Below are positions 1-64,000 of a stretch of 64,000 nucleotides of DNA, in pieces. The stretch is from an uncultured Gammaproteobacteria bacterium (lineage in GTDB: Bacteria; Patescibacteriota; Patescibacteriia; 2-01-FULL-39-33), in assembly GCA_964573235.1 (NCBI GenBank), contig CAZNIV010000003.1, positions 1,482 through 65,481 on the forward strand, read 5' to 3'. The number at the start of each line of letters is the position of its first letter. The first letter of the stretch is position 1. The notes beneath the pieces are model-generated. The model was not told the origin of the DNA. It searched no databases and saw nothing but the letters and a program-made list of their open reading frames with translations. Made by a program: the position numbers and the translations under genes.

Positions 1-1568
1 AGGTGGAGCGTGTTTTGCGTTCCATTGATTCCGTTTTATTGGTGGTTGATGCTCAAGAAGGTCCAATGCCTCAAACTAAATTTGTTTTGAAAAAGTCTTT
101 AGAGTTGGGCTTAAAGCCGATCGTGGTTATTAATAAAGTGGATAAACCGGCCGCTAATCCAAAGCGTGTTGAAGAAATGGTTTTTGAATTATTTTTTGAT
201 TTAGGTGCGACCGATGAACAATTAGATTTTACTACCGTTTACGCCATTGGCTTAAAAGGAGTAGCTAAATTGAATTTAGAAGATGAGTTTGTTGATTTAT
301 CGCCGTTGTTGGATGTAGTTTTGGCGCAGGTGCCACCCGCTTCTTTAGAGGGAGTGGATCAGTTGCCCTTAAAGTTACAGCCGTTTAACTTGGCTTATGA
401 TAATTACATGGGTCGTTTAGCGATTTGTCGTATTTATGATGGCGTTTTACATCAAGGTGAGGCAGTATATGTTAAAAGATTAGATGGTACTACTGAACAA
501 GGTAAGATTTTAAAGATTTTCACTTTTCATGGCTTAGAGAGAAAAGAAGTTAAAGAGGCCGTAGCTGGTGATATTGTGATGATTGCTGGTTTGCCAAATA
601 TTGATATTGGTCAGACTATTTGTGTTAATCCAGAAACTGAATCTTTGCCAGCCATTAAAATTGACGAACCAACAATTTCCTTAAATTTCTTGGTAAATAA
701 CTCTCCATTTGCTGGTCGTGAAGGTAAATATGTGACTACTCGTCAGATTAAAGAGCGCTTAGAAAAAGAATTAGAAGTTAATGTGGGATTAAAGGTAGAT
801 TTTTCTAGTTCTGAATTTTATAAAGTATTTGGTCGTGGCGAATTGCATATTGCTATTTTACTAGAAAATATGCGTCGCGAAGGTTTTGAAATGCAAGTAT
901 CTCAGCCTCAAGTAGTGATTAGAGAAGAAAATGGTGAAAAATTTGAACCATTTGAAGAATTGACGATTGATGTACCAGATAATATGGCTGGAATGGTTAT
1001 TGAAAAGGTAGCTAAGAGAAAGGGTTTAATGACAGAAATGAAATTAGCAGGTGGTCATACGAGATTAATTTTTGAAATCCCAACTCGCGGCTTATTAGGT
1101 TATCGTGGTGAATTTATCGTAGATACTCGTGGCGCTGGCATTATTTGTGCTCGTGTAGTTGGTTTTAGACAGCATGTAGGTGAAATTGAAAAGCATGAAT
1201 TCGGCTCTATGATTTCTACCGAAACCGGCAAGGCCTTGGCTTATTCTTTGTGGAATTTACAGGAACGAGGATCTTTGTATATACCAGCTAATACCGATGT
1301 ATATGAAGGTATGGTAATCGGTAATGTTTCTAAGGGTAATGAAATGAGTGTTAACCCGATTAAGGGTAAACATTTAACCAATATGCGCTCGGCTGGTGCA
1401 GAGGAGGCGATTCAGCTAATCACACCTCTTACTATGACACTAGAGCGTGGTTTGGAAATAATGAAAAATGATGAGTTTTTAGAAATTACGCCACTTAGTA
1501 TTAGATTGCGCAAACAGATGCTAAAAGAAAGTGAGCGCGTTAGATCAGACAGACAAACAAAAAAATAA
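1..1568 (+). CDS. typA: Translational GTPase BipA/TypA, 5' end cut by window edge (frame of ORF 3..1568)
   Basis: Open from base 3 to TAA at 1566-1568. G4 box NKVD (VVINKVDKP), EF-G-like domain order and BipA-type C-terminus. The GTG at 3 is internal, not a start. Confidence 0.9.
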   Translation, partial: VERVLRSIDSVLLVVDAQEGPMPQTKFVLKKSLELGLKPIVVINKVDKPAANPKRVEEMVFELFFDLGATDEQLDFTTVYAIGLKGVAKLNLEDEFVDLSPLLDVVLAQVPPASLEGVDQLPLKLQPFNLAYDNYMGRLAICRIYDGVLHQGEAVYVKRLDGTTEQGKILKIFTFHGLERKEVKEAVAGDIVMIAGLPNIDIGQTICVNPETESLPAIKIDEPTISLNFLVNNSPFAGREGKYVTTRQIKERLEKELEVNVGLKVDFSSSEFYKVFGRGELHIAILLENMRREGFEMQVSQPQVVIREENGEKFEPFEELTIDVPDNMAGMVIEKVAKRKGLMTEMKLAGGHTRLIFEIPTRGLLGYRGEFIVDTRGAGIICARVVGFRQHVGEIEKHEFGSMISTETGKALAYSLWNLQERGSLYIPANTDVYEGMVIGNVSKGNEMSVNPIKGKHLTNMRSAGAEEAIQLITPLTMTLERGLEIMKNDEFLEITPLSIRLRKQMLKESERVRSDRQTKK

Positions 1569-1579
1569 GGATTAATTAT

Positions 1580-1612
1580 AAAGACGAGGTGAAAGCCTCG
1601 TCTTTGCTTTTT
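1580..1612 (+). terminator. Rho-independent terminator after typA
   Basis: 10-bp stem AAAGACGAGG / CCTCGTCTTT (1580-1589 / 1596-1605), loop TGAAAG, followed by a T-rich run. Confidence 0.7.
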
Positions 1613-1658
1613 AGTGTTTTTTTCAGTATGATTATGGTAGTTAAATAAGGTAACTATT

Positions 1659-2180
1659 ATGGATAAAAAAATTAAAAATATTATTTATTGGGCAATCTTT
1701 TTTTTGGCAATCGGTTTTTCTTGTTTTTTGATTTTTCGAGGAGAGGAAGATGGTTGGTTTTGTCAAAACGGTCAATGGGTTAAGCATGGTCAGCCTAGCG
1801 CGGCTATGCCGGTTTATAATTGCCTGACTTATATAGTTCCGGTGCCAAAATTTATTGCTTCAATCTCTCAAAATATTCAGGTGTTATATCCACAACCTGG
1901 TCAGATATTACCCGCATCAGCCCCGTTGGTGATTAAGGGTAAGGCTAGGGTTTTTGAGAATAATTTTAATTATAGCGTTAAAGATGGTAATGGCAAGGAG
2001 TTAGCTGGTGGCTATGGTACTACCAATGCCAAAGATATTGGTTTGTTTGGTTATTTTGAATTAAAAATAGAAGATATTCAACCGATGACGGCTACGGGTT
2101 CGGTTGAGGTTTTTGATTATTCCATGAAAGATGGTTCGGTTCAGGATTTAGTAGTTATTCCCATTAAATTTTCTAAATAA
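1659..2180 (+). CDS. Membrane-anchored Gmad2-type immunoglobulin-like domain protein
   Basis: N-terminal TM (IIYWAIFFLAIGFSCFLIF). C-terminal pattern PQPGQILPASAPLVIKGKARVFENNFNYSVKDGNGKELA resembles the Gmad2 Ig-like domain. Confidence 0.6.
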   Translation: MDKKIKNIIYWAIFFLAIGFSCFLIFRGEEDGWFCQNGQWVKHGQPSAAMPVYNCLTYIVPVPKFIASISQNIQVLYPQPGQILPASAPLVIKGKARVFENNFNYSVKDGNGKELAGGYGTTNAKDIGLFGYFELKIEDIQPMTATGSVEVFDYSMKDGSVQDLVVIPIKFSK

Positions 2181-4277
2181 ATGAAAAAATATATTCTCGC
2201 TAGTCATAGTAATGATTCAAGATTAGATATTGATTTTAGGGCGGCTCTTAATGAAGAGCAGCATAGTATTGTTACTACTTCTGACGGTCCCTGCTTAGTT
2301 TTGGCCGGCGCTGGTAGTGGTAAAACTAGGGTACTGGTTTATCGTTTGTTATATTTGTTATCCCAAGGGGTTAATCCACATAATATTTTATTAGTTACTT
2401 TTACTAATAAGGCGGCGAAAGAGATGATGTCGCGCGTAGAATCCTTGTGTAAGGTCAAACCAGAAGGTTTGTGGGGTGGAACTTTTCATAGCGTGGGCAA
2501 TCGTATTTTGCGTCAGTATGGTGAGGCGATTGGTTTAAAATCTAATTTTATTATTCTTGATTCCGATGATAGTTCCCAATTAGTAAAATCTTGTTATACC
2601 GAAGCAGATGTCCCTAAAGATAAATATTTTCCTAAGGCGGATTTAGTGCACAAGATAATTAGTCTGGCGGTAAATTTAAATTTATCGATCGAAGATGTAA
2701 TCGTAGAAAGATTTCCGCAGATTGATCAGGGATATATCCAAGTTATTTCTAATATTGGCGCGCGTTATCAGCAAAAAAAACAATTGGCTAATGCTGTTGA
2801 TTATGATGATTTGTTGTCTAAATGGTTGGAGTTATTGATGAAGCACCCAAATGTTTGTCAGAAATTATCAGAAAAATTTGAGTATCTTTTAGTGGATGAG
2901 TATCAGGATACTAATTATTTGCAAGGCGCGATTATTAGTTATTTATCAGGTCGGCGTAAAAATGTTTTAGTAGTAGGTGATGATTCTCAGAGTATTTATT
3001 CTTTTCGTGGCGCGGATGTGAACAATATTTTTAATTTTCCTAAAGATTTTTTGGGTTGTAAAATATTTCGTCTAGAAACTAATTATCGTTCGGTGCCAGA
3101 AATTTTGAGCTTGGCTAATCATTCTATTTCGCACAATGAACATAAGTTTAAAAAAACTTTGCGTACACACAAACCTTCTGGTGATAAGCCAGCGTTGGTA
3201 GCATTGCAAGATAATTATCAGCAAGCCGATTTTATTTGTCAGCGGATTTTAGAATTACAAAAAGAAGATGGTTGGGAGTTAAAGAACATGGCAGTGCTTT
3301 TTAGATCACATTATCATTCGATGGAATTGGAAATGGAATTGAATAAGCGAAATATTTCTTATGTGATGCGTGGCGGTTTGCGGTTTTTTGAACAAGCCCA
3401 TGTTAAGGATGTGGTGTCATTTATTAGGGTTTTAGTTAATCATCGAGATGAATTGTCTTGGCTTAGACTGTTAATGATGCAATCAGGTATTGGTGAAGCA
3501 AATGCCAAAAAGTTGTTTGTTAAGATTAGTCAGTTTGAAAGCTTAAAAGAAGTGCTGGCGCATGATTGGGATTTAGAATTGAGTGGTAAGATTTTAGTGG
3601 GTTATTTATCGCTGAACAAAATACTTGTTCGATTATTTAGTGGCTTAATTGATGAGGTGGGTGAGGTAATTAAAAAAATTCTTGAATCAAACTATATAGA
3701 TTATTTAAAGAGTAATTTTGATAATTATCAGGAGCGGTTGGAGGATTTGGAGCAGATGGTGATTTTCGCCAATAGTTACAAGGCAGTTGATAAATTTTTG
3801 GCGGATGTGGCACTTTCTGAAGGTTTTAAAAAAGAATCTGGGGCCAATAAGATGCCGATTGATGCTATCGTTTTATCCACCATTCATCAGGCTAAGGGGC
3901 TAGAGTGGAAAGCGGTTTTTGTAATGAATTTGGCCGATGGGCAGTTTCCGAGCGTTCGGGTTTTTGATAAACCAAGAGAAATAGAAGAGGAGCGCCGATT
4001 ATTTTATGTGGCCGTAACCAGGGCGGAAGATCAATTATATTTAACCTACCCTCTAATTAGTGCCAGAACAGATAATGTAAACAGTATCTCTCAATTTATT
4101 AAAGAATTGCCAAAAGATGTTTATGAGCAGTGGACGGTTAGTCGTCATGGCGCGGCTTATGCCCCGCATAATTGTTTTAGTGATAGTGATGAAGAAGTAA
4201 TTGTTCGCGATGAGGATGGTGAAGATTTAGCAACTGATTTTTGGACAGCAGTGATGAATAAGCGTAAACAAAAGTAA
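2181..4277 (+). CDS. pcrA: UvrD/PcrA-type ATP-dependent DNA helicase
   Basis: Walker A AGAGSGKT, motif II LLVDEYQDTN, STIHQAKGLEW, YVAVTRA. Confidence 0.9.
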   Translation: MKKYILASHSNDSRLDIDFRAALNEEQHSIVTTSDGPCLVLAGAGSGKTRVLVYRLLYLLSQGVNPHNILLVTFTNKAAKEMMSRVESLCKVKPEGLWGGTFHSVGNRILRQYGEAIGLKSNFIILDSDDSSQLVKSCYTEADVPKDKYFPKADLVHKIISLAVNLNLSIEDVIVERFPQIDQGYIQVISNIGARYQQKKQLANAVDYDDLLSKWLELLMKHPNVCQKLSEKFEYLLVDEYQDTNYLQGAIISYLSGRRKNVLVVGDDSQSIYSFRGADVNNIFNFPKDFLGCKIFRLETNYRSVPEILSLANHSISHNEHKFKKTLRTHKPSGDKPALVALQDNYQQADFICQRILELQKEDGWELKNMAVLFRSHYHSMELEMELNKRNISYVMRGGLRFFEQAHVKDVVSFIRVLVNHRDELSWLRLLMMQSGIGEANAKKLFVKISQFESLKEVLAHDWDLELSGKILVGYLSLNKILVRLFSGLIDEVGEVIKKILESNYIDYLKSNFDNYQERLEDLEQMVIFANSYKAVDKFLADVALSEGFKKESGANKMPIDAIVLSTIHQAKGLEWKAVFVMNLADGQFPSVRVFDKPREIEEERRLFYVAVTRAEDQLYLTYPLISARTDNVNSISQFIKELPKDVYEQWTVSRHGAAYAPHNCFSDSDEEVIVRDEDGEDLATDFWTAVMNKRKQK

Positions 4278-4918
4278 TGAATATTTTTCCGGTATATAAA
4301 CCTAAAGGGCCCACTTCTTTCGGTATGATTAGTCGGGTTAGGCGGGCAACGGGTGTTAAAAAAGTTGGTCATGCAGGAACGCTTGATCCGTTGGCAAGTG
4401 GGGTTTTAATTATCGCGGTTGGTCGAGAGGCGACGAGAGAGATTCATAATTTTGTAAGTAAAGAAAAAGAATACGAAGTTTCTATTAGACTAGGCATGAA
4501 TAGTACTACTGATGACGCCGAGGGAGAGAAAGAAATTATCGAGGTTAAGGCGCCCCCAAAAATTAAGGAGGTCAAATTTTTTTTACCGGATTTTATTGGT
4601 AAGATTAATCAGACGCCACCAATATATAGTTCAATTAAAATTCATGGGCAAAATGCGCATCGCTTAGCTAGAAAAGGTCAAATAGTAGAAATGAAGCCCC
4701 GAGAGGTGGAAATTAAAAAAATTGAAATTTTGAGTTATCATTGGCCGTATTTGCGGTTACGCGTTACTACTGGTCCCGGTGTTTATATTCGCTCGTTGGC
4801 TCGAGATTTAGGTAAAAAATTAGGCACAGGTGGCTATGTGGCTAATCTTATTCGTACGCGAATAGGTGATTATAGGCTAGTTGATTGTCTTCAAGCGGAA
4901 GCGGTTAAAATTAAGTAG
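4277..4918 (+). CDS. truB: tRNA pseudouridine(55) synthase
   Basis: Catalytic Asp motif GHAGTLDPLASGVL. ATG overlaps the upstream stop (TAATG). Confidence 0.9.
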   Translation: MNIFPVYKPKGPTSFGMISRVRRATGVKKVGHAGTLDPLASGVLIIAVGREATREIHNFVSKEKEYEVSIRLGMNSTTDDAEGEKEIIEVKAPPKIKEVKFFLPDFIGKINQTPPIYSSIKIHGQNAHRLARKGQIVEMKPREVEIKKIEILSYHWPYLRLRVTTGPGVYIRSLARDLGKKLGTGGYVANLIRTRIGDYRLVDCLQAEAVKIK

Positions 4919-4954
4919 TTTATTTATTAGGGGCTTTGTTGTAAAATAAAGAAT

Positions 4955-5704
4955 ATGATGAATATTTGGTTGTGGACAATTGGTAGTGTTGTGGTTATCA
5001 GTTTATTGTCGGTTATTGGGGCGGTTGGTTTATTATTAAAAGAGAAGGCGCTTAATCGCGCTTTGATTTATTTTGTTTCCTTTTCGGCTGGTAGCTTATT
5101 GGGAGGGGCATTTTTTCATTTACTTCCTGAGAGTTTTGACTTAAGTAACGACGCGATGATGATTTTTGGTTTTTTGGTTATTGGTTTTTGTGCTTTTTTT
5201 GTGTTAGAAAAAGTATTGCGCTGGCGTCATTGTCATGATCATGGTTGTCATGAGCATGCGCACATTGGTTGGATGAATTTAATTGGCGGTTCCGTTCATA
5301 ATATGCTTGATGGCATGGTGATAGCCGCTGCCTTTATGGTTGGTCCATTTCTGGGCGTTCCAGTGGTTATTTCTATTATTTCACATGAGATTCCCCATGA
5401 ACTTGGTGATTTTGGAGTGTTGTTATATTCTGGTTTTAGTAAATCAAAAGCATTATTGTATAATTTTATTTCCGCTCTATTTTGCTTGCTTGGTGCCGTG
5501 CTGGTGTTATCTTTTGCTAATAGTGATAAGTATTTAGAAATTATTTTATTGCCAATTGCAGCCGGAGGATTTATTTATATTGCCGCTTCTGATTTAATTC
5601 CAGAATTGCATAAAGAAACTTCTAAAACCCACGGTAATTTTTCTTTCGCTTTATTTTTAGTAGCCTTGGTGATGATGTATTTTTTAAAAATATTATTTGA
5701 ATAA
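4955..5704 (+). CDS. ZIP-family divalent metal (zinc) transporter
   Basis: Polytopic. His/Cys-rich loop HCHDHGCHEHAH and the ZIP signature HEIPHELGDF. Confidence 0.8.
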   Translation: MMNIWLWTIGSVVVISLLSVIGAVGLLLKEKALNRALIYFVSFSAGSLLGGAFFHLLPESFDLSNDAMMIFGFLVIGFCAFFVLEKVLRWRHCHDHGCHEHAHIGWMNLIGGSVHNMLDGMVIAAAFMVGPFLGVPVVISIISHEIPHELGDFGVLLYSGFSKSKALLYNFISALFCLLGAVLVLSFANSDKYLEIILLPIAAGGFIYIAASDLIPELHKETSKTHGNFSFALFLVALVMMYFLKILFE

Positions 5705-5719
5705 TAAATTAAATAAATT

Positions 5720-6598
5720 ATGCAAAATTGGTTTAAACAATTGTTTCACAAGCGCAAAGAAGAGAATGGCAATAAGGCTATGGCCAAAGGCATGCTCTAT
5801 GGCGGAGTGGTTCTTTTATTAGTTGTTTTGGTAGTACTATTGATTGTTTTTCGCAGTCAGATGAAAGTCGATTTTTTGGTTAAAGATGATGGGTCATTGC
5901 CGTTGCGTTACACAATTATAACCCAAAAAGATTGCGCTCAGTGTTACGATATTGATCTAGTACTCACTGCCTTAAAACAATATAATATCAAAGAGGTTAG
6001 TCGAGAAACTTTATACCTAGGAGATAAAAAAACAGATGAATTGGTAAAAAAGTATAGTATCACTAAAGTGCCAACTGTGATTGTTTCTGGTAACCTTGAT
6101 CGTAGTAAAGACTTAAAGTCTAGTAACCCTGGTGTAACCTATGCCTTGGGTGAAATATGGAATAATTTAGGTGAAATTGTAGATGGAGTATTTATATTGC
6201 GTCAAGTGGCGCCACCGTATGTTGAGGTGAGCACTGATCAGATTCGTGGTTTGGCTAAGGCGTTTTATATTACGGACGTTTCGTGTAAGGAATGTTATGA
6301 TGTTATGTTGCATGAAAAAGCGCTTCTTAGTCTAGGGACAGACATTAAAGATAAAACCGTTATTGATATTAATAGTGATGCTGGTAAGGCATTGATTAAG
6401 CAATATGATATTAAAACAGTTCCAACCATTGTTTTGCAAGGTGATTTGACGCCATATACATTATTGAATCAGTTTTGGGGTCGTTACGGTCAAATTACTG
6501 CGGATAAAACTTATATTTTTACTAAATTAGATGAGGTGGGTACCTATCGCGATTTAACTACTAATAAAATTATTAAGGTGGATTTACCGGTTTACTAA
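5720..6598 (+). CDS. Membrane-anchored protein with two tandem thioredoxin-like CxxC modules
   Basis: One N-terminal TM. Two paralogous modules: CAQCYD...KKYSITKVPTVIVSG and CKECYD...KQYDIKTVPTIVLQG. Confidence 0.55.
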   Translation: MQNWFKQLFHKRKEENGNKAMAKGMLYGGVVLLLVVLVVLLIVFRSQMKVDFLVKDDGSLPLRYTIITQKDCAQCYDIDLVLTALKQYNIKEVSRETLYLGDKKTDELVKKYSITKVPTVIVSGNLDRSKDLKSSNPGVTYALGEIWNNLGEIVDGVFILRQVAPPYVEVSTDQIRGLAKAFYITDVSCKECYDVMLHEKALLSLGTDIKDKTVIDINSDAGKALIKQYDIKTVPTIVLQGDLTPYTLLNQFWGRYGQITADKTYIFTKLDEVGTYRDLTTNKIIKVDLPVY

Positions 6599-6612
6599 GC
6601 AATAATCTCTTT

Positions 6613-6637
6613 AAAAGCCCGCTTTCGGCGGGTTTTT
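6613..6637 (+). terminator. Rho-independent terminator
   Basis: Stem CCCGC / GCGGG (6618-6622 / 6628-6632) flanked by an A-run and TTTTT. Confidence 0.55.
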
Positions 6638-6653
6638 AGTTTTGGGTGTTTTC

Positions 6654-6682
6654 TTGATTTTAGTGCCCTTTTCTGGTATAGT
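6654..6682 (+). promoter_or_regulatory. Sigma70-type promoter upstream of rsmI
   Basis: TTGATT (6654-6659), 17-nt spacer, TATAGT (6677-6682), preceded by TGG (extended -10). Confidence 0.4.
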
Positions 6683-6694
6683 TAAAATAAATAT

Positions 6695-7402
6695 ATGAGT
6701 CAATTATTCATTGTGGCTACGCCAATTGGCAATTTAGCCGATATCACTTTTCGCGCCGTAGAAACACTTAAAAGTGTCGATATTATTGCCTGCGAGGATA
6801 CTCGTAATTCTAGGGTTTTGTTGGATCATTATCAAATTAAAAAACCGCTTATTTCTTATCATCAGCACAGTGGTGAAACTAAGGTTGATGAGATTATTGC
6901 CTTATTAAAGGTGGGTAAAAATTTAGCAGTAATTACTGATGCCGGTACTCCCGGTATTTCCGATCCTGGTAATAAATTAGTGGCGGAAGTAATTAATCAG
7001 CTTGGCGATGATTGTCAGATTATTGCTATTCCTGGCGCTTCGGCAGTTGTAACCGCTTTGGCGGTTTGTGGTTTACCTACGGATAAATTTTTATTTCTGG
7101 GTTTTATGCCACATAAAAAAGGTAAAGAAACCATGATGCGACTGATGGCAGAAGGTAAGATTACCTCGGTTTTTTATGAATCGACACATCGGATTTTAAA
7201 AACTTTAAATAAAATGGTGGAAATTATTGGTGAGAGTAGAAAAATTGTAGTTTGTCGTGAATTAACAAAAAAATTTGAAACAATTTATCGTGGTAGTCTT
7301 AAAGAGGTGGCAGAAAAATTAAATAATAATATTGTCAAAGGAGAGTTTGTAGTGATCGTCTCCGGCAATTATGAAGATAAAAATAAAGAAATCTATGAGT
7401 AA
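6695..7402 (+). CDS. rsmI: 16S rRNA (cytidine1402-2'-O)-methyltransferase
   Basis: Tetrapyrrole-methylase fold. N-terminus LFIVATPIGNLADIT, CEDTR, and a size typical of RsmI. Confidence 0.9.
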   Translation: MSQLFIVATPIGNLADITFRAVETLKSVDIIACEDTRNSRVLLDHYQIKKPLISYHQHSGETKVDEIIALLKVGKNLAVITDAGTPGISDPGNKLVAEVINQLGDDCQIIAIPGASAVVTALAVCGLPTDKFLFLGFMPHKKGKETMMRLMAEGKITSVFYESTHRILKTLNKMVEIIGESRKIVVCRELTKKFETIYRGSLKEVAEKLNNNIVKGEFVVIVSGNYEDKNKEIYE

Positions 7403-8900
7403 ATTTTATATCACAACGCCAATTTATTATGTTAATGGCAGTCCACATATCGGGCATGCTTATACTACAATTATCGCGGATGTTTTAGCGCGTTATCATC
7501 GCTTGCTGGGTGATAAAGTTTTCTTTTTAACTGGTACCGATGAGCATGGCTCTAAAGTAGCTAAATCAGCCGAGATGGCAGGTAAAACTCCGTTAGAATT
7601 TTGTGATGAATATTCGGCTAAATTTCAATTGGCTTGGGAGGAATTAAATATTTCTCATAATCGCTTTATTCGTACTACCGAAGCAGATCATAAAAATGGC
7701 GTAGCGGTATTTTTGAACAAACTTAAAGCGAGTGGCGCGATCTATCAAGGAGAATATCAGGGTTTATATTGCAGTGGTTGTGAAAGATTTTTGACAGAAA
7801 AAGATTTGATTGACGGCAAGTGTCCTGATCATTTAAAAGAGCCGGAGGTGGTAAAAGAAAAAAATTATTTTTTTAATTTAAAAAAGTTTTTACCAGAAAT
7901 TGAACGTTTAATTGATACAAGAGAAATAAAAATCGTTCCAGAATCTTATCGTCGCGAAGTGTTAGGTTTTTTTAAGCAGAATTTAGATGATTTTTCTATT
8001 TCTCGGGAAAGTGTAAAGTGGGGTATAGAATTGCCTTTTGATAAAACGCAAGTGACCTATGTTTGGATTGAGGCGTTGCAAAATTATTTAACCGGCATTG
8101 GCTATGGTTATAATGATAAGCAATTTCAGGAATTTTGGCCGGCCGATGTACACTTAATGTCTAAGGATATTATTAAATTTCATACTATTTTTTGGCCCGC
8201 TCTTTTATTAGCGGTAGGAGAAAAGGTGCCTAAGCATATTTTTGTGCATGGATTTTTCACTATCGATGGACAAAAAATGGGCAAGTCGTTGGGTAATGTG
8301 ATTGACCCCGTGGCCTTGGCCGAACAATTCGGTTCCGATGTGGTGCGTTATTTATTGTTGTCACAGTTTCCTTTAGGTAGTGATGGAGATATTAAAGCAG
8401 CTAACTTTGCGTTGCAATATAATTCCGATTTAGCTAATGGTTTGGGTAATCTAGTTAGTCGTGTCGTGGCTATGAATGAAAAATATTTTGCTGGCGTGGT
8501 GCCGGTAGCTTCTAAGAAAGAATTAGTAACGGAGGTAAAAAATGTATGGCAGGAATATGAAACGGCCATGCAAGAGTTTGCGGTAGACAAGGCATTGGCG
8601 CAAATTCGCCATTTGAATAAAGTGTGTGATGAATTTGTTGATCAGCATAAGCCATGGGAATTGGCTAAGCAGGGGGATACCGAAGCGTTAAAGGAGGCGA
8701 TTTATGGCTTATTAGAAGGTATTAGAAATTTAGCGGTGATGTTATATCCATTTATGCCTGAAACGAGCGCTAGAATCTTAGAACAGTTTGGTTTTGCCGA
8801 TTTTACTAGTCGCAGTTTTAGTGAATTAAAAACTTGGGGCTTATTGTCGGCCGGTACGATTATTGTTAAGGCTGACGGTTTATTTCCCAGAATTAAATAA
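7395..8900 (+). CDS. metG: Methionine--tRNA ligase (short form)
   Basis: HIGH (PHIGHAY), KMSKS (KMGKS), zinc knuckle CSGC...CPDH. The likely start MSKFYITTPIYY at 7395 overlaps the rsmI stop (ATGAGTAA). Confidence 0.9.
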   Translation: MSKFYITTPIYYVNGSPHIGHAYTTIIADVLARYHRLLGDKVFFLTGTDEHGSKVAKSAEMAGKTPLEFCDEYSAKFQLAWEELNISHNRFIRTTEADHKNGVAVFLNKLKASGAIYQGEYQGLYCSGCERFLTEKDLIDGKCPDHLKEPEVVKEKNYFFNLKKFLPEIERLIDTREIKIVPESYRREVLGFFKQNLDDFSISRESVKWGIELPFDKTQVTYVWIEALQNYLTGIGYGYNDKQFQEFWPADVHLMSKDIIKFHTIFWPALLLAVGEKVPKHIFVHGFFTIDGQKMGKSLGNVIDPVALAEQFGSDVVRYLLLSQFPLGSDGDIKAANFALQYNSDLANGLGNLVSRVVAMNEKYFAGVVPVASKKELVTEVKNVWQEYETAMQEFAVDKALAQIRHLNKVCDEFVDQHKPWELAKQGDTEALKEAIYGLLEGIRNLAVMLYPFMPETSARILEQFGFADFTSRSFSELKTWGLLSAGTIIVKADGLFPRIK

Positions 8901-8906
8901 TATAAA

Positions 8907-9419
8907 ATGCTTTTTAATTTAACGGATGTCATTTTGCTAGTATTGATCGCTTCTTTTGGCGTAATTGGCTTTGCGTTCGGATTAATTAGGGTTATTGGTG
9001 CCTTAGTGGGCTTGGTGCTCGGTTCTTGGGTTGCTAGTGTATATTATTTATCTTTTGCCGTCTGGATCAATGAACATCTTTGGAATTTTTCTTCGGCGAC
9101 TAAGATTATTGCTTTTATTTTATTATTTGGCATTGCTAATCGCGTTATTACTTTTGGTTTTTATATTATTGGAAAGTTTTTTAATCTACTTTCGATTATT
9201 CCTTTTTTGGGCATGATTAATCGTATTACGGGTGCTATTTTAGGATTATTAGAGGGTATTTTGGTTTTGGGTTTAGTGGTTTATGTTTCTTTTAAATTTT
9301 CACAAGATATTACTTGGATTTTTTCGCAAATTAATGATTCAAAAATAGCAATGTGGTTAGTTTGGTTAACGGATAGGGTGGCCGCAACTTTCCCATTATT
9401 GTATAGTAAAATAAATTAG
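8907..9419 (+). CDS. cvpA: CvpA-family membrane protein
   Basis: Four-TM small protein whose N-terminal pattern (DVILLVLIASFGVIGFAFGLIR) is typical of CvpA. Confidence 0.7.
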   Translation: MLFNLTDVILLVLIASFGVIGFAFGLIRVIGALVGLVLGSWVASVYYLSFAVWINEHLWNFSSATKIIAFILLFGIANRVITFGFYIIGKFFNLLSIIPFLGMINRITGAILGLLEGILVLGLVVYVSFKFSQDITWIFSQINDSKIAMWLVWLTDRVAATFPLLYSKIN

Positions 9420-9420
9420 T

Positions 9421-10239
9421 ATGACATCACCTTTAATTGATACTCATGCCCACTTGAATCTGGCTGATTTTGATATTGATCGTGAGCGGATTATTACTCA
9501 AGCGCAAAGGGCTGATATGAAGATCGTAAATATTGGAGCTGATTTAGAATCATCTCGTGGAGCTTTAGTATTAGCAGAAAAGCATCAGGGCCTTTATGCT
9601 ACTATTGGTATTCACCCAGAAGTGGTGGGTGATTATCTGGGTCAAGAAGATAAGCTGGGCGCAGATTTATCAGGGTTGGCTAAATTAACGGGTATTAATC
9701 TAGTGGCTATTGGTGAAATTGGTTTAGATTATTTTAGAGCTAAAGATCAGAAGGTAGAAGTTAAAGAACTGCAGAAAAAAATATTATTGTATCAATTAGA
9801 CTTGGCTCTAGAAAAAAATTTGCCCGTAGTATTACATTGTCGAGCGAGTAATGGTAGTAATGAAGCTTATTCGGATTTATTAAATATTTTAGCCTTGCCA
9901 AAATACAATAGTCTCATTGGGGTGGTTCATTGTTTCGGTTCTACCATCGAAATGGCGAATAAGTTTATTGCCCTTGGTTTTTTAATTGGCGTAACCGGTA
10001 TCGTGACTTTTAAAAATAAATCTAAAGAATTACAGGAGTTAGTTAGACAAATACCTTTGGATAAATTATTAATGGAAACGGATTGTCCATATTTAGCACC
10101 GGAGCCTTATCGTGGTGGTCGCAATGAGCCACAATATGTTTTGGCTGTCGGTCAAAAAATTGCCGAAGTTAAACAGCTTTCGCTAGAGAGTGTAATAACG
10201 CAACTTAATTGCAATGCTCAAAAATTATTTGCCATTTAA
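9421..10239 (+). CDS. tatD: TatD-family metal-dependent hydrolase/DNase
   Basis: DTHAHL, GEIGLDY, HCR, ETDCPYL metal-ligand motifs. Confidence 0.9.
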   Translation: MTSPLIDTHAHLNLADFDIDRERIITQAQRADMKIVNIGADLESSRGALVLAEKHQGLYATIGIHPEVVGDYLGQEDKLGADLSGLAKLTGINLVAIGEIGLDYFRAKDQKVEVKELQKKILLYQLDLALEKNLPVVLHCRASNGSNEAYSDLLNILALPKYNSLIGVVHCFGSTIEMANKFIALGFLIGVTGIVTFKNKSKELQELVRQIPLDKLLMETDCPYLAPEPYRGGRNEPQYVLAVGQKIAEVKQLSLESVITQLNCNAQKLFAI

Positions 10240-12310
10240 TTGGTTTAAGTCGAATTATTGTATCTGGTTAGCTATTTTCGGTGTTAGCTTATTTTTAGTT
10301 AATGATTTTTATTGGCATTGGCCAGTGGTTGGCTTTATTTTTTTGGGAACCTATCTTGGCGCAGTTGGGTTTATGACCTATCGTTTTCTGATTCGTTTTT
10401 TTCAATCCAGTGGCTTAATGTTGGGGTGGTTAGCAGTGTTGTTAAATATATTCTTTTTGGGGTTTGTTAATAATATTTTTTTAGCATGGTTTAAATTAAC
10501 AGATTGGACAATTTTAGTTTCATTTATTTTAGTGTTGTCTTTTAATTTTAGTTTAAAATATTTAAAATTTCCGGTAGTTACCGAGGAAAAGAAAATAAAT
10601 GAGAAAATAAATCTTTGGTTAGTGGTGTTGATGGGAGTGATTACCGCCATCGGTTTTTGGTTGATATTTAGAGGGGTAACGGGAGAATATTTAATATCTC
10701 CTTGGCAGGTTTTGGGTTTTTGGTTTGTAGTGGTGGTGTCGGTACTTGGCTTGGTGGCATTTTATTTGCCGTTTTCCAAAGAAAGTGCAAAGACGGTAAT
10801 GGTAGTGATTTTATTCTTTTCTTTCTTGGTACACGGTTATTTATTGGTTTATAATAACGGCTTTGGCGGAGATCGTTGGCGTCATTTGGGTTCAGAATAT
10901 CGTGTTATGCAGGAGATAGAATATCAACCGACGCTTTTGGCGAAAGATGTTTGGTACGCTAAGGTTTTAGGTGTTGAGGTTCCACGCGCCTTGGTTGATG
11001 GTCCAAAGATATCATATGGCTTTGGTTGGTCTTTGGCCGTTATTAGTGCTAAGGCGGGTCAAATAGATTTGTTTTTTGTAGATAAATTTTTAGGTTGGAT
11101 TATCTTCTCTTTGGCAATCCCGATTTTGCTTTATTGGGTTTTAAAGCAATTAGGTTTGGATGATAGGTTGGCGCTATTGGGTGGCGCTATGACCACTATT
11201 TTTTATGGTTGGCAATATTATGGGGCGCAGTCATTGCCAGCGGGTTATGGTTTAATTAGTTTATTGATGCTTTGGTTGTTATGGTTAGTAGTGGCTAAAA
11301 GAGAAAAGAAGTGGTTTTTTATTCCACTTATTTTTTCTGGCTTAATGTATTTTGGTTATTCCTTAGCTTTTATTTTAGCGGTTATTACGGATGTTATATT
11401 TTTGGTGTATTTATTTTCACCTAAATTTTGGTGGCTCAAGGTAATGCCTTTGTGTTTGGTTGTTTTTATTATGGAAGCTTATTCTGGCTATGGTGTTTGG
11501 CTTAATCAGTGGTCGTTAAAATCCCTTTTTGGTGCGGTAGTGGATAGGTTAAACATCTTTTTTTATGGTCAGGGTCAGTGGTTGTTGGGTGTTAATTTTT
11601 GGTCGCCATGGATCTCTCACTTAGTGGCGTTGTTAGCTTTATTTTTATTAGTGCTTGCTATTTGGCTGATTTTAAAAAAGAAAGATGGATTATCTAAATT
11701 GCCTTTGGTATTTTTAATTATTTTAACAGCTAATTATTTATTGGCGTGGCTATTTTTGGGTGGGTTGCATATTTTATCCCGTCGGTTAGATATTTTTCTG
11801 GTGATACCGTTATTAATATTGCTTAGTATTGGTTTATCCGGGATAATTAAAATTAAAAGGGTTAAATATTTTATCCCCGTTATTTTGACCTTTATTTTTA
11901 TCAATGGTTATATTACTGGCCCATTATTGGAGGCTAATATTACTAATGAGGATGTTAAGGTTATGTCTTATGTTTGGCAGGAGATTCAGGTTGATCCTCA
12001 GAAATATTGTGTCTTGGCGGATACTTGGCCACTTTTAGCCCTAGAAGCATTTTCGGCTCAACAGGTAGTGGCCGGTAATTATGAGAGTGATTTTAATCAT
12101 CAACAAGATCAGCGAGTGCGTGATTATCAATTAATTATTACAGGTATTTCTGATATTAATTTGAGTATAATAAAAAACAGTTGCATCCGAAATCAATTGA
12201 TTTTAATTCTGCCAAAAGATAATGTTAATGCTAGTCAATTCGATTTATTAAAAAAGCGGCTAGGTGAGCCGCAAATTTTTCAAAATAGTTTGGTTTACCC
12301 ACCTTTTTGA
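10214..12310 (+). CDS. Large polytopic membrane protein of unknown function (GT-C-like architecture possible)
   Basis: 698 aa: more than 12 hydrophobic segments followed by a ~110-aa soluble C-terminus. No family recognised. Confidence 0.7.
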   Translation: MLKNYLPFNWFKSNYCIWLAIFGVSLFLVNDFYWHWPVVGFIFLGTYLGAVGFMTYRFLIRFFQSSGLMLGWLAVLLNIFFLGFVNNIFLAWFKLTDWTILVSFILVLSFNFSLKYLKFPVVTEEKKINEKINLWLVVLMGVITAIGFWLIFRGVTGEYLISPWQVLGFWFVVVVSVLGLVAFYLPFSKESAKTVMVVILFFSFLVHGYLLVYNNGFGGDRWRHLGSEYRVMQEIEYQPTLLAKDVWYAKVLGVEVPRALVDGPKISYGFGWSLAVISAKAGQIDLFFVDKFLGWIIFSLAIPILLYWVLKQLGLDDRLALLGGAMTTIFYGWQYYGAQSLPAGYGLISLLMLWLLWLVVAKREKKWFFIPLIFSGLMYFGYSLAFILAVITDVIFLVYLFSPKFWWLKVMPLCLVVFIMEAYSGYGVWLNQWSLKSLFGAVVDRLNIFFYGQGQWLLGVNFWSPWISHLVALLALFLLVLAIWLILKKKDGLSKLPLVFLIILTANYLLAWLFLGGLHILSRRLDIFLVIPLLILLSIGLSGIIKIKRVKYFIPVILTFIFINGYITGPLLEANITNEDVKVMSYVWQEIQVDPQKYCVLADTWPLLALEAFSAQQVVAGNYESDFNHQQDQRVRDYQLIITGISDINLSIIKNSCIRNQLILILPKDNVNASQFDLLKKRLGEPQIFQNSLVYPPF

Positions 12311-13663
12311 TTATCGAATATTAAGATAAATTAATTTATTCTGTTTGTTTATACTTCCGGTAAAGTATAAATTTTGGCCGTTAGTATCAGTGATTAGGTT
12401 ATTAATTTCTGAGGTGTTATCGATTGCTAGATTGACAACGTTGCGCAATTCGCGGTTATCGATTTCAATAATTTTTATATTATCGTCAGTGGCTATAATA
12501 ATGTGTCTTCCTAATGGGTGCCAGGCGGTTGTTTTTATTTGTTTTCCAAGGCGAGTGATAATTTCGGGATTATTTTTATTGATATCGTAAAGCCAAACCT
12601 CAAAATCATTGTTAAATAGGATCACATCTTTATTGAGCCAAGAAGCCCCCGTGATGTTTATGGCGATAGGAGAATCGTTGCCACTAAGATCAATAATCGC
12701 GCCGTTAGCCTTTTCTAGATTAGCAATAACTAGACGGTCACTATTTAGGGAAGTTAAAAACTTACCATCATTAAAATCTAGTTGAGATAGTTGGCGAATG
12801 GTTTTATTTTTATTAATTGCTATTAACTGTTTTTCGTTAATGGCGTAAATGGTGTCATTATTAATCAAATAGTCGCTAATTTTTTTATCCTTTAAAATAA
12901 TGGAATTTTGTTTTTTAATTAAATCAATTTGCCATAAGTTTGAACCAGCTAGCGCAAAAATAATAGTTCCGGCGTTGTTGATGCGTGCTATAGTTGTTTG
13001 AGGTGGAATTAGTGATGTTATTTTTGTTAAATTAATATTGCTAAAAAAATAACGGCCATTAGTTAAAAGGTAATAGTCTATTTGATTTTTATTGTTTTTT
13101 GTTTTTAATAAAGTTTTATAACCACCAATATTCCAATCGTAACTTTCAATGATCGTTCCAATTCCAAGACTGGCTATTGCTTGGTAGCTGGCCGAGGCGG
13201 TATCTAGGAAGTTTAGCGATCCCTTATTATCTATAAAATAAGCATCTTGTTTGTTGGGAGAAATGGCTATTTGACCGCTAGAGGCAATATTTGTCAGGGG
13301 TGAAGATGTAGTTTGCTTCCAGAGTAAAATATTTTCGGCAAAAGAAGTATAGTTTTCGTAAATAGGTAATTTTTTCTCCCAAGAATAGTAGCCGGGTTTA
13401 CTTAATTTAATATTATAATTGCCAGGCATTAAATTTTCTAAACGAGTAGGTGTGTTTTTTTCAGTATATTTATCGTTGAGGGTAATATCAGCCTTTTTGG
13501 GGTTGGAAGAAATAACTAAAATACCGGTTTGTTGGATGTGTTGATTTTTAAAATTAAAACGATACCCTTGAGTGTAAAAAATAATTAAGGGCGTGACAAT
13601 TAAAAATAGAATAATAAATAGGGAATAGGTGATGCGACGATAAATGAGTTCGCTTTTATTCAT
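12311..13663 (-). CDS. PEGA-domain protein with beta-propeller-like C-terminal region
   Basis: N-terminal TM. PEGA-like segment ISSNPKKADITLNDK...PGNYNIKLSKPGYYSWEKKL. Start overlaps the murA stop by 8 nt. Confidence 0.7.
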   Translation of the reverse strand: MNKSELIYRRITYSLFIILFLIVTPLIIFYTQGYRFNFKNQHIQQTGILVISSNPKKADITLNDKYTEKNTPTRLENLMPGNYNIKLSKPGYYSWEKKLPIYENYTSFAENILLWKQTTSSPLTNIASSGQIAISPNKQDAYFIDNKGSLNFLDTASASYQAIASLGIGTIIESYDWNIGGYKTLLKTKNNKNQIDYYLLTNGRYFFSNINLTKITSLIPPQTTIARINNAGTIIFALAGSNLWQIDLIKKQNSIILKDKKISDYLINNDTIYAINEKQLIAINKNKTIRQLSQLDFNDGKFLTSLNSDRLVIANLEKANGAIIDLSGNDSPIAINITGASWLNKDVILFNNDFEVWLYDINKNNPEIITRLGKQIKTTAWHPLGRHIIIATDDNIKIIEIDNRELRNVVNLAIDNTSEINNLITDTNGQNLYFTGSINKQNKLIYLNIR

Positions 13664-14909
13664 TGACTTTAGAGATATTAGCGCCTAGGGATTGTAATCT
13701 GGTGATGATATTTTCGTAACCACGCTCAATTTGATAGATATTTTCTACGGTAGTAGTGCCTTCGGCAATTAAGCCAGCTAAAACCAATGCCATGCCAGCG
13801 CGTAAGTCGGGACTTTCTAATTTTTTGCCAATTAGTTGAGTGGGGCCATGAACAATGACACGATGAGGGTCGCACATGATGATGTTGGCGCCCATATTGG
13901 ATAGTTTGTCGGTGTAAAATAAGCGACCTTCATAAATGGTTTCGTGGATTAAGCTTTGACCATGTGCTTGAGTCATTAAAACAGTAAATGGCGCTTGCAA
14001 GTCGGTGGCAAAACCTGGGTATTCGTGGGTGCGTAATTCTATGCCATGAAAGATACCTTTTTTGGTTTTAATCCAATTAGAACCAATTTCTAATTCGGCC
14101 CCTGCTTTTTGCAAGGTGAATAGTTCGTTTTCTAGATGATGTGGGTTGCAATTAGTGATAGTGACTTCACTACCAGTAATTAATCCCATAACCACAAAGG
14201 TACCAGCTTCAATACGGTCGGGAATTAGTTCACAAGTACCACCAGATATTTTTTCAACACCCTCGATAGTAATTATGGGAGTTCCAGCGCCAGTAATTTT
14301 AGCCCCGCAATTATTTAAATGCTCAGCTAGGGCGGTAATTTCTGGTTCCATAGCCGCATTGATAATGGTGGTAGTTCCTTCGGCTAAGCAAGCGGTCATC
14401 ATCATGCTTTCGGTGACAGTAACAGAAATCCAAGGTAAAACAATTTTAGCTCCCTTAAGTTTATTTGCTTTTAGAGTGTAAAAATTTTCATGTTCAAAAA
14501 TTTTGGCGCCCAATGATTTGAAACCACTTAAAAACATGTCGATTGGTCTTTTGCCAATAACGCAACCACCCGGGTGAGCCATGGTTACTTCGCCAAAGCG
14601 GGCGAGGAGTGGACCAGCTACCATAATAGAAGAACGCAATCTTTCGGAAAGTTTGGGATCAGGGGAAAAGCGATTGATACTTTTGGATTCAATAGTTAGG
14701 GTTGATCCTTCTCTGGTGACCTTAGCTCCGATGTTTTCTAATATTTCTACTAATCTTTTAATATCTTCAATATCAGGAACATTTTTAATGATAGTAGTTT
14801 CTTCTGATAAAATAGCGGCTGGTAAGATTTTTAGCGCTTCATTTTTAGCGCCAGCAACGGAGATGGTTCCGCTTAGCTTTTGACCGCCCTTAATAACATA
14901 TTTTTCCAT
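13656..14909 (-). CDS. murA: UDP-N-acetylglucosamine 1-carboxyvinyltransferase
   Basis: Full-length EPSP-synthase-fold protein with active-site Cys loop HPGGCVIGKRPID. Confidence 0.95.
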   Translation of the reverse strand: MEKYVIKGGQKLSGTISVAGAKNEALKILPAAILSEETTIIKNVPDIEDIKRLVEILENIGAKVTREGSTLTIESKSINRFSPDPKLSERLRSSIMVAGPLLARFGEVTMAHPGGCVIGKRPIDMFLSGFKSLGAKIFEHENFYTLKANKLKGAKIVLPWISVTVTESMMMTACLAEGTTTIINAAMEPEITALAEHLNNCGAKITGAGTPIITIEGVEKISGGTCELIPDRIEAGTFVVMGLITGSEVTITNCNPHHLENELFTLQKAGAELEIGSNWIKTKKGIFHGIELRTHEYPGFATDLQAPFTVLMTQAHGQSLIHETIYEGRLFYTDKLSNMGANIIMCDPHRVIVHGPTQLIGKKLESPDLRAGMALVLAGLIAEGTTTVENIYQIERGYENIITRLQSLGANISKVNE

Positions 14910-15009
14910 GGATATAATAGCTTTATGATTGTTGGTTTATGGGTAATATGTTAGCATATTTTACATTTTTTTTAAATAGCCGTGGGGATTATTAAAATTT
15001 AATCAATTA

Positions 15010-15038
15010 TTGCGGTAAAAGGTGCTTTCTGGTAAAAT
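15010..15038 (+). promoter_or_regulatory. Sigma70-type promoter upstream of the S41 peptidase gene
   Basis: TTGCGG (15010-15015), 17-nt spacer, TGG-TAAAAT (15033-15038). Confidence 0.4.
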
Positions 15039-15063
15039 TAATTAATAATTAATTATTTGATTT

Positions 15064-16344
15064 ATGGATTTGAAAGTTAATCGAAGAGTATATTTTATTG
15101 GCTTGATTTTTTTAGTGATTGTTGGTGCTTTTGGAGCGGGTTATTGGTCTGGTGCGGAGCGTCAGATAGGGGTTGAAAAAAAAGTAGCTCAAAAAATTGA
15201 AGTTAATAGCACCTCTACTCCCGTTGGGCAGGTAGAAAATATCAATACTCCACCCCCAGCTTTTTTGAGTAAGGATGTAGACTTTAAATTATTTTGGCAA
15301 ACCTGGGAATTGGTTAAGAGTAATTATTATCAAAAGAATGTTCCGGATACTAAATTATTTTATGGCGCCTTGCAAGGAATGGTTGCCTCCTTGGGTGATC
15401 CGTATACTGTTTTTATGACCCCGCAGGAATCTCAGGATTTTAAGGATAGTTTTAATGGAAGTTTTGAAGGGATTGGAGCGGAGATTAGTATTAAGAATAA
15501 TGTTTTAACCATAGTCACACCGTTACCAGATACTCCAGCTGATAAAGCTAAATTGCGTGCGGGTGATATTATTACCAAGATAAATGGCAAGAGTACCGAA
15601 AATATGTCGGTCAATACAGCTGTTAGTTTGATTCGTGGTAAAAAAGGCACAGCAGTAACTTTGGCTATTTTTAGAACTGGTTTTGATAAGCCAAGGGATT
15701 TTGCGATTACGCGAGATGCGATTCTAGTTAAAAGCGTTAGCTTGGAATATAAAGAGGGTGGTGATGTGGCTTATATTAAGGTTCGTCAATTTAACGATGA
15801 TACAATGCCACTTTTAGATGAAGCCATTGCTAATATTGAAAAGCGTAGCGTTAAAGGTATTATTTTAGATTTGCGCAATAATCCCGGTGGTTATTTAGAG
15901 TCAGCTATTGAGATGAGTAGCGAGTGGATTGGCAATAAGATTTCTGTTTCCGAAAAGTCTCGTGATGGATTGAGTACAGATCATCGTTTAAATCATGAGG
16001 CGCGTTTGGATAATTATTCAACGGTAGTATTAGTTAATCAGGGAAGCGCTTCTGCTTCGGAGATTGTTTCTGGTGCTTTGAAAGATTGGGGTAAGGCTAA
16101 AATTGTGGGTATGAAAACCTTTGGCAAGGGTTCTGTGCAAAATTTATTACCACTTGGCGAAGGTTCTTCTTTAAAGGTAACTATTGCAAAGTGGTTTACG
16201 CCAAAGGGGGTTTCTATTCAAGATGAAGGAATTACTCCAGATGTGGTAATTGACTTAACCGAAAAAGATTATAACGAAAATAAGGATCCTCAACTGGATA
16301 AGGCAATAGAAATCATTAAACCAGTAGTAACGGTTAAAAAATAA
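15064..16344 (+). CDS. ctpA: S41-family carboxy-terminal processing peptidase
   Basis: N-terminal TM, PDZ segment, LRNNPGGYL, Ser nucleophile GSASASEI, Lys in TFGKGSVQ. Confidence 0.9.
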   Translation: MDLKVNRRVYFIGLIFLVIVGAFGAGYWSGAERQIGVEKKVAQKIEVNSTSTPVGQVENINTPPPAFLSKDVDFKLFWQTWELVKSNYYQKNVPDTKLFYGALQGMVASLGDPYTVFMTPQESQDFKDSFNGSFEGIGAEISIKNNVLTIVTPLPDTPADKAKLRAGDIITKINGKSTENMSVNTAVSLIRGKKGTAVTLAIFRTGFDKPRDFAITRDAILVKSVSLEYKEGGDVAYIKVRQFNDDTMPLLDEAIANIEKRSVKGIILDLRNNPGGYLESAIEMSSEWIGNKISVSEKSRDGLSTDHRLNHEARLDNYSTVVLVNQGSASASEIVSGALKDWGKAKIVGMKTFGKGSVQNLLPLGEGSSLKVTIAKWFTPKGVSIQDEGITPDVVIDLTEKDYNENKDPQLDKAIEIIKPVVTVKK

Positions 16345-16355
16345 GTTATAAAAAA

Positions 16356-16377
16356 ACACCCCGCAAAAGCGAGGTGT
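16356..16377. terminator. Bidirectional hairpin terminator between ctp (+) and rpmA (-)
   Basis: ACACCCCGC / GCGAGGTGT (one mismatch), loop AAAA, with an A-run on one side and a T-run on the other. Confidence 0.6.
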
Positions 16378-16391
16378 TTTTTGGTATGTAA

Positions 16392-16664
16392 CTATTCAAC
16401 ATTAACGAATTGAGCGTATTCTAGTTTACCATTGAATTTTTTAATCTTCTTTTTATTGAAGTTAACTTTTCCGGTGGTAATAGAGTAAAGAGAATCGTCT
16501 TTAGCTAATTCTACATTTTTACCTGGGCGATAGTTAGTGCCCCTCTGTCTAATGATAATGGATCCTGGTTTAGCGATTTCACCAGCATATAACTTAACAC
16601 CCAAACGCTGTGCATTTGAATCTCGGCCTAATCTAGTACTACCGCCTGCTTTTTTATGTGACAT
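16392..16664 (-). CDS. rpmA: 50S ribosomal protein L27
   Basis: [24 protein letters not shown]... is a canonical L27 N-terminus. Confidence 0.95.
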
Positions 16665-16786
16665 ACTGCGTCTTATTAGTTATCATGATTTACAGGTAAT
16701 ATTCTATCCAATTTTGCCATAAATGTCAAGGGTTTTGATAAAGTTGGATTTTTGTTATAATAAAAGCGTAATTATAAGGATTATTT

Positions 16787-17623
16787 ATGGTTAATAAAAT
16801 AGCGTTTATTTGCTTATTGGGAGTGGCTTTAATGGCCTCCGGTTGTCAGCGCGAGTTGATAGTGGAAATAGATAATAATCTCGTTCAAACTGGATCAGTT
16901 TCTGTTATTAATAAAGAGAGGCCCTCTTCGTCTGGTGTTTTGAGTTCTACGGCAAAAATTACATTGCCAATAGCAAAAGAGGCAGTAGGTTTAGTGGTAC
17001 CAAAAAAAGAGCGAATAACTATTCCAGCATCTTTTGATAATATAGTTCCTTTTGTTTCGCAAGCCCCATTACGTGATTGGTCTATGCCATATCAGGAAGC
17101 ATGCGAAGAGGCTTCAATGATTTCGGCGGATAAATTTCTAGGCCGTCAGGGGGTGGAGAAAAATAGTTTAAATAAGGAATTGTTGGATTTAATCGCTTGG
17201 GAGGAAAAAAATAGTTATCCCATAGATGTTAATGCTTCTGATATGGTAAAGATTTTAAGGGATTATTTTGGTATCGAGGCTAAATTATTTTTCAAGCCAT
17301 CAGTGGATTTAATAAAATATGAATTATCACAGGGGCGCATTATTTTGGTGCCAACTTCAGGCCGTGATTTGGGTAATCCATATTTTCATCAACCAGGTCC
17401 AATTTATCATATGCTAGTTATTAGGGGTTATAATGGCAATAATTTTATTACCAATGATGTGGGTACTAACACTAAAGGGGAGGCAATGAAATATAATGTA
17501 AATAAATTAATGTCCACGATTCATGATTGGAATTACGTTTTAGGTAAAGATGGCATGACTTTGGATGAAATGCGCTTGGGCGAAAGTGTGATTATTGTGA
17601 TTAATGGTTATTTGCCAAAATAG
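16787..17623 (+). CDS. Lipoprotein with C39-like (papain-fold) peptidase domain
   Basis: Lipobox LMASGC. VPFVSQAP...QEACEEAS (Cys) and YHMLVIRGY (His) resemble Peptidase_C39_2. Confidence 0.6.
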   Translation: MVNKIAFICLLGVALMASGCQRELIVEIDNNLVQTGSVSVINKERPSSSGVLSSTAKITLPIAKEAVGLVVPKKERITIPASFDNIVPFVSQAPLRDWSMPYQEACEEASMISADKFLGRQGVEKNSLNKELLDLIAWEEKNSYPIDVNASDMVKILRDYFGIEAKLFFKPSVDLIKYELSQGRIILVPTSGRDLGNPYFHQPGPIYHMLVIRGYNGNNFITNDVGTNTKGEAMKYNVNKLMSTIHDWNYVLGKDGMTLDEMRLGESVIIVINGYLPK

Positions 17624-17686
17624 CCCTTTTGTGGTTAAATTAAGATGTTGTTGCTAGTATTGTTATAGTTAAATATTAAATTTTAT

Positions 17687-18067
17687 ATGTATAATGAAAA
17701 AGTATTAGATCATTTTTCTCATCCCAGGAATCAAGGAGTAATTAAGGATGCTGATGGAGTTGGTCAAGTGGGTAATCAAAAGTGTGGTGATATCATGAAG
17801 GTTTATATTAAAGTTGCTAAAAATAAGACTAAACAAGAAGTAATAAAAAATATTAAGTTTGAAACTTTGGGTTGTGGCGCAGCTATAGCCACTTCTTCGA
17901 TGTTAACTGAAATGGCTAAGGGAAAAACAATTACTGAGGCTTCAAAAATTGGTAAATTAGATATTGCCAATGCTTTGGGTGGTTTGCCTGAGGCAAAACT
18001 GCATTGTTCTGTTTTGGCGCACGAAGCCTTGGCAGAGGCAATTAAAGATTATGAACAAAAAAAGTAA
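17687..18067 (+). CDS. iscU: Fe-S cluster scaffold, IscU/NifU N-terminal type
   Basis: Three conserved Cys contexts: GNQKCGD, LGCGAAIA, LHCSVLA. Confidence 0.9.
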   Translation: MYNEKVLDHFSHPRNQGVIKDADGVGQVGNQKCGDIMKVYIKVAKNKTKQEVIKNIKFETLGCGAAIATSSMLTEMAKGKTITEASKIGKLDIANALGGLPEAKLHCSVLAHEALAEAIKDYEQKK

Positions 18068-18308
18068 TATGCCAAGAAAAAGCGTGGAAACAAAAATTCG
18101 TGAAGCCTTGGATGTAGTACGACCACATCTACAAATGGATGGTGGTAATGTGGAGTTTGTTGCTTATGATAGTAAAAATAAAATAGTAAGCGTTAAGTTA
18201 CAGGGCGCTTGCCATGGTTGCCCGATGGCAGAAATGACTTTACAAAATGGCATTGGTCGGATTGTGAAGCAAAAAGTAAAAGAAGTTAAAGAGGTGGTGG
18301 CAGTTTAA
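18051..18308 (+). CDS. NifU C-terminal (Nfu-type) Fe-S domain protein
   Basis: DGGNVEFV...CHGCPMA motif. Start is probably ATG 18051 or 18069; the 17964 extension overlaps iscU. Confidence 0.8.
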   Translation: MNKKSNMPRKSVETKIREALDVVRPHLQMDGGNVEFVAYDSKNKIVSVKLQGACHGCPMAEMTLQNGIGRIVKQKVKEVKEVVAV

Positions 18309-18325
18309 TTAAATTATTTTTTAAT

Positions 18326-19336
18326 ATGAAATTGTTAGTTACTGGTGGTGCTGGATTTATTGGTTCTAATTTTATTCGTTATTGGTTAAAAAAATATTCT
18401 CAAGACCAGATTGTTAATTTGGATAAATTGACCTATGCTGGTAACTTAGAAAATTTGCATGAGCTTGCTGGCCAGAGTAATTATAAATTTATCAAGGGTG
18501 ATATTTGCGATCGAGAATTGGTTAATTCTTTAGTAAGTGATTGTGATATAATTGTGCATTTTGCCGCAGAGAGTCATGTAGATCGCTCTATCGCCGATTC
18601 TACGCCATTTATTGTGACTAATGTTTTAGGTACTCAGGTATTGTTGGATGCGGCGGTTAAAAATGGCAATAAACGATTTCATCATGTGTCTACGGATGAA
18701 GTTTTTGGCGCCCTGCCCTTAACCGGAGAGGAAAAGTTCACTGAAGATACTGCTTATAATCCACATAGTCCGTATGCGGCCTCTAAGGCGGCTTCGGATC
18801 ATTTGGTGCGTGCTTTTGGCGACACCTTTGGTTTGCCTTATACTATTTCTAATTGTTCTAATAATTTTGGGCCATGGCAATTTCCAGAAAAGTTTTTACC
18901 ATTGATGATTACTAATTTAATGGAAGGAAAAAAAATTCCAGTTTATGGTGATGGTCAATATGTTAGAGATTGGTTGTATGTCGATGATCATTGTCGGGCT
19001 ATTGATTTAATTTTGCATCAAGGAAAAGTAGGAGAAACTTATTGTATCGGTGGAATGGATAAAGATGTAAATAACTTAGAATTAGTAAAAAAAGTTTTAC
19101 AGATTATGAATTTATCTGAAGATCGCATTGAGTTTATTAAAGATCGTCCTGGTCATGATCGTCGCTATGCAGTTGATTTTAATAAAGCTAAAATAGAGTT
19201 GGGTTATGAGCCTCAATATAATTTAGATGAGTATTTAAGGTTAACGGTAGAGTGGTATGTGAATAATAAAGATTGGTGGCAAGGGGTAAAGAGTGGCGAA
19301 TATAAAAAATATTACGAAAAACAATATACACAATAA
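18326..19336 (+). CDS. rfbB: dTDP-glucose 4,6-dehydratase
   Basis: SDR Rossmann motif GGAGFIGSN, catalytic YAASKAASD, full-length match to the RmlB pattern. Confidence 0.95.
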   Translation: MKLLVTGGAGFIGSNFIRYWLKKYSQDQIVNLDKLTYAGNLENLHELAGQSNYKFIKGDICDRELVNSLVSDCDIIVHFAAESHVDRSIADSTPFIVTNVLGTQVLLDAAVKNGNKRFHHVSTDEVFGALPLTGEEKFTEDTAYNPHSPYAASKAASDHLVRAFGDTFGLPYTISNCSNNFGPWQFPEKFLPLMITNLMEGKKIPVYGDGQYVRDWLYVDDHCRAIDLILHQGKVGETYCIGGMDKDVNNLELVKKVLQIMNLSEDRIEFIKDRPGHDRRYAVDFNKAKIELGYEPQYNLDEYLRLTVEWYVNNKDWWQGVKSGEYKKYYEKQYTQ

Positions 19337-19337
19337 T

Positions 19338-20081
19338 ATGAAAGGAATTATTTTAGCGGGTGGTTACGGAACTAGATTGTTGCCTTGTACTAAGGTAACT
19401 AATAAACATTTATTGCCAGTTTATGATCGTCCGATGATTATGTATCCATTAAATACTTTAGTTCAAGCTGGAATCAGGGATATTATGATTGTCTCTGGCA
19501 CTGGTCATGCGGGACATTTTTTGGAGTTATTGGGATCTGGTCGCGATCTTGGTGTTAGATTATCTTATGCGGTGCAAGAAAAGGCTGGTGGCATTGCTGA
19601 AGCTTTGGGTCTGTGCGAAGATTTCGCTGATAATGATAAAATTGCGGTGATCTTAGGGGATAATATTTTTTTGGAGCAAGCTCAAATTAATAAGGCGGTA
19701 AAAGATTTTGATGTACAAAATCGAGGCGCCAAGATTCTAATCAAAGAAGTGGCAAATCCTAAGCGCTTCGGAGTAGCAGAGATTGCCGATGGCAACGTTA
19801 TTGGTATTGAAGAAAAGCCGGCCGAACCAAAATCTAATTATGCAGTAACTGGATTTTATTGTTACGATGGTCAAGTGTGGGAAATAGTTAAAACCCTAAA
19901 ACCATCTGGGCGCGGTGAATTAGAAATTACGGATGTAAATAATTATTATCTCAATAATAGTTTATTGACTTGCGAAATTTATCACGGTGACTGGACTGAT
20001 GCTGGTACACTAGATTCTTTATTAAAGGCTGCTAATTTAGTAGCTAATAAAACTAAAAAAGACTTTTTGTATGTTGAATAA
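19338..20081 (+). CDS. rfbA: Glucose-1-phosphate thymidylyltransferase-like sugar nucleotidyltransferase (short form)
   Basis: MKGIILAGGYGTRLLP signature. Real start at 19338; the upstream extension overlaps rfbB. Confidence 0.85.
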   Translation: MKGIILAGGYGTRLLPCTKVTNKHLLPVYDRPMIMYPLNTLVQAGIRDIMIVSGTGHAGHFLELLGSGRDLGVRLSYAVQEKAGGIAEALGLCEDFADNDKIAVILGDNIFLEQAQINKAVKDFDVQNRGAKILIKEVANPKRFGVAEIADGNVIGIEEKPAEPKSNYAVTGFYCYDGQVWEIVKTLKPSGRGELEITDVNNYYLNNSLLTCEIYHGDWTDAGTLDSLLKAANLVANKTKKDFLYVE

Positions 20082-21276
20082 AAAAATAGTTTATTTAGAT
20101 TATGCTGCTACTACGCCGGTGGATAAGCGGGTTCTGACAGCAATGATGCCATATTTTTCTGATAATTTTGGTAACGCTTCTTCAATTCATGTGGCGGGAT
20201 CCATGGCCTTGAGTGCAGTAGATAAGGCGAGGGGTCAAATAGCCCTTCTTTTGCATTGCAATGCCTCAGATGTGTATTTCACCAGTGGTGCTACGGAAAG
20301 TGATAATTTGGCCATTTTGGGGCTAATTAGGGGTATTGTTAAAAATCAAACAGGATTTAAGCCACATGTTATTGTTTCAGCAATTGAGCATGAAGCAATA
20401 TTAGAACCGGTCAAAAGGCTGGCTAATGATGGTTTAATTGAAGTTTATTTTTTAGGAGTAGATAATGATGGTTTAGTAAATTTAGATGAATTGAAGAGGG
20501 TTGTTCAAGAGAATACGGTTTTAGTTTCTATTATGTTAGCTAATAATGAAATTGGAGCTATTCAGCCAATTACTGAAGTTGCCTCAGTGATAGCAGATAT
20601 TAATATTGATCGTAAGCAGAAAATATATTTTCATACCGATGCCACTCAGGCCCCAGCTTATGTTAATTGTGATGTCAATAAGTTAGGTGTTGATACGATG
20701 TCGTTGTCGGCACATAAAATTTATGGTCCAAAGGGAGTTGGTGCTTTGTATGTTAAAAAAGGAACCCCTATGGAGTCTTTAGTTTATGGCGGGGGGCAAC
20801 AAGGTGGGGTGCGCTCAGGCACTTATAATGTGTCTGGCATCGTAGGATTTGGTCAGGCGATCGCTATTCTGGCGGATAAAAAAAATCAGATTAAAGAAAA
20901 TAGTCGGATCAAAAAAATGCGTGATTATTTGATTAAAGGTTTAAAAAAGAAAATTTCTAAAATAACTGTTAACGGATCGCTAAAGCAGCGGTTACCTAAT
21001 AATGCCAGTTTTATCATTCCGGGCGTAGAGGGGGAGAGTATGCTATTGATGTTATCGCAAAGAGGCATAGCAGTCTCTACTGGCTCTGCTTGTTCTTCAG
21101 GGTCACTAGAGCCGTCCCATGTTTTATTGGCTATTGGCGTTCCTCAAGAGTTGGCTCATGGTAGTTTAAGGGTTACGCTGGGGAGATTTACAGTCAAAAA
21201 AGATGTAGATAAGTTAATTAAAGAATTGCCTTTAATAGTTGAAAACTTAAGACGAATGTCGCCACTTAAAAGTTAA
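20071..21276 (+). CDS. nifS: Cysteine desulfurase (class V aminotransferase)
   Basis: PLP-lysine SAHKIYGPKG and active-site Cys GSACSSG. Start overlaps the rfbA stop. Confidence 0.9.
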   Translation: MLNKKIVYLDYAATTPVDKRVLTAMMPYFSDNFGNASSIHVAGSMALSAVDKARGQIALLLHCNASDVYFTSGATESDNLAILGLIRGIVKNQTGFKPHVIVSAIEHEAILEPVKRLANDGLIEVYFLGVDNDGLVNLDELKRVVQENTVLVSIMLANNEIGAIQPITEVASVIADINIDRKQKIYFHTDATQAPAYVNCDVNKLGVDTMSLSAHKIYGPKGVGALYVKKGTPMESLVYGGGQQGGVRSGTYNVSGIVGFGQAIAILADKKNQIKENSRIKKMRDYLIKGLKKKISKITVNGSLKQRLPNNASFIIPGVEGESMLLMLSQRGIAVSTGSACSSGSLEPSHVLLAIGVPQELAHGSLRVTLGRFTVKKDVDKLIKELPLIVENLRRMSPLKS

Positions 21277-21280
21277 AAAA

Positions 21281-21304
21281 AACTCCCTCAAAAATGAGGG
21301 AGTT
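21281..21304. terminator. Bidirectional terminator between nifS (+) and the pil operon (-)
   Basis: Perfect 10-bp stem AACTCCCTCA / TGAGGGAGTT, loop AAAA, with an A-run upstream and a T-run downstream. Confidence 0.75.
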
Positions 21305-21318
21305 TTTTAAAAGATAAA

Positions 21319-21633
21319 TTATATCTTTTTTTCGGTAAAGGGGATAGGAGCAATAGGAGTAAATGGACTTTTAATGTCGGTATAATTATTATTATCGATG
21401 GTTTTTGATTTTAGATTGGTAATGATTTCTTGGAGGTCATTTTTTTTGATGACATTCTGGCTTGTATTGTTGTTTAAGTCACTAGGGTTGATTTCACAAG
21501 AAAGTGGCTTATAGATGCTTTGATAATAAAAATTTATAAAAAATAATAAAATAACCAAGATTAATATGATAGTAATGGAAAATGATTTTTCAGTTAATAA
21601 TGAAAGATTTATTTTTTTTGTTTGATAGTTCAT
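21319..21633 (-). CDS. Small N-terminally anchored protein, last gene of the pilus operon (PilP-like position)
   Basis: One TM (FSITIILILVILLFFINFY). Follows pilO with a 6-nt gap. No family recognised. Confidence 0.5.
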   Translation of the reverse strand: MNYQTKKINLSLLTEKSFSITIILILVILLFFINFYYQSIYKPLSCEINPSDLNNNTSQNVIKKNDLQEIITNLKSKTIDNNNYTDIKSPFTPIAPIPFTEKKI

Positions 21634-21639
21634 ATGAGT

Positions 21640-22194
21640 TTAATTTTCTTGTAGATATACTTTGCCGATTAGCTGGACGGAAACAAAATCAGGGTTGTTG
21701 GTACTAGAGTTATCAGTTATGGTGATTGAGTCGCTATTATAGTAGGTTGGTAATAGGCTCATTTCTTTAATAAAATTTAATATTTTTAAGAAACTGCCAT
21801 TTAAAATAATTTTGAATATCAAAACCTTGGTATTGTTATTGATGTTTTGAGTAATGAAATCAGAACTCACATTGATAGTAATGTTATTTTTATTGGCAAT
21901 GGATTCTAATTGAGAGATGTATTCTAATTCTTTGTCTTTTAAGACAAAAATATTAACTGTCTGTTTAATAAGCTCTTTAGCGTTTTTAATATCCTCTTTA
22001 TTTTTTTTGTCGTTGGCGCTATAAGCGACTTTATTTTCTAAATCGGCTTGCTTAAGACTAATACTAGAGCCAATTTTTTTGATATCTTTAATGGTGGGTA
22101 AGGTAATAAAGAAAATTATTAAACTGGAAATGGCTAATAATCCAAGTAAACGATAAGTAAAGTTTTTTTGTAAATTTTTATCCATGGAATTCAT
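21640..22194 (-). CDS. pilO: PilO-like type IV pilus assembly protein
   Basis: Bitopic: TM, then a coiled-coil-like segment, then a small alpha/beta domain. Sits after pilN and overlaps the pilN stop. Confidence 0.6.
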   Translation of the reverse strand: MNSMDKNLQKNFTYRLLGLLAISSLIIFFITLPTIKDIKKIGSSISLKQADLENKVAYSANDKKNKEDIKNAKELIKQTVNIFVLKDKELEYISQLESIANKNNITINVSSDFITQNINNNTKVLIFKIILNGSFLKILNFIKEMSLLPTYYNSDSITITDNSSTNNPDFVSVQLIGKVYLQEN

Positions 22195-22717
22195 CTAAAT
22201 TTATTTTGGCCTTGATGGTAAAGGAATTTTTTTCTTGCGATAAAAGGTCGCTGTTGGGCAGAGCTACTTGAGAAATAAATCCAGAATCGTTAAGGATTTT
22301 TTTAAATTCTATTAAGGCATTGCGGTTAAGGGCGGTACCGGATAGCTCTATTTCTTTGGTTTGTTTGCGAACAGTGATGGTTTTTAAATTAATATCAGCC
22401 GGAATAATAGTAGATAGCTTGGCTAATATCTTAGTATCATTGTAATATTGGCTCTGAATAGCCTTAGCAGAATTAATTTGCTTGTTAATTGTGTTGATTT
22501 CTTGATTATGCAATTCAGCGTTTTGTTCTTGCATGGCATTTTTTTCGGTAACATTAATCAGTTGTTGTTCCAAAAAAGACTTAGCAATAACTAATAAAAA
22601 TGATATTAGTAAAGTAAAAAGTAAAATCAATAAAACTGATTCTTTGATTAGGGAATATGTTCTTTTGGCTTGAATAATTTTTCTTTGTTCTGGGGATAAC
22701 AAATTAATACCTATCAT
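22178..22717 (-). CDS. pilN: PilN-type pilus assembly protein
   Basis: N-terminus IGINLLSPEQRK, then a TM and a coiled coil. 4-nt overlap with pilM. Confidence 0.7.
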   Translation of the reverse strand: MIGINLLSPEQRKIIQAKRTYSLIKESVLLILLFTLLISFLLVIAKSFLEQQLINVTEKNAMQEQNAELHNQEINTINKQINSAKAIQSQYYNDTKILAKLSTIIPADINLKTITVRKQTKEIELSGTALNRNALIEFKKILNDSGFISQVALPNSDLLSQEKNSFTIKAKINLDEFHG

Positions 22718-23778
22718 AGTAAATTTTTATGATCAATACCTCTTAAGGCTAAGCCAATAGTGGTAGTATATGATTGAGAGCGATGAATATCAAAGTAGTT
22801 TGGTAAGTTGTTGATGACATTTTTCCAGGGGTCACTAGTGGAAACGGGTAAGCCGAGTCTTTCTTTTAAAAGATCGGATATACCAGGAAGATTGGCGCCA
22901 CCACCGCATAGGGTGATTTGCTTGATCTCTTTTTCGATACCAAAATTGTCTTCATAAAAATTAATCGCTTGTTTTATTTCGATTATTAACTCGTCTACTA
23001 GATCGGAAAGTATTTCAATTAGTGCTCCGTGGCATTTGTTGCGATCAAGACCGCAAACTAATTTTATTTTTTCAGCTTTTTCTTGGTCAATATCTAAAAC
23101 TTTGGCAATATCTTTGGTTAGCCCGTTACCAGAAATGCCAAGAGAAATAGTGAACATAATATAGCCATTATCGTAAACAAAGAGCCCGGTACGATTAGCA
23201 CCAAAATCAATAACAATTTGTGGATCAGTGGTGAGATTGACTGGAAAAAGGGCGCGAGCAATAGCGGCTGCTTCAATTTCGAGTACCACGGGCGTGATGC
23301 CTGCCTGACTAATAAGTTTTGTGTAGGAGTTAACAATATTTTTAGGGCAGGTGCCGATTAAGATATTGTAGTTAGTTGGGGTTTCTGAAATTATTTGCCA
23401 ATTGAAAAAGATATTTTCAAAATCTAGAGGGATATGTTGAGGAATAATTTCTTTGATTTTATTTTCAATGTCGGTATTTTTTTCTTTGGCGATAGTAATG
23501 ACTTTTAAAAACGTTTTACTTTCAGGTAAAGTTGCAACCACCTCTTTGCTTAATTCACCCGAGCCAACTTTGGTTTTGATTAATTCTTTTAGTTTTTCAA
23601 GACAAATTTCAGGGTTAATTATTTCACCTTCTTTGATGGCACCAATAGGTAAATTAACCTCATTATAGAATTGAATGATTTTTTTACTGTTATTTTTTTG
23701 TGTCAGCTGAACTAACCTTAGACTGGAATCGGAAATGTCTAGGCCAAAGGCGTGCTCAGTTGTTTTAAAAATAGACAT
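22714..23778 (-). CDS. pilM: PilM, actin-like ATPase-fold pilus assembly protein
   Basis: FGLDISDSSLRLV phosphate-1-like motif, IDFGANRTG, LCGGGANLPG. Confidence 0.9.
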   Translation of the reverse strand: MSIFKTTEHAFGLDISDSSLRLVQLTQKNNSKKIIQFYNEVNLPIGAIKEGEIINPEICLEKLKELIKTKVGSGELSKEVVATLPESKTFLKVITIAKEKNTDIENKIKEIIPQHIPLDFENIFFNWQIISETPTNYNILIGTCPKNIVNSYTKLISQAGITPVVLEIEAAAIARALFPVNLTTDPQIVIDFGANRTGLFVYDNGYIMFTISLGISGNGLTKDIAKVLDIDQEKAEKIKLVCGLDRNKCHGALIEILSDLVDELIIEIKQAINFYEDNFGIEKEIKQITLCGGGANLPGISDLLKERLGLPVSTSDPWKNVINNLPNYFDIHRSQSYTTTIGLALRGIDHKNLL

Positions 23779-23862
23779 AATTGATTAGGCACAATAGCTG
23801 AAGAATATTACTTCTATTATACAATAAAAATTAATAAATGACTAATGTATAAATAGTATTAA

Positions 23863-25329
23863 TTATTTAACCTCTTCCCAAGAAATAATGGAATAATAAT
23901 CAGAAGCTAATGGAATGTATGGAGGGGGGTTGTAAAGTAAGTTGGTATCATAAATAATATTTCTGATTTGGTAGCCATTTCCATCAGTGTAGGCAAAGCC
24001 ATATCTCAAATTGGTGGCAATCATACCATAGAGGGTGATAGTGCTTCTGGTATCGTAAGCTTCGCATTGGGAATGATCATAGTAGTATCTTCCTACGCGG
24101 CCATTTTGGGCGATAAGAGCCGCGTCTATTTCTAGGTTGTCTTCGCTAACTAGACCGACATTAATATTGCCTTGGGCGATTAGGGCCATGGTATCTTGAC
24201 CGTCGTGGTTGGTGTATTTAATGTCGTTATTAATAATTATGTTGTTTTTATTTAGGTTATTATCAATAAAGCGTGCTGAAGCAATAGTTAAATGGGCGGT
24301 ATTGATAGTGCCATCAACCCAAATATTGTCTTCGGCAAAAATTAAGCCGTTGGTGGGAAAGGCAAGATTAGAGCTGATTATTGTTTCAGTTCCAATACTC
24401 CATTGCGACCAATTTTCTTGATCTGACTTATTAGCGCAAGCTCCTTGAACTTTATATTGTTTATTGACTTTATATAGATCATAAGTGTCATTGGTTTTTA
24501 AAACAATATGATAGCCTTCAACACCGGAATTGCCCAGATATTTGCCGGATGTTTGCGCTATCGTTTTCATATTCGATAAGTTTTGAGTGATGCCAGTAAA
24601 ATCAAAGGCAGGGACGGATATTTGGCGACCGCCTAAAAACACATCTGGACGATTAGGCAGAGAGTTGGGTGGAGCTTCAGCGGCAACATAATTATCAGTT
24701 ACTTGTGAATTGGGTGGCGTTGTAACATGAGTATGAACGCCAAGTTCCGATCCGCCGGTGTGATCGGGGTCATCATAGGAAGCTTTTGAGGAGGCGACTA
24801 AGTTGTGTGCTAAGCCATCAAAGCGCACGCCATTATTGACTTGAATTTGGCCAAAAACTTCCGTGCCTTCGCCGAAGCGCATCATTTCATCGGCAGCGAC
24901 AGCAAACCTAGCTAATGATGGTATAGCCATACGTACTTTAATTTTTCGATAGGTAGATGAACTAACGTCTACTCTTCCGGTAGAAATAATAGTAATAATA
25001 GTTGAACCAACGGTTGGTGGAGTAATATCTAAAGAAAATGTTCCTATTTTTTTATTATCACGGTCATAATAGGAGTGTACATAAGGGCCAGCGCTCTGCC
25101 CCCCATCTTTGTAGTCGGTGGGGTTATGGGCCAAGTGCCAACGATAATATTCAATACCAGCCTCAGCTATTTGAAACGCTTGCTCGCTATTATTTAGTCG
25201 TTTGGCAGAAGTAAATAATATAGAGAACCAACCAGATAAACTAAGCATAATAAAAGTTCCTAATGCAGTGAATACTAGAATAGTTAACAGGATGTAACCC
25301 CTTGATTTTTTTGTTTTCTGGTTTGGCAT
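23863..25329 (-). CDS. PilX-like large minor pilin / pilus-tip protein (non-canonical prepilin N-terminus)
   Basis: KKSRG|YILLTILVF hydrophobic N-terminus without Glu5. QAFQIAEAGIEYY resembles the PilX_N motif. Gene order is pilV-W-X-like. Confidence 0.55.
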   Translation of the reverse strand: MPNQKTKKSRGYILLTILVFTALGTFIMLSLSGWFSILFTSAKRLNNSEQAFQIAEAGIEYYRWHLAHNPTDYKDGGQSAGPYVHSYYDRDNKKIGTFSLDITPPTVGSTIITIISTGRVDVSSSTYRKIKVRMAIPSLARFAVAADEMMRFGEGTEVFGQIQVNNGVRFDGLAHNLVASSKASYDDPDHTGGSELGVHTHVTTPPNSQVTDNYVAAEAPPNSLPNRPDVFLGGRQISVPAFDFTGITQNLSNMKTIAQTSGKYLGNSGVEGYHIVLKTNDTYDLYKVNKQYKVQGACANKSDQENWSQWSIGTETIISSNLAFPTNGLIFAEDNIWVDGTINTAHLTIASARFIDNNLNKNNIIINNDIKYTNHDGQDTMALIAQGNINVGLVSEDNLEIDAALIAQNGRVGRYYYDHSQCEAYDTRSTITLYGMIATNLRYGFAYTDGNGYQIRNIIYDTNLLYNPPPYIPLASDYYSIISWEEVK

Positions 25330-25344
25330 TTTGCTTAAGAGGTA

Positions 25345-25986
25345 TTAATAGTTATCTTTAAAGTTCCGAATAGATATTTGGGTGGTAAATATTTGTTGAT
25401 AAGGGGCTCGATTAATATCAATATCAGTAACAAGATTAATTTTTATTAAATTAATACTTTGAATGTTTACAGGCTGGGTTAATGGGGTGCTACTACCAGT
25501 ATAGGTGTCTGGATAATATTGAAAAACAGGAGTAGAAGAGGTATTGCGAAGACCTTCAATTAAAGTGCTAAATTTTTCTTGATTGGCTGGGTAGGTTATT
25601 GGTGTGCCGGTAGCTTTTATTACGCCTTTTTTAAAGTAATCTCCTGATACAAAATAATGTACAAGTTCAGTTGAGCCGTCTAGATCGATGTCGCTAAAAA
25701 ATATAAAAGTGGATGTCCCAGCCTGTTCAATGCCGTAAGCGCCGGTCATCGAGGCGCGGATAGAGCGAATTTCTGTTGCCATAGGGCGAATAATTGCCTT
25801 GGATTGACCTTCAGAGGTATAGCTTTCTTGAACATAGTTTTTAATGAAAAAAATATTTCGAGAAAAAGCACCAATGAGTAATATTATAATACTAGAAATA
25901 GCAACAACAATAGCTATTTCTAATAGGGTGAAACCGGTAGTAGTGGTTTTATGTTTTAAAAATGATTTAAACTTATGCTTTTTCAT
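25345..25986 (-). CDS. Prepilin-type minor pilin (PilW-like)
   Basis: Class III signal TTTG|FTLLEIAIVVAISSIIILL with Glu at +5. Confidence 0.75.
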   Translation of the reverse strand: MKKHKFKSFLKHKTTTTGFTLLEIAIVVAISSIIILLIGAFSRNIFFIKNYVQESYTSEGQSKAIIRPMATEIRSIRASMTGAYGIEQAGTSTFIFFSDIDLDGSTELVHYFVSGDYFKKGVIKATGTPITYPANQEKFSTLIEGLRNTSSTPVFQYYPDTYTGSSTPLTQPVNIQSINLIKINLVTDIDINRAPYQQIFTTQISIRNFKDNY

Positions 25987-27803
25987 TATTTTTGCATTAA
26001 GTTAAATATTGCTTCTTGCCAGGGTGAAGATAAACTAATACTTTTAGTTGAGCTTTGGTAGCCATCTTTTTCTATTAGAATATTGTATGAGCCAAGAGTC
26101 AAACCACCAAAAGAAACTTGTCCCGAAGGAGCACAGGAGTAGGTGTAAGTAATATATAAATCATTTAGTGTTGGAGTATATTTAGTATCAGTGGTGGTTA
26201 AAAATATTTTATAGCGAAAATATCTTTTTCCACTGGATGAAGATGATGGAATATTTTGATTATCAATAGTGAAATAGCTAGCCGCAGTGTCATCGGGACC
26301 AATAAATGACCAAGTGGTAGTGGCCGTATCTGTATCGGCAAAAGCCATCTGAGCTTTAATAGTAGTAGAGGCAGTGTTTATATTTGGTACCCATAAAATT
26401 TGATTATATTGAGGTAGTATTTGTGTATCAAAGGTCGAGGATTCTAGATTTCCGTTATTTAAATAGTAGCCAAAACTTTTGACGAGAGAAATTTGACCAG
26501 CAGTGGCATAATTAATACCACTAGAAAAGGAATAGAACTTTGCTGGGTTGGCGTAGCTTACTTGTCCGTCACCGCCAGACCAATCGGTTTGAGATAGATA
26601 GCCACGACCAGAAATTTTTTGGCCAATGTAATTTAAATTACCATCTGTTAATGTTACCCTGGCATCGGTTATGGCTAATCCGGTTACATTGTCTTTTACA
26701 GTGACAATTAGGCGGTTGGGATTTTTGGAGGCTAAAATAGCAAATACGGAAACGGTAGAGCTAGGTGAGATAAAAACTGGCCAAAGTGGATTGGTACCGA
26801 TCAAATCGTAGGTGGAGCTAGAAAAATTAAAATTATAGCTGTCCCATTCCATGTTGCTGAGATTAAGAGATCCGGAGGCGTCGGTGGTATATGGTTGATT
26901 GAATTTATAAACAGTGGGATTGGTACCAATAATTTTAGTTCCGGTAATTTTTAGGGGGACTGAGCCTATGGGGTTACACGATGAATTGAGAGTGGTTAAT
27001 TGTAGTTGGCTAGTTTTATCAATTGAGAAACTTATTTTGGTTAATTGTTGTATGCTAACGGTTGAATGCGGTTTGCTGGGATAAGGGTTTTCCGTGGCAC
27101 CGTTTTTGTAAGTTTTTTCTGTTGAATAGCCGGATTTAGAAACGGTTATTTCGTAATTTTGAGCGCTAGGTGGGGTGTCGACAATTTGAACTTGTCCGCT
27201 GGAATTAGTTACTTCATCAATACTGATTTTAGGAGTTGAGGCGTTATTTTCAATATGAACATTGGCGTCGGCGATTGATATGCCAGTTGCATCAAAAACA
27301 TTAATAAAAAGCGAACCGTTAGTAGAAGCTTGCTCGAGATTTTTTGGGGCAATAAAAGAGGAATAAATTAACGGTTGAAAATTTTTACAGCTAGTGCAAG
27401 TTACCTCCACTTCCATTAATTTATAGTCAGCCGGAGAAGTATCATTGCGGGTGCTACTACCAACTTGACCATCAAAGGCGTCATCAATATTTCTAATGGT
27501 AGTAGTAATTAAAAAGCTAAGATTGTTTCTGGTTAATGTTTGGAAACGGGAAAGAGTGCCACTAGGAACGCCATTAATTAGACCAACCGAGGAGTAGGGT
27601 AAATTATGGGCAATTTCAAATTGCTCGTTGGCTAAATCAATTGCCGCAGCTTTGATACGTAAAAGATTTGAACCTTCAACGAGTTTGGCATAGCCTTGGT
27701 ATATGGCCATGGCCACGATACTAAAAATGGCGATACTAAAAATGACTTCAATAAGAGTAAAGCCAGCACGGGATTTTATTGGCCTAGTTAAGTATTTTTT
27801 CAT
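25986..27803 (-). CDS. Giant prepilin-type pseudopilin (PilV-like N-terminus, 605 aa) with carboxypeptidase-regulatory-like beta-sandwich segments
   Basis: Class III signal SRAG|FTLIEVIFSIAIFSIVAMA. Segments such as ANVHIENNAS...YEITVSKSGYSTEKTY and ARVTLTDGN. Confidence 0.75.
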   Translation of the reverse strand: MKKYLTRPIKSRAGFTLIEVIFSIAIFSIVAMAIYQGYAKLVEGSNLLRIKAAAIDLANEQFEIAHNLPYSSVGLINGVPSGTLSRFQTLTRNNLSFLITTTIRNIDDAFDGQVGSSTRNDTSPADYKLMEVEVTCTSCKNFQPLIYSSFIAPKNLEQASTNGSLFINVFDATGISIADANVHIENNASTPKISIDEVTNSSGQVQIVDTPPSAQNYEITVSKSGYSTEKTYKNGATENPYPSKPHSTVSIQQLTKISFSIDKTSQLQLTTLNSSCNPIGSVPLKITGTKIIGTNPTVYKFNQPYTTDASGSLNLSNMEWDSYNFNFSSSTYDLIGTNPLWPVFISPSSTVSVFAILASKNPNRLIVTVKDNVTGLAITDARVTLTDGNLNYIGQKISGRGYLSQTDWSGGDGQVSYANPAKFYSFSSGINYATAGQISLVKSFGYYLNNGNLESSTFDTQILPQYNQILWVPNINTASTTIKAQMAFADTDTATTTWSFIGPDDTAASYFTIDNQNIPSSSSSGKRYFRYKIFLTTTDTKYTPTLNDLYITYTYSCAPSGQVSFGGLTLGSYNILIEKDGYQSSTKSISLSSPWQEAIFNLMQK

Positions 27804-27842
27804 TAAAAAAGAATTTATTACCGTATAAGTAACGTTTTACGT

Positions 27843-28925
27843 TTAGAAGTTATTAGCCAAGGAGTACATTGGCATCATAACGGCTAAGGCAACTATGGCA
27901 ATGGCGCCACCCATACACAACATTAAAACAGGCTCAATAATAGTCGGTAAATTGTTCATAGTATTTGAAACTTCTTCTTCGTAAAAGCCAGCGATAGTAT
28001 CTAAAATTTCATCTAATGATCCCGTTTCTTCGCCGACGGCCACCATTTGTTGCATGATAGGTGGAAAGATATCGGGGTGACTGGTAAAAACGGATTCTAA
28101 TTTTTGACCCTTTTTTATAAATTCTACCGATTCAATTAAGGCATTGCGATAAAAAGAATTGGTTACTACCTTAGAAGTTATTTCTAAGGCATTAATGATG
28201 TTAATGTCGGTTTTAATTAAAGAGCTAAGACTGCGAGAAATTCTGGCCAGATTAATTTTCGTAATAATCGGGCTGAGAATTGGTGTTTTAATCATAAGAT
28301 AGTCGAAAGTTCTTTTGCCAGAGGCGGTTTTCAATAAGCGAGTAATTAATACCGCTGAAAAAATGACTATGCCAAGGGTTAGTAAGCCATTGTTTTGAAG
28401 AAAACTACTAGTGCCAATTAATATTTTAGTGGCTAACGGCAATTCGATATTCATGTCTGTAAATACCTTGGTTAAGTTTGGCAAAATAAATAACATAATA
28501 AATATGCCAATACCCAACATGGCACATAAAATAATGATTGGATAAATCATGGCGCTTTTTATTTTGCCCTTGAGTTCGTAATCTTTCTTGGTTTGTAGGT
28601 ATAGAGTTTTTAATGTTTCTTCTAGTTTACCAGAAATTTCACCACTTTTAATCATATTAATGAACATTTCGTCAAAATCATCTTTGTAGTCTTCTAGGCT
28701 TTCGCCAAAATTTTTTCCTTGATTAATTTTGTCACTAACGGCAGTTAAAATCATTTTTAACTTTTTGTTGCTAGTTTGAGTAGTTAAAGTTTTTAAAGAT
28801 TCCGCCAAGGGGATGCCGGCCTTAATCATGATAGATAGGTTTTGCAATAAAAAAACTTTAGCCGTGACCGGCACTTTTTGAATTTTCTGAATGTAGTCAT
28901 CAATTTGATTAAAAGAAAAGCTCAT
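27843..28925 (-). CDS. pilC: Type IV pilus platform protein PilC (GspF family)
   Basis: Two T2SSF repeats and three TM regions. Immediately downstream of pilB. Confidence 0.9.
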   Translation of the reverse strand: MSFSFNQIDDYIQKIQKVPVTAKVFLLQNLSIMIKAGIPLAESLKTLTTQTSNKKLKMILTAVSDKINQGKNFGESLEDYKDDFDEMFINMIKSGEISGKLEETLKTLYLQTKKDYELKGKIKSAMIYPIIILCAMLGIGIFIMLFILPNLTKVFTDMNIELPLATKILIGTSSFLQNNGLLTLGIVIFSAVLITRLLKTASGKRTFDYLMIKTPILSPIITKINLARISRSLSSLIKTDINIINALEITSKVVTNSFYRNALIESVEFIKKGQKLESVFTSHPDIFPPIMQQMVAVGEETGSLDEILDTIAGFYEEEVSNTMNNLPTIIEPVLMLCMGGAIAIVALAVMMPMYSLANNF

Positions 28926-28927
28926 AA

Positions 28928-30649
28928 TTATTCTCTAGTTACTCTTAATACTTCTTCGATAGTGGTATCGCCAAATTTGGCTTTAATAAAACCGTCTTGC
29001 ATAATGGTGGTCATGCCATTTTTAATAGCAGTACTTTCTAATTGTTCGCGAGAAGCTTTTTGGAGGATTAATTCAGACATTTCAGTGTTAACTTCTAATA
29101 ATTCATATAAACCAACGCGGCCTTTGTAGCCGGTATTATTACAAATTTGGCAACCCTTGCCTCGGAAAAATAATATGGAACGAATGTTTTGATCTTTACT
29201 TAAATAACCACGAGACATTAGGGATTTTTCTACCTTATCCAGATCAAATTGTTTTTCTAATTCGGTAATAGTTTTCTTGTCTAAGTTATAGCTCTCGATG
29301 CAATTTTTACAAATTTTTCGGGCTAAACGTTGAGCAATAATTAAGTTAATAGTGGAGGCTAATAAAAAGGTTGGGATATTCATATCAAGCAAGCGAGGAA
29401 TAGCAGTAACCGCATCATTAGTATGCAATGTAGTGAGTACTAAGTGACCTGTCATGGCGGCATTAATGCTGATTTCGGCAGTTTCGGTATCGCGAGTTTC
29501 ACCAACTAGAATAATGTTAGGGTCTTGGCGTAAAAAGGCGCGCAAAGCCGAAGCAAAAGTATAGCCGATCTTTGGTTGAATTTGGCTTTGGTTGACTCCT
29601 GGCATGCGATATTCGATTGGGTCTTCAACAGTGGAAATATTAATTTCAGGCTTATTTAAAACACCGATAATTGTGTATAGGGTAGTGGTTTTACCAGAAC
29701 CGGTAGGGCCAGTTACTAAGATCATGCCGTGAGGTTTATAAATATTGCGCTCTAAAATCTCTAGGGCCTGAGGTAACAAGCCTAGTTGCTTGAGAGTCAG
29801 GGTTTGATTAGTATCAGGTAATAAACGCAAGACAATTTTTTCGCCGTCAAAAGTGGGGATAATAGAAACACGGAAAGATACTTGGTATTCGTTAGTTTTT
29901 ATCTTAAAGCGCCCATCTTGAGGTAAGCGATGTTCATCGATTTTTAAATTAGACAAGATTTTGATACGGGCTACTACGCCAGCATGAATAGCCTTGGGCA
30001 GTGTCATTACCTTTTTTAAGATGCCATCAATACGGTAACGCACGATTACCTCTTTTTCTAATGGTTCAATATGAATATCTGAGGCTTTTTCTAAATATGC
30101 GTATTCTAATAAAGTATCTACTACGCGAACAACGGGTAGATCTTGAGCTAGGGTTTTTAATTTGTCACTGCTTTCATTATCTTTATTTTCACTTTCTAAT
30201 TCTTTAAATTCAGCGTTTAACCCTTTATGATAGTGCTTTAAACCTTCTTGAATGCCTTCGGGGGTGGTAATATGTAGTTTGATTTTTAGTTCAGTTTTTT
30301 TGGCTAAAAAATCGCATAACTCCATGTTGGAAATATCTAGGCCAGCGATGAGTAATTCCGTATCGGTTTTATCAAAGGCAATCGTTTTATGAGCTTGAGC
30401 GGTAATTTCTGGAACTAATGATAAAACATCTGGGCGGATAGTTTTAACTTTTAAATCAATAAATGGCAGCTTATAAAATTTAGCTACCATTTCGTATAAG
30501 GCAACGGGGGTAACAAATTTATCGCGGATTAATAAATCCTCCACATTCTCACCATTCTTTTTGCTGGATTCAACATATGAAATAAGTTGCTTTTCATTAA
30601 GCAAGTTATTTTCTTTGACGATGATTTCTAAATCTTTTCGATTAATCAT
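28928..30649 (-). CDS. pilB: Type IV pilus assembly ATPase PilB (GspE family)
   Basis: Walker A GPTGSGKTTT, LRQDPNIILVGETRD, His box TGHLVLTTLHTN, tetracysteine CKNC...CQICNNTGYKGR. Confidence 0.95.
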   Translation of the reverse strand: MINRKDLEIIVKENNLLNEKQLISYVESSKKNGENVEDLLIRDKFVTPVALYEMVAKFYKLPFIDLKVKTIRPDVLSLVPEITAQAHKTIAFDKTDTELLIAGLDISNMELCDFLAKKTELKIKLHITTPEGIQEGLKHYHKGLNAEFKELESENKDNESSDKLKTLAQDLPVVRVVDTLLEYAYLEKASDIHIEPLEKEVIVRYRIDGILKKVMTLPKAIHAGVVARIKILSNLKIDEHRLPQDGRFKIKTNEYQVSFRVSIIPTFDGEKIVLRLLPDTNQTLTLKQLGLLPQALEILERNIYKPHGMILVTGPTGSGKTTTLYTIIGVLNKPEINISTVEDPIEYRMPGVNQSQIQPKIGYTFASALRAFLRQDPNIILVGETRDTETAEISINAAMTGHLVLTTLHTNDAVTAIPRLLDMNIPTFLLASTINLIIAQRLARKICKNCIESYNLDKKTITELEKQFDLDKVEKSLMSRGYLSKDQNIRSILFFRGKGCQICNNTGYKGRVGLYELLEVNTEMSELILQKASREQLESTAIKNGMTTIMQDGFIKAKFGDTTIEEVLRVTRE

Positions 30650-30711
30650 GTTCTAAGTTATTATTGTTATCAATATTATAACATATTTTGGGGTTAAAGA
30701 GAAAACTAAAA

Positions 30712-30733
30712 AACCCTGAAGTTATTCAGGGTT
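30712..30733 (-). terminator. Terminator downstream of the GT4 gene (minus strand)
   Basis: AACCCTGAA / TTCAGGGTT with loop GTTA. The T-run is on the minus-strand side (plus-strand CTAAAAA). Confidence 0.6.
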
Positions 30734-30750
30734 TTAGAGCGGGGAGTTTT

Positions 30751-31890
30751 TTAGGCGATTTTTAAAGATTTTTTAGCGATTAAGTTTTGGTATTGGATAA
30801 TAGTTTTGTGAGCGATATCATCCCAATTATAATCTTTATCTACCATGATTTTGGCTTTTCTGGCCAAGTCAGTAATAAGGTCATGGTCAGTATCGGCTAA
30901 GACTAATTGTTTGGTTAAATCAGCTCCACTTTTATTTTTAAAAGATAAGCTGTAGTCGCCAGTAGCTTCTAGGTTTTCTGGAATATCACTAACAATGACT
31001 GGGATTTCATAAGCCATAGCTTCTAGTAGGGCGATAGATAAGCCCTCAGCTTCTGAAGGTTGCACGAATAAGTAAGCGTTGGTGAATAAGGTATTTAATT
31101 CATTACCGGATTGAGAGCCAGTAAAAATAATATTTGGATTATTTACAGCTAAACGGTGTAAGTAAGAAACATATTCATCAGTATTGGATCCGCCACCAAC
31201 AATGACTAATTTTTTATCGGTTTTAATTTTTTGGTAAGCATCAATTAAAGTATGAACACCTTTATGTTGTACTAGGCGAGAAACTAAAACAAAGTATTTT
31301 TGCTTCTCTAAGCCATATTTATTTAAAATAGCAATTTGATGGCTGGAATTTTTTGCTGGGCTAATATTAACACCATTAGGAATGTAAGTAGCTTCTCGGT
31401 TAAATTGGGTTTTGACATATTTTTGTAATCCCTTAGAAATGACAATGGTTTCATGAGGAAAGTGGCAAGCGGCCCATTCTCCCATGGCTAACATTAATTT
31501 AGCAAAGTGACCCCATTTTTGATGTTCTTTATCTTGGCAGTGAAAGGTAACAACGACTTTGGTTTTTGGCGCTAACAATCTAGGAATCCAAGATAATAAA
31601 GCGGGGCCAACGCCATGGTAATGAATGACATTATAATTTTGAAAGATGGCATGCAAAGAAGAGAATAGGGTATGAGAAATAGCGTCTAAATTTTTGGTGT
31701 TAATGGATGGGCAATAAATTAAATTAACATTTTTATATTCGCTGTGACGATTGCCGGTATAATGCTCGCGAGCATACACAGTAACCGATTCATGGGCTTG
31801 GGCTAAACGCACAGCTAACTCCTCGACATGTTTTTCAATGCCGCCTTGTTTAGTAGGGATGCCTTTTTGTCCAATGAATGCGATTTTCAT
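30751..31890 (-). CDS. Family 4 glycosyltransferase
   Basis: GT-B fold with E-x7-E region EAEGLSIALLEAMAYEIPVIVSDIPEN. Confidence 0.85.
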   Translation of the reverse strand: MKIAFIGQKGIPTKQGGIEKHVEELAVRLAQAHESVTVYAREHYTGNRHSEYKNVNLIYCPSINTKNLDAISHTLFSSLHAIFQNYNVIHYHGVGPALLSWIPRLLAPKTKVVVTFHCQDKEHQKWGHFAKLMLAMGEWAACHFPHETIVISKGLQKYVKTQFNREATYIPNGVNISPAKNSSHQIAILNKYGLEKQKYFVLVSRLVQHKGVHTLIDAYQKIKTDKKLVIVGGGSNTDEYVSYLHRLAVNNPNIIFTGSQSGNELNTLFTNAYLFVQPSEAEGLSIALLEAMAYEIPVIVSDIPENLEATGDYSLSFKNKSGADLTKQLVLADTDHDLITDLARKAKIMVDKDYNWDDIAHKTIIQYQNLIAKKSLKIA

Positions 31891-31920
31891 ATATTTTTGG
31901 CTATTTGTTGTTGACTAATG

Positions 31921-31949
31921 ATTATAGCACAATGTGATAATTCTGTCAA
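31921..31949 (-). promoter_or_regulatory. Consensus sigma70 promoter for the GT4 gene
   Basis: Minus strand reads TTGACA (31949-31944), 17-nt spacer, TGC-TATAAT (31926-31921). Confidence 0.55.
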
Positions 31950-31986
31950 GTATTTAAGAAAAGTGAGAAATTTTGGAATTAAAGAA

Positions 31987-32038
31987 GCCCCGCGACCCTA
32001 GTGATTGCATTGGTTGCGTTCACTTTGGGTGGCGGGGC
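31987..32038 (-). terminator. Long GC-rich imperfect hairpin at the 3' end of the high-GC cassette (probable terminator)
   Basis: GCCCCGCGACCC (31987-31998) pairs with GGGTGGCGGGGC (32027-32038) with one mismatch. Inner GTGA/TCAC pairing. T-rich run follows on the minus strand. Confidence 0.5.
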
Positions 32039-32054
32039 TGGAGGCGGTTGGGGT

Positions 32055-32552
32055 TCAGTTGATCGGAATATTTTCTTCCGCGTCACCGTCCTTGGCGGCG
32101 ACAAGTTTGGTGTCCTTGCCATTGCGGGTGACGGCGGTTTTTTTGGTGTTTAGGAACACCTTGCTGCCGTCCTTGAGGACGACGTAGATGTTACACACCG
32201 TTCCAGCTGGCAACTTGCTCAGGTCGTAACCAACGGCAGTCTTGCCGTCGTAGCTGAATCCTGCTCCCGTGATGGGGTCGGCGCTGACCAGATTACCGGC
32301 CTCGTCGAGTTTCGCGTTGCTTTCGCTGTGGCAACCGTAGGGCGCCGATTTCGACATGATGAGCACGCCGATCTTGGTGATCTGGTCGATGGCGACGGGC
32401 TTGATGAGCCCGACGACATTCCCATCCTTGACAGCGACGGCGACGTGGATACCATTGGCATCCTTGGTCACATCGGCATCGGCGGCCTGGGTGTTGATGG
32501 CGGACAGTGCGGTCAGGGCGACCGCGGCGAGGATTGCGATTGTCTTTTTCAT
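32055..32552 (-). CDS. Secreted protein of unrecognised family, encoded in a high-GC cassette (165 aa)
   Basis: AGGGAG lies 8 nt upstream of ATG 32552. Signal peptide MKKTIAILAAVALTALSAINTQA|AD. Strong G/C third-position bias, two Cys. The ORF-track start at 32618 is an upstream extension. Confidence 0.7.
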   Translation of the reverse strand: MKKTIAILAAVALTALSAINTQAADADVTKDANGIHVAVAVKDGNVVGLIKPVAIDQITKIGVLIMSKSAPYGCHSESNAKLDEAGNLVSADPITGAGFSYDGKTAVGYDLSKLPAGTVCNIYVVLKDGSKVFLNTKKTAVTRNGKDTKLVAAKDGDAEENIPIN

Positions 32553-32728
32553 GGTAACTACTCCCTGTTGTTTTGAATACACACCACCGACAGTCGTTGC
32601 CGGCAGTAGGAACGACACCAGAACCAGGCACTGAAACTTTTTTCTCCTTTGTTTTTTTGTTTTTGTTGTATTGAAAGGTTCGAAGCTAATCGATTTGTCT
32701 AAAGCACTTTATCAGTACTCGACTAAGT

Positions 32729-32757
32729 ATTGTATCAGATAAGTGTGTATTTGTCAA
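32729..32757 (-). promoter_or_regulatory. Near-consensus sigma70 promoter reading into the high-GC cassette
   Basis: Minus strand reads TTGACA (32757-32752), 17-nt spacer, TACAAT (32734-32729). Lies in AT-rich, host-like DNA. Confidence 0.5.
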
Positions 32758-32793
32758 TAGTTAAATGATTAAAATCCCTTAGATTAGCTAAAT

Positions 32794-34482
32794 TTATCTA
32801 ATTTTACCATTAATTAGCCCATTTTTATCTAAAGCGGCATCAGTATTAATTGGTTTGGTGCTATAAGTTAAGGTTTCACCAGTAAGGGTGTCTTGGGCGC
32901 TAGCGGTAGTGGTGTTGATGATTTTTCCAACCATTCCGCCTTGGTCGGCAGTAGGAGTAAACTCTACTTCAAAGGCGCAAGCAATGCTAGGATAATTAGC
33001 ACTAGGGGCATTCACGGTATCAACATTCCAAGTGATTAAGTTATTTTTGGTATCGTAATGAACTCCACCATTAGCGGTAGTAGTGTATTGCCCGGTCCAG
33101 CGGACATTTTGACCAAGAGAAGTTTTAACTTGTAAATCTCTTAGATCATTTATATTGCTAGTAACTTGCATGGCTACCCAATAGCGAGTGGCCTCGCCGA
33201 TTTTCGGCGGTAATGGGCCAAAGCCAATTTGGTCACCTTCGGCGGTGAAGTATTTTAGGGTCACTGGCAAGGTCATTAAAGTGTTGATTTTTTGATTGAT
33301 AACATCAGCTGATTGAAAGCCAATATTGCCATCTGGCATAGTGTAATTTAGTTGGGTGGCTATGTTAAGAAAATTATTTTTTTGTTCACCATCCTTAAGA
33401 TTAATAGAAAAGGGAATGACTATAGACGCTTCTGGATTTAGACTGGCTAAGGCTAAAGTATTAGTGCGATCAAATTTAATGTTAGTGTCGCCTAATAGAT
33501 TATCCTCAGTAATATTAAGGGTGATATTTTTGACGGTAAAGTTTTCATGATTAATAATGGTGGCCAAATAAGAATTAACGCCAAAATTGGCATTTGTACT
33601 ATTGGCTTTAATGACTAAATCAATCTTAGATTTTTTAAAATTAATGGTAATGTTATTTTCAGCTAATTGATTTGAGCTATTGTCGGTAGTAATTTGGATC
33701 TTAAAAGAGTTGAGGGTTTTATTAATATTGTTTTTTACAGTTTTGGCAACAATCGTGCCAGTTAAACTTTGCTTAGGGTTTAGGGTAATGTTTTTTATGG
33801 GCAAAGTAGAAGAAGTGATGATTAAATTATTAGATAATAAATTATGACTCAGGGATAAGTTATTAATCGTGTTGTCACTTTTATTTTCAAGCGTAACATA
33901 GAAGGTAACTGGTTGACCGGCAAAAGCCCAGTCGGTAGCCTTTATGGTTAGAGACAATGGAGAGTCGCTGATATTTATTAGCTGGTTAATTTTTTTGGTA
34001 CGCTTGGCAGTATTGCCCTCGGGGATGAAAGTTAGTATTGAGTAAATTTGTTGTTCAGTTTTTGGCATCGCCCAAAACTTGCCGGAAAGGTTAATGGCGC
34101 CCTTGGCATTAATATCTAAGTCACCTAAGTTAAAGGTGATAGTTTTTTGGTCAAATTTTTGACTTGGAGATCCGCCAATTAATTCAAAGCTGTTAGGTAG
34201 ATTAAAAGTTAGTGTGGCTTGATTAAGTTGTTTACCTGATTTATTTTCGTAAGAAAAAATAAGATTAGTAACATCACCAGCAACAGTAGATTGATTTTGA
34301 TTTTCAGCGATTAAATCAATTTTATTTTCAATACGAAAGGCCACTTTATCTAAATGGCTATATAAACTAAGTGCCAATAAAATACCGACTAAAAAAAGCA
34401 AGAAAAAATTAAATACCAATGGGACCTTTTTTGTTTCAAATCGGCTGGCCGCAAAATCTTTTAGGAGTTTTTTTAGTTTCAT
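32794..34482 (-). CDS. Membrane-anchored, repeat-rich surface protein (DUF11/CARDB-like beta-sandwich modules, unverified)
   Basis: N-terminal TM (VPLVFNFFLLFLVGILLALSLY). N/T/S-rich beta-strand periodicity with recurring L.F.L.N...G....L.G modules. Confidence 0.6.
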   Translation of the reverse strand: MKLKKLLKDFAASRFETKKVPLVFNFFLLFLVGILLALSLYSHLDKVAFRIENKIDLIAENQNQSTVAGDVTNLIFSYENKSGKQLNQATLTFNLPNSFELIGGSPSQKFDQKTITFNLGDLDINAKGAINLSGKFWAMPKTEQQIYSILTFIPEGNTAKRTKKINQLINISDSPLSLTIKATDWAFAGQPVTFYVTLENKSDNTINNLSLSHNLLSNNLIITSSTLPIKNITLNPKQSLTGTIVAKTVKNNINKTLNSFKIQITTDNSSNQLAENNITINFKKSKIDLVIKANSTNANFGVNSYLATIINHENFTVKNITLNITEDNLLGDTNIKFDRTNTLALASLNPEASIVIPFSINLKDGEQKNNFLNIATQLNYTMPDGNIGFQSADVINQKINTLMTLPVTLKYFTAEGDQIGFGPLPPKIGEATRYWVAMQVTSNINDLRDLQVKTSLGQNVRWTGQYTTTANGGVHYDTKNNLITWNVDTVNAPSANYPSIACAFEVEFTPTADQGGMVGKIINTTTASAQDTLTGETLTYSTKPINTDAALDKNGLINGKIR

Positions 34483-34485
34483 ATA

Positions 34486-36585
34486 TTATTGGTTATTATT
34501 GATTATGGAGCTGATAGTAAATACGTTACTACTCAAAGCAATAATTTCTTTTTTGCCATCACCGTTTAAATCAGCTACGGTTACGCTGATGCCTTGACGA
34601 TTTTTCGGTACATAAGCCATAAAAGAGGAAAGTTGTTTACCGGTGTTAGAAAATACTTTTATTTCTGGCAAGGCATTGAAGCCGGCGCCAGTAATAATTT
34701 CTGCCCTGCCATCACCATTAACATCGCCAGCGGTTAGATTAACCCCATTGCGTAATTTATTATTATAAGCAAAAAAATCATTTATTAACTTGCCATTAGT
34801 ATCAAAAACTTTAACATGTGGACCGCCTCCATTGCCAGCTCCAGCGATAATTTCTACCTTGTTGTCGTCATTAATATCACCGACAGCGACATTTACTCCT
34901 AGCTTGATAGTTTTATTATTAAAAGCAGAAAACGATTTTGATTCTTGGCCGTACCAATTGAAAATTTTAATAGTATTGCCACCACCATTTTCTGATCCGG
35001 TGATAATTTCTTTTTTGCCATCGCCATTAATATCGGCTACAGCCAAAGAGATGCCATCTTGATATTTTTCACCATAAGGCATGAAGGTGGCAATGTTAAT
35101 TCCAGTTTCGCCAATAACATTAATAGTATTATTAGAAGCGCTAACGGTTTCAATAGTGCCATTATTATTAACATCGGTTTTGATTACTTTGTTGCTACCC
35201 TTTTGGTTTTTGTCGTAAGTAAAAAAACCGGTGCGAATATTATTTCCGGTGCTATCAAAAATTCTGGCGAAGGCGCCATTGATAAATACCGCATCTTTGA
35301 TTTCATTAACCCGACGGAGAAGAATAATGCCATCACGAGAAGCGAGGGTGACTTTGTTTATGATAGAGCCGTCATTAGTAATAGGATCTTGGTTGCCATG
35401 AATTTTTTCATACTCGCCATCAAAATAGGCTTCTTGGGGGTAGTCGGTAGAATTAACTAAAACAATGCCGTTAGTGAAATCGCGTTGCCAGAGACCACTA
35501 GTCATTTCGGGGTTGTTGGGGTTGAGTAAATTTTTTGTTCGTGATTGTGGTTCACCTAGATTAATATCAAATTCATCATACCACCAAAAGTGTTCACGCA
35601 ATTGTGGGCCGTAATCCATGGCATAAAAACCATTAAAGAGTAAGGAAGAGGCTAGAGTAAAACGCATTTTTTGATAGTCTTGGTTATTGGTGTTACCGGT
35701 ATTGCTATCTATTATATTAATGCGAGGCAAATAGCCGTTACCGTCTACTTGCTCATATTTTTTCATAGAACCAAGCCAGTCACCTTCGTATTGTTCCGGA
35801 AACCCTTCAAACATACGACCATTTAAGTATTGATGGTATAAGCCATCGCCATTGCCGACGATTAAATATTTGCTATCAATACGGGTGCGTAGTTTTTTGA
35901 GCAGATCAATATTGCCCTGTTGCCAGAGGCGGTCAATTTTTTCTTTGTTGTCATATATGCCGTCATTATCGATATCAATTTTGGCGTCCACCCAAGAAAC
36001 GGTTTGCCAGATATTATCTAATAATAAGCCATCCCATAAGCCCGTATTTAAAATTTTGTTTTGGTAAAAATCAGCCAAGAAATCGCCGTAAGTTTTATTG
36101 TTTTCATCTTTACTATAAGGATTCATTGAGACATTACCAGTCCACCAGGAAATATTTTTTCCATCAGTGGTTTTTAATTGCCATTGAGTTTTGGCGGCGC
36201 TAGTTAAATCATGCCACAAACCAATACCGCTTGGCTCGACTTCGTTTAGTCGGTATAGTGGTATTTCGTTGGAAGAAGTATAGGCGAGAATGATAATGTT
36301 TTTATTAAGTTGGCGCATTAGCCTGATAGCATCTGCAGAGTCATTTTGAGCTTGCATGCTTAAAGAAACTAAATCATATTTAGCTAGTTTTTTAGCTTCT
36401 TCTAAAGTAACGGGAGTTTTCCAAAACATGTTGGCCACTTTTGGATATTTGCCATCATTTTTTTGAGTCGCATCACCAGTGAAGTCGGGAAAAAATAAAA
36501 CCAAAGCTAAGAAAGCCGAAGCAAGGATGGTAGCCAAGGTGAAATCTAATTTTTGATATTTATTTCTTTTTCTTCTCATAATCAA
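34486..36585 (-). CDS. Membrane-anchored fusion of a glycoside-hydrolase-like TIM-barrel region and C-terminal FG-GAP/VCBS repeats
   Basis: N-terminal TM. GLWDGLLLDNIW is a GHL-type motif. At least four repeats of the form D(I/V/L)NGDGKKEIITG...GG..IKVF. Confidence 0.7.
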   Translation of the reverse strand: MIMRRKRNKYQKLDFTLATILASAFLALVLFFPDFTGDATQKNDGKYPKVANMFWKTPVTLEEAKKLAKYDLVSLSMQAQNDSADAIRLMRQLNKNIIILAYTSSNEIPLYRLNEVEPSGIGLWHDLTSAAKTQWQLKTTDGKNISWWTGNVSMNPYSKDENNKTYGDFLADFYQNKILNTGLWDGLLLDNIWQTVSWVDAKIDIDNDGIYDNKEKIDRLWQQGNIDLLKKLRTRIDSKYLIVGNGDGLYHQYLNGRMFEGFPEQYEGDWLGSMKKYEQVDGNGYLPRINIIDSNTGNTNNQDYQKMRFTLASSLLFNGFYAMDYGPQLREHFWWYDEFDINLGEPQSRTKNLLNPNNPEMTSGLWQRDFTNGIVLVNSTDYPQEAYFDGEYEKIHGNQDPITNDGSIINKVTLASRDGIILLRRVNEIKDAVFINGAFARIFDSTGNNIRTGFFTYDKNQKGSNKVIKTDVNNNGTIETVSASNNTINVIGETGINIATFMPYGEKYQDGISLAVADINGDGKKEIITGSENGGGNTIKIFNWYGQESKSFSAFNNKTIKLGVNVAVGDINDDNKVEIIAGAGNGGGPHVKVFDTNGKLINDFFAYNNKLRNGVNLTAGDVNGDGRAEIITGAGFNALPEIKVFSNTGKQLSSFMAYVPKNRQGISVTVADLNGDGKKEIIALSSNVFTISSIINNNQ

Positions 36586-37753
36586 TTAATGCTTCATATA
36601 TGGCGGATATTTTTTCGTAGTGTTTATTGGCAGAATAATCTAAACTAAAGGCGTAAGCATTTTTACCCATCCTTGTTGTTTCATTTGGGTTGTCTAGTAA
36701 ATATTGTATTTGCTCAGCCAGTTCTTGGTGATTGTCGCTAGTAAAAAGCAAGCCAGTTTGTTGTGGTTGGATTAGGTTGTTAAATGATCCGGCACGGGAA
36801 GCAATGACTGGCTTGCCACAGGCGAAGGTTTCTAGGGCGCCTAAGCCGAAAGTTTCGTGAACCCGAGAAGGAAAAACGGCAAAGTCAGCATTTTGAATAA
36901 AATTAAGCAATTCGTTTTTTTCTTTGCGTCCGATAAAAACCACCTTGTCAGTTAAGTTTAATTTTTTGACTTGATTTTTTAAATTAATTTCTTCTGGCCC
37001 CGAACCAATGATGACTAATTTGTGGTCGGTTTTAATTTGGGCAAAAGCATTAATTAAAACATCGGCACCTTTGCTTTCATCTAAACGGCCAAAGAATAAG
37101 ACATAAGGATAGCCGATAGGCTTGGGTTGAGTTTGATATCTTTCTAAATCGATAAAGTGGGGAATGACAATAATTTTTTGGGCGTCAAAACCATTTTTAA
37201 TTAGTTGTTCTTTGACAAATAGTGAGGGCGCAATAAACATATCTACATAACGGCGATAGATATTAATTTTTTTATGAAAAGCAAATTCTAGTTTTAGCAG
37301 TAGATCCACTAGACGAGAATTTTTAGCGGGTTGATTTTGGCCGATGCGTAAGGTGTAGTCGTGCTTGATTAGTTTAAAGTCATGAACGGTCATTACAATG
37401 GGTAAATTAAATTTTTTGATCGCTGGCAAAATAGAAGGCGATATTTGATGATAAATATTATGAAGATGGATTAAATCTGGGCGCTCTTTTTTAATTAGGG
37501 CGGAAATTTTTCTGGCGGCGCTGAACGACCAAAATAAGCGACCTAGGCGCCAAAAGCTAGACCAGCTAAATTTATCCAATGGTAAGTCGCTAATAAATAA
37601 GTCACTATTTGGGGAGGGGTAGTTTAGGGGGTGTTTTTGGGAGAAAGTTACATTTTTGTGGCCTTTTTTTTCTAATAAATTCATCAATGAAAATAGGTAA
37701 GTTTCGGTACCGCCTTTAGGATAAAAAAATTTGTTTATATGTAATATTTTCAT
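36560..37753 (-). CDS. Family 4 glycosyltransferase
   Basis: E-x7-E region HETFGLGALETFACGKPVIASRAG with a GT-B N-terminal domain. Confidence 0.85.
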   Translation of the reverse strand: MKILHINKFFYPKGGTETYLFSLMNLLEKKGHKNVTFSQKHPLNYPSPNSDLFISDLPLDKFSWSSFWRLGRLFWSFSAARKISALIKKERPDLIHLHNIYHQISPSILPAIKKFNLPIVMTVHDFKLIKHDYTLRIGQNQPAKNSRLVDLLLKLEFAFHKKINIYRRYVDMFIAPSLFVKEQLIKNGFDAQKIIVIPHFIDLERYQTQPKPIGYPYVLFFGRLDESKGADVLINAFAQIKTDHKLVIIGSGPEEINLKNQVKKLNLTDKVVFIGRKEKNELLNFIQNADFAVFPSRVHETFGLGALETFACGKPVIASRAGSFNNLIQPQQTGLLFTSDNHQELAEQIQYLLDNPNETTRMGKNAYAFSLDYSANKHYEKISAIYEALIDYEKKKK

Positions 37754-37757
37754 ATAT

Positions 37758-39218
37758 TTAATTTTGAATACTATTTTTGTTCACCACGGTGATAGTGCGA
37801 ATTAGACCCAGGATAATCCAGAAAAAAATGCCGGTTAAGTTAGTTTCTAAATAGGGCTGAAAGAAGCTAGCAATAAAAAATAGGACACCAGCGCTAATGA
37901 TTGGTAGGTAGTAAGGGGTTAATTCATGATTGAGATAAATTTGTTTAAAACTAGTAGCTAAAACGGAGATGATAAAAGCAATGAATAAGATAAAACCAAT
38001 TAGGCCGGTTTGAATGAGAATGGCCAACGGGGAATTATGTAGATTGCGTAATTCTTCGTAGTTTTGCCAATCGCCAGTTTGCAAGTTGACACGCTTGCCA
38101 AAGCCGGTGCCAAGCATTGGGTTTTTTAGCCAAGAGTTTAAAGCAATGGTCCACAAGTCTTTGCGCCAAATAGCACTAGCATCTTCTTGTAAATTAACAA
38201 TAGAAGAAGCGCGAGTTACTAGATATTCTCCGGTAGTATTAATATTAGCGCTAAGTTGTTGGCGTGGATACAATGAAGTAATAGTAAGAATGATGGCGAT
38301 GGCGCTAAAAATAATTAAAATATTTTTGGCAGAAAAATTAAGGATTTTCTTTTTTGCTTCTTTGGGAATAATTAAGATTAAAATTACCAGAGCAACAATT
38401 AAGGCTAGCCAGAGATGACGCATTAAAGATACGGCAATGCCAAGTAGCCAAATCCATAAAATTAATCCGGCTATTTGTTGGTTAGCGAATTTTTTAAATG
38501 CCAAAAAGCTTAATAAGATTAAAGAGGAAAGACATAAATAAAAAGCGTGAGTGCCAGCTAGTAAGCGCAGGCCAGTAGTGGATAGGGGAGTAAATTCAGT
38601 CCACAAGCCTTGCCCAGTGATTAAGCCGTAGAGGATAAAAGGAATAATGATTACGCCACCCAAAAGAATTACTTCTATAAGTCGTTTTAAATCTTTGGCT
38701 TTTTGAACTGAATAGATAATTAAAAAGTAGATGGCGGAATAAAAGACATAATTTTTTAAGGTAGAAAAGGCGATATCGACTTGCACATTGTAGTCGGTTA
38801 AGGAACGAATAAAGGTAAATAGATTAATCAATATAAATATAATTAGGAGTGTTTCTGGCCAACCCCAAATGAATTGCACGCGCGCTCTTTTTTGTAGGCG
38901 TAAATGGATTAAAAAACTAATAGCAGTTAAGATAATTAAAATATCCAAGGGATATAGTTTATAGATGGTTTGGTCAATGACTAATGATTGCAAGGTAAAA
39001 TATCGTTCAAAGACCATAGTAAGTAGAATAATCATGTTCAATCCCAATTGTTCGCTGTAGAAAATAAAAGCTAAGCCCGTAATGACAAAAATCGAATACA
39101 GCCAGATATTGGGAGCCAGTATCATTAAGAGGATTAAGATGGCAAAATAAATAAAAGCCAGACTATTGATTAGAATAGTACGGCTTTTGGTATTAGAATT
39201 TTGGTCGATGGCCAGCAT
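37758..39218 (-). CDS. O-antigen ligase/polymerase-like (Wzy_C) polytopic membrane protein
   Basis: At least 10 TM segments and a large loop followed by LRNLHNSPLAILIQTGLIGF, resembling the Wzy_C motif. Confidence 0.7.
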   Translation of the reverse strand: MLAIDQNSNTKSRTILINSLAFIYFAILILLMILAPNIWLYSIFVITGLAFIFYSEQLGLNMIILLTMVFERYFTLQSLVIDQTIYKLYPLDILIILTAISFLIHLRLQKRARVQFIWGWPETLLIIFILINLFTFIRSLTDYNVQVDIAFSTLKNYVFYSAIYFLIIYSVQKAKDLKRLIEVILLGGVIIIPFILYGLITGQGLWTEFTPLSTTGLRLLAGTHAFYLCLSSLILLSFLAFKKFANQQIAGLILWIWLLGIAVSLMRHLWLALIVALVILILIIPKEAKKKILNFSAKNILIIFSAIAIILTITSLYPRQQLSANINTTGEYLVTRASSIVNLQEDASAIWRKDLWTIALNSWLKNPMLGTGFGKRVNLQTGDWQNYEELRNLHNSPLAILIQTGLIGFILFIAFIISVLATSFKQIYLNHELTPYYLPIISAGVLFFIASFFQPYLETNLTGIFFWIILGLIRTITVVNKNSIQN

Positions 39219-39221
39219 AAT

Positions 39222-39992
39222 TTATTTTTGGGATGAATCCTGACTTGGTTCTTCTGGAGTGTAATGAGGAGTAGGGTATTGATATTGATTAAGTAAGTTT
39301 TCGTTAGTAGATTCGGCTAGTAATTCCGACTCAAGAGAGGCTTGATTGTTGTATTGGTTAACTAATTCTTTACGATTGCTAGTAATGGAGAATAGTCTTT
39401 GTTGAGGAAAAATAACGATCAAGGTAAGGCTTAAAAATAACCCAGCCACCAAACCGAGTAAGCTGTTGCGTAATATTTTTGGTTCGGCCCATTTATCGGA
39501 AACAGATGGTTCATTAACAGTGCGAATTAAAACATTACTACCAAAGCCGTGATAGTATTGATGATTATTTTTAATAGTAGTAATAATGGCGTTAATCATT
39601 TTTTCGGCTTGATCGCGATCTGGATGTAAGACAGCCACTTCCATGATGCCGTTGCCATCTTTAATTTTTACGGTTACCATATTTTTCCAATTGTTCAATC
39701 TTTTTTCGTCAGTAGTGCCAAGATTATCAATTAAAGCAGGGTTGGTTTTGTAGACTTGACTAATAAAGGAATTAGAATAAGCTACTTCGCCTAAAATTCC
39801 GGCGATATAGTCAGAAGAGCGGGAGGCGGTGTATGGGTCGATGCTATTCTGATTGAAAACGACAATGATTTTAGAGGTAGCTAGATATTTTGGTGTTTGC
39901 ATAAAGCTTAAAAGTAAGCTTAAGGCACCAAAAAAAAGCGTAATAATTGTTACGGTAATGAGGTTGTGACGATTGAATAAGGTTTGGTTCAT
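39222..39992 (-). CDS. Wzz/PCP-like bitopic protein (two TMs flanking an external domain)
   Basis: TM1 (ITVTIITLFFGALSLLLSF), external domain, then TM2 (LLGLVAGLFLSLTLIVIF). Start moved to ATG 39992 because the annotated TTG start at 40079 is a -35 box. Confidence 0.45.
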   Translation of the reverse strand: MNQTLFNRHNLITVTIITLFFGALSLLLSFMQTPKYLATSKIIVVFNQNSIDPYTASRSSDYIAGILGEVAYSNSFISQVYKTNPALIDNLGTTDEKRLNNWKNMVTVKIKDGNGIMEVAVLHPDRDQAEKMINAIITTIKNNHQYYHGFGSNVLIRTVNEPSVSDKWAEPKILRNSLLGLVAGLFLSLTLIVIFPQQRLFSITSNRKELVNQYNNQASLESELLAESTNENLLNQYQYPTPHYTPEEPSQDSSQK

Positions 39993-40049
39993 AGCTATTT
40001 GGCTAAAATTAGGTTTATTTAAAATATAAATTATCTGTTTAAACTTTTT

Positions 40050-40078
40050 TATTATAACAAATTTAACATAATTTGTCA
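40050..40078 (-). promoter_or_regulatory. Consensus sigma70 promoter of the surface-glycan operon
   Basis: Minus strand reads TTGACA (40078-40073), 17-nt spacer, TGT-TATAAT (40055-40050). Confidence 0.55.
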
Positions 40079-40115
40079 ATAGGGGTTAATTTTATTAAAG
40101 ATTTGTATTTAAAAG

Positions 40116-40144
40116 TAGACATTAATGTCAAAAATTATTATAAT
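40116..40144 (+). promoter_or_regulatory. Sigma70 promoter of the small-membrane-protein/mraY transcription unit
   Basis: TAGACA (40116-40121), 17-nt spacer, TATAAT (40139-40144). Back-to-back with the minus-strand promoter. Confidence 0.5.
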
Positions 40145-40156
40145 GATACCAAATAA

Positions 40157-40537
40157 TTGCCAAATATGATACTTTCTTTTTTGGAGGAGAAAATTAAAAC
40201 CAATCCGGCACGACGGGACAAAGTTATTCTAATCAACGCTTTATTGGCTTTGGTTTTTAATGTAGCCCTATGGGTGTTATTTTTGTATTATTTTCATTCA
40301 GCTAGTGAATATATTGTGTTGAAGTATAATATCTATTTTGGCATCAGTGACTTAGGACTATGGTATTATGTGCTATTTTTGCCCTTAATAGGTTTGTTGG
40401 TTTTGTTGATAAATTATTTTGTGGCTTTGCTTATTTTTTTGCGCAATACTTATTTGAGTTATTTATTATCTTTCAGTTCTAGTATTGTTAATTTATTGTT
40501 ATTAATTGCTGGGTTGTTTTTAATTTATAAAAATTAA
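40157..40537 (+). CDS. Small 3-4 TM membrane protein of unknown function (intact copy)
   Basis: ORF of 126 aa from TTG 40157 (ATG alternative at 40166). Hydrophobic segments ALLALVFNVALWVLFLYYF, VLFLPLIGLLVLLINYFVALLIF, IVNLLLLIAGLFLIY. Confidence 0.6.
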   Translation: MPNMILSFLEEKIKTNPARRDKVILINALLALVFNVALWVLFLYYFHSASEYIVLKYNIYFGISDLGLWYYVLFLPLIGLLVLLINYFVALLIFLRNTYLSYLLSFSSSIVNLLLLIAGLFLIYKN

Positions 40538-40551
40538 TTAGTTATTATATT

Positions 40552-40707
40552 ATGTCTATAGAGTTTTTGGTGGTCAAAGTATTCTTTTTTGCTTTTATTT
40601 CTTTTGTAATTGCTATTTTGTGGACGCCATTATTAACTCATTTTTTGTATAAATATCGCTTGGGACAAAGTTATTCTAATCAACGCTTTATTGGCTTTGG
40701 TTTTTAA
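40552..40707 (+). pseudogene. mraY 5' fragment created by the duplication (first 38 codons, then out-of-frame tail)
   Basis: MSIEFLVVKVFFFAFISFVIAILWTPLLTHFLYKYRLG is identical to the intact MraY N-terminus, then QSYSNQRFIGFGF and a stop at 40705-40707. Confidence 0.7.
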
Positions 40708-40984
40708 TGTAGCCCTATGGGTGTTATTTTTGTATTATTTTCATTCAGCTAGTGAATATATTGTGTTGAAGTATAATATCTATTTTGGCATCAGTGACTT
40801 AGGACTATGGTATTATGTGCTATTTTTGCCCTTAATAGGTTTGTTGGTTTTGTTGATAAATTATTTTGTGGCTTTGCTTATTTTTTTGCGCAATACTTAT
40901 TTGAGTTATTTATTATCTTTCAGTTCTAGTATTGTTAATTTATTGTTATTAATTGCTGGGTTGTTTTTAATTTATAAAAATTAA
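40691..40984 (+). pseudogene. 5'-truncated duplicate of the small membrane-protein gene
   Basis: 97 aa identical to the C-terminal 97 aa of ORF 40157..40537. Only a TTG start is available and the original N-terminus and promoter are missing. Confidence 0.55.
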
Positions 40985-40998
40985 TTAGTTATTATATT

Positions 40999-42108
40999 AT
41001 GTCTATAGAGTTTTTGGTGGTCAAAGTATTCTTTTTTGCTTTTATTTCTTTTGTAATTGCTATTTTGTGGACGCCATTATTAACTCATTTTTTGTATAAA
41101 TATCGCTTGGGTAAGCAAATTCGCGCCAGTGAAGATGCGCCAATCTTTGCGCAGTTACATCAAAAAAAATCTGGCACGCCGGTAATGGGTGGTATGTTGG
41201 TATGGGTAACCACCTTGGTATTGGCGTTACTTTTTTGGTTGTTAGGATTTTTATTTAATGGGATGTTTAGCGGTCTTAATTTTTTAAGTCGCGCCCAAAC
41301 CTGGTTACCGCTGGGAGCATTGGTTATTACGGCTTTGGTTGGTATGGTGGATGATTATTTAAATGTGCGTCGTATTGGGCCAAAGGGGGGCGGTTTTTCT
41401 ATGAAGCATCGTTTGATTTTATATACAATCATTGCCATTGTGGTGGCTTGTTGGTTTTACTTTAAGTTAGATTGGGATTTAGTGCGAGTGCCTTTTTTGG
41501 GAGATTTTAATATTGGTTGGTGGTATATTCCATTCGCAGTATTTGTAGTAGTGGCGACCGCCTTTTCGGTTAATGAAACAGATGGCTTAGATGGTTTGGC
41601 TGGTGGCACCTTAATGACTTCTTTTTTGGCGATTGGTGCCATTGCTTTTATCCAGCAGCGTTATGACTTGGCTACTTTTTGTGCTGTAATTGCTGGGTCT
41701 TTATTGGCATTTTTATGGTTTAATATTGCTCCGGCTCGTTTTTTTATGGGTGATACGGGCGCTATGTCTATGGGGGTGGTATTAGCCATTATCGCCCTGC
41801 TAACCAATTCTGTTTTATTGTTGCCAGTTATTGGTTTGGTTTTTGTCTTAGAATCAGTTTCGGTGTTAATCCAAATGATTTCTAAAAAGTTAAGAAAAGG
41901 AAAAAAGATTTTTTTATCTACTCCGATCCATCATCACTTCGAGGCCGTTGGTTGGCCAGAAACTAAAATAGTGATGCGTGCCTGGGTAATATCGATGGTA
42001 GTAGCGGTAGCTGGTTTAGCTTTGTTTTTAACAGATGTTAAAACTAATAAAGATAATCAATATACAACGCAATGCAAAATTTTAGATAATAAATTAGATC
42101 ATAAATAA
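40999..42108 (+). CDS. mraY: Phospho-N-acetylmuramoyl-pentapeptide transferase
   Basis: NETDGLDGLA, FMGDTGAMSMG, PIHHHFE motifs. 10-TM architecture. Confidence 0.95.
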   Translation: MSIEFLVVKVFFFAFISFVIAILWTPLLTHFLYKYRLGKQIRASEDAPIFAQLHQKKSGTPVMGGMLVWVTTLVLALLFWLLGFLFNGMFSGLNFLSRAQTWLPLGALVITALVGMVDDYLNVRRIGPKGGGFSMKHRLILYTIIAIVVACWFYFKLDWDLVRVPFLGDFNIGWWYIPFAVFVVVATAFSVNETDGLDGLAGGTLMTSFLAIGAIAFIQQRYDLATFCAVIAGSLLAFLWFNIAPARFFMGDTGAMSMGVVLAIIALLTNSVLLLPVIGLVFVLESVSVLIQMISKKLRKGKKIFLSTPIHHHFEAVGWPETKIVMRAWVISMVVAVAGLALFLTDVKTNKDNQYTTQCKILDNKLDHK

Positions 42109-42110
42109 TT

Positions 42111-42779
42111 ATGACTGAAACGAAAATAACAGTGGGCGGTCAAGTATTTGATCGTTTTCATGTTAAGACTCATGTAGTAATGTTTGGGGATAAAATTGAA
42201 GACGTAGTAGAAAAATATGCTAAGCCAATTTTGCAAGCAAATGATTGGTTGTTTATTAGTGAGAAAGTAGTAGCGGTTACCCAAGGTCGCGCTTATAAAA
42301 TTGTAGATATTAAAGTTTCATTTTTAGCTAATTTTTTAGTGAAGTTTGTTTATAAGTCACCGTATGGTATTGGCTTAGGCCGACCGCAAACAATGCAATT
42401 AGCTATTAACGAAGCGGGGGCTTGGCGTATTTTGTTAGGCGCTTTAGTTTCGGCTATTACTAAACCGTTTGGGGTTCGCGGTATTTTTTATAAAGTAGTG
42501 GGCAAGGGAATTAATGCGATTGATGGCCCATGTGACTATACTCTGCCGCCTTATAATCAATATGCTGTTCTTGGCCCTAAAGACCCGGATAAGGTAGCTG
42601 CTATGCTGGCGGAGAAAAATAATTGCGAAGTGGTGATTGTGGATGCTAATGATTTAGGAGTGGCCATTTTAGGTGCCAGCAAAAATGTTGATCGGAAGTT
42701 AGCAGCGGAAATTTTTCGGGATAATCCATTAGGGCAAACAAATGAACAAACCCCACTTTGTGTAGTGAGAAAAATTTAA
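42111..42779 (+). CDS. CofE / F420-0:gamma-glutamyl-ligase-like domain protein
   Basis: WLFISEKVVAVTQGRAY and EVVIVDANDLGVAILGAS resemble F420_ligase-family motifs. ~220 aa, tightly packed between mraY and murD. Confidence 0.5.
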   Translation: MTETKITVGGQVFDRFHVKTHVVMFGDKIEDVVEKYAKPILQANDWLFISEKVVAVTQGRAYKIVDIKVSFLANFLVKFVYKSPYGIGLGRPQTMQLAINEAGAWRILLGALVSAITKPFGVRGIFYKVVGKGINAIDGPCDYTLPPYNQYAVLGPKDPDKVAAMLAEKNNCEVVIVDANDLGVAILGASKNVDRKLAAEIFRDNPLGQTNEQTPLCVVRKI

Positions 42780-42780
42780 T

Positions 42781-44181
42781 ATGGATTTTAAAAATAAAAA
42801 AATAGTGGTTATGGGCTTGGGTCTTTATGCGGATGGCTCAGGTATTTCGGCCACTAAATATTTATTAGCCCAAGGTGCTAATATAGTAGTGACTGATTTA
42901 AAAACGGCTGAACAACTTAAATCGCAATTAGAGCGCTTAGGGGATTTAGTTAATCAGGTAGAATTGGTTTTGGGTCAGCATCGGGAGAGTGATTTTTTGG
43001 ACGCTGATTATATTATTCGTAATCCGGGCGTGCCAAAATCGTCTAGATTTTTGCAGATCGCTAGAGAACATAATATTCCGATTGAATCTGATATTTCTTT
43101 ATCATTTAAGCTTATAAATAAAGATCGTTTGTTGGCGGTAACAGGAACTCGTGGCAAGAGTACAACTACTAGCTTGCTTTATGAGATTATTAAAGCTAAT
43201 GATAAGCGAGCAGTTTTGGGGGGTAATATTACTAAATCGCCGTTAGCCCAAATGTCTGCTGTAAAAAAGGGTGGTCCGGTGGTTTTGGAGTTATCTTCTT
43301 TTTTATTAGAAACTTTGGAGCCGTTTAAAGTGTCTCCGCATGTGGCTGTGTTTACTAATATTTACCCAGATCATTTAAATGCTTATAATAATATTGCTGA
43401 ATATGTGGCAGCTAAAGAAAATATTTGGCGGTGGCAAGAAAAAGATGATTTTGTAATTTTAAATCGTGATAATTCGATTACTAAAGCCATGGGAAAGAGG
43501 GTGGTTAGTCAGCGCTTGTGGTTTTCTCTAAAGTCATTTACTCAAGAGAATGGTGTTTTTGTAAAAAAAGGTAAAATTGTGGCGCGTTTGAACGGGGAGG
43601 AAAAAAATATTTTGGCTGTTAAGCAATTAAAAATGATTGGTGAACATAATGTGGCCAATGCTTGCGCGGCGACGGCAGCCGCCTTGGTTTATGCCGTTCC
43701 TTTGGCAGTTATTAAGGTAGTGTTAAAAAATTTTAAGGGCATTGCTGATCGCTTAGAGTTACTGAAAGAAGTTAGGGGTGTAAAATATTATAACGATACC
43801 ACTTCGACTACACCAGAAGCGGGATTAGTGGCGCTGGATGCTTTTAAAAAATACAAAAAGAAAATCGTGATGATTGCTGGCGGTTCTGATAAGGGGTTAA
43901 ATTTTTCTGAAATTGTTAAAAAAATGAAAAGCCATTGTGAGGCCTTGGTGCTTTTAAATGGCACAGGTACGGTTAGATTATTAGAGACTATTAAACAATC
44001 TAAATTGCGTTGCCCTGTGCTTGTGGTTGATTCTATGTTAGAGGCGGTTAATCAGGCCAGTGGTTTAGTTAAAAAAGGTGGTATTGTTTTATTATCCCCT
44101 TGTTGTGCTAGCTTTGGCATGTTTTCCAATGAGTTTGATCGAGGGGAAAAATATCGCTCAGCGGTGAAAAAAATTAAATGA
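42781..44181 (+). CDS. murD: UDP-N-acetylmuramoylalanine--D-glutamate ligase
   Basis: Mur ligase P-loop GTRGKSTTT, NDTTSTTPEA, and dcw position after mraY. Confidence 0.9.
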   Translation: MDFKNKKIVVMGLGLYADGSGISATKYLLAQGANIVVTDLKTAEQLKSQLERLGDLVNQVELVLGQHRESDFLDADYIIRNPGVPKSSRFLQIAREHNIPIESDISLSFKLINKDRLLAVTGTRGKSTTTSLLYEIIKANDKRAVLGGNITKSPLAQMSAVKKGGPVVLELSSFLLETLEPFKVSPHVAVFTNIYPDHLNAYNNIAEYVAAKENIWRWQEKDDFVILNRDNSITKAMGKRVVSQRLWFSLKSFTQENGVFVKKGKIVARLNGEEKNILAVKQLKMIGEHNVANACAATAAALVYAVPLAVIKVVLKNFKGIADRLELLKEVRGVKYYNDTTSTTPEAGLVALDAFKKYKKKIVMIAGGSDKGLNFSEIVKKMKSHCEALVLLNGTGTVRLLETIKQSKLRCPVLVVDSMLEAVNQASGLVKKGGIVLLSPCCASFGMFSNEFDRGEKYRSAVKKIK

Positions 44182-45332
44182 AAGAAAATAAAATTAAAAA
44201 TTGGTTAAGGAGTTTTTTTTATAAATCAAATGGGCAACAGGCCGATTGGTATCTTATTGGCTTGGTAACCTTTTTGTTATTTTTTGGTTTGGCTATTTTG
44301 TCATCCGCTTCATCGGTAGAAAGTTATCGAGTGTATGGTGATACTTATTGGCATTTGCGCCACCAGTTAATATATGGAGTGCTACCAGGTGTATTGTTTT
44401 TTGTTTTTTTTGCCTTTTTTGATTATCAAAAGCTGCGTAAATGGGCTTTTCCAATATTTTTATTAGCCATTTTTTTATTAGTACTGGTTTTTATTCCTGG
44501 GTTTGGTAGTACTAACAATACTTTTGCCAAAAGTTGGATTCATCTTTTTGGTTTTTCTTTTCAGCCAGCAGAGGTTGCTAAGCTATCATTTATTCTTTAT
44601 TTATCATCTTGGTTAGCATCGCGTGATAGTGATGTGATTAAAGATGCGAAGCAGGGATTTTTTCCATTCCTTTTTTCTTTGGGCGTTATTGGTGTATTAA
44701 TGATTATGCAACCAGATTGGGGCACTTTATTAATTATTGTGTCGATTGCGATAGCTATTTTTTTTGTGGCCGGTGGTAGTTTAAAGCATATTTTTTGGTT
44801 GATTATTTGTGGAATTGGGGTTTTTTCTTTATTAGTATCTAAATCGGCCACTACCTTAAAACGCTTGACTACTTTTTTACATCCAGAGCTGGATCCTAAG
44901 GGTATGGGGTATCAGATTAATCAAGCATTGTTGGCGGTTGGCTCTGGTGGTTGGTTGGGTCGCGGATTTGGTCATTCGCGCCAAAAGTTTTCTTATTTGC
45001 CAGAGGTTTATGGTGATTCGGTTTACGCTATTGCGGCGGAGGAATTAGGTTTTGCATTTTCGGTATTGATTGTGTTGGTATTTTTATTATTGTTTTTTAG
45101 AGGATTGAAGATTGCTAATAATTGTGAGGATAAGTTTGGTAAATATGTAGCAGTTGGTATAGCGACTTGGTTGATTACTCAGGCGTTTTTAAATATCGGG
45201 GCCATTATTGGTATTTTTCCTTTGACCGGCGTGCCGTTGCCATTTATTTCTTATGGTGGCACATCGCTGGCGGTGGCTTTGGCGGCTTGTGGTATTTTAG
45301 TTAATATTTCTCGCCAAACAAATCGCTACTAA
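44178..45332 (+). CDS. ftsW: SEDS-family peptidoglycan polymerase FtsW
   Basis: QPDWGT and TGVPLPFISYGGTS motifs. ATGA overlap with murD. Confidence 0.9.
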   Translation: MKENKIKNWLRSFFYKSNGQQADWYLIGLVTFLLFFGLAILSSASSVESYRVYGDTYWHLRHQLIYGVLPGVLFFVFFAFFDYQKLRKWAFPIFLLAIFLLVLVFIPGFGSTNNTFAKSWIHLFGFSFQPAEVAKLSFILYLSSWLASRDSDVIKDAKQGFFPFLFSLGVIGVLMIMQPDWGTLLIIVSIAIAIFFVAGGSLKHIFWLIICGIGVFSLLVSKSATTLKRLTTFLHPELDPKGMGYQINQALLAVGSGGWLGRGFGHSRQKFSYLPEVYGDSVYAIAAEELGFAFSVLIVLVFLLLFFRGLKIANNCEDKFGKYVAVGIATWLITQAFLNIGAIIGIFPLTGVPLPFISYGGTSLAVALAACGILVNISRQTNRY

Positions 45333-45384
45333 TTGCCAAGATGGTCGGCTTTTGGTATTTTAAGTAGTAGAAAGGAATTAAATT

Positions 45385-46485
45385 ATGAACAATCAAACTG
45401 TAAGAGTTAGTGAAAAAATTATTAATCAAGGGCGTATTTTGTTTGCTGGAGGTGGTACTATGGGTTCCGTTAGTCCATTAATTGCCGTTCAGGAATACAT
45501 TAAAAAACAATTTCCTAATATTAAGTTTTTGTTTGTTGGCACTTATAGTGGTCCAGAAAAACAAGCTGTAGAAAGTTATAAGATTGTTTTTAAGGCTATT
45601 GCTTCTGGAAGATTGCGTCGTTATTTTTCTTGGCGTAATATTACCGATCCGTTTTTGGTAATTTGGGGATTTTTGCAGAGCTTGGTTATTCTTATTAAAT
45701 TTAAACCGAGCGTTGTAATGATTGCAGGTGCTTTTGTAGGGGTGCCCGTGGCTTGGGCGGCCTGGCTATTGGGTATTCCGGTAGTGATTCATCAACAAGA
45801 TATTTTACCGGGCTTGGCTAATAAGTTAATGCAAAGAGTGGCTAAAAGAATTACTGTTTCGTTCGATATTTCACTTAATGATTATTTGCAATCAAAAGTA
45901 GTATTAACCGGTAATCCGGTTAGAGAAGAATTTTTGTCTTGCGATTTACAGCATAGTCGCGATTTTTTTAATTTAAAAAGTGATTTACCAGTATTGTTAG
46001 TATTGGGCGGTGGAACCGGTGCGCAAATTATTAATGAATCAATAGTTAAGGCTTTAGCGGAGTTGTTGCAATTTTGTCAGGTGATTCATATTACGGGTAA
46101 GGGCAAGGCGATAAGAGTAGAAGCAGAAAATTATCATCAGTTTGAGTTCTTGTCTCATGAAATGCCAGATGCGCTTTGCGCGGCAGATGTAGTAGTAAGC
46201 AGGGCTGGTCTTTCTACTTTAACAGAATTAATTGCTATGGCTAAGCCGACTATTTTAGTACCTATTCCGGGGCATCAAGAAGATAACGCTTTATTTTTTC
46301 AAAAAAACAATGCAGTAACTTCTATTTCTCAAGACGCATTTAATTCGGAATTAATCATTTCTTTGGTTAAAGATATTATGTTTGATAAGGCCCGTAAAGA
46401 TAATTTGTCTCGTAATATTTCTAAGATGATGGAAGTTGGTGGGGCAGAAAAAGTAGCAGCCATCTTGTTGTCAGTAGCTAAATAA
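45385..46485 (+). CDS. murG: Undecaprenyldiphospho-muramoylpentapeptide beta-N-acetylglucosaminyltransferase
   Basis: GGGTMGSVSPLIAV and LGGGTGAQ glycine-rich loops, GT28 architecture. Confidence 0.9.
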   Translation: MNNQTVRVSEKIINQGRILFAGGGTMGSVSPLIAVQEYIKKQFPNIKFLFVGTYSGPEKQAVESYKIVFKAIASGRLRRYFSWRNITDPFLVIWGFLQSLVILIKFKPSVVMIAGAFVGVPVAWAAWLLGIPVVIHQQDILPGLANKLMQRVAKRITVSFDISLNDYLQSKVVLTGNPVREEFLSCDLQHSRDFFNLKSDLPVLLVLGGGTGAQIINESIVKALAELLQFCQVIHITGKGKAIRVEAENYHQFEFLSHEMPDALCAADVVVSRAGLSTLTELIAMAKPTILVPIPGHQEDNALFFQKNNAVTSISQDAFNSELIISLVKDIMFDKARKDNLSRNISKMMEVGGAEKVAAILLSVAK

Positions 46486-46487
46486 AT

Positions 46488-47861
46488 ATGGAATTAAAAG
46501 AGTTTAAAAAAGTATTTTTTACAGGCATTGGCGGTGTGGGAATATCGGCAACTGCGAGGATTTTAAATTTTCAGGGAATCAAAGTCTCTGGTTCTGAAGT
46601 AACTACTAGTGAGTTAACGGAACAGCTGATAAGAGAAGGAGTTAGCGTGGTGATCCCCCAAAAGGCGGAGAATGTGCCTATTGATGCAGGTCTATTGGTT
46701 TATAGTGTAGCTGTGCCAGAAGATAATCCAGAGCGTCAAGTGGCGAAAAAATATGGCATCAAAGAAATAACTTATCCTCAGTTATTGGGATTATTAATGA
46801 AGGATCAGTATGGCATAGGTGTTTCTGGTACTAATGGTAAAACCACCACGACCGCTCTGTTGAGTTTATTGTTTTTGGAAGCGGAAAAAGATCCGACCGT
46901 GGTTTTGGGTGGCAAGACAGATTATTTAGGGGGGAATTCACGAGTGGGCAGTAGTCAATATTTTATTTTTGAAAGCGATGAGTACCGTCGCGCATTTGTT
47001 AATTATTTTCCTAAAATGGCAGTGGTGACTTATGTGACTGAGGATCACCTGGATTATTATAAAGATATTAACGATATTAAAGCGGCTTTTAGGGATTATT
47101 TGGTCAAAGTACCGGCCGATGGTTTTATTTTTGCTAACGCTGATGATGCTAATTCTTTAGAGGTGGCTGGCGGTGCGCAGGCGCGAAAAATTACTTTTGG
47201 CATGGATAATCAAGCGGATATTATGGCAAAAAATATTCGCGTGGCTAATGGTCAGCAAATTTTTGATTTAAGTTTTATGGATAAAAAACTGGGGGAAATG
47301 CAATTGCATTTGCCAGCCAAATATAATATTTATAATGTATTAGCGGCTGTTGGCCCAGCGCTCATGGTTGGTTTGGATTTTAAAGTAATTCAAAAGGCGG
47401 TGGCTAAGTTTAAGGGTAGTTGGCGTCGTTTTGAAAAGATCGGCCAATTTATGGGTATTGATGTAATTTCGGATTACGCTCATACACCCGATGCGGTGGA
47501 GAAAACGATTTTAGCAGCGCAGGAATTTTATCCGGGTAAAAAAGTATTAACCATCTTTCAGCCCCATCAGTATAATCGGACGAAGAATTTTTTTGAGCAA
47601 TTTGCGTTGGCATTTAAGGGCGCTGATCAGGCTTTTGTGATGGATATTTTTTTTGTGAAAGGCCGAGAAAATCCGGCGGATTTTGATGTGAGTAGTGAAA
47701 AATTGGCAGTTGAGGCAGTTAAGTTAGGCGGTAGGGTAGCTTATTTGAATAAATTAAATAAAGAGACCCTAAGTCAATTATTAAAGGCAGATAATTACGG
47801 TTTAATCTTAACTATGGGTGCGGGTGATATTTATAATTATGCCAAAGAATTAGTGAAGTAA
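46488..47861 (+). CDS. murC: UDP-N-acetylmuramate--L-alanine ligase
   Basis: N-terminal GIGGVGISA, P-loop GTNGKTTTT, DYAHTP. Confidence 0.9.
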   Translation: MELKEFKKVFFTGIGGVGISATARILNFQGIKVSGSEVTTSELTEQLIREGVSVVIPQKAENVPIDAGLLVYSVAVPEDNPERQVAKKYGIKEITYPQLLGLLMKDQYGIGVSGTNGKTTTTALLSLLFLEAEKDPTVVLGGKTDYLGGNSRVGSSQYFIFESDEYRRAFVNYFPKMAVVTYVTEDHLDYYKDINDIKAAFRDYLVKVPADGFIFANADDANSLEVAGGAQARKITFGMDNQADIMAKNIRVANGQQIFDLSFMDKKLGEMQLHLPAKYNIYNVLAAVGPALMVGLDFKVIQKAVAKFKGSWRRFEKIGQFMGIDVISDYAHTPDAVEKTILAAQEFYPGKKVLTIFQPHQYNRTKNFFEQFALAFKGADQAFVMDIFFVKGRENPADFDVSSEKLAVEAVKLGGRVAYLNKLNKETLSQLLKADNYGLILTMGAGDIYNYAKELVK

Positions 47862-47862
47862 T

Positions 47863-48825
47863 ATGAAATCAATAACAGAATTGGCAAAAATAGCCGGTGC
47901 AGAAGTTAAAGAAAAAGAGCCATTGGCCAAATGGACGACTTTTAAAATTGGTGGACCGGCAAAATATTTTGTAGTGATTAGGAGTATAGAAAAATTAGGG
48001 GCAGTTTTGAATTTTTGTCGCGAGAAAAAAATGCCTTATATTATTTTAGGTGGTGGCAGTAATCTGTTGATTGGTGAAAAAGGTTTTGCTGGATTGGCGA
48101 TAAGACTAATGGCAGATAATTTTTTAGTAACAGAAAATAAAATAACAGTGGATGCCGGGATGAGTTTGACGCGCTTGGTTGGTTTAACTGCCCAGTGTAG
48201 CTTAAGTGGTTTAGAGTGGGCGGCTGGTATTCCAGGAACAGTAGGCGGAGCGGTTCATGGCAATGCCGGAGCTTATGGAGGTAGTATGAGTCAATGCGTT
48301 AATGCGGTAACTATTTGGCGTGATGGTAAAATTGTTAAGCTAAACAAAGAGGATTGCCATTTTATTTATCGCGGTAGTATTTTTAAAGCTACTCACAATA
48401 AGGATGTGATTTTAAGTGCCGAGTTAGTTTTAAATTTGGGTGAGGAAAAGACGATTCGTGCCAAGATGATGGAAATTATTAACAAGCGTCGAGCAAAGTT
48501 TGTTAACATTAATTCGGCGGGATCTACTTTTAAAAATATTGAAATGACAGAGGCGGAAATTTTAGAGTTTAAGAAAAAATATCCTGATTTGCCAGATGAA
48601 TTTGTAAAATATAGAAAAATCCCGGCTGCTTGGTTAATCGATCAATGTGACTTGCGAGGCAAGACTATTGGTGGGGCGCAGGTTTATGAAAATCATGCTG
48701 GAATAGTAATAAACATTGGCCAAGCAACGGCTGAGAGTGTTATAATGTTAATAAGTGTCATTAAGCAAAAAGTAAGAATGGAATTCGGCTTGCAATTGCA
48801 TGAAGAAATAGAGTATATTGGATAA
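47863..48825 (+). CDS. murB: UDP-N-acetylenolpyruvoylglucosamine reductase
   Basis: FAD-binding ILGGGSNLL, AGIPGTVGGAV, GSTFKN. Confidence 0.9.
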   Translation: MKSITELAKIAGAEVKEKEPLAKWTTFKIGGPAKYFVVIRSIEKLGAVLNFCREKKMPYIILGGGSNLLIGEKGFAGLAIRLMADNFLVTENKITVDAGMSLTRLVGLTAQCSLSGLEWAAGIPGTVGGAVHGNAGAYGGSMSQCVNAVTIWRDGKIVKLNKEDCHFIYRGSIFKATHNKDVILSAELVLNLGEEKTIRAKMMEIINKRRAKFVNINSAGSTFKNIEMTEAEILEFKKKYPDLPDEFVKYRKIPAAWLIDQCDLRGKTIGGAQVYENHAGIVINIGQATAESVIMLISVIKQKVRMEFGLQLHEEIEYIG

Positions 48826-48861
48826 GGCGGAAGCCATACTAATTAATAACTAAAAAACAGT

Positions 48862-49170
48862 ATGGAAATCATTATTAAAGCAAAAAATGCTCAATTGACC
48901 CCAGAGGGTCATAAGCTAGTAGAAGAAAAAATCGGTTCTCTAGATAAATATTTTGATGGTATTATTAAGGCTCATGTAGAGGTTGGTATTAACTCGATGC
49001 ATCATCAGAAAGGTAATATTTATATAGCTGAAGTAGAGCTTCATGTGCCTGGTAAACAGTTGATGGCCACCGCTGAAACCGAAGATGTTCAGACCTCAAT
49101 CGACAAGGTCAAAGACATTTTGAAGCGAGAATTGATTAAGTATAAAGAAATGTTACAGTCACACAAATAA
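48862..49170 (+). CDS. hpf: Ribosome hibernation factor (short HPF/RaiA type)
   Basis: ~100-aa S30AE-family pattern (ITPEGHKLVEEKIGSLDKYF...AEVELHVPGKQL). Confidence 0.85.
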   Translation: MEIIIKAKNAQLTPEGHKLVEEKIGSLDKYFDGIIKAHVEVGINSMHHQKGNIYIAEVELHVPGKQLMATAETEDVQTSIDKVKDILKRELIKYKEMLQSHK

Positions 49171-49174
49171 TCTA

Positions 49175-49192
49175 AGCGGCCTTCGGGCCGCT
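49175..49192 (+). terminator. Rho-independent terminator after hpf
   Basis: AGCGGCC / GGCCGCT stem with a TTCG tetraloop, followed by TTTT. Confidence 0.7.
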
Positions 49193-49199
49193 TTTATAG

Positions 49200-49228
49200 T
49201 TGATAATTTTTGCTTATTTTGCTAAGAT
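49200..49228 (+). promoter_or_regulatory. Sigma70 promoter of secA
   Basis: TTGATA (49200-49205), 17-nt spacer, TAAGAT (49223-49228). Confidence 0.45.
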
Positions 49229-49255
49229 ATCTTCATTATTATTGATAAATGTAAT

Positions 49256-51979
49256 ATGTTTAATATCTTCAAAAAATGGCTAAAAAACCCGAGTGATAAG
49301 TTCTTGGAGCAAGCTTGGGCGGTAGTGGAGAAGGTTAACGCCCTGGAGCCGGAAATACAGGCTATGACCAATGAACAGTTAAAAGCGCAAACGGTTAAGT
49401 TTAAGGCTTTATTGGCAGAAGGCAAGACATTGGATGATATCTTGGTGGAAGCTTTTGCCACCATTCGTGAGGCGTCTAAGCGCGTGATCGGCCAAAGACA
49501 CTTTGATGTGCAGTTGATTGGTGGTTATTCCTTACATAAAGGCTGGATTGCGGAAATGAGAACTGGTGAAGGTAAAACTTTAACGGCTACTTCGGCGATC
49601 TATCTTAATGCCTTATCTGGCGAAGGCGCTCATTTGGTGACGGTTAATGATTATTTGGCACGTACTCATGCAGATTGGATGGGTCGTATTTATGATTTTT
49701 TAGGTTTGACTGTTTCTTGTATTCAACAACAGAACAGCTCACTTAAATTAAATACCAAAAAGCAAGCCGTAGAAGGTGATGAAAAATTAGATATTCAATA
49801 TTTAGAACCATGTAGTCGTCGCGAGGCTTATGCTTGCGATATTGTTTATGGTACTAATAACGAATTCGGCTTTGATTACTTGCGCGATAATATGGTGCAG
49901 AGTAAAGAAGATATGGCGCAAAGAGAATTATCCTATGCGATTGTGGATGAAGTTGATTCAATTTTGATTGATGAAGCTAGAACGCCGTTAATTATCTCGG
50001 CACCAGACATGGAGTCGACGGATAAGTATTTTCAATTTTCTAAATTAGTTTTGAAATTGACAGAAAAAGAAGATTATAATTTGGATGAAAAAATGCGCGC
50101 CGTTACTTTAACGGAGCATGGCATTGAAAAAGTGGAAAAAGAATTGGGAGTAGAAAATATTTACACCGATAGAGGTATTACTGAAGTGCATCATATTGAA
50201 CAAGCATTGAAGGCCCAAGTATTATTTAAAAAAGATCGCGACTATGTAGTTAAGGATGGCGAGATTGTGATTATTGATGAGTTTACTGGTCGTATGATGT
50301 TCGGTCGTCGTTATAGCGAAGGATTACATCAGGCAATTGAGGCCAAAGAAGGTGTTAACGTACAACGCGAGAGCCGAACATTGGCTACTGTTTCGTTGCA
50401 AAATTATTTCCGCTTATATAAAAAGTTAGCCGGTATGACCGGTACGGCCGCTACTGAAGCCGAAGAATTTTTTAAGATTTATAAATTAGAAGTAGCAGTA
50501 ATTCCTACTAATCGCCCAATGGTGAGACAGGATTTGAATGATCGTATTTATAAAAATGAGATGGGCAAGTTTAAGGCATTGGTGGTAGAAGTTAAAGAGC
50601 GTCATAAAAAAGGCCAGCCAGTGTTAATTGGTACGGTTTCGATTGAAAAAAATGAATTGTTGGCCGCTTTGTTAGAGCAAGCTGGCGTGCCTTGCCAAGT
50701 GTTGAATGCTAAATTCCATGAAAAAGAAGCGCATATTATTGCTCAAGCTGGTAAGGTGGGAGCGGTAACTGTAGCGACCAATATGGCTGGTCGTGGTGTG
50801 GATATTATTTTAGGCGGTTATCCATTTAATAAGGAAGAGTATGATAAGGTGGTGGCCGCGGGAGGTTTATGTGTTTTAGGTACAGAGCGCCATGAATCTC
50901 GTCGTATCGATAATCAGTTGCGTGGTCGTGCTGGTCGCCAAGGTGATCCAGGACTTAGCCAGTTTTATATTTCCATGGATGATGATTTGATGCGTATTTT
51001 TGGTTCTGATCGCATGAAATCTTTAATGACCGCTTTGCATGTACCAGAAGATCAGGCTATTGAAAGTGGTATGATTTCTAAATCAATTGAACAGGCGCAG
51101 AAAAAAGTAGAAGGCAATAACTTTGATATGCGTAAGCATTTGGTTGATTATGATGATGTGATGAATAAACAGCGCGAGACTATTTATCGTAAGCGTCGAG
51201 AGCTTTTAGCTGAAGATACCGATAGTAAGCAATTAATATTTTCGGCGATTACTAAAGAAATTATTGATTTAGTGCGTTTTCATACTCAGAATGCAGATGA
51301 GAAAGCTTGGGATTTAAATGCGATTTATGGGGCGGCGCATGCCATGTTTGAAATTAAAGCCGAAGCGCGTTTAGAGTTGGATAAAATTGAGGCTGAGGCG
51401 GGAAATAATTTTGATGATGATAATTCTCGCAATCTGATGATTGGCTATTTATTAAAATTAGCCACTCTGACTTATAATTCTTTGGAGGAGCAGATTAATA
51501 TTGTGCCAAATACGGATGGCATTAATACCATGCGCAAAGTGGAAAAATGGATTATGTTGCGCTCAATTGATAGCTTGTGGATTGAACACTTGGAAACAAT
51601 GGAGTATATGCGTCACGGTATTAATTTGCGCGGTTATGGTCAGCGCGACCCGTTGGTGGAATATAAGCGTGAATCTTTGCGTTTGTTTAGAGATTTATTA
51701 AATGCTATTGATAAACAAACAGTTTATACTATTTTTAAGGTAGGTGTGTCTGGTCAAGTAACGGTGCCAGAGGAAAAAATAGAACATAAAAATTTGCAGT
51801 TCTCAGCGCCGAGTGATCAGTCTTCACTTAAATCGCCAATGGCCGCGGATAGCGGATTGGAGGCGCGTAAGCAAGAGGCGATCAAGGATAATAGTCATTT
51901 TGACGGTGAAAAAGTTGGTCGTAATGATTTATGTCCTTGTGGCAGCGGCAAAAAGTTTAAAAAGTGTCATGGAAAATAG
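49256..51979 (+). CDS. secA: Preprotein translocase ATPase SecA
   Basis: MRTGEGKT Walker A, DEVDSILIDEARTPLIIS, RGRAGRQGDPG, C-terminal zinc site CPCGSGKKFKKCHG. Confidence 0.97.
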   Translation: MFNIFKKWLKNPSDKFLEQAWAVVEKVNALEPEIQAMTNEQLKAQTVKFKALLAEGKTLDDILVEAFATIREASKRVIGQRHFDVQLIGGYSLHKGWIAEMRTGEGKTLTATSAIYLNALSGEGAHLVTVNDYLARTHADWMGRIYDFLGLTVSCIQQQNSSLKLNTKKQAVEGDEKLDIQYLEPCSRREAYACDIVYGTNNEFGFDYLRDNMVQSKEDMAQRELSYAIVDEVDSILIDEARTPLIISAPDMESTDKYFQFSKLVLKLTEKEDYNLDEKMRAVTLTEHGIEKVEKELGVENIYTDRGITEVHHIEQALKAQVLFKKDRDYVVKDGEIVIIDEFTGRMMFGRRYSEGLHQAIEAKEGVNVQRESRTLATVSLQNYFRLYKKLAGMTGTAATEAEEFFKIYKLEVAVIPTNRPMVRQDLNDRIYKNEMGKFKALVVEVKERHKKGQPVLIGTVSIEKNELLAALLEQAGVPCQVLNAKFHEKEAHIIAQAGKVGAVTVATNMAGRGVDIILGGYPFNKEEYDKVVAAGGLCVLGTERHESRRIDNQLRGRAGRQGDPGLSQFYISMDDDLMRIFGSDRMKSLMTALHVPEDQAIESGMISKSIEQAQKKVEGNNFDMRKHLVDYDDVMNKQRETIYRKRRELLAEDTDSKQLIFSAITKEIIDLVRFHTQNADEKAWDLNAIYGAAHAMFEIKAEARLELDKIEAEAGNNFDDDNSRNLMIGYLLKLATLTYNSLEEQINIVPNTDGINTMRKVEKWIMLRSIDSLWIEHLETMEYMRHGINLRGYGQRDPLVEYKRESLRLFRDLLNAIDKQTVYTIFKVGVSGQVTVPEEKIEHKNLQFSAPSDQSSLKSPMAADSGLEARKQEAIKDNSHFDGEKVGRNDLCPCGSGKKFKKCHGK

Positions 51980-51981
51980 TT

Positions 51982-52149
51982 ATGGCAATTAAGCCTATTT
52001 GTGATAAATGTAAAAAAGAGCTAACTGAATTTGGTGGAATTTTATTAAGTCCACCAAAAGAGAATATGGTAAAGAAATTTCATCTTTGTCAGGAGTGCTA
52101 TAATAAAATTGCTTGTGGTTTAGAAGTAGAAAGGGGTTTATCTAAATAG
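51982..52149 (+). CDS. Small zinc-ribbon protein (55 aa)
   Basis: CDKC...CQEC pair of CxxC knuckles. ATG 51982 lies 2 nt after the secA stop; the ORF-track start at 51964 overlaps secA. Confidence 0.45.
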   Translation: MAIKPICDKCKKELTEFGGILLSPPKENMVKKFHLCQECYNKIACGLEVERGLSK

Positions 52150-52158
52150 CATAATTTT

Positions 52159-52626
52159 ATGAAAAAGCAATTAACTCTCTGCATTGTTCATCAGCATCCT
52201 AAGGTTTTATTAGGCATGAAAAAACGTGGATTTGGTGTCGGTAGGTGGAATGGTTTTGGTGGCAAATTAACTGAGGGAGAAACAATTGAAGATGGTGCTA
52301 AAAGAGAAATGCGTGAAGAGGCCGGAATAGAAATTATTACCATGAACAAGTTAGGAATTATTGATTTTGATTTTAGGGGTAAGCCAGATACCTTGGAGGT
52401 GCATATTTTTAAAGTGAATAATTTTTCTGGTGAGCCAATAGAGAGCGAGGAAATGAAACCGCATTGGTTTGGCGTGGATGAAATTCCGTTTAAAGAAATG
52501 TGGAAAGATGATATTTATTGGATGGAGATGTTTTTGAATGATAAAAAGTTCAAAGGCCGATTTCTATTTGATGAAGCTGATGCTATTTTAGAACATGAGT
52601 TAGTTGAGGTTATTAGCTTAGAATAA
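52159..52626 (+). CDS. NUDIX hydrolase, MTH1/NUDT1-like 8-oxo-dGTP diphosphatase
   Basis: NUDIX box [24 protein letters not shown]. Collinear over its full length with human MTH1 as I recall that sequence. Confidence 0.85.
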   Translation: [155 protein letters not shown]

Positions 52627-52629
52627 TTT

Positions 52630-53502
52630 ATGCCGGAATTACCGGAGGTAGAAACTTTGCGTCGTGACTTAGAAAAAGTGATTGACGGTAAAGTAATTAA
52701 AAAAGTAGAAGTGGATTGGGCCAAAACAGTTAGCCCATTATCTTTACTGGCTTTTAAAAAAGCGCTTACTGGCGATAAGTTTATTAGCGTTGGTCGAAAA
52801 GCTAAGATGCTTTATTTTAAATTAAAAAGTGGTAAATATTTATTGACGCATTTAAAAATGACTGGCCAATTAATTTATCAGGAAGCGGGTAAGAAGGCGC
52901 AACCGATTGTGGGTGGGCATCCACAAAAAGGTGGAGCGGATAATTTGCCGAATAAATTTACGCGCGTGGCCATGGAATTTGTTGATGGTTCCCGATTGTT
53001 TTTTAATGACATGCGCAAATTTGGCTATATGAAATTGGTAGATGAAAAAACGGCGCAAGATGCTTTTGTTAAATATGGTCCGGAGCCCCTGGTGTCTGAC
53101 TTTACCCTTAAATATTTTACTAGTATTCTGGCCAAGTATCCGAAGAGAAAATTAAAACAAATTTTATTGGATCAGCAATTGATTTCTGGTTTGGGCAATA
53201 TCTATGTGGATGAATCTTGTTTTGGTGCTGGTGTTTTGCCAATGCGTTTGGCCAAGTCATTGAGTGAGATGGAAGTAAAAAAGTTATATCAGGAAATTAA
53301 AAAAGTGATTAAGTTTTCTATTGAAAAAAGAGGAACTTCTTTTAGCACATATGTACATTTAAATGGTGGCGCTGGTGGCTTTGTGCCACATCTTAGGGTT
53401 TACGGCAGAAAAGGGGAAAGATGTAAGCGGTGTAGCGGTATTATTAATCGCATTAAACTTAATGGACGAGGGACTCATTTTTGCTCCGATTGTCAAAAAT
53501 AG
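52630..53502 (+). CDS. mutM: Formamidopyrimidine-DNA glycosylase
   Basis: N-terminal MPELPEVE (catalytic Pro2/Glu3), H2TH region, C-terminal zinc finger CKRCSG...HFCSDCQ. Confidence 0.95.
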   Translation: MPELPEVETLRRDLEKVIDGKVIKKVEVDWAKTVSPLSLLAFKKALTGDKFISVGRKAKMLYFKLKSGKYLLTHLKMTGQLIYQEAGKKAQPIVGGHPQKGGADNLPNKFTRVAMEFVDGSRLFFNDMRKFGYMKLVDEKTAQDAFVKYGPEPLVSDFTLKYFTSILAKYPKRKLKQILLDQQLISGLGNIYVDESCFGAGVLPMRLAKSLSEMEVKKLYQEIKKVIKFSIEKRGTSFSTYVHLNGGAGGFVPHLRVYGRKGERCKRCSGIINRIKLNGRGTHFCSDCQK

Positions 53503-53511
53503 TTAATAAAA

Positions 53512-53534
53512 AAACGGCTTTTCTTAAGCCGTTT
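53512..53534. terminator. Bidirectional terminator between mutM (+) and the DUF212 gene (-)
   Basis: AAACGGCTT / AAGCCGTTT with loop TTCTT. A-run upstream, T-run downstream. Confidence 0.7.
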
Positions 53535-53560
53535 TTTGTGTTAGAATTGCCTTAGAGGAT

Positions 53561-54001
53561 TTATAGAGGAAAGTAATTTTTAATTAAGACATAAATCACA
53601 ACAGTGGTGATTACACCCACGATTAGGCCGGCGCTAACTTGAGGAACGGTGTGGCCCATTTGCTCGTTTAAGTATTTGATGGATTTGTTTTTAAATACTT
53701 CTTTGCCAATTTTGTTAGTTAAAGTGGCGTTGCGACCAATTTCGCGTCTGAAACCCACAGCATCACGAATGACGACAACCAATAAGATAAGTGCCACAGC
53801 GAAGGCTGATGAGTTAAAGCCATCTCTGAGGCCAATTACTGTGGCTAGAGAGGCAACAAAGGCAGTGTGAGACGATGGCATGCCACCGTAGTCGCCAATA
53901 AAGTGTTCTAGAGTAAAATTACCGGGAATTTTATCGGTCACTAGCTTTAGGGCTTGAGTGAAAAAACCGACGATGACAGGGATGATAATGGCTTCAAACA
54001 T
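53561..54001 (-). CDS. Divergent PAP2 (DUF212, acid-phosphatase/haloperoxidase-related) membrane protein
   Basis: YGGMPSSHTAFVASLA motif, ~145 aa, four TMs. Confidence 0.75.
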   Translation of the reverse strand: MFEAIIIPVIVGFFTQALKLVTDKIPGNFTLEHFIGDYGGMPSSHTAFVASLATVIGLRDGFNSSAFAVALILLVVVIRDAVGFRREIGRNATLTNKIGKEVFKNKSIKYLNEQMGHTVPQVSAGLIVGVITTVVIYVLIKNYFPL

Positions 54002-54018
54002 AAATTATTATATTAAAT

Positions 54019-54828
54019 ATGAATTATTTTTTTTCGGTGCTTTCCGGCATGATTCAGGGTCTGACAGAATTTTTACCAGTTTCTAGCTCGGGGCATTTGG
54101 TTATATTACATGAAGTTTTTAGCTTTGACTTACCTAATGATTTGCTTTTTGACTTAATGTTACACTGGGGAACATTATTGGCAATTTTGATTTTTTTCTG
54201 GAAAGATATTTGGCAGGTAATCAACGGATTTTTTTCTAGTTTGATTAAATGGAATGTGCAAGGGGATAATAATCAAAGATTGGCTTGGCAAATTATTTTA
54301 GCAACCATTCCGGCAGCAAGTATTGGTTTTGTTTTTGGTCAAAAGATCGAAGATTCAGTTAGATCAGTGCCCGTGGTAGCAGTAATGTTTATTTTAATTG
54401 CCGGATTGTTTTGGCTGGCGGAAAAATATTCCACCAAACTTAAAACCTTGAATGAAATGCCATTTTGGTCAGCCCTAGGTATTGGCGTGGCACAGGTTTT
54501 AGCTTTTATTCCCGGAACATCGCGTTCGGGTATTACTATTATAACAGGTTTGTGGCTTAAATTAAAACGGGAAGAGGCGGCAAGATTTTCTTTCTTGCTT
54601 AGCGCCCCGCTTATTTTTGGGGCTGGCGTTAAACAATTATCGGCGGTTAAGTTAATAACCGCAGATAATGCTTTATTGATGTTGATTGGCCTAGTGACCT
54701 CGGCAGTGGTAGGTTATATTGTGATTAAATTTTTACTTAAATATTTAACTACCCATTCCCTAGGTGTTTTTGCTTGGTATCGTTTGGTTTTGGGCGTGGC
54801 GGTGTTAGCTTGGTGGTTAATTAAATAA
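54019..54828 (+). CDS. uppP: Undecaprenyl-diphosphate phosphatase
   Basis: EFLPVSSSGHL and PGTSRSGITI motifs. Confidence 0.9.
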   Translation: MNYFFSVLSGMIQGLTEFLPVSSSGHLVILHEVFSFDLPNDLLFDLMLHWGTLLAILIFFWKDIWQVINGFFSSLIKWNVQGDNNQRLAWQIILATIPAASIGFVFGQKIEDSVRSVPVVAVMFILIAGLFWLAEKYSTKLKTLNEMPFWSALGIGVAQVLAFIPGTSRSGITIITGLWLKLKREEAARFSFLLSAPLIFGAGVKQLSAVKLITADNALLMLIGLVTSAVVGYIVIKFLLKYLTTHSLGVFAWYRLVLGVAVLAWWLIK

Positions 54829-54831
54829 TAT

Positions 54832-55842
54832 ATGGATAAGAAAAAAATATTTTTAGCGGTAATTATTTTTTTTACTTTACTGGGTATTTATGTTTATGGT
54901 CAAATTCATTGGCCAATGAATGGCGTCAAAAACGAAACGGTTTATTTTCAAATTAGTAAAGGTGAATCAGTGATTAAGATTGCTAAAGATTTGGCGGATA
55001 AAAAATTAGTTAAGAGCGAGGTGGTTTTTAGGCTTTACGCTAAATATCGTCATGCGGATGAAAAGTTTCAGGCGGGTGGTTATAGCTTAGCTAAAAATTT
55101 GAGCATGAAGCAGGTAATTGATGAATTATTGTTAGGAGCGAATACGGGTAACGAGAAAAGTATTACGATTATTGAAGGTTGGCAGGGTGTTGAAATTGGT
55201 GATTATTTGGTTTCTATGGGAGTAACCAAAAAAACAGACTTTATTAAAGCAATAGAGGTTAGTCGCTGGCGTAGTGATTATGATTTTTTAGCGGATAAAC
55301 GGATTAAAACTCTTGAGGGTTTTATGTTCCCGGACACTTATCGTATTTATGCTAGTTCTACCATTGAAGCCGTGGTTAAAAAAATGTTAGATAATTTTGA
55401 GACCAAATTAACATCAGATATGATTAGCGCTATTAGTAAAGAAAAAAAGAAATTATATGATGTGATGATTTTAGCGTCGATCGTAGAAAAAGAGGCTTCT
55501 AGCTTGAGTTTAGTAGATAAGAAGATAGTAGCGGGTATTTTTTGGAATCGATTGTCTATTAATATGCCGTTACAGTCAGATGCTACTGTTAATTATATTA
55601 CGGGCAAGAGTAACTTGCGTCCGACTTATGATGAACTGGGAGCGGATTCATTATATAATACTTATAAATATGCGGGGTTGCCACCGACACCAATTGCTAA
55701 TCCTGGACTGGAGGCAATAGAGGCAGCGATTTATTCAGTTAAAACGGATTATTTATATTTTTTAACTGATAAGGATGGCAGAATTCATTACGGTAAGACA
55801 TTTGAGGATCATAATAAAAATATCAGACAGTTTTTAGATTAG
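54832..55842 (+). CDS. mltG: Endolytic murein transglycosylase MltG (YceG-like)
   Basis: N-terminal TM, LysM-like segment, catalytic region LASIVEKEA, NTYKYAGLPPTPI. Confidence 0.9.
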   Translation: MDKKKIFLAVIIFFTLLGIYVYGQIHWPMNGVKNETVYFQISKGESVIKIAKDLADKKLVKSEVVFRLYAKYRHADEKFQAGGYSLAKNLSMKQVIDELLLGANTGNEKSITIIEGWQGVEIGDYLVSMGVTKKTDFIKAIEVSRWRSDYDFLADKRIKTLEGFMFPDTYRIYASSTIEAVVKKMLDNFETKLTSDMISAISKEKKKLYDVMILASIVEKEASSLSLVDKKIVAGIFWNRLSINMPLQSDATVNYITGKSNLRPTYDELGADSLYNTYKYAGLPPTPIANPGLEAIEAAIYSVKTDYLYFLTDKDGRIHYGKTFEDHNKNIRQFLD

Positions 55843-55900
55843 TGATATTTATCTAAAATTAAATAAAAAATTATTGATGTCGTCGGTTTATGGCGAGATA

Positions 55901-55928
55901 TTGACAAATTTTTAATTTTTGTTATAAT
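55901..55928 (+). promoter_or_regulatory. Strong sigma70 promoter of rplJL
   Basis: TTGACA (55901-55906), 16-nt spacer, TGT-TATAAT (55923-55928). Confidence 0.55.
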
Positions 55929-55934
55929 TATCTC

Positions 55935-56058
55935 AGTCAATTTCCACAGACAGCCGGCAATATCAATAAGACCGACCGAGGAAAGCACTAGTTTTAATGC
56001 TTTTTGTCTGCGGAAACGCAGCTTTTTTTATTTTATTAATTAACCCATATTTAGCAAT
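55935..56058 (+). promoter_or_regulatory. Candidate L10 (rplJ) autoregulatory leader with attenuator-like hairpin
   Basis: ~125-nt 5' UTR, more GC-rich than other spacers. CTGCG-GAAA-CGCAG (56008-56021) plus a T7 run lies 30 nt before the ATG. CAGACA (55947-55952)/TGTCTG could pair long-range. Confidence 0.35.
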
Positions 56059-56583
56059 ATGCCAAAGACTAAGCAGCAAAAACAAGATGTTGTCGCTGAG
56101 TTGAACGACAATGTTAAAAAGATGAAGTCTGCGGTGTTCATCAACTTCGCCAATACATCTGTTAAAGATGTAACCGAGTTGAGAAACAATTGCCGCAAGG
56201 AAAATGTTGAATACGTGGTGGCTAAAAAGACATTGCTTAAGAAGGCTTTGATCGATAATGGTTATACTATCGCTCAAGACCGCGAATTATCAGGTGAAAT
56301 CGCCTCAGTGTTCGCTCTTAAGGATGAAGTTTCTGCCGCTAGAGTAATTAACGATTTTACCAAGGAACACAAGACAATTAAGATCGTAGCCGGTATCTTG
56401 GAAGGAAAATTTGTAGAAGTTGATCAGGTGATCGCTTTGGCAAAATTACCAAGCAAGCAAGAACTTATCGCCAAGGTGGTTGGTTCTATCGCCGCTCCAC
56501 TTTCTGGTATGGTCAATGTGTTGCAGGGCAATTTACGCAATTTCGTTTACGCTTTGAGTGCCATTAGGGATAAAAAAGCTTAA
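56059..56583 (+). CDS. rplJ: 50S ribosomal protein L10
   Basis: Typical L10 N-terminus and length, followed by rplL. Confidence 0.95.
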   Translation: MPKTKQQKQDVVAELNDNVKKMKSAVFINFANTSVKDVTELRNNCRKENVEYVVAKKTLLKKALIDNGYTIAQDRELSGEIASVFALKDEVSAARVINDFTKEHKTIKIVAGILEGKFVEVDQVIALAKLPSKQELIAKVVGSIAAPLSGMVNVLQGNLRNFVYALSAIRDKKA

Positions 56584-56623
56584 CAACAACTAAATTAAAT
56601 AAAAAATTATTAAATCAAAAATT

Positions 56624-57019
56624 ATGTCAGAACAAAATGTAACCGTTCCAGAAAAGTTTAAAGCTTTAGTGGAACAAATCGAAAATCTTAGCGTTTTGGA
56701 TTTAGCCGAATTGGTTAAAGTATTGGAATCTAAGTTTGGCGTTTCTGCTGCTGCTCCTGTAGCTGCTGCTGCCGCTGCTCCAGCTGCTGCCGCTGCTGAA
56801 GAAAAGACTTCTTTCAATGTAGAGTTGACTTCTTCTGGCGAAAGCAAAATTAACGTTATCAAAGCCGTTAGAACCGTTGTTGCTGAATTAGGCTTAAAGG
56901 AAGCTAAGGATTTAGTTGATGGCGCTCCAAAGATGGTGAAAGAAAACGTTACTAAGGAAGAAGCTGAAAAGATTAAAAAAGCTTTAGAAGAAGCTGGTGC
57001 AAAGGTTACTTTGAAATAA
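56624..57019 (+). CDS. rplL: 50S ribosomal protein L7/L12
   Basis: Ala-rich hinge [20 protein letters not shown] and C-terminal domain [14 protein letters not shown]...EAGAKV. Confidence 0.95.
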
Positions 57020-57041
57020 TATTTCTCAGTTATAATAAAAA

Positions 57042-57064
57042 AACTACCGGTTATGTCGGTAGTT
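57042..57064. terminator. Bidirectional terminator between rplL (+) and the 792-aa gene (-)
   Basis: AACTACCG / CGGTAGTT stem, flanked by an A-run and a T-run. Confidence 0.7.
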
Positions 57065-57080
57065 TTTTTATTGGGTAAAT

Positions 57081-59459
57081 TTAGTAATTTGTATCAATGG
57101 CGAATATTTTATTGTCGGAAAGGAGATAAATTTTCTTTTCTTTTTCTATGGCCAGCATAGATTTTAGTTGGCCAAATTCCTTAGAAGTATACTGGGTTTT
57201 TAGACTGCCATTGACATTGAAAATGGTCAATCGTTGATTTTGGGGGTCTAAAATATAAATATTATTGGAATCGGTTTCGGTGAATATTTGAGTTGGGTTT
57301 TTTAATGGAGGGTCTATTGTTAAATTGACGGATTCAGTTTTTTTGCCCTGATCAAAAATATTTAAAGTATTAGAGCTGTAAGTGATAACCTTTCCATTGA
57401 TGGTAATGAGTTTTGATTGGCTAAATTCATTAGTATTTTTAAGCCAAGCTGAGCCCGAATTAAACAGATTATTGGCCGGTAAGTGTTTGAATATTTGGTT
57501 TTTGGCGGATTGTAGTGAATAAATTTTACCGCCGTAGATGGTCAGATCGTCAACAGATTCTAGGGTTAAAACTTTTTTAGTGACAGTGGCGTTTTTTAAA
57601 TTTATTTGGTAAAGAGTATTGTCTTCATTGAGTAGTAATAGGCTATTACTATCAGTTAGGGGGTATATTTTTTTAATATTACCAATATTATCGGTAATGG
57701 TATAATTTTGGGTTAATTTTTTTTCGGGAGTGTAAGTGTATAAATTATTATTACTATTATCAAAGGCAATAAATATATTGTTAATTTTTGTAAAACCAGC
57801 AATATTAGCAGTGGAGGTGGTAATGCCAAAATCCACTAGAACTGTCGGCGAAGTTAAGTAGCTGATTTTTTGTAGTGCTTGATTGAGGTCGTCTATACGA
57901 TTTTGAATGGCGGTGATCGAAGTGGTATATTTTTTGTTTTTTGGTAATTGAGCGAGTAGAGTAACAGCTTCACTTAGTTTTTCTTTGGCGCCAATCTCGT
58001 TATTATTAAGAATGTTATTTGCCTCGGCGTTTTCTAGAGCATTAGTGATGGCTTGTAGTTTGGTGGTAAAAATATTATCTTGATTTGAGCCTAATTTTTG
58101 ACCAGTAATAACAATACTTAGACTAAAGCCAAATAGTAGCAAACCAACTGCTATCGCCATAAATTGCTGTTTTTTGTTTAAGTTAATAAAGTTAGCAATT
58201 TGTTTGTTTAGCCAGTCGCTGAAAGTTTGGGACCAAGTAAATCCAGGTAATTTTTTAGGTAGTAATTTGAGGATGATAGACCAATTAATTTTTAAATTGG
58301 CTATTTTTTTTGTTTCCTTAGTAATATCTTCTGGAGTGGTAGAAGATATATTTGTGGTTTCTTGTGGTTGTTCTGGTTGTACGACTTGAATTTCTTCGGG
58401 AATATTAATATTGTCAATTATTTCTAATTCTTTATTGTTAGTATTGACTTCAATTTTGGCCAGAGATTTTTTCTTTTCTTGGTGCGCCTTCCATGAGTGC
58501 TTTAATTGCTTGAAGGCGGCTAAGGTGAGGGATTTTATTTTTTTACTGGTAAATTTCCAGCCCTTTTTAGTTAAAACCAAAAGGGTTATCAATACCTTTT
58601 CCCAATTTGGGACAGGGGAGGGGTTGAGATATTTCTCAGTATTTTCTTGGATATTCATCAGGTTGGTGATGGATTTTTCTGGGTGTAAGTTTAATTTTTG
58701 TTGTTTAGGGACATTGATAATGGTTGGCACTTCGTGAGGGGTTAGCTGGACGCTAATAATTGGTTGAATGGCAACGAGGTAATAGTTTTGGCCAGTTTCT
58801 TTTTGCTCGTGAATTTTAGTTTCGATATAGCTAATAGCGGCGCTAGAAGGATTATTGATAATAATTTCTGATAAGCTGTTTTGTGATAAACACTCCATGA
58901 TAGAGTCGTTACAGAAACAGAGATTGTCTTTGATGCTAATTTCACCACTAATAATATTGGAAAACATTTTTTCTTGATTGATTTTGCTTTTCTTTTCGGC
59001 TACTTGATCAATAATATCAATAATGGCAGCGGTTTTATCGTTGCGTTTATGAAATAACATGGCGTTAGTAACGCCAATTTGGGATAGATAGATTTTATTA
59101 CGGTGAATTAAGCCAGCTAAAACATTGATATTTTTTAATTCAATATCGGCGATTGATTTTTTGATTAATTTATCAATGCGACGATTGGATCTTTGTAGGC
59201 ATTCTTCTAATCTTTTTTCTACTCCGTATTCGGCTTCGAGGGGAGGTAAATAATATTCGGTTTCTAAATCGGAGATGATTTGTAAAAATTCGTCGTTAAA
59301 GTTGTCTGGGAGGTTATTTAATTCAGTAAATCCAAAAAGAATACCTAGACGGTTTTCGGTTTTTTTATTTTCTACCTTAGAGATAAAAACTCGACCAACG
59401 TTTGTTTGTTGGCTAGTTTCGATGATAAGCTTATTTAATTTAGGATAAAATAACTCCAT
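57081..59459 (-). CDS. Large orphan protein: cytoplasmic N-domain, central TM, extracytoplasmic coiled coil and beta-propeller-like C-terminus
   Basis: 792-aa uninterrupted ORF. TM at FMAIAVGLLLFGFSLSIVITG. C-terminal strands recur with IY/LY periodicity. No family recognised. Confidence 0.75.
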   Translation of the reverse strand: MELFYPKLNKLIIETSQQTNVGRVFISKVENKKTENRLGILFGFTELNNLPDNFNDEFLQIISDLETEYYLPPLEAEYGVEKRLEECLQRSNRRIDKLIKKSIADIELKNINVLAGLIHRNKIYLSQIGVTNAMLFHKRNDKTAAIIDIIDQVAEKKSKINQEKMFSNIISGEISIKDNLCFCNDSIMECLSQNSLSEIIINNPSSAAISYIETKIHEQKETGQNYYLVAIQPIISVQLTPHEVPTIINVPKQQKLNLHPEKSITNLMNIQENTEKYLNPSPVPNWEKVLITLLVLTKKGWKFTSKKIKSLTLAAFKQLKHSWKAHQEKKKSLAKIEVNTNNKELEIIDNINIPEEIQVVQPEQPQETTNISSTTPEDITKETKKIANLKINWSIILKLLPKKLPGFTWSQTFSDWLNKQIANFINLNKKQQFMAIAVGLLLFGFSLSIVITGQKLGSNQDNIFTTKLQAITNALENAEANNILNNNEIGAKEKLSEAVTLLAQLPKNKKYTTSITAIQNRIDDLNQALQKISYLTSPTVLVDFGITTSTANIAGFTKINNIFIAFDNSNNNLYTYTPEKKLTQNYTITDNIGNIKKIYPLTDSNSLLLLNEDNTLYQINLKNATVTKKVLTLESVDDLTIYGGKIYSLQSAKNQIFKHLPANNLFNSGSAWLKNTNEFSQSKLITINGKVITYSSNTLNIFDQGKKTESVNLTIDPPLKNPTQIFTETDSNNIYILDPQNQRLTIFNVNGSLKTQYTSKEFGQLKSMLAIEKEKKIYLLSDNKIFAIDTNY

Positions 59460-59535
59460 TTATCTATTCTTCCTTTACAGTTTTCTTACAATATTATACT
59501 ATATAAGCAAAACAAAGTCTAACTTTTTATTAAAT

Positions 59536-60144
59536 ATGCTTGAACAAATTTTTGGTTCAAATACAAGAGTGCTTCTTTTACGTCTTTTTCTCAATAATCC
59601 TGAGCGTTTTTATTTTGTTCGAGAGATTACTAGGGATTTGGGTTTGCATTTAAATTCAGTTCGTCGTGAGCTTGATAATTTATCGCATATTGGTATTGTT
59701 ACTTCTCATAATAAAGCAGATTTGCAGGATGAGAGTGAAAAAGAAATTAAAGATAATAAGAGGTATTATAAACTTAACAACAACTTTGTTTTTATTGAAG
59801 AGTTGCGCGCTTTAATCATTAAGGCTAATTTGATTTTAGAAGAATCGTTGCCAGAGGCGGTGGATAAGCTAGGTGATATTAAATTTTGTTTATTATCTGG
59901 TAAATTTGTTGGTCGTGATGGTTCGTCTGTAGATTTGCTTTTGGTGGGCTCAAAGATTAATCAGACTAAGTTTTTAAAGTTAATTAATATGTTTGAGAGT
60001 GAGTTGCGTGTTATTATTGATTATACGGTTTTGACGGTAGAGGATTTTCTTTATCGCAAGTCTATTTCGGATCGATTCATCTATGACTTGTTAGATAATA
60101 AGAATCTAGTAGTCATTGATCGTTTATCCGCTTCAAAGTCATAA
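59536..60144 (+). CDS. Winged-helix (ArsR/MarR-like) DNA-binding protein with uncharacterised C-terminal domain
   Basis: wHTH pattern RVLLLRLFLNNPERFYFVREITRDLGLHLNSVRRELDNLSHIGIV. Confidence 0.55.
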   Translation: MLEQIFGSNTRVLLLRLFLNNPERFYFVREITRDLGLHLNSVRRELDNLSHIGIVTSHNKADLQDESEKEIKDNKRYYKLNNNFVFIEELRALIIKANLILEESLPEAVDKLGDIKFCLLSGKFVGRDGSSVDLLLVGSKINQTKFLKLINMFESELRVIIDYTVLTVEDFLYRKSISDRFIYDLLDNKNLVVIDRLSASKS

Positions 60145-60146
60145 TT

Positions 60147-60560
60147 ATGTTTTTGATTATTAATACAACCGATGGTAACTTTGTAGAACTGATTTTAGCT
60201 AATAATCAGGAGGTTTTTAAGGTAAAAACTAGTCCAGCGGCTTATCATCAGGCGGAAAAGTTATTAAAAATGGTTGAAGATTTTTTGCGATTAGAAAAGG
60301 TGGCTTTAACTGAATTGACGGCGATTGGGGTGGTTAATGGACCTGGTGGCTATACCTCATTGCGTATCGGAGTGATTGCTGCTAATACCTTGGCTTATGC
60401 TTTAAAAATTAAGACAGTGGGGATTAGCCTAAATGAGTTTAAGGGCAATAATCAGTTAGTTAAAAAAGTAATAGAAAAATTTCAATTAGTAGCTAAAAAT
60501 GAATTTGTTTTAGCGCATAATATAATTTTACCAGAATATAAAGATACTAAGGGAGTTTAG
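60147..60560 (+). CDS. tsaB: tRNA t6A biosynthesis protein TsaB (short, N-terminal half only)
   Basis: GPGGYTSLRIGVIAANTLAYAL signature. 137 aa. Confidence 0.7.
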   Translation: MFLIINTTDGNFVELILANNQEVFKVKTSPAAYHQAEKLLKMVEDFLRLEKVALTELTAIGVVNGPGGYTSLRIGVIAANTLAYALKIKTVGISLNEFKGNNQLVKKVIEKFQLVAKNEFVLAHNIILPEYKDTKGV

Positions 60561-60608
60561 GAGAGTTATGCACAGTTTAAGCGCTTAATTGGATTTTGTT
60601 TTTATAGA

Positions 60609-60628
60609 AATGGCTTTTTTAAGCCATT
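60609..60628 (+). terminator. Rho-independent terminator after tsaB
   Basis: AATGGCTT / AAGCCATT with loop TTTT, followed by a T-run. Confidence 0.7.
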
Positions 60629-60658
60629 TTTTATTTATTAAAAAACAACTGAAAAGTA

Positions 60659-60687
60659 TTGACGCTGGGTTAAAAATAGCTTATAAT
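60659..60687 (+). promoter_or_regulatory. Consensus sigma70 promoter of the mraZ (dcw) operon
   Basis: TTGACG (60659-60664), 17-nt spacer, TATAAT (60682-60687). Confidence 0.6.
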
Positions 60688-60697
60688 TTATTCATCA

Positions 60698-60722
60698 GTG
60701 GTGAACAGTGGGGATGGGTGGG
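60698..60722 (+). promoter_or_regulatory. MraZ operator: three direct GTGG(G/T) boxes at exact 10-bp spacing
   Basis: GTGGT at 60698, GTGGG at 60708, GTGGG at 60718. Lies between the -10 box and the mraZ ATG (60747). Confidence 0.6.
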
Positions 60723-60746
60723 GAAATATAAAGAAAACTAAAATCT

Positions 60747-61178
60747 ATGTTTGTCGGCCAATACACTCACAATTTGGACAATAAAGGACGATTAGCGGTT
60801 CCAGCCAAATATCGTTCTGAATTGAAAAAAGCGATTGTCACCAAGGGTTTTGATGATTGTTTGTTTTTGTACACTAAAAAAGATTGGGAACCAGTGGCTA
60901 AAAAATGGGCTGAGCTTTCTGTGAGTAAGTCTAATAATCGTGCCATTGCTAGATTTATGTTGGCGAGTGCTACCGAAGTAGAATTAGATAAACAAGGCAG
61001 AATTGTTTTACCGGAGTATCTTAGATTATTTGCTGGTTTAAGTAAGTCGGCCATTGTGGCTGGTTTATATAATCGTTTAGAAATCTGGGATGAAGAGCGT
61101 TGGAATAAATACCAAACAGAAACAGAAAAGCATACGAATGAAATTGCTGAAGCCCTAAGTGAAGTAAACGTAGAATAA
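60747..61178 (+). CDS. mraZ: Transcriptional regulator MraZ
   Basis: Two SpoVT/AbrB-like halves with DxxxR motifs: LDNKGRLAVP and LDKQGRIVLP. Confidence 0.95.
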   Translation: MFVGQYTHNLDNKGRLAVPAKYRSELKKAIVTKGFDDCLFLYTKKDWEPVAKKWAELSVSKSNNRAIARFMLASATEVELDKQGRIVLPEYLRLFAGLSKSAIVAGLYNRLEIWDEERWNKYQTETEKHTNEIAEALSEVNVE

Positions 61179-61179
61179 T

Positions 61180-62085
61180 ATGACTGTTCATGAACCAGTA
61201 ATGCTTAAAGAGGTTTTGGAATATTTAGCACCTAAACCAAATGGTAATTTTGTAGATTGTACTTTTGGCGGTGGAGGTCATAGCTTAGCGATTCTTAAGT
61301 TGATTAGACCAAATGGTCAAGTAGTTGGTATCGATTGGGATCCTAAGGCGGTTACTAAACTTGAATTAAGGGATGAAAACTTATTGATTATTAATGAAAA
61401 TTATCGCCAATTTTCTAAGATTGTTAAGCAGGTAAGAGAAAAATATAATTTTGGTGAAATTGATGGTATTTTGATGGACTTAGGTTATTCCTCTGATCAG
61501 TTGGAAGATGATAGAGGATTCAGTTTTCAAAAAAATGATTATCTAGATTTACGCTATAATCCAACTTCTGGTGGATTAACCGGCGCTGATATAATTCGCA
61601 CTTATAGCCAGAAAGAATTGTTTGAACTTTTGAAAAAATACGGAGAAGAAACCTTGGCTTGGGATATTTCCAAGAAGATTGTGTGGCAACGGGAAAATGG
61701 AAGAGTGCCAGAGACGGCTGATATGCTTGTCCAGCTTGTCTCTGATGCTTATCGTCGCCACTTTAAAACACCTTCAAAGAAAAATCCCTCCACTAAGGTT
61801 TTTCAGGCATTAAGAATTGCGGTTAATGATGAATATGGCAATATCTTAGCTACTTTACCTCAGGCAATCGCAGAATTAAAGGTGGGTGGTAGATTGGCGG
61901 TAATTACCTTTCATTCGGGAGAGGATAAGATAGTAAAAAGTTTTTTTTCTGAAATGGCCAAGGCTGAAGAGCCAAAAATCAAATTGGTTAATAGAAAGGC
62001 AATCGAAGCTAGTATTGAGGAGGTAGAAGTTAATCCGCGTAGTCGTAGTGCTAAATTAAGAGTGGTAGAAAAAATAAATCAATAA
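61180..62085 (+). CDS. rsmH: 16S rRNA (cytosine1402-N4)-methyltransferase
   Basis: HEPVML, DCTFGGGGHS, TFHSGEDKIVK, NPRSRSAKLR. Confidence 0.95.
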   Translation: MTVHEPVMLKEVLEYLAPKPNGNFVDCTFGGGGHSLAILKLIRPNGQVVGIDWDPKAVTKLELRDENLLIINENYRQFSKIVKQVREKYNFGEIDGILMDLGYSSDQLEDDRGFSFQKNDYLDLRYNPTSGGLTGADIIRTYSQKELFELLKKYGEETLAWDISKKIVWQRENGRVPETADMLVQLVSDAYRRHFKTPSKKNPSTKVFQALRIAVNDEYGNILATLPQAIAELKVGGRLAVITFHSGEDKIVKSFFSEMAKAEEPKIKLVNRKAIEASIEEVEVNPRSRSAKLRVVEKINQ

Positions 62086-62099
62086 ATAAATAAAATATC

Positions 62100-62474
62100 A
62101 TGTGTCGACTGTGGAATAACAATCAGGGAGGGTGTAATCATTTTCCTAATTTATCTAAAAAGAATAGAACTTCTTTATTTTTACTAAAAGCATTAACGCC
62201 AGTTAAGGTTTTTGTTCTAGTTTTTTTATTAATGATTGTTTCCGGAGGTTTTTATCTTAATTTAATCAATCAGTCAGCCACTACCGGTTATCAGATTAAT
62301 GAGTTGGAAAATGAAATGACTAGCCTACAAGATGAAAACGCTAAGTTAAGTTTGCAGTATGTGCAATTAAAATCAGTGGATAATATTGTTAGTTATGCTA
62401 AGAAGTCTGATTTAGTAGCGGTTATTAATATGGAGGTAATTGATAATTCAGGGATGGCGGTAGCTATGCGCTAA
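62100..62474 (+). CDS. ftsL: FtsL-like cell-division protein
   Basis: Bitopic: TM (VFVLVFLLMIVSGGFYLNL), then coiled coil INELENEMTSLQDENAKLSLQY. Lies between rsmH and ftsI. The exact start is uncertain. Confidence 0.55.
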   Translation: MCRLWNNNQGGCNHFPNLSKKNRTSLFLLKALTPVKVFVLVFLLMIVSGGFYLNLINQSATTGYQINELENEMTSLQDENAKLSLQYVQLKSVDNIVSYAKKSDLVAVINMEVIDNSGMAVAMR

Positions 62475-62550
62475 TAAGTGGCAAATATATTTCAAAAAAT
62501 GTTATGATAAGGGTGCCGATGAGGCTTTCTTTTCATATATAGATAAAATC

Positions 62551-64000
62551 GATGCGTTGGCGTAAACAATTTATTTTCAATCAAGGTAGTCATAATGCTT
62601 TAAAGGGTAAGGACAAGGGGCGTGTCCGTATTAGGGTTTTAACATTTATTTTTGTCGGCCTTGCTTTACTAATTTCGGGTCGTTTATTTAGTTTGCAAAT
62701 TTTGCGAGGTGATTCTTATACGGCCTTAGCAATGGGTCAACATGAGTTGTATAAAAAGCTTTTTCCAGAAAGAGGTTCAATTTTTGTAGTTGATAAAAAT
62801 GATGGTAAAAATACATTATTTCCGGTAGTGACTAATCAAACCATGATGATGCTTTATGCGGTGCCACCAGAAATCAAAGATGCCTCAAGTACAGCCACTC
62901 AATTATTTGATGTCTTGGGTTATAGTAAAGAAATAGATGAAAAGGAAGAAAAAGTTAAATTATTTGCGGATATTTCTGCGGAGTTAGATCCGATTATGAC
63001 GGCGGAAATTAAAAATACTCGTTGGAAGGATTTTTTAGATAATTTAAAGATGGAGGAAATTAATAAGATGATTTTGGCTTTTTCTAATAAAAAAAGTTTG
63101 TATAAACCGATCCGTCAACGCCTAACGGAAGAGCAAGTGAATAAGATTAAGGCTTTAAATATAGGTGGTTTATATTTTAAAGAGGAGGTTTGGCGTTTTT
63201 ATCCAGAGAAATCATTGGGCGGTCAGATTTTTGGTTTCATGGGGTATGTGGGCAATGATCGAAAGGGTGTTTATGGTTTAGAAGGATATTATAATGATCT
63301 GTTAACTGGTCAATTTGGGGAGATTACTTCAGAAAAGGATTTGTTTGGTAATATTATTCCAGTTAGTTGGCGGAATGTAGATGAAAAAGAAGATGGTTCA
63401 GATATAGTTTTAACAATTGATCGCGCCATTCAGTACAAGGCTTGCCAGGCTATTGGAGAGGCAGTTAAAAAGTATCAAGCGGAGAGTGGAACAGTGGTAG
63501 TGATGGATCCAAAAACGGGGGCGATTATTGCGATGTGTGGGGCGCCTGATTATGATCCGGATAATTATTCGGATGTTAAAGATTCTTCTATTTATGTTAA
63601 TAAGGCAACCTCAATGGCTTATGAACCTGGTTCTATTTTTAAGTCGTTTACCATGGCAGGCGCCTTAGATGCAGGTAAAGTTAAGCCAGATACGGTTTAT
63701 GAAGATACTGGCTTAGTGCAATATGATCAATTTAACATTCGTAATTTTAACGATAAAGTTTATGGTTTACAGACCATGACTCAGGTTTTAGAAAAATCCT
63801 TAAATACTGGCGTTATTTATGCTATGCGTCAGATGACAGCAAAGGTTTTTAAGCAGTATGTTAAAGATTTTGGATTTGGTGAAAAAACAGGAGTAGAATT
63901 ATCCAGCGAGGTTGGTGGTGATATTAATAATTTAAACAGAAAAGGAGAGGTTTATTCGGCCACGGCTTCGTTTGGTCAAGGTATTATGGCGACGCCATTG
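62551..64000 (+). CDS. ftsI: Class B penicillin-binding protein FtsI/PBP2, 3' end cut by window edge (not in ORF track)
   Basis: ATG 62551 follows an in-frame TAG at 62539. Translates MRWRKQF...RVLTFIFVGLALLISGRLFSLQILRGDSY (TM plus dimerisation domain). SxxK motif YEPGSIFK near 63630. Open to base 64000. Confidence 0.9.

What the first reader, a model, noticed from the sequence alone, without database searches (positions are those of the whole stretch)
42111..42779. CofE/F420-glutamyl-ligase-like gene wedged between mraY and murD
A 222-aa ORF begins 2 nt after the mraY stop, and murD begins 1 nt after its own stop, so it is almost certainly co-transcribed with the peptidoglycan precursor genes. 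Its motifs (SEKVVAVTQGRAY; VVIVDANDLGVAILG) resemble the F420-0:gamma-glutamyl ligase (CofE) fold, an amide-bond-forming glutamate ligase. Nothing else in the window suggests F420 biosynthesis, and canonical dcw clusters have no gene here. One inference is that it has been recruited for cell-envelope precursor chemistry, for example glutamyl addition to or modification of a lipid-linked or nucleotide-linked intermediate. Its function is unknown.
Basis: partly seen in the sequence, partly recalled or inferred. Interest (0 to 1): 0.5.

Follow-up and report, generated by a model that had tools for sequence, protein, structure and literature searches.

The report
CofE-like ligase inside cell-wall operon
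A small gene wedged between two cell-wall synthesis genes has the fold of the enzyme that adds glutamate to cofactor F420 but lacks its F420-binding parts, and it belongs to a large, highly conserved, uncharacterised family whose best functional clue is frequent fusion to an amide-forming AsnB-type enzyme.

Summary
A 222-aa ORF (42111-42779) lies 2 nt after mraY and 1 nt before murD.

It is not CofE. It scores 12 bits against the 181-bit cut-off of the CofE equivalog model. It lacks CofE residues 167-197 and the C-terminal swapped loop that binds glutamate and F420. Thirty-seven of the window's ORFs, scanned against Pfam, include no F420 genes.

The family is large (3,512 clusters at 90% identity) and highly conserved (about 60% identity across phyla). 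It is mostly found in CPR/Patescibacteria and is named "F420 ligase" in databases.

The dcw placement is real but lineage-limited. All 9 members of the window's indel-defined subgroup sit between mraY and murD or ftsW, often beside an L,D-transpeptidase gene. Only 2 of 78 other surveyed genomes have mur genes nearby. One close relative (L091) has mraY-murD with no insert.

The new clue is a fusion. In 44 of 152 representative clusters the domain is joined to the C-terminus of an atypical AsnB-type amidotransferase, in Saccharibacteria and in cultured Actinobacteria.

Best guess, at confidence 0.35: an NTP-dependent amide ligase acting on a cell-wall precursor carboxylate.

The parts
42111..42779 (+). 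X: 222-aa CofE-fold protein, a divergent clade of PF01996 and the subject of the finding
42258..42296 (+). Motif SEKVVAVTQGRAY (residues 50-62). It aligns to CofE C39-R51. E51, K52, Q58 and R60 are conserved family-wide at 87-94%; G59 is nearly invariant (>=90%) in the 27-sequence standalone set.
42522..42524 (+). Asp138, in the NAIDGP motif. It aligns to CofE Asp109, a Mn2+ ligand in CofE as I recall from the 2PHN paper. It is 99% conserved across 112 domains.
42630..42674 (+). Motif VVIVDANDLGVAILG (residues 174-188). Asp178 aligns to CofE Asp150 and Asn180 to Asn152. D178, N180 and D181 are 91-98% conserved.
42720..42758 (+). Motif DNPLGQTNEQTPL (residues 204-216). Gln209 aligns to CofE Glu208. 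D204, N205, P206, G208, Q209, T214 and P215 are conserved family-wide. The protein ends where the CofE core ends, so it has no swapped C-terminal loop.
40999..42108 (+). mraY, 2 nt upstream of X
   Evidence: Pfam Glycos_transf_4, E 1.5e-32
42781..44181 (+). murD, 1 nt downstream of X. It is the canonical D-Glu type at the two decisive positions: Asp at E. coli D182 and Lys at E. coli K348.
   Evidence: Pfam; alignment to E. coli MurD 1E0D; criteria from PMC8788868
44178..48825 (+). ftsW-murG-murC-murB, the rest of the same-strand, tightly packed cluster
   Evidence: Pfam; gene spacing
49174..49193 (+). The only strong terminator-like hairpin downstream of the cluster

Best explanation
X is a cytoplasmic, nucleotide-triphosphate-dependent amide-bond ligase built on the CofE fold. 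Like CofE, it would activate a substrate carboxylate as an acyl phosphate at a divalent-metal site and then let an amine attack. It has lost the F420 and glutamate pockets of CofE and gained its own invariant inserts (KSPYGIGLG, DGPCDYTLPPYN), so its acceptor is something else. The most likely acceptor is a free carboxylate of a peptidoglycan precursor, such as the stem peptide of UDP-MurNAc-peptide or lipid I/II. X would then act alongside AsnB-type amidation of the same class of molecule. In this lineage it is expressed from the dcw operon between mraY and murD.

Shown: the fold; retention of two of the three residues I recall as CofE's acidic metal ligands; absence of the F420/Glu elements; dcw embedding within one subgroup; and recurrent fusion to an AsnB-like amidotransferase that lacks the aspartate-type site.

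Inferred: ligase activity; the nucleotide used; the identity of both substrates; and the peptidoglycan link outside this subgroup.
For: Fold and site:
- Foldseek hits only CofE entries.
- hhalign 97.5%, E 3e-11, over 186 columns. D138 aligns to D109, D178 to D150, N180 to N152 and G59-R60 to G48-R49, all conserved in 112 domains.

Cell-wall link:
- All 9 distinct members of the window's indel-defined subgroup lie in the dcw cluster. The arrangements are mraY-X-murD, mraY-X-orf158-murD, mraY-LDT-X-murD and X-ftsW. This holds across MurD divergence down to 44-57% identity.
- The second recurrent insert is an L,D-transpeptidase gene.

Amide-chemistry link:
- 44 of 152 50%-identity representative clusters are GATase_7 + Asn_synthase + X fusions.
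- The fusions occur in Saccharibacteria, Nomurabacteria, Woesebacteria and cultured Intrasporangiaceae.
- They keep the catalytic Cys2 and the PP-loop.
- All 121 have Tyr for E. coli R387, Gln for E348, and a roughly 63-residue extra loop in the substrate region.
- This is the pattern that PMC8554201 gives for peptidoglycan-amidating AsnB homologues, as opposed to asparagine-making ones.

Sporadic cell-wall neighbours and fusions: GlmS in 4 loci, Mur ligase in 3, YkuD in 3, VanZ in 3, PBP in 2, and one Amidase_3 fusion.
Against: - Outside the subgroup there is no conserved neighbour at all. No family is next to X in more than 5 of 133 flanking genes.
- Only 2 of 78 other loci have mur genes within 6 kb, which is about chance for a genome of roughly 0.8 Mb.
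- L091, a close relative by MraY (73%) and MurD (57%), has no X at this site. An inserted gene can hitch-hike in a conserved operon.
- AsnB-like enzymes amidate many things other than peptidoglycan.
- The genomic contexts of the fusions are uninformative.
- CofE Glu208, which I recall as a metal ligand, aligns to an invariant Gln, so catalytic competence is not assured.
- There are no biochemical data.
Confidence: 0.35

Rival explanations
1. X, together with an AsnB-type amidotransferase, makes a small soluble peptide amide. This would be analogous to N-acetylglutaminylglutamine amide synthesis by Ngg and AsnO. X would replace the ATP-grasp dipeptide ligase, forming a glutamyl-X bond much as CofE forms gamma-Glu-Glu when it makes F420-2.
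For: The fusion partners parallel the NAGGN 'trio' of amidotransferase, GNAT and peptidase. There are AsnB-like fusions in 44 clusters, a GNAT fusion (P0126/P0272, on at least 3 contigs) and one M20 peptidase fusion. The AsnB modules give sub-threshold hits of 277-323 bits to TIGR03104, the NAGGN amidotransferase model. CofE chemistry includes Glu-to-Glu ligation (PMC10861534). The absence of conserved neighbours fits a stand-alone metabolic enzyme.
Against: The TIGR03104 scores are far below its cut-off of 570. The GNAT and M20 fusions are rare and may be run-ons of adjacent genes. This reading does not explain the 9/9 dcw embedding with an L,D-transpeptidase. X lacks the CofE loop that holds glutamate.
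Confidence: 0.15
2. X glutamylates a cofactor other than F420, for example salvaged folate, as the CofE-family enzyme FolC2 does in Chlamydia.
For: There is precedent for a COG1478/CofE-family enzyme taking over folate glutamylation (PMC4161248). The top NCBIfam hit, although trivial, is TIGR04132 'putative folate metabolism gamma-glutamate ligase'. A housekeeping role would fit the strong conservation and the scattered genomic locations.
Against: The TIGR04132 score is 13.9 bits against a cut-off of 350. No folate genes lie beside X in the window or in 70 loci. The glutamate-binding swapped loop is absent. The AsnB fusion and the dcw embedding are left unexplained.
Confidence: 0.1
3. The dcw position is a neutral hitch-hiking insertion, and X has some unrelated function. 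It might be catalytic or might be a non-catalytic nucleotide- or ligand-binding protein whose very high conservation reflects a macromolecular partner.
For: There is no family-wide synteny. X is absent from the site in L091. About 60% identity is kept across CPR, Firmicutes, WOR-3 and Armatimonadota, which is much higher than for the neighbouring Mur enzymes. The residue I recall as the third metal ligand is replaced.
Against: X stays in the dcw cluster while other inserts (LDT, orf158) come and go around it. The acidic site residues and the GR motif are invariant. The covalent fusion to an active amidotransferase argues for an enzymatic role.
Confidence: 0.2
4. X is a genuine CofE that adds glutamate to F420-0, as the database name says.
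For: The Pfam F420_ligase hit is above threshold. Sources name the protein 'coenzyme F420-0:L-glutamate ligase'.
Against: The TIGR01916 equivalog score is 12.2 bits against a cut-off of 180.65. The Pfam match stops at model position 149 of 218. The swapped C-terminal loop (R234) and residues 167-197 are absent. No F420 genes were found in the window. CPR is not among the phyla listed with F420 genes in PMC8498797.
Confidence: 0.02

Closest known systems
CofE, F420-0:gamma-glutamyl ligase (Archaeoglobus fulgidus; PDB 2PHN, 2G9I, 7ULD), and the FbiB N-terminal domain
   Different: Only 17-23% identical. It fails the CofE equivalog model. About 30 residues of CofE 167-197 are missing, as is the whole C-terminal domain-swapped loop that contacts glutamate and the F420 ring. 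E208 is replaced by Gln. It has its own invariant inserts at 81-89, 116-121 and 142-146. It occurs in organisms not known to make F420.
FolC2 (CT611) of Chlamydia, a COG1478/CofE-family folylglutamate synthase
   Same: It sets the precedent that a CofE-family enzyme can be recruited to a different substrate, with operon context revealing the new role (PMC4161248).
   Different: X scores 13.9 bits against the 350-bit cut-off of the folate-type model TIGR04132. There is no folate gene context.
AsnB1 / LtsA / AsnB peptidoglycan mDAP amidotransferases (L. plantarum, C. glutamicum, B. subtilis, L. monocytogenes)
   Same: They are the closest functional model for the fusion partner of X. They are AsnB-family enzymes of about 630-650 aa that lack the aspartate-binding D/R and carry an extra substrate-region loop (PMC8554201). 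The fusions show R387 to Tyr and a 63-residue extra loop.
   Different: None of the characterised enzymes carries a CofE-like C-terminal domain. I did not directly compare the fusion partners with these proteins because I had no sequences for them. In the fusions E348 is Gln.
MurT/GatD lipid II D-iso-glutamate amidotransferase
   Same: It is an analogy for how X might work. An ATP-dependent ligase-fold protein activates a stem-peptide carboxylate as an acyl phosphate and is paired with a glutaminase (PMC6085368 abstract, listed).
   Different: MurT has a Mur-ligase fold, not a CofE fold. No homology to X.
MurD2/MurL alternative D-Glu pathway (Xanthomonas)
   Same: An extra gene sits next to murD and acts on the UDP-MurNAc-peptide glutamate using a nucleotide (PMC8788868).
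   Different: The window's MurD carries the canonical Asp and Lys determinants, not the Glu and Arg of MurD2. MurL is described as having no known conserved domains and makes AMP. X matched no NCBIfam model other than the CofE and folate-type ones.

Membership tests
CofE / F420-0:gamma-glutamyl ligase | Match to Pfam PF01996 (F420_ligase) above the gathering score | tested here: met
   31.4 bits against 25, E 1.7e-7. The match covers only model positions 2-149 of 218.
CofE / F420-0:gamma-glutamyl ligase | Score above the cut-off of the NCBIfam equivalog model TIGR01916 (F420_cofE) | tested here: not met
   12.2 bits against a cut-off of 180.65.
CofE / F420-0:gamma-glutamyl ligase | CofE fold | tested here: met
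CofE / F420-0:gamma-glutamyl ligase | Acidic Mn2+/GTP-site residues Asp109, Asp150 and Glu208 (roles as I recall from Nocek et al. 2007; that paper is not held here) | tested here: inconclusive
   D138 aligns to D109 and D178 to D150, both about 98-99% conserved. E208 aligns to an invariant Gln209. T151 aligns to Ala.
CofE / F420-0:gamma-glutamyl ligase | C-terminal domain-swapped loop (R234) and adjoining segments that complete the glutamate and F420 pocket | tested here: not met
   X ends at the equivalent of CofE L221. CofE 167-176, 180-191 and 195-197 have no partner in X. The role of the loop comes from PMC10861534, main text and supplementary legends.
CofE / F420-0:gamma-glutamyl ligase | Presence of the rest of the F420 pathway (cofC, cofD, cofG/H or fbiC) | tested here: not met
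   None was found among the 37 window ORFs scanned with Pfam. The window is only 64 kb, so absence from the whole genome could not be tested.
CofE / F420-0:gamma-glutamyl ligase | GTP-dependent addition of L-glutamate to F420-0 | not testable with these tools
   This needs an enzyme assay.
FolC2-type folate gamma-glutamate ligase (TIGR04132) | Score above the model cut-off, and a folate gene cluster context | tested here: not met
   13.9 bits against 350. There are no folate genes in the window or among 133 neighbours of X.
MurD2/MurL alternative glutamate pathway | The adjacent MurD has the L-Glu determinants (Glu at E. coli D182, Arg at E. coli K348) | tested here: not met
   The window's MurD has YPDHL (Asp) and GGSDKG (Lys). 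Thr at E. coli K319 is common in CPR-like MurDs that have no X nearby.
AsnB-X fusion family (unnamed) | The X domain is homologous to the C-terminal domain of the roughly 880-aa GATase_7 + Asn_synthase + X proteins | tested here: met
   Profile E-values range from 1e-77 to 1e-45. Identity to the window's X is 36-49%, and the fused domains cluster with the standalone forms. In this window the protein is standalone, and no AsnB gene is present in the window.

The most novel reading that the evidence does not exclude
X defines a new class of peptidoglycan-precursor-modifying enzyme built on the CofE fold. It would be an NTP-dependent ligase that derivatises a free stem-peptide carboxylate with an amino acid or an amide. 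It would work together with, and in Saccharibacteria and Actinobacteria be fused to, an AsnB-type amidotransferase. If so, many CPR bacteria would have a chemically modified cell wall not yet described.
Probability: 0.3. Interest if true: 0.75.

Novelty: new variant of a known kind. Interest (0 to 1): 0.55.

Why it matters
Thousands of database entries from CPR/Patescibacteria and other phyla are named 'coenzyme F420-0:L-glutamate ligase'. The evidence here says that name is almost certainly wrong.

The family is among the most conserved proteins in these fast-evolving, reduced genomes, yet it has no known role.

Two independent clues point to carboxylate-amide chemistry that may act on the cell wall. 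One is stable embedding in the cell-wall operon of one lineage. The other is recurrent fusion to an atypical AsnB-type amidotransferase. Cell-wall chemistry is one of the few biosynthetic capacities CPR bacteria keep.

The fusion also exists in a cultured organism with a complete genome, Intrasporangium calvum. That makes the question directly testable by genetics and muropeptide analysis.

Tried and rejected
1. Sequence searches of PDB with the protein and with a 27-sequence profile found nothing. Only fold comparison and a deeper 112-domain profile linked X to CofE.

2. A family-wide synteny search looked at 80 species loci, using tblastn with the window's dcw proteins, neighbour clustering and a Pfam tally of 133 neighbours. 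It found no conserved partner.

3. The MurL/MurD2 epimerase-analogue idea was rejected. The window's MurD is canonical at the decisive residues, and the unusual Thr at the K319 position is general in these lineages.

4. Genomic contexts of the AsnB-X fusions in I. calvum, a Saccharimonadales genome and a Woesebacteria genome were uninformative.

5. One-off fusions to HD_4, PlsY, adenylate kinase, AhpC, CDP-OH-P transferase, TPR and Amidase_3 were treated as probable run-ons of neighbouring genes and given little weight.

6. Rfam found no RNA element in the window.

7. The AFDB50 fold library was not available.

8. The two CofE/FbiB structure papers (PMC2678844, PMC4807274) are not held. The metal-ligand roles therefore rest on my own recollection.

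9. Literature searches for this family in CPR returned nothing relevant.

10. I did not use the third homologue search to build a CofE-family profile, because its best 120 hits would probably be too close to Af-CofE to define family invariants.

Full report
**Observation**

The ORF is exactly as described. It runs 42111-42779 (+), encodes 222 aa and starts with ATG. It begins 2 nt after the TAA of mraY (40999-42108) and ends 1 nt before the ATG of murD (42781-44181). Pfam confirms MraY, MurD, FtsW, MurG, MurC and MurB in one tightly packed, same-strand cluster. No convincing terminator-like hairpin occurs between mraY and murB. The only strong one is at 49174-49193. Co-transcription is therefore plausible but not demonstrated. 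The gene is real: 3,512 clusters (at 90% identity) of homologues have E <= 1e-3. An identical protein is already deposited and named 'coenzyme F420-0:L-glutamate ligase'.

**What the protein is**

- Pfam F420_ligase (PF01996) matches above its curated cut-off, 31.4 bits against 25. The match covers only the first two-thirds of the model, positions 2-149 of 218.
- The NCBIfam CofE equivalog model is missed by a wide margin, 12.2 bits against 180.65. So is the folate-type model TIGR04132, 13.9 against 350.
- Sequence searches of PDB found nothing.
- An AlphaFold2 model built on 27 homologues is confident: pLDDT 86, pTM 0.82.

I recovered the true Af-CofE sequence from the PDB set by probing with a remembered FbiB sequence. 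The recovered numbering agrees with F92 and G153-C155 as cited in PMC10861534. A profile of 112 X domains aligns to this sequence with 97.5% probability, E 3e-11, over 186 columns.

The residue map is:

| X residue | Af-CofE residue |
|---|---|
| D138 | D109 |
| D178 | D150 |
| A179 | T151 |
| N180 | N152 |
| G59-R60 | G48-R49 |
| Q209 | E208 |
| P215 | P214 |
| R220 | R219 |

D109, D150, T151 and E208 are the Mn2+ ligands of CofE as I recall from the 2PHN paper. That paper is not held in the library, so the assignment is marked as recalled.

CofE residues 167-176, 180-191 and 195-197 have no partner in X. X also stops where the CofE core stops. It therefore lacks the C-terminal domain-swapped loop, including R234. 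According to PMC10861534, that loop completes the active site and contacts free L-glutamate, the terminal glutamyl and the F420 ring.

X has its own invariant inserts instead: KSPYGIGLG at 81-89, 116-121, and DYTLP at 142-146.

Conclusion: X has the CofE fold and probably CofE-like metal and nucleotide chemistry, but not the CofE substrate site.

**Not F420**

I scanned 37 ORFs of the window against Pfam. They encode BipA, UvrD, TruB, MetRS, TatD, MurA, CtpA, RmlA/B, type IV pilus proteins, glycosyltransferases, a Wzy_C protein, Fpg, UppP, MltG and the dcw genes. None is an F420, folate or AsnB gene. The F420 review lists the phyla that carry F420 genes, and CPR/Patescibacteria is not among them. 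Absence from the whole genome cannot be tested from 64 kb.

**Distribution and conservation**

The best 120 homologues are 61-100% identical over the full length. They come from Parcubacteria, Uhr-, Magasanik-, Falkow-, Portnoy- and Giovannonibacteria.

A pattern scan of one genome per species found relatives in 476 species. These include non-CPR lineages at about 60% identity: Ruminococcaceae/Oscillospiraceae, WOR-3, Caldipriscus, Armatimonadota and Ignavibacteriales.

In the two closest genomes X is 65-66% identical while MurD is only 51-52% identical. X is therefore under unusually strong constraint.

**Is mraY-X-murD conserved?**

Family-wide it is not.

- tblastn with the window's dcw proteins on 80 species-level loci found dcw genes within 6 kb in only four: L007, L008, L014 and L033.
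- Clustering of flanking genes, and a Pfam tally of 133 immediate neighbours, found no family next to X in more than five loci. The counts were UDG 5; GH130, GlmS and cupin 4 each; Mur ligase, YkuD and VanZ 3 each.
- A metagenome scan with the window's MurD found the closest MurD relative, L091 (MurD 57%, MraY 73%, a 565-kb contig). There, mraY is followed by 271 nt of non-coding DNA and then murD, with no X.

Within the window's own subgroup of X the picture is different. The subgroup is defined by shared indels and signatures: no N-terminal 'PNxGK' extension, a one-residue deletion after S190, and AYKI and YAVLG. It comprises 8 of the top 120 proteins, plus L007. Every one of the nine distinct members lies in the dcw cluster:

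| Arrangement | Members |
|---|---|
| mraY-X-murD | the window |
| mraY-X | P0018 (short contig) |
| mraY-X-orf158-murD-ftsW-murG-murC | P0017, found on more than 24 contigs |
| mraY-LDT-X-murD | L007, L008 (P0007), P0005 |
| LDT-X-murD | P0002, P0003 |
| X-ftsW | P0004 |

LDT here is a protein with FG-GAP repeats and a YkuD L,D-transpeptidase domain. The embedding is therefore a stable trait of one lineage and is accompanied by a second cell-wall insert. It is not a trait of the family.

**The fusion clue**

An exhaustive profile search of 1.84 billion representatives found 1,322 clusters with E <= 1e-3. Many are long proteins with the X domain at the C-terminus.

- 44 of the 152 sequences in hand carry an AsnB-type module, GATase_7 + Asn_synthase, in front of X.
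- A search with one fusion (P0169) shows proteins of about 880-896 aa in Saccharibacteria/Saccharimonadales, Nomurabacteria and Woesebacteria. They also occur in cultured Actinobacteria: Intrasporangium calvum (complete genome), Ornithinibacter, Humibacillus and Dermatophilaceae.
- The AsnB modules keep the nucleophile Cys2 (MCGIAG) and the PP-loop SGGLDS. They pass the generic model TIGR01536.
- Aligned to E. coli AsnB, all 121 have Tyr in place of R387 and Gln in place of E348. They have 90-93 residues where E. coli has 29, between positions 361 and 390.
- Their best solved relative is TsnB9, which amidates a bulky acid.

PMC8554201 states that peptidoglycan mDAP-amidating AsnB homologues lack the Asp-binding D and R of asparagine-making enzymes and carry an extra loop in the substrate region. 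That these are D384 and R387 in E. coli is my recollection. The fusion partner is thus an active amidotransferase for something other than free aspartate.

The fused X domains are 36-49% identical to the window's X and cluster with the standalone forms.

Other fusions are single or rare: M20 peptidase, GNAT, PlsY, HD_4, adenylate kinase, AhpC, CDP-alcohol phosphatidyltransferase, TPR and Amidase_3.

**Ideas tested and dropped**

The MurD2/MurL pathway places an ATP-dependent epimerase gene next to a MurD variant that ligates L-Glu (PMC8788868). The window's MurD has Asp at the E. coli D182 position and Lys at the K348 position, which is the canonical D-Glu type. Its Thr at the K319 position is shared by CPR-like MurDs with no X nearby. 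This idea gains no support.

**Mechanism proposed**

The best-supported reading is an NTP-dependent, acyl-phosphate-forming amide ligase on the CofE scaffold. Its acceptor would be a carboxylate of a cell-wall precursor, and it would act in concert with AsnB-type amidation.

Shown: the fold; the conserved acidic and GR site; loss of the F420/Glu elements; lineage-specific dcw embedding beside murD and an L,D-transpeptidase; and covalent linkage to an atypical amidotransferase.

Inferred: catalysis itself, the nucleotide, both substrates, and any cell-wall role outside the subgroup.

I give this a confidence of 0.35. The rivals are:

| Rival | Confidence |
|---|---|
| NAGGN-like synthesis of a small peptide amide with AsnB | 0.15 |
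| FolC2-like cofactor glutamylation | 0.10 |
| Hitch-hiking gene with an unrelated or non-catalytic role | 0.20 |
| True CofE | 0.02 |

**Novelty and verdict**

The gene is not a new kind of object. It is a divergent, evidently mis-named clade of a known enzyme superfamily. No paper in the searchable library deals with it or with the AsnB fusion.

The specific 'glutamyl addition' remains open, and the missing glutamate loop counts somewhat against it.

Interest is moderate (0.55). The family is large, highly conserved and functionally unassigned, and the question is testable in a cultured actinobacterium.

Noticed in passing
window 40215-41111: There is a perfect tandem duplication of a 447-nt unit (40215-40664 is identical to 40662-41111). 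It covers the 3' two-thirds of the small membrane ORF, the intergenic spacer and the first 113 nt of mraY. This leaves a truncated mraY 5' fragment at 40552-40664 and a second, N-terminally shortened copy of the small ORF (40691-40984). The 100% identity points to a very recent event or an assembly artefact. GC in this kilobase is 25.5%, against about 37% nearby.
   Followed up: partly
window 40157-40537; L007, L091 3243-3617, L149 249-623, L152 2590-2964: A small hydrophobic ORF of 124-140 aa with no Pfam match sits immediately upstream of mraY in the window and in its relatives. It may be a lineage-specific membrane component of the dcw cluster, in the position FtsL usually holds. The best promoter-like site on the + strand (40116-40144) lies just before it.
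   Followed up: partly
L007 4323-5750, L008 4602-5996, L152 4368-5753, L154 1-798, L157 3-419: In five relatives a gene encoding FG-GAP repeats plus a YkuD L,D-transpeptidase domain is inserted between mraY and X. The window lacks it at that site. It has a 699-aa FG-GAP-like protein on the other strand (34486-36585) that resembles the repeat part at 29-43% identity over the aligned pieces. I did not check that protein for a YkuD domain.
   Followed up: partly
L097-L100, L103, L105, L111, L124, L137 (metagenome MurD loci); window 42781-44181: CPR-like MurD proteins lack the Lys of the NDSKATN motif (E. coli K319). The variants seen are NDTTSTT, NDTCATT, NDSFSTT and NDSCSTV. One group has Glu at the E. 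coli D182 position (TSEHL), which is one of the two residues that make MurD2 L-Glu-specific. These MurDs may deserve a look for altered glutamate stereospecificity.
   Followed up: no
P0273-P0391, P0169, P0131 (AsnB-X fusion proteins); L087 8001-10676 in Intrasporangium calvum CP002343: All 121 fusion proteins have Gln in place of E. coli AsnB Glu348, Tyr in place of Arg387, and a roughly 63-residue insertion in the substrate-binding region. In I. calvum the gene lies next to guaA and near LPG_synthase_TM, AMP-binding and PIG-L genes.
   Followed up: yes
L149 2367-2843 (also L150, L151): A 158-aa basic ORF with no Pfam match sits between X and murD in the P0017 lineage. It has no counterpart in the window.
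   Followed up: no
L091 4694-4964: In the relative that lacks X, the 271-nt non-coding gap between mraY and murD is AT-rich. It contains short direct and inverted repeats (AAAAGTAAC / GTACTTTTT ... AAAAAGTACC). This could be a scar of gene loss or a regulatory region.
   Followed up: no
window 10214-12310, 23863-25329, 25345-25986, 32794-34482, 39222-40079, 57081-59459: Six sizeable ORFs of 213-792 aa have no Pfam match at E <= 1e-5. Several lie among type IV pilus and surface-polysaccharide genes.
   Followed up: no
window 40999-49170 and 13656-14909: The dcw cluster is truncated relative to the canonical order. There is no ftsI, murE or murF upstream of mraY. murB follows murC directly. Then come a small ORF that looks HPF/RaiA-like by eye (48862-49170, not tested) and secA. 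murA lies 26 kb away on the other strand, and uppP and mltG lie at 54019-55842.
   Followed up: no
P0126/P0272, P0124, P0262, P0153 and L089 7530-7964: There are rare fusions of X to GNAT (seen on at least 3 contigs), M20 peptidase, Amidase_3 and AhpC. An AhpC gene also sits immediately upstream of the AsnB-X gene in a Saccharimonadales genome. This may explain the AhpC-X 'fusion' as a rearranged or mis-called gene.
   Followed up: partly
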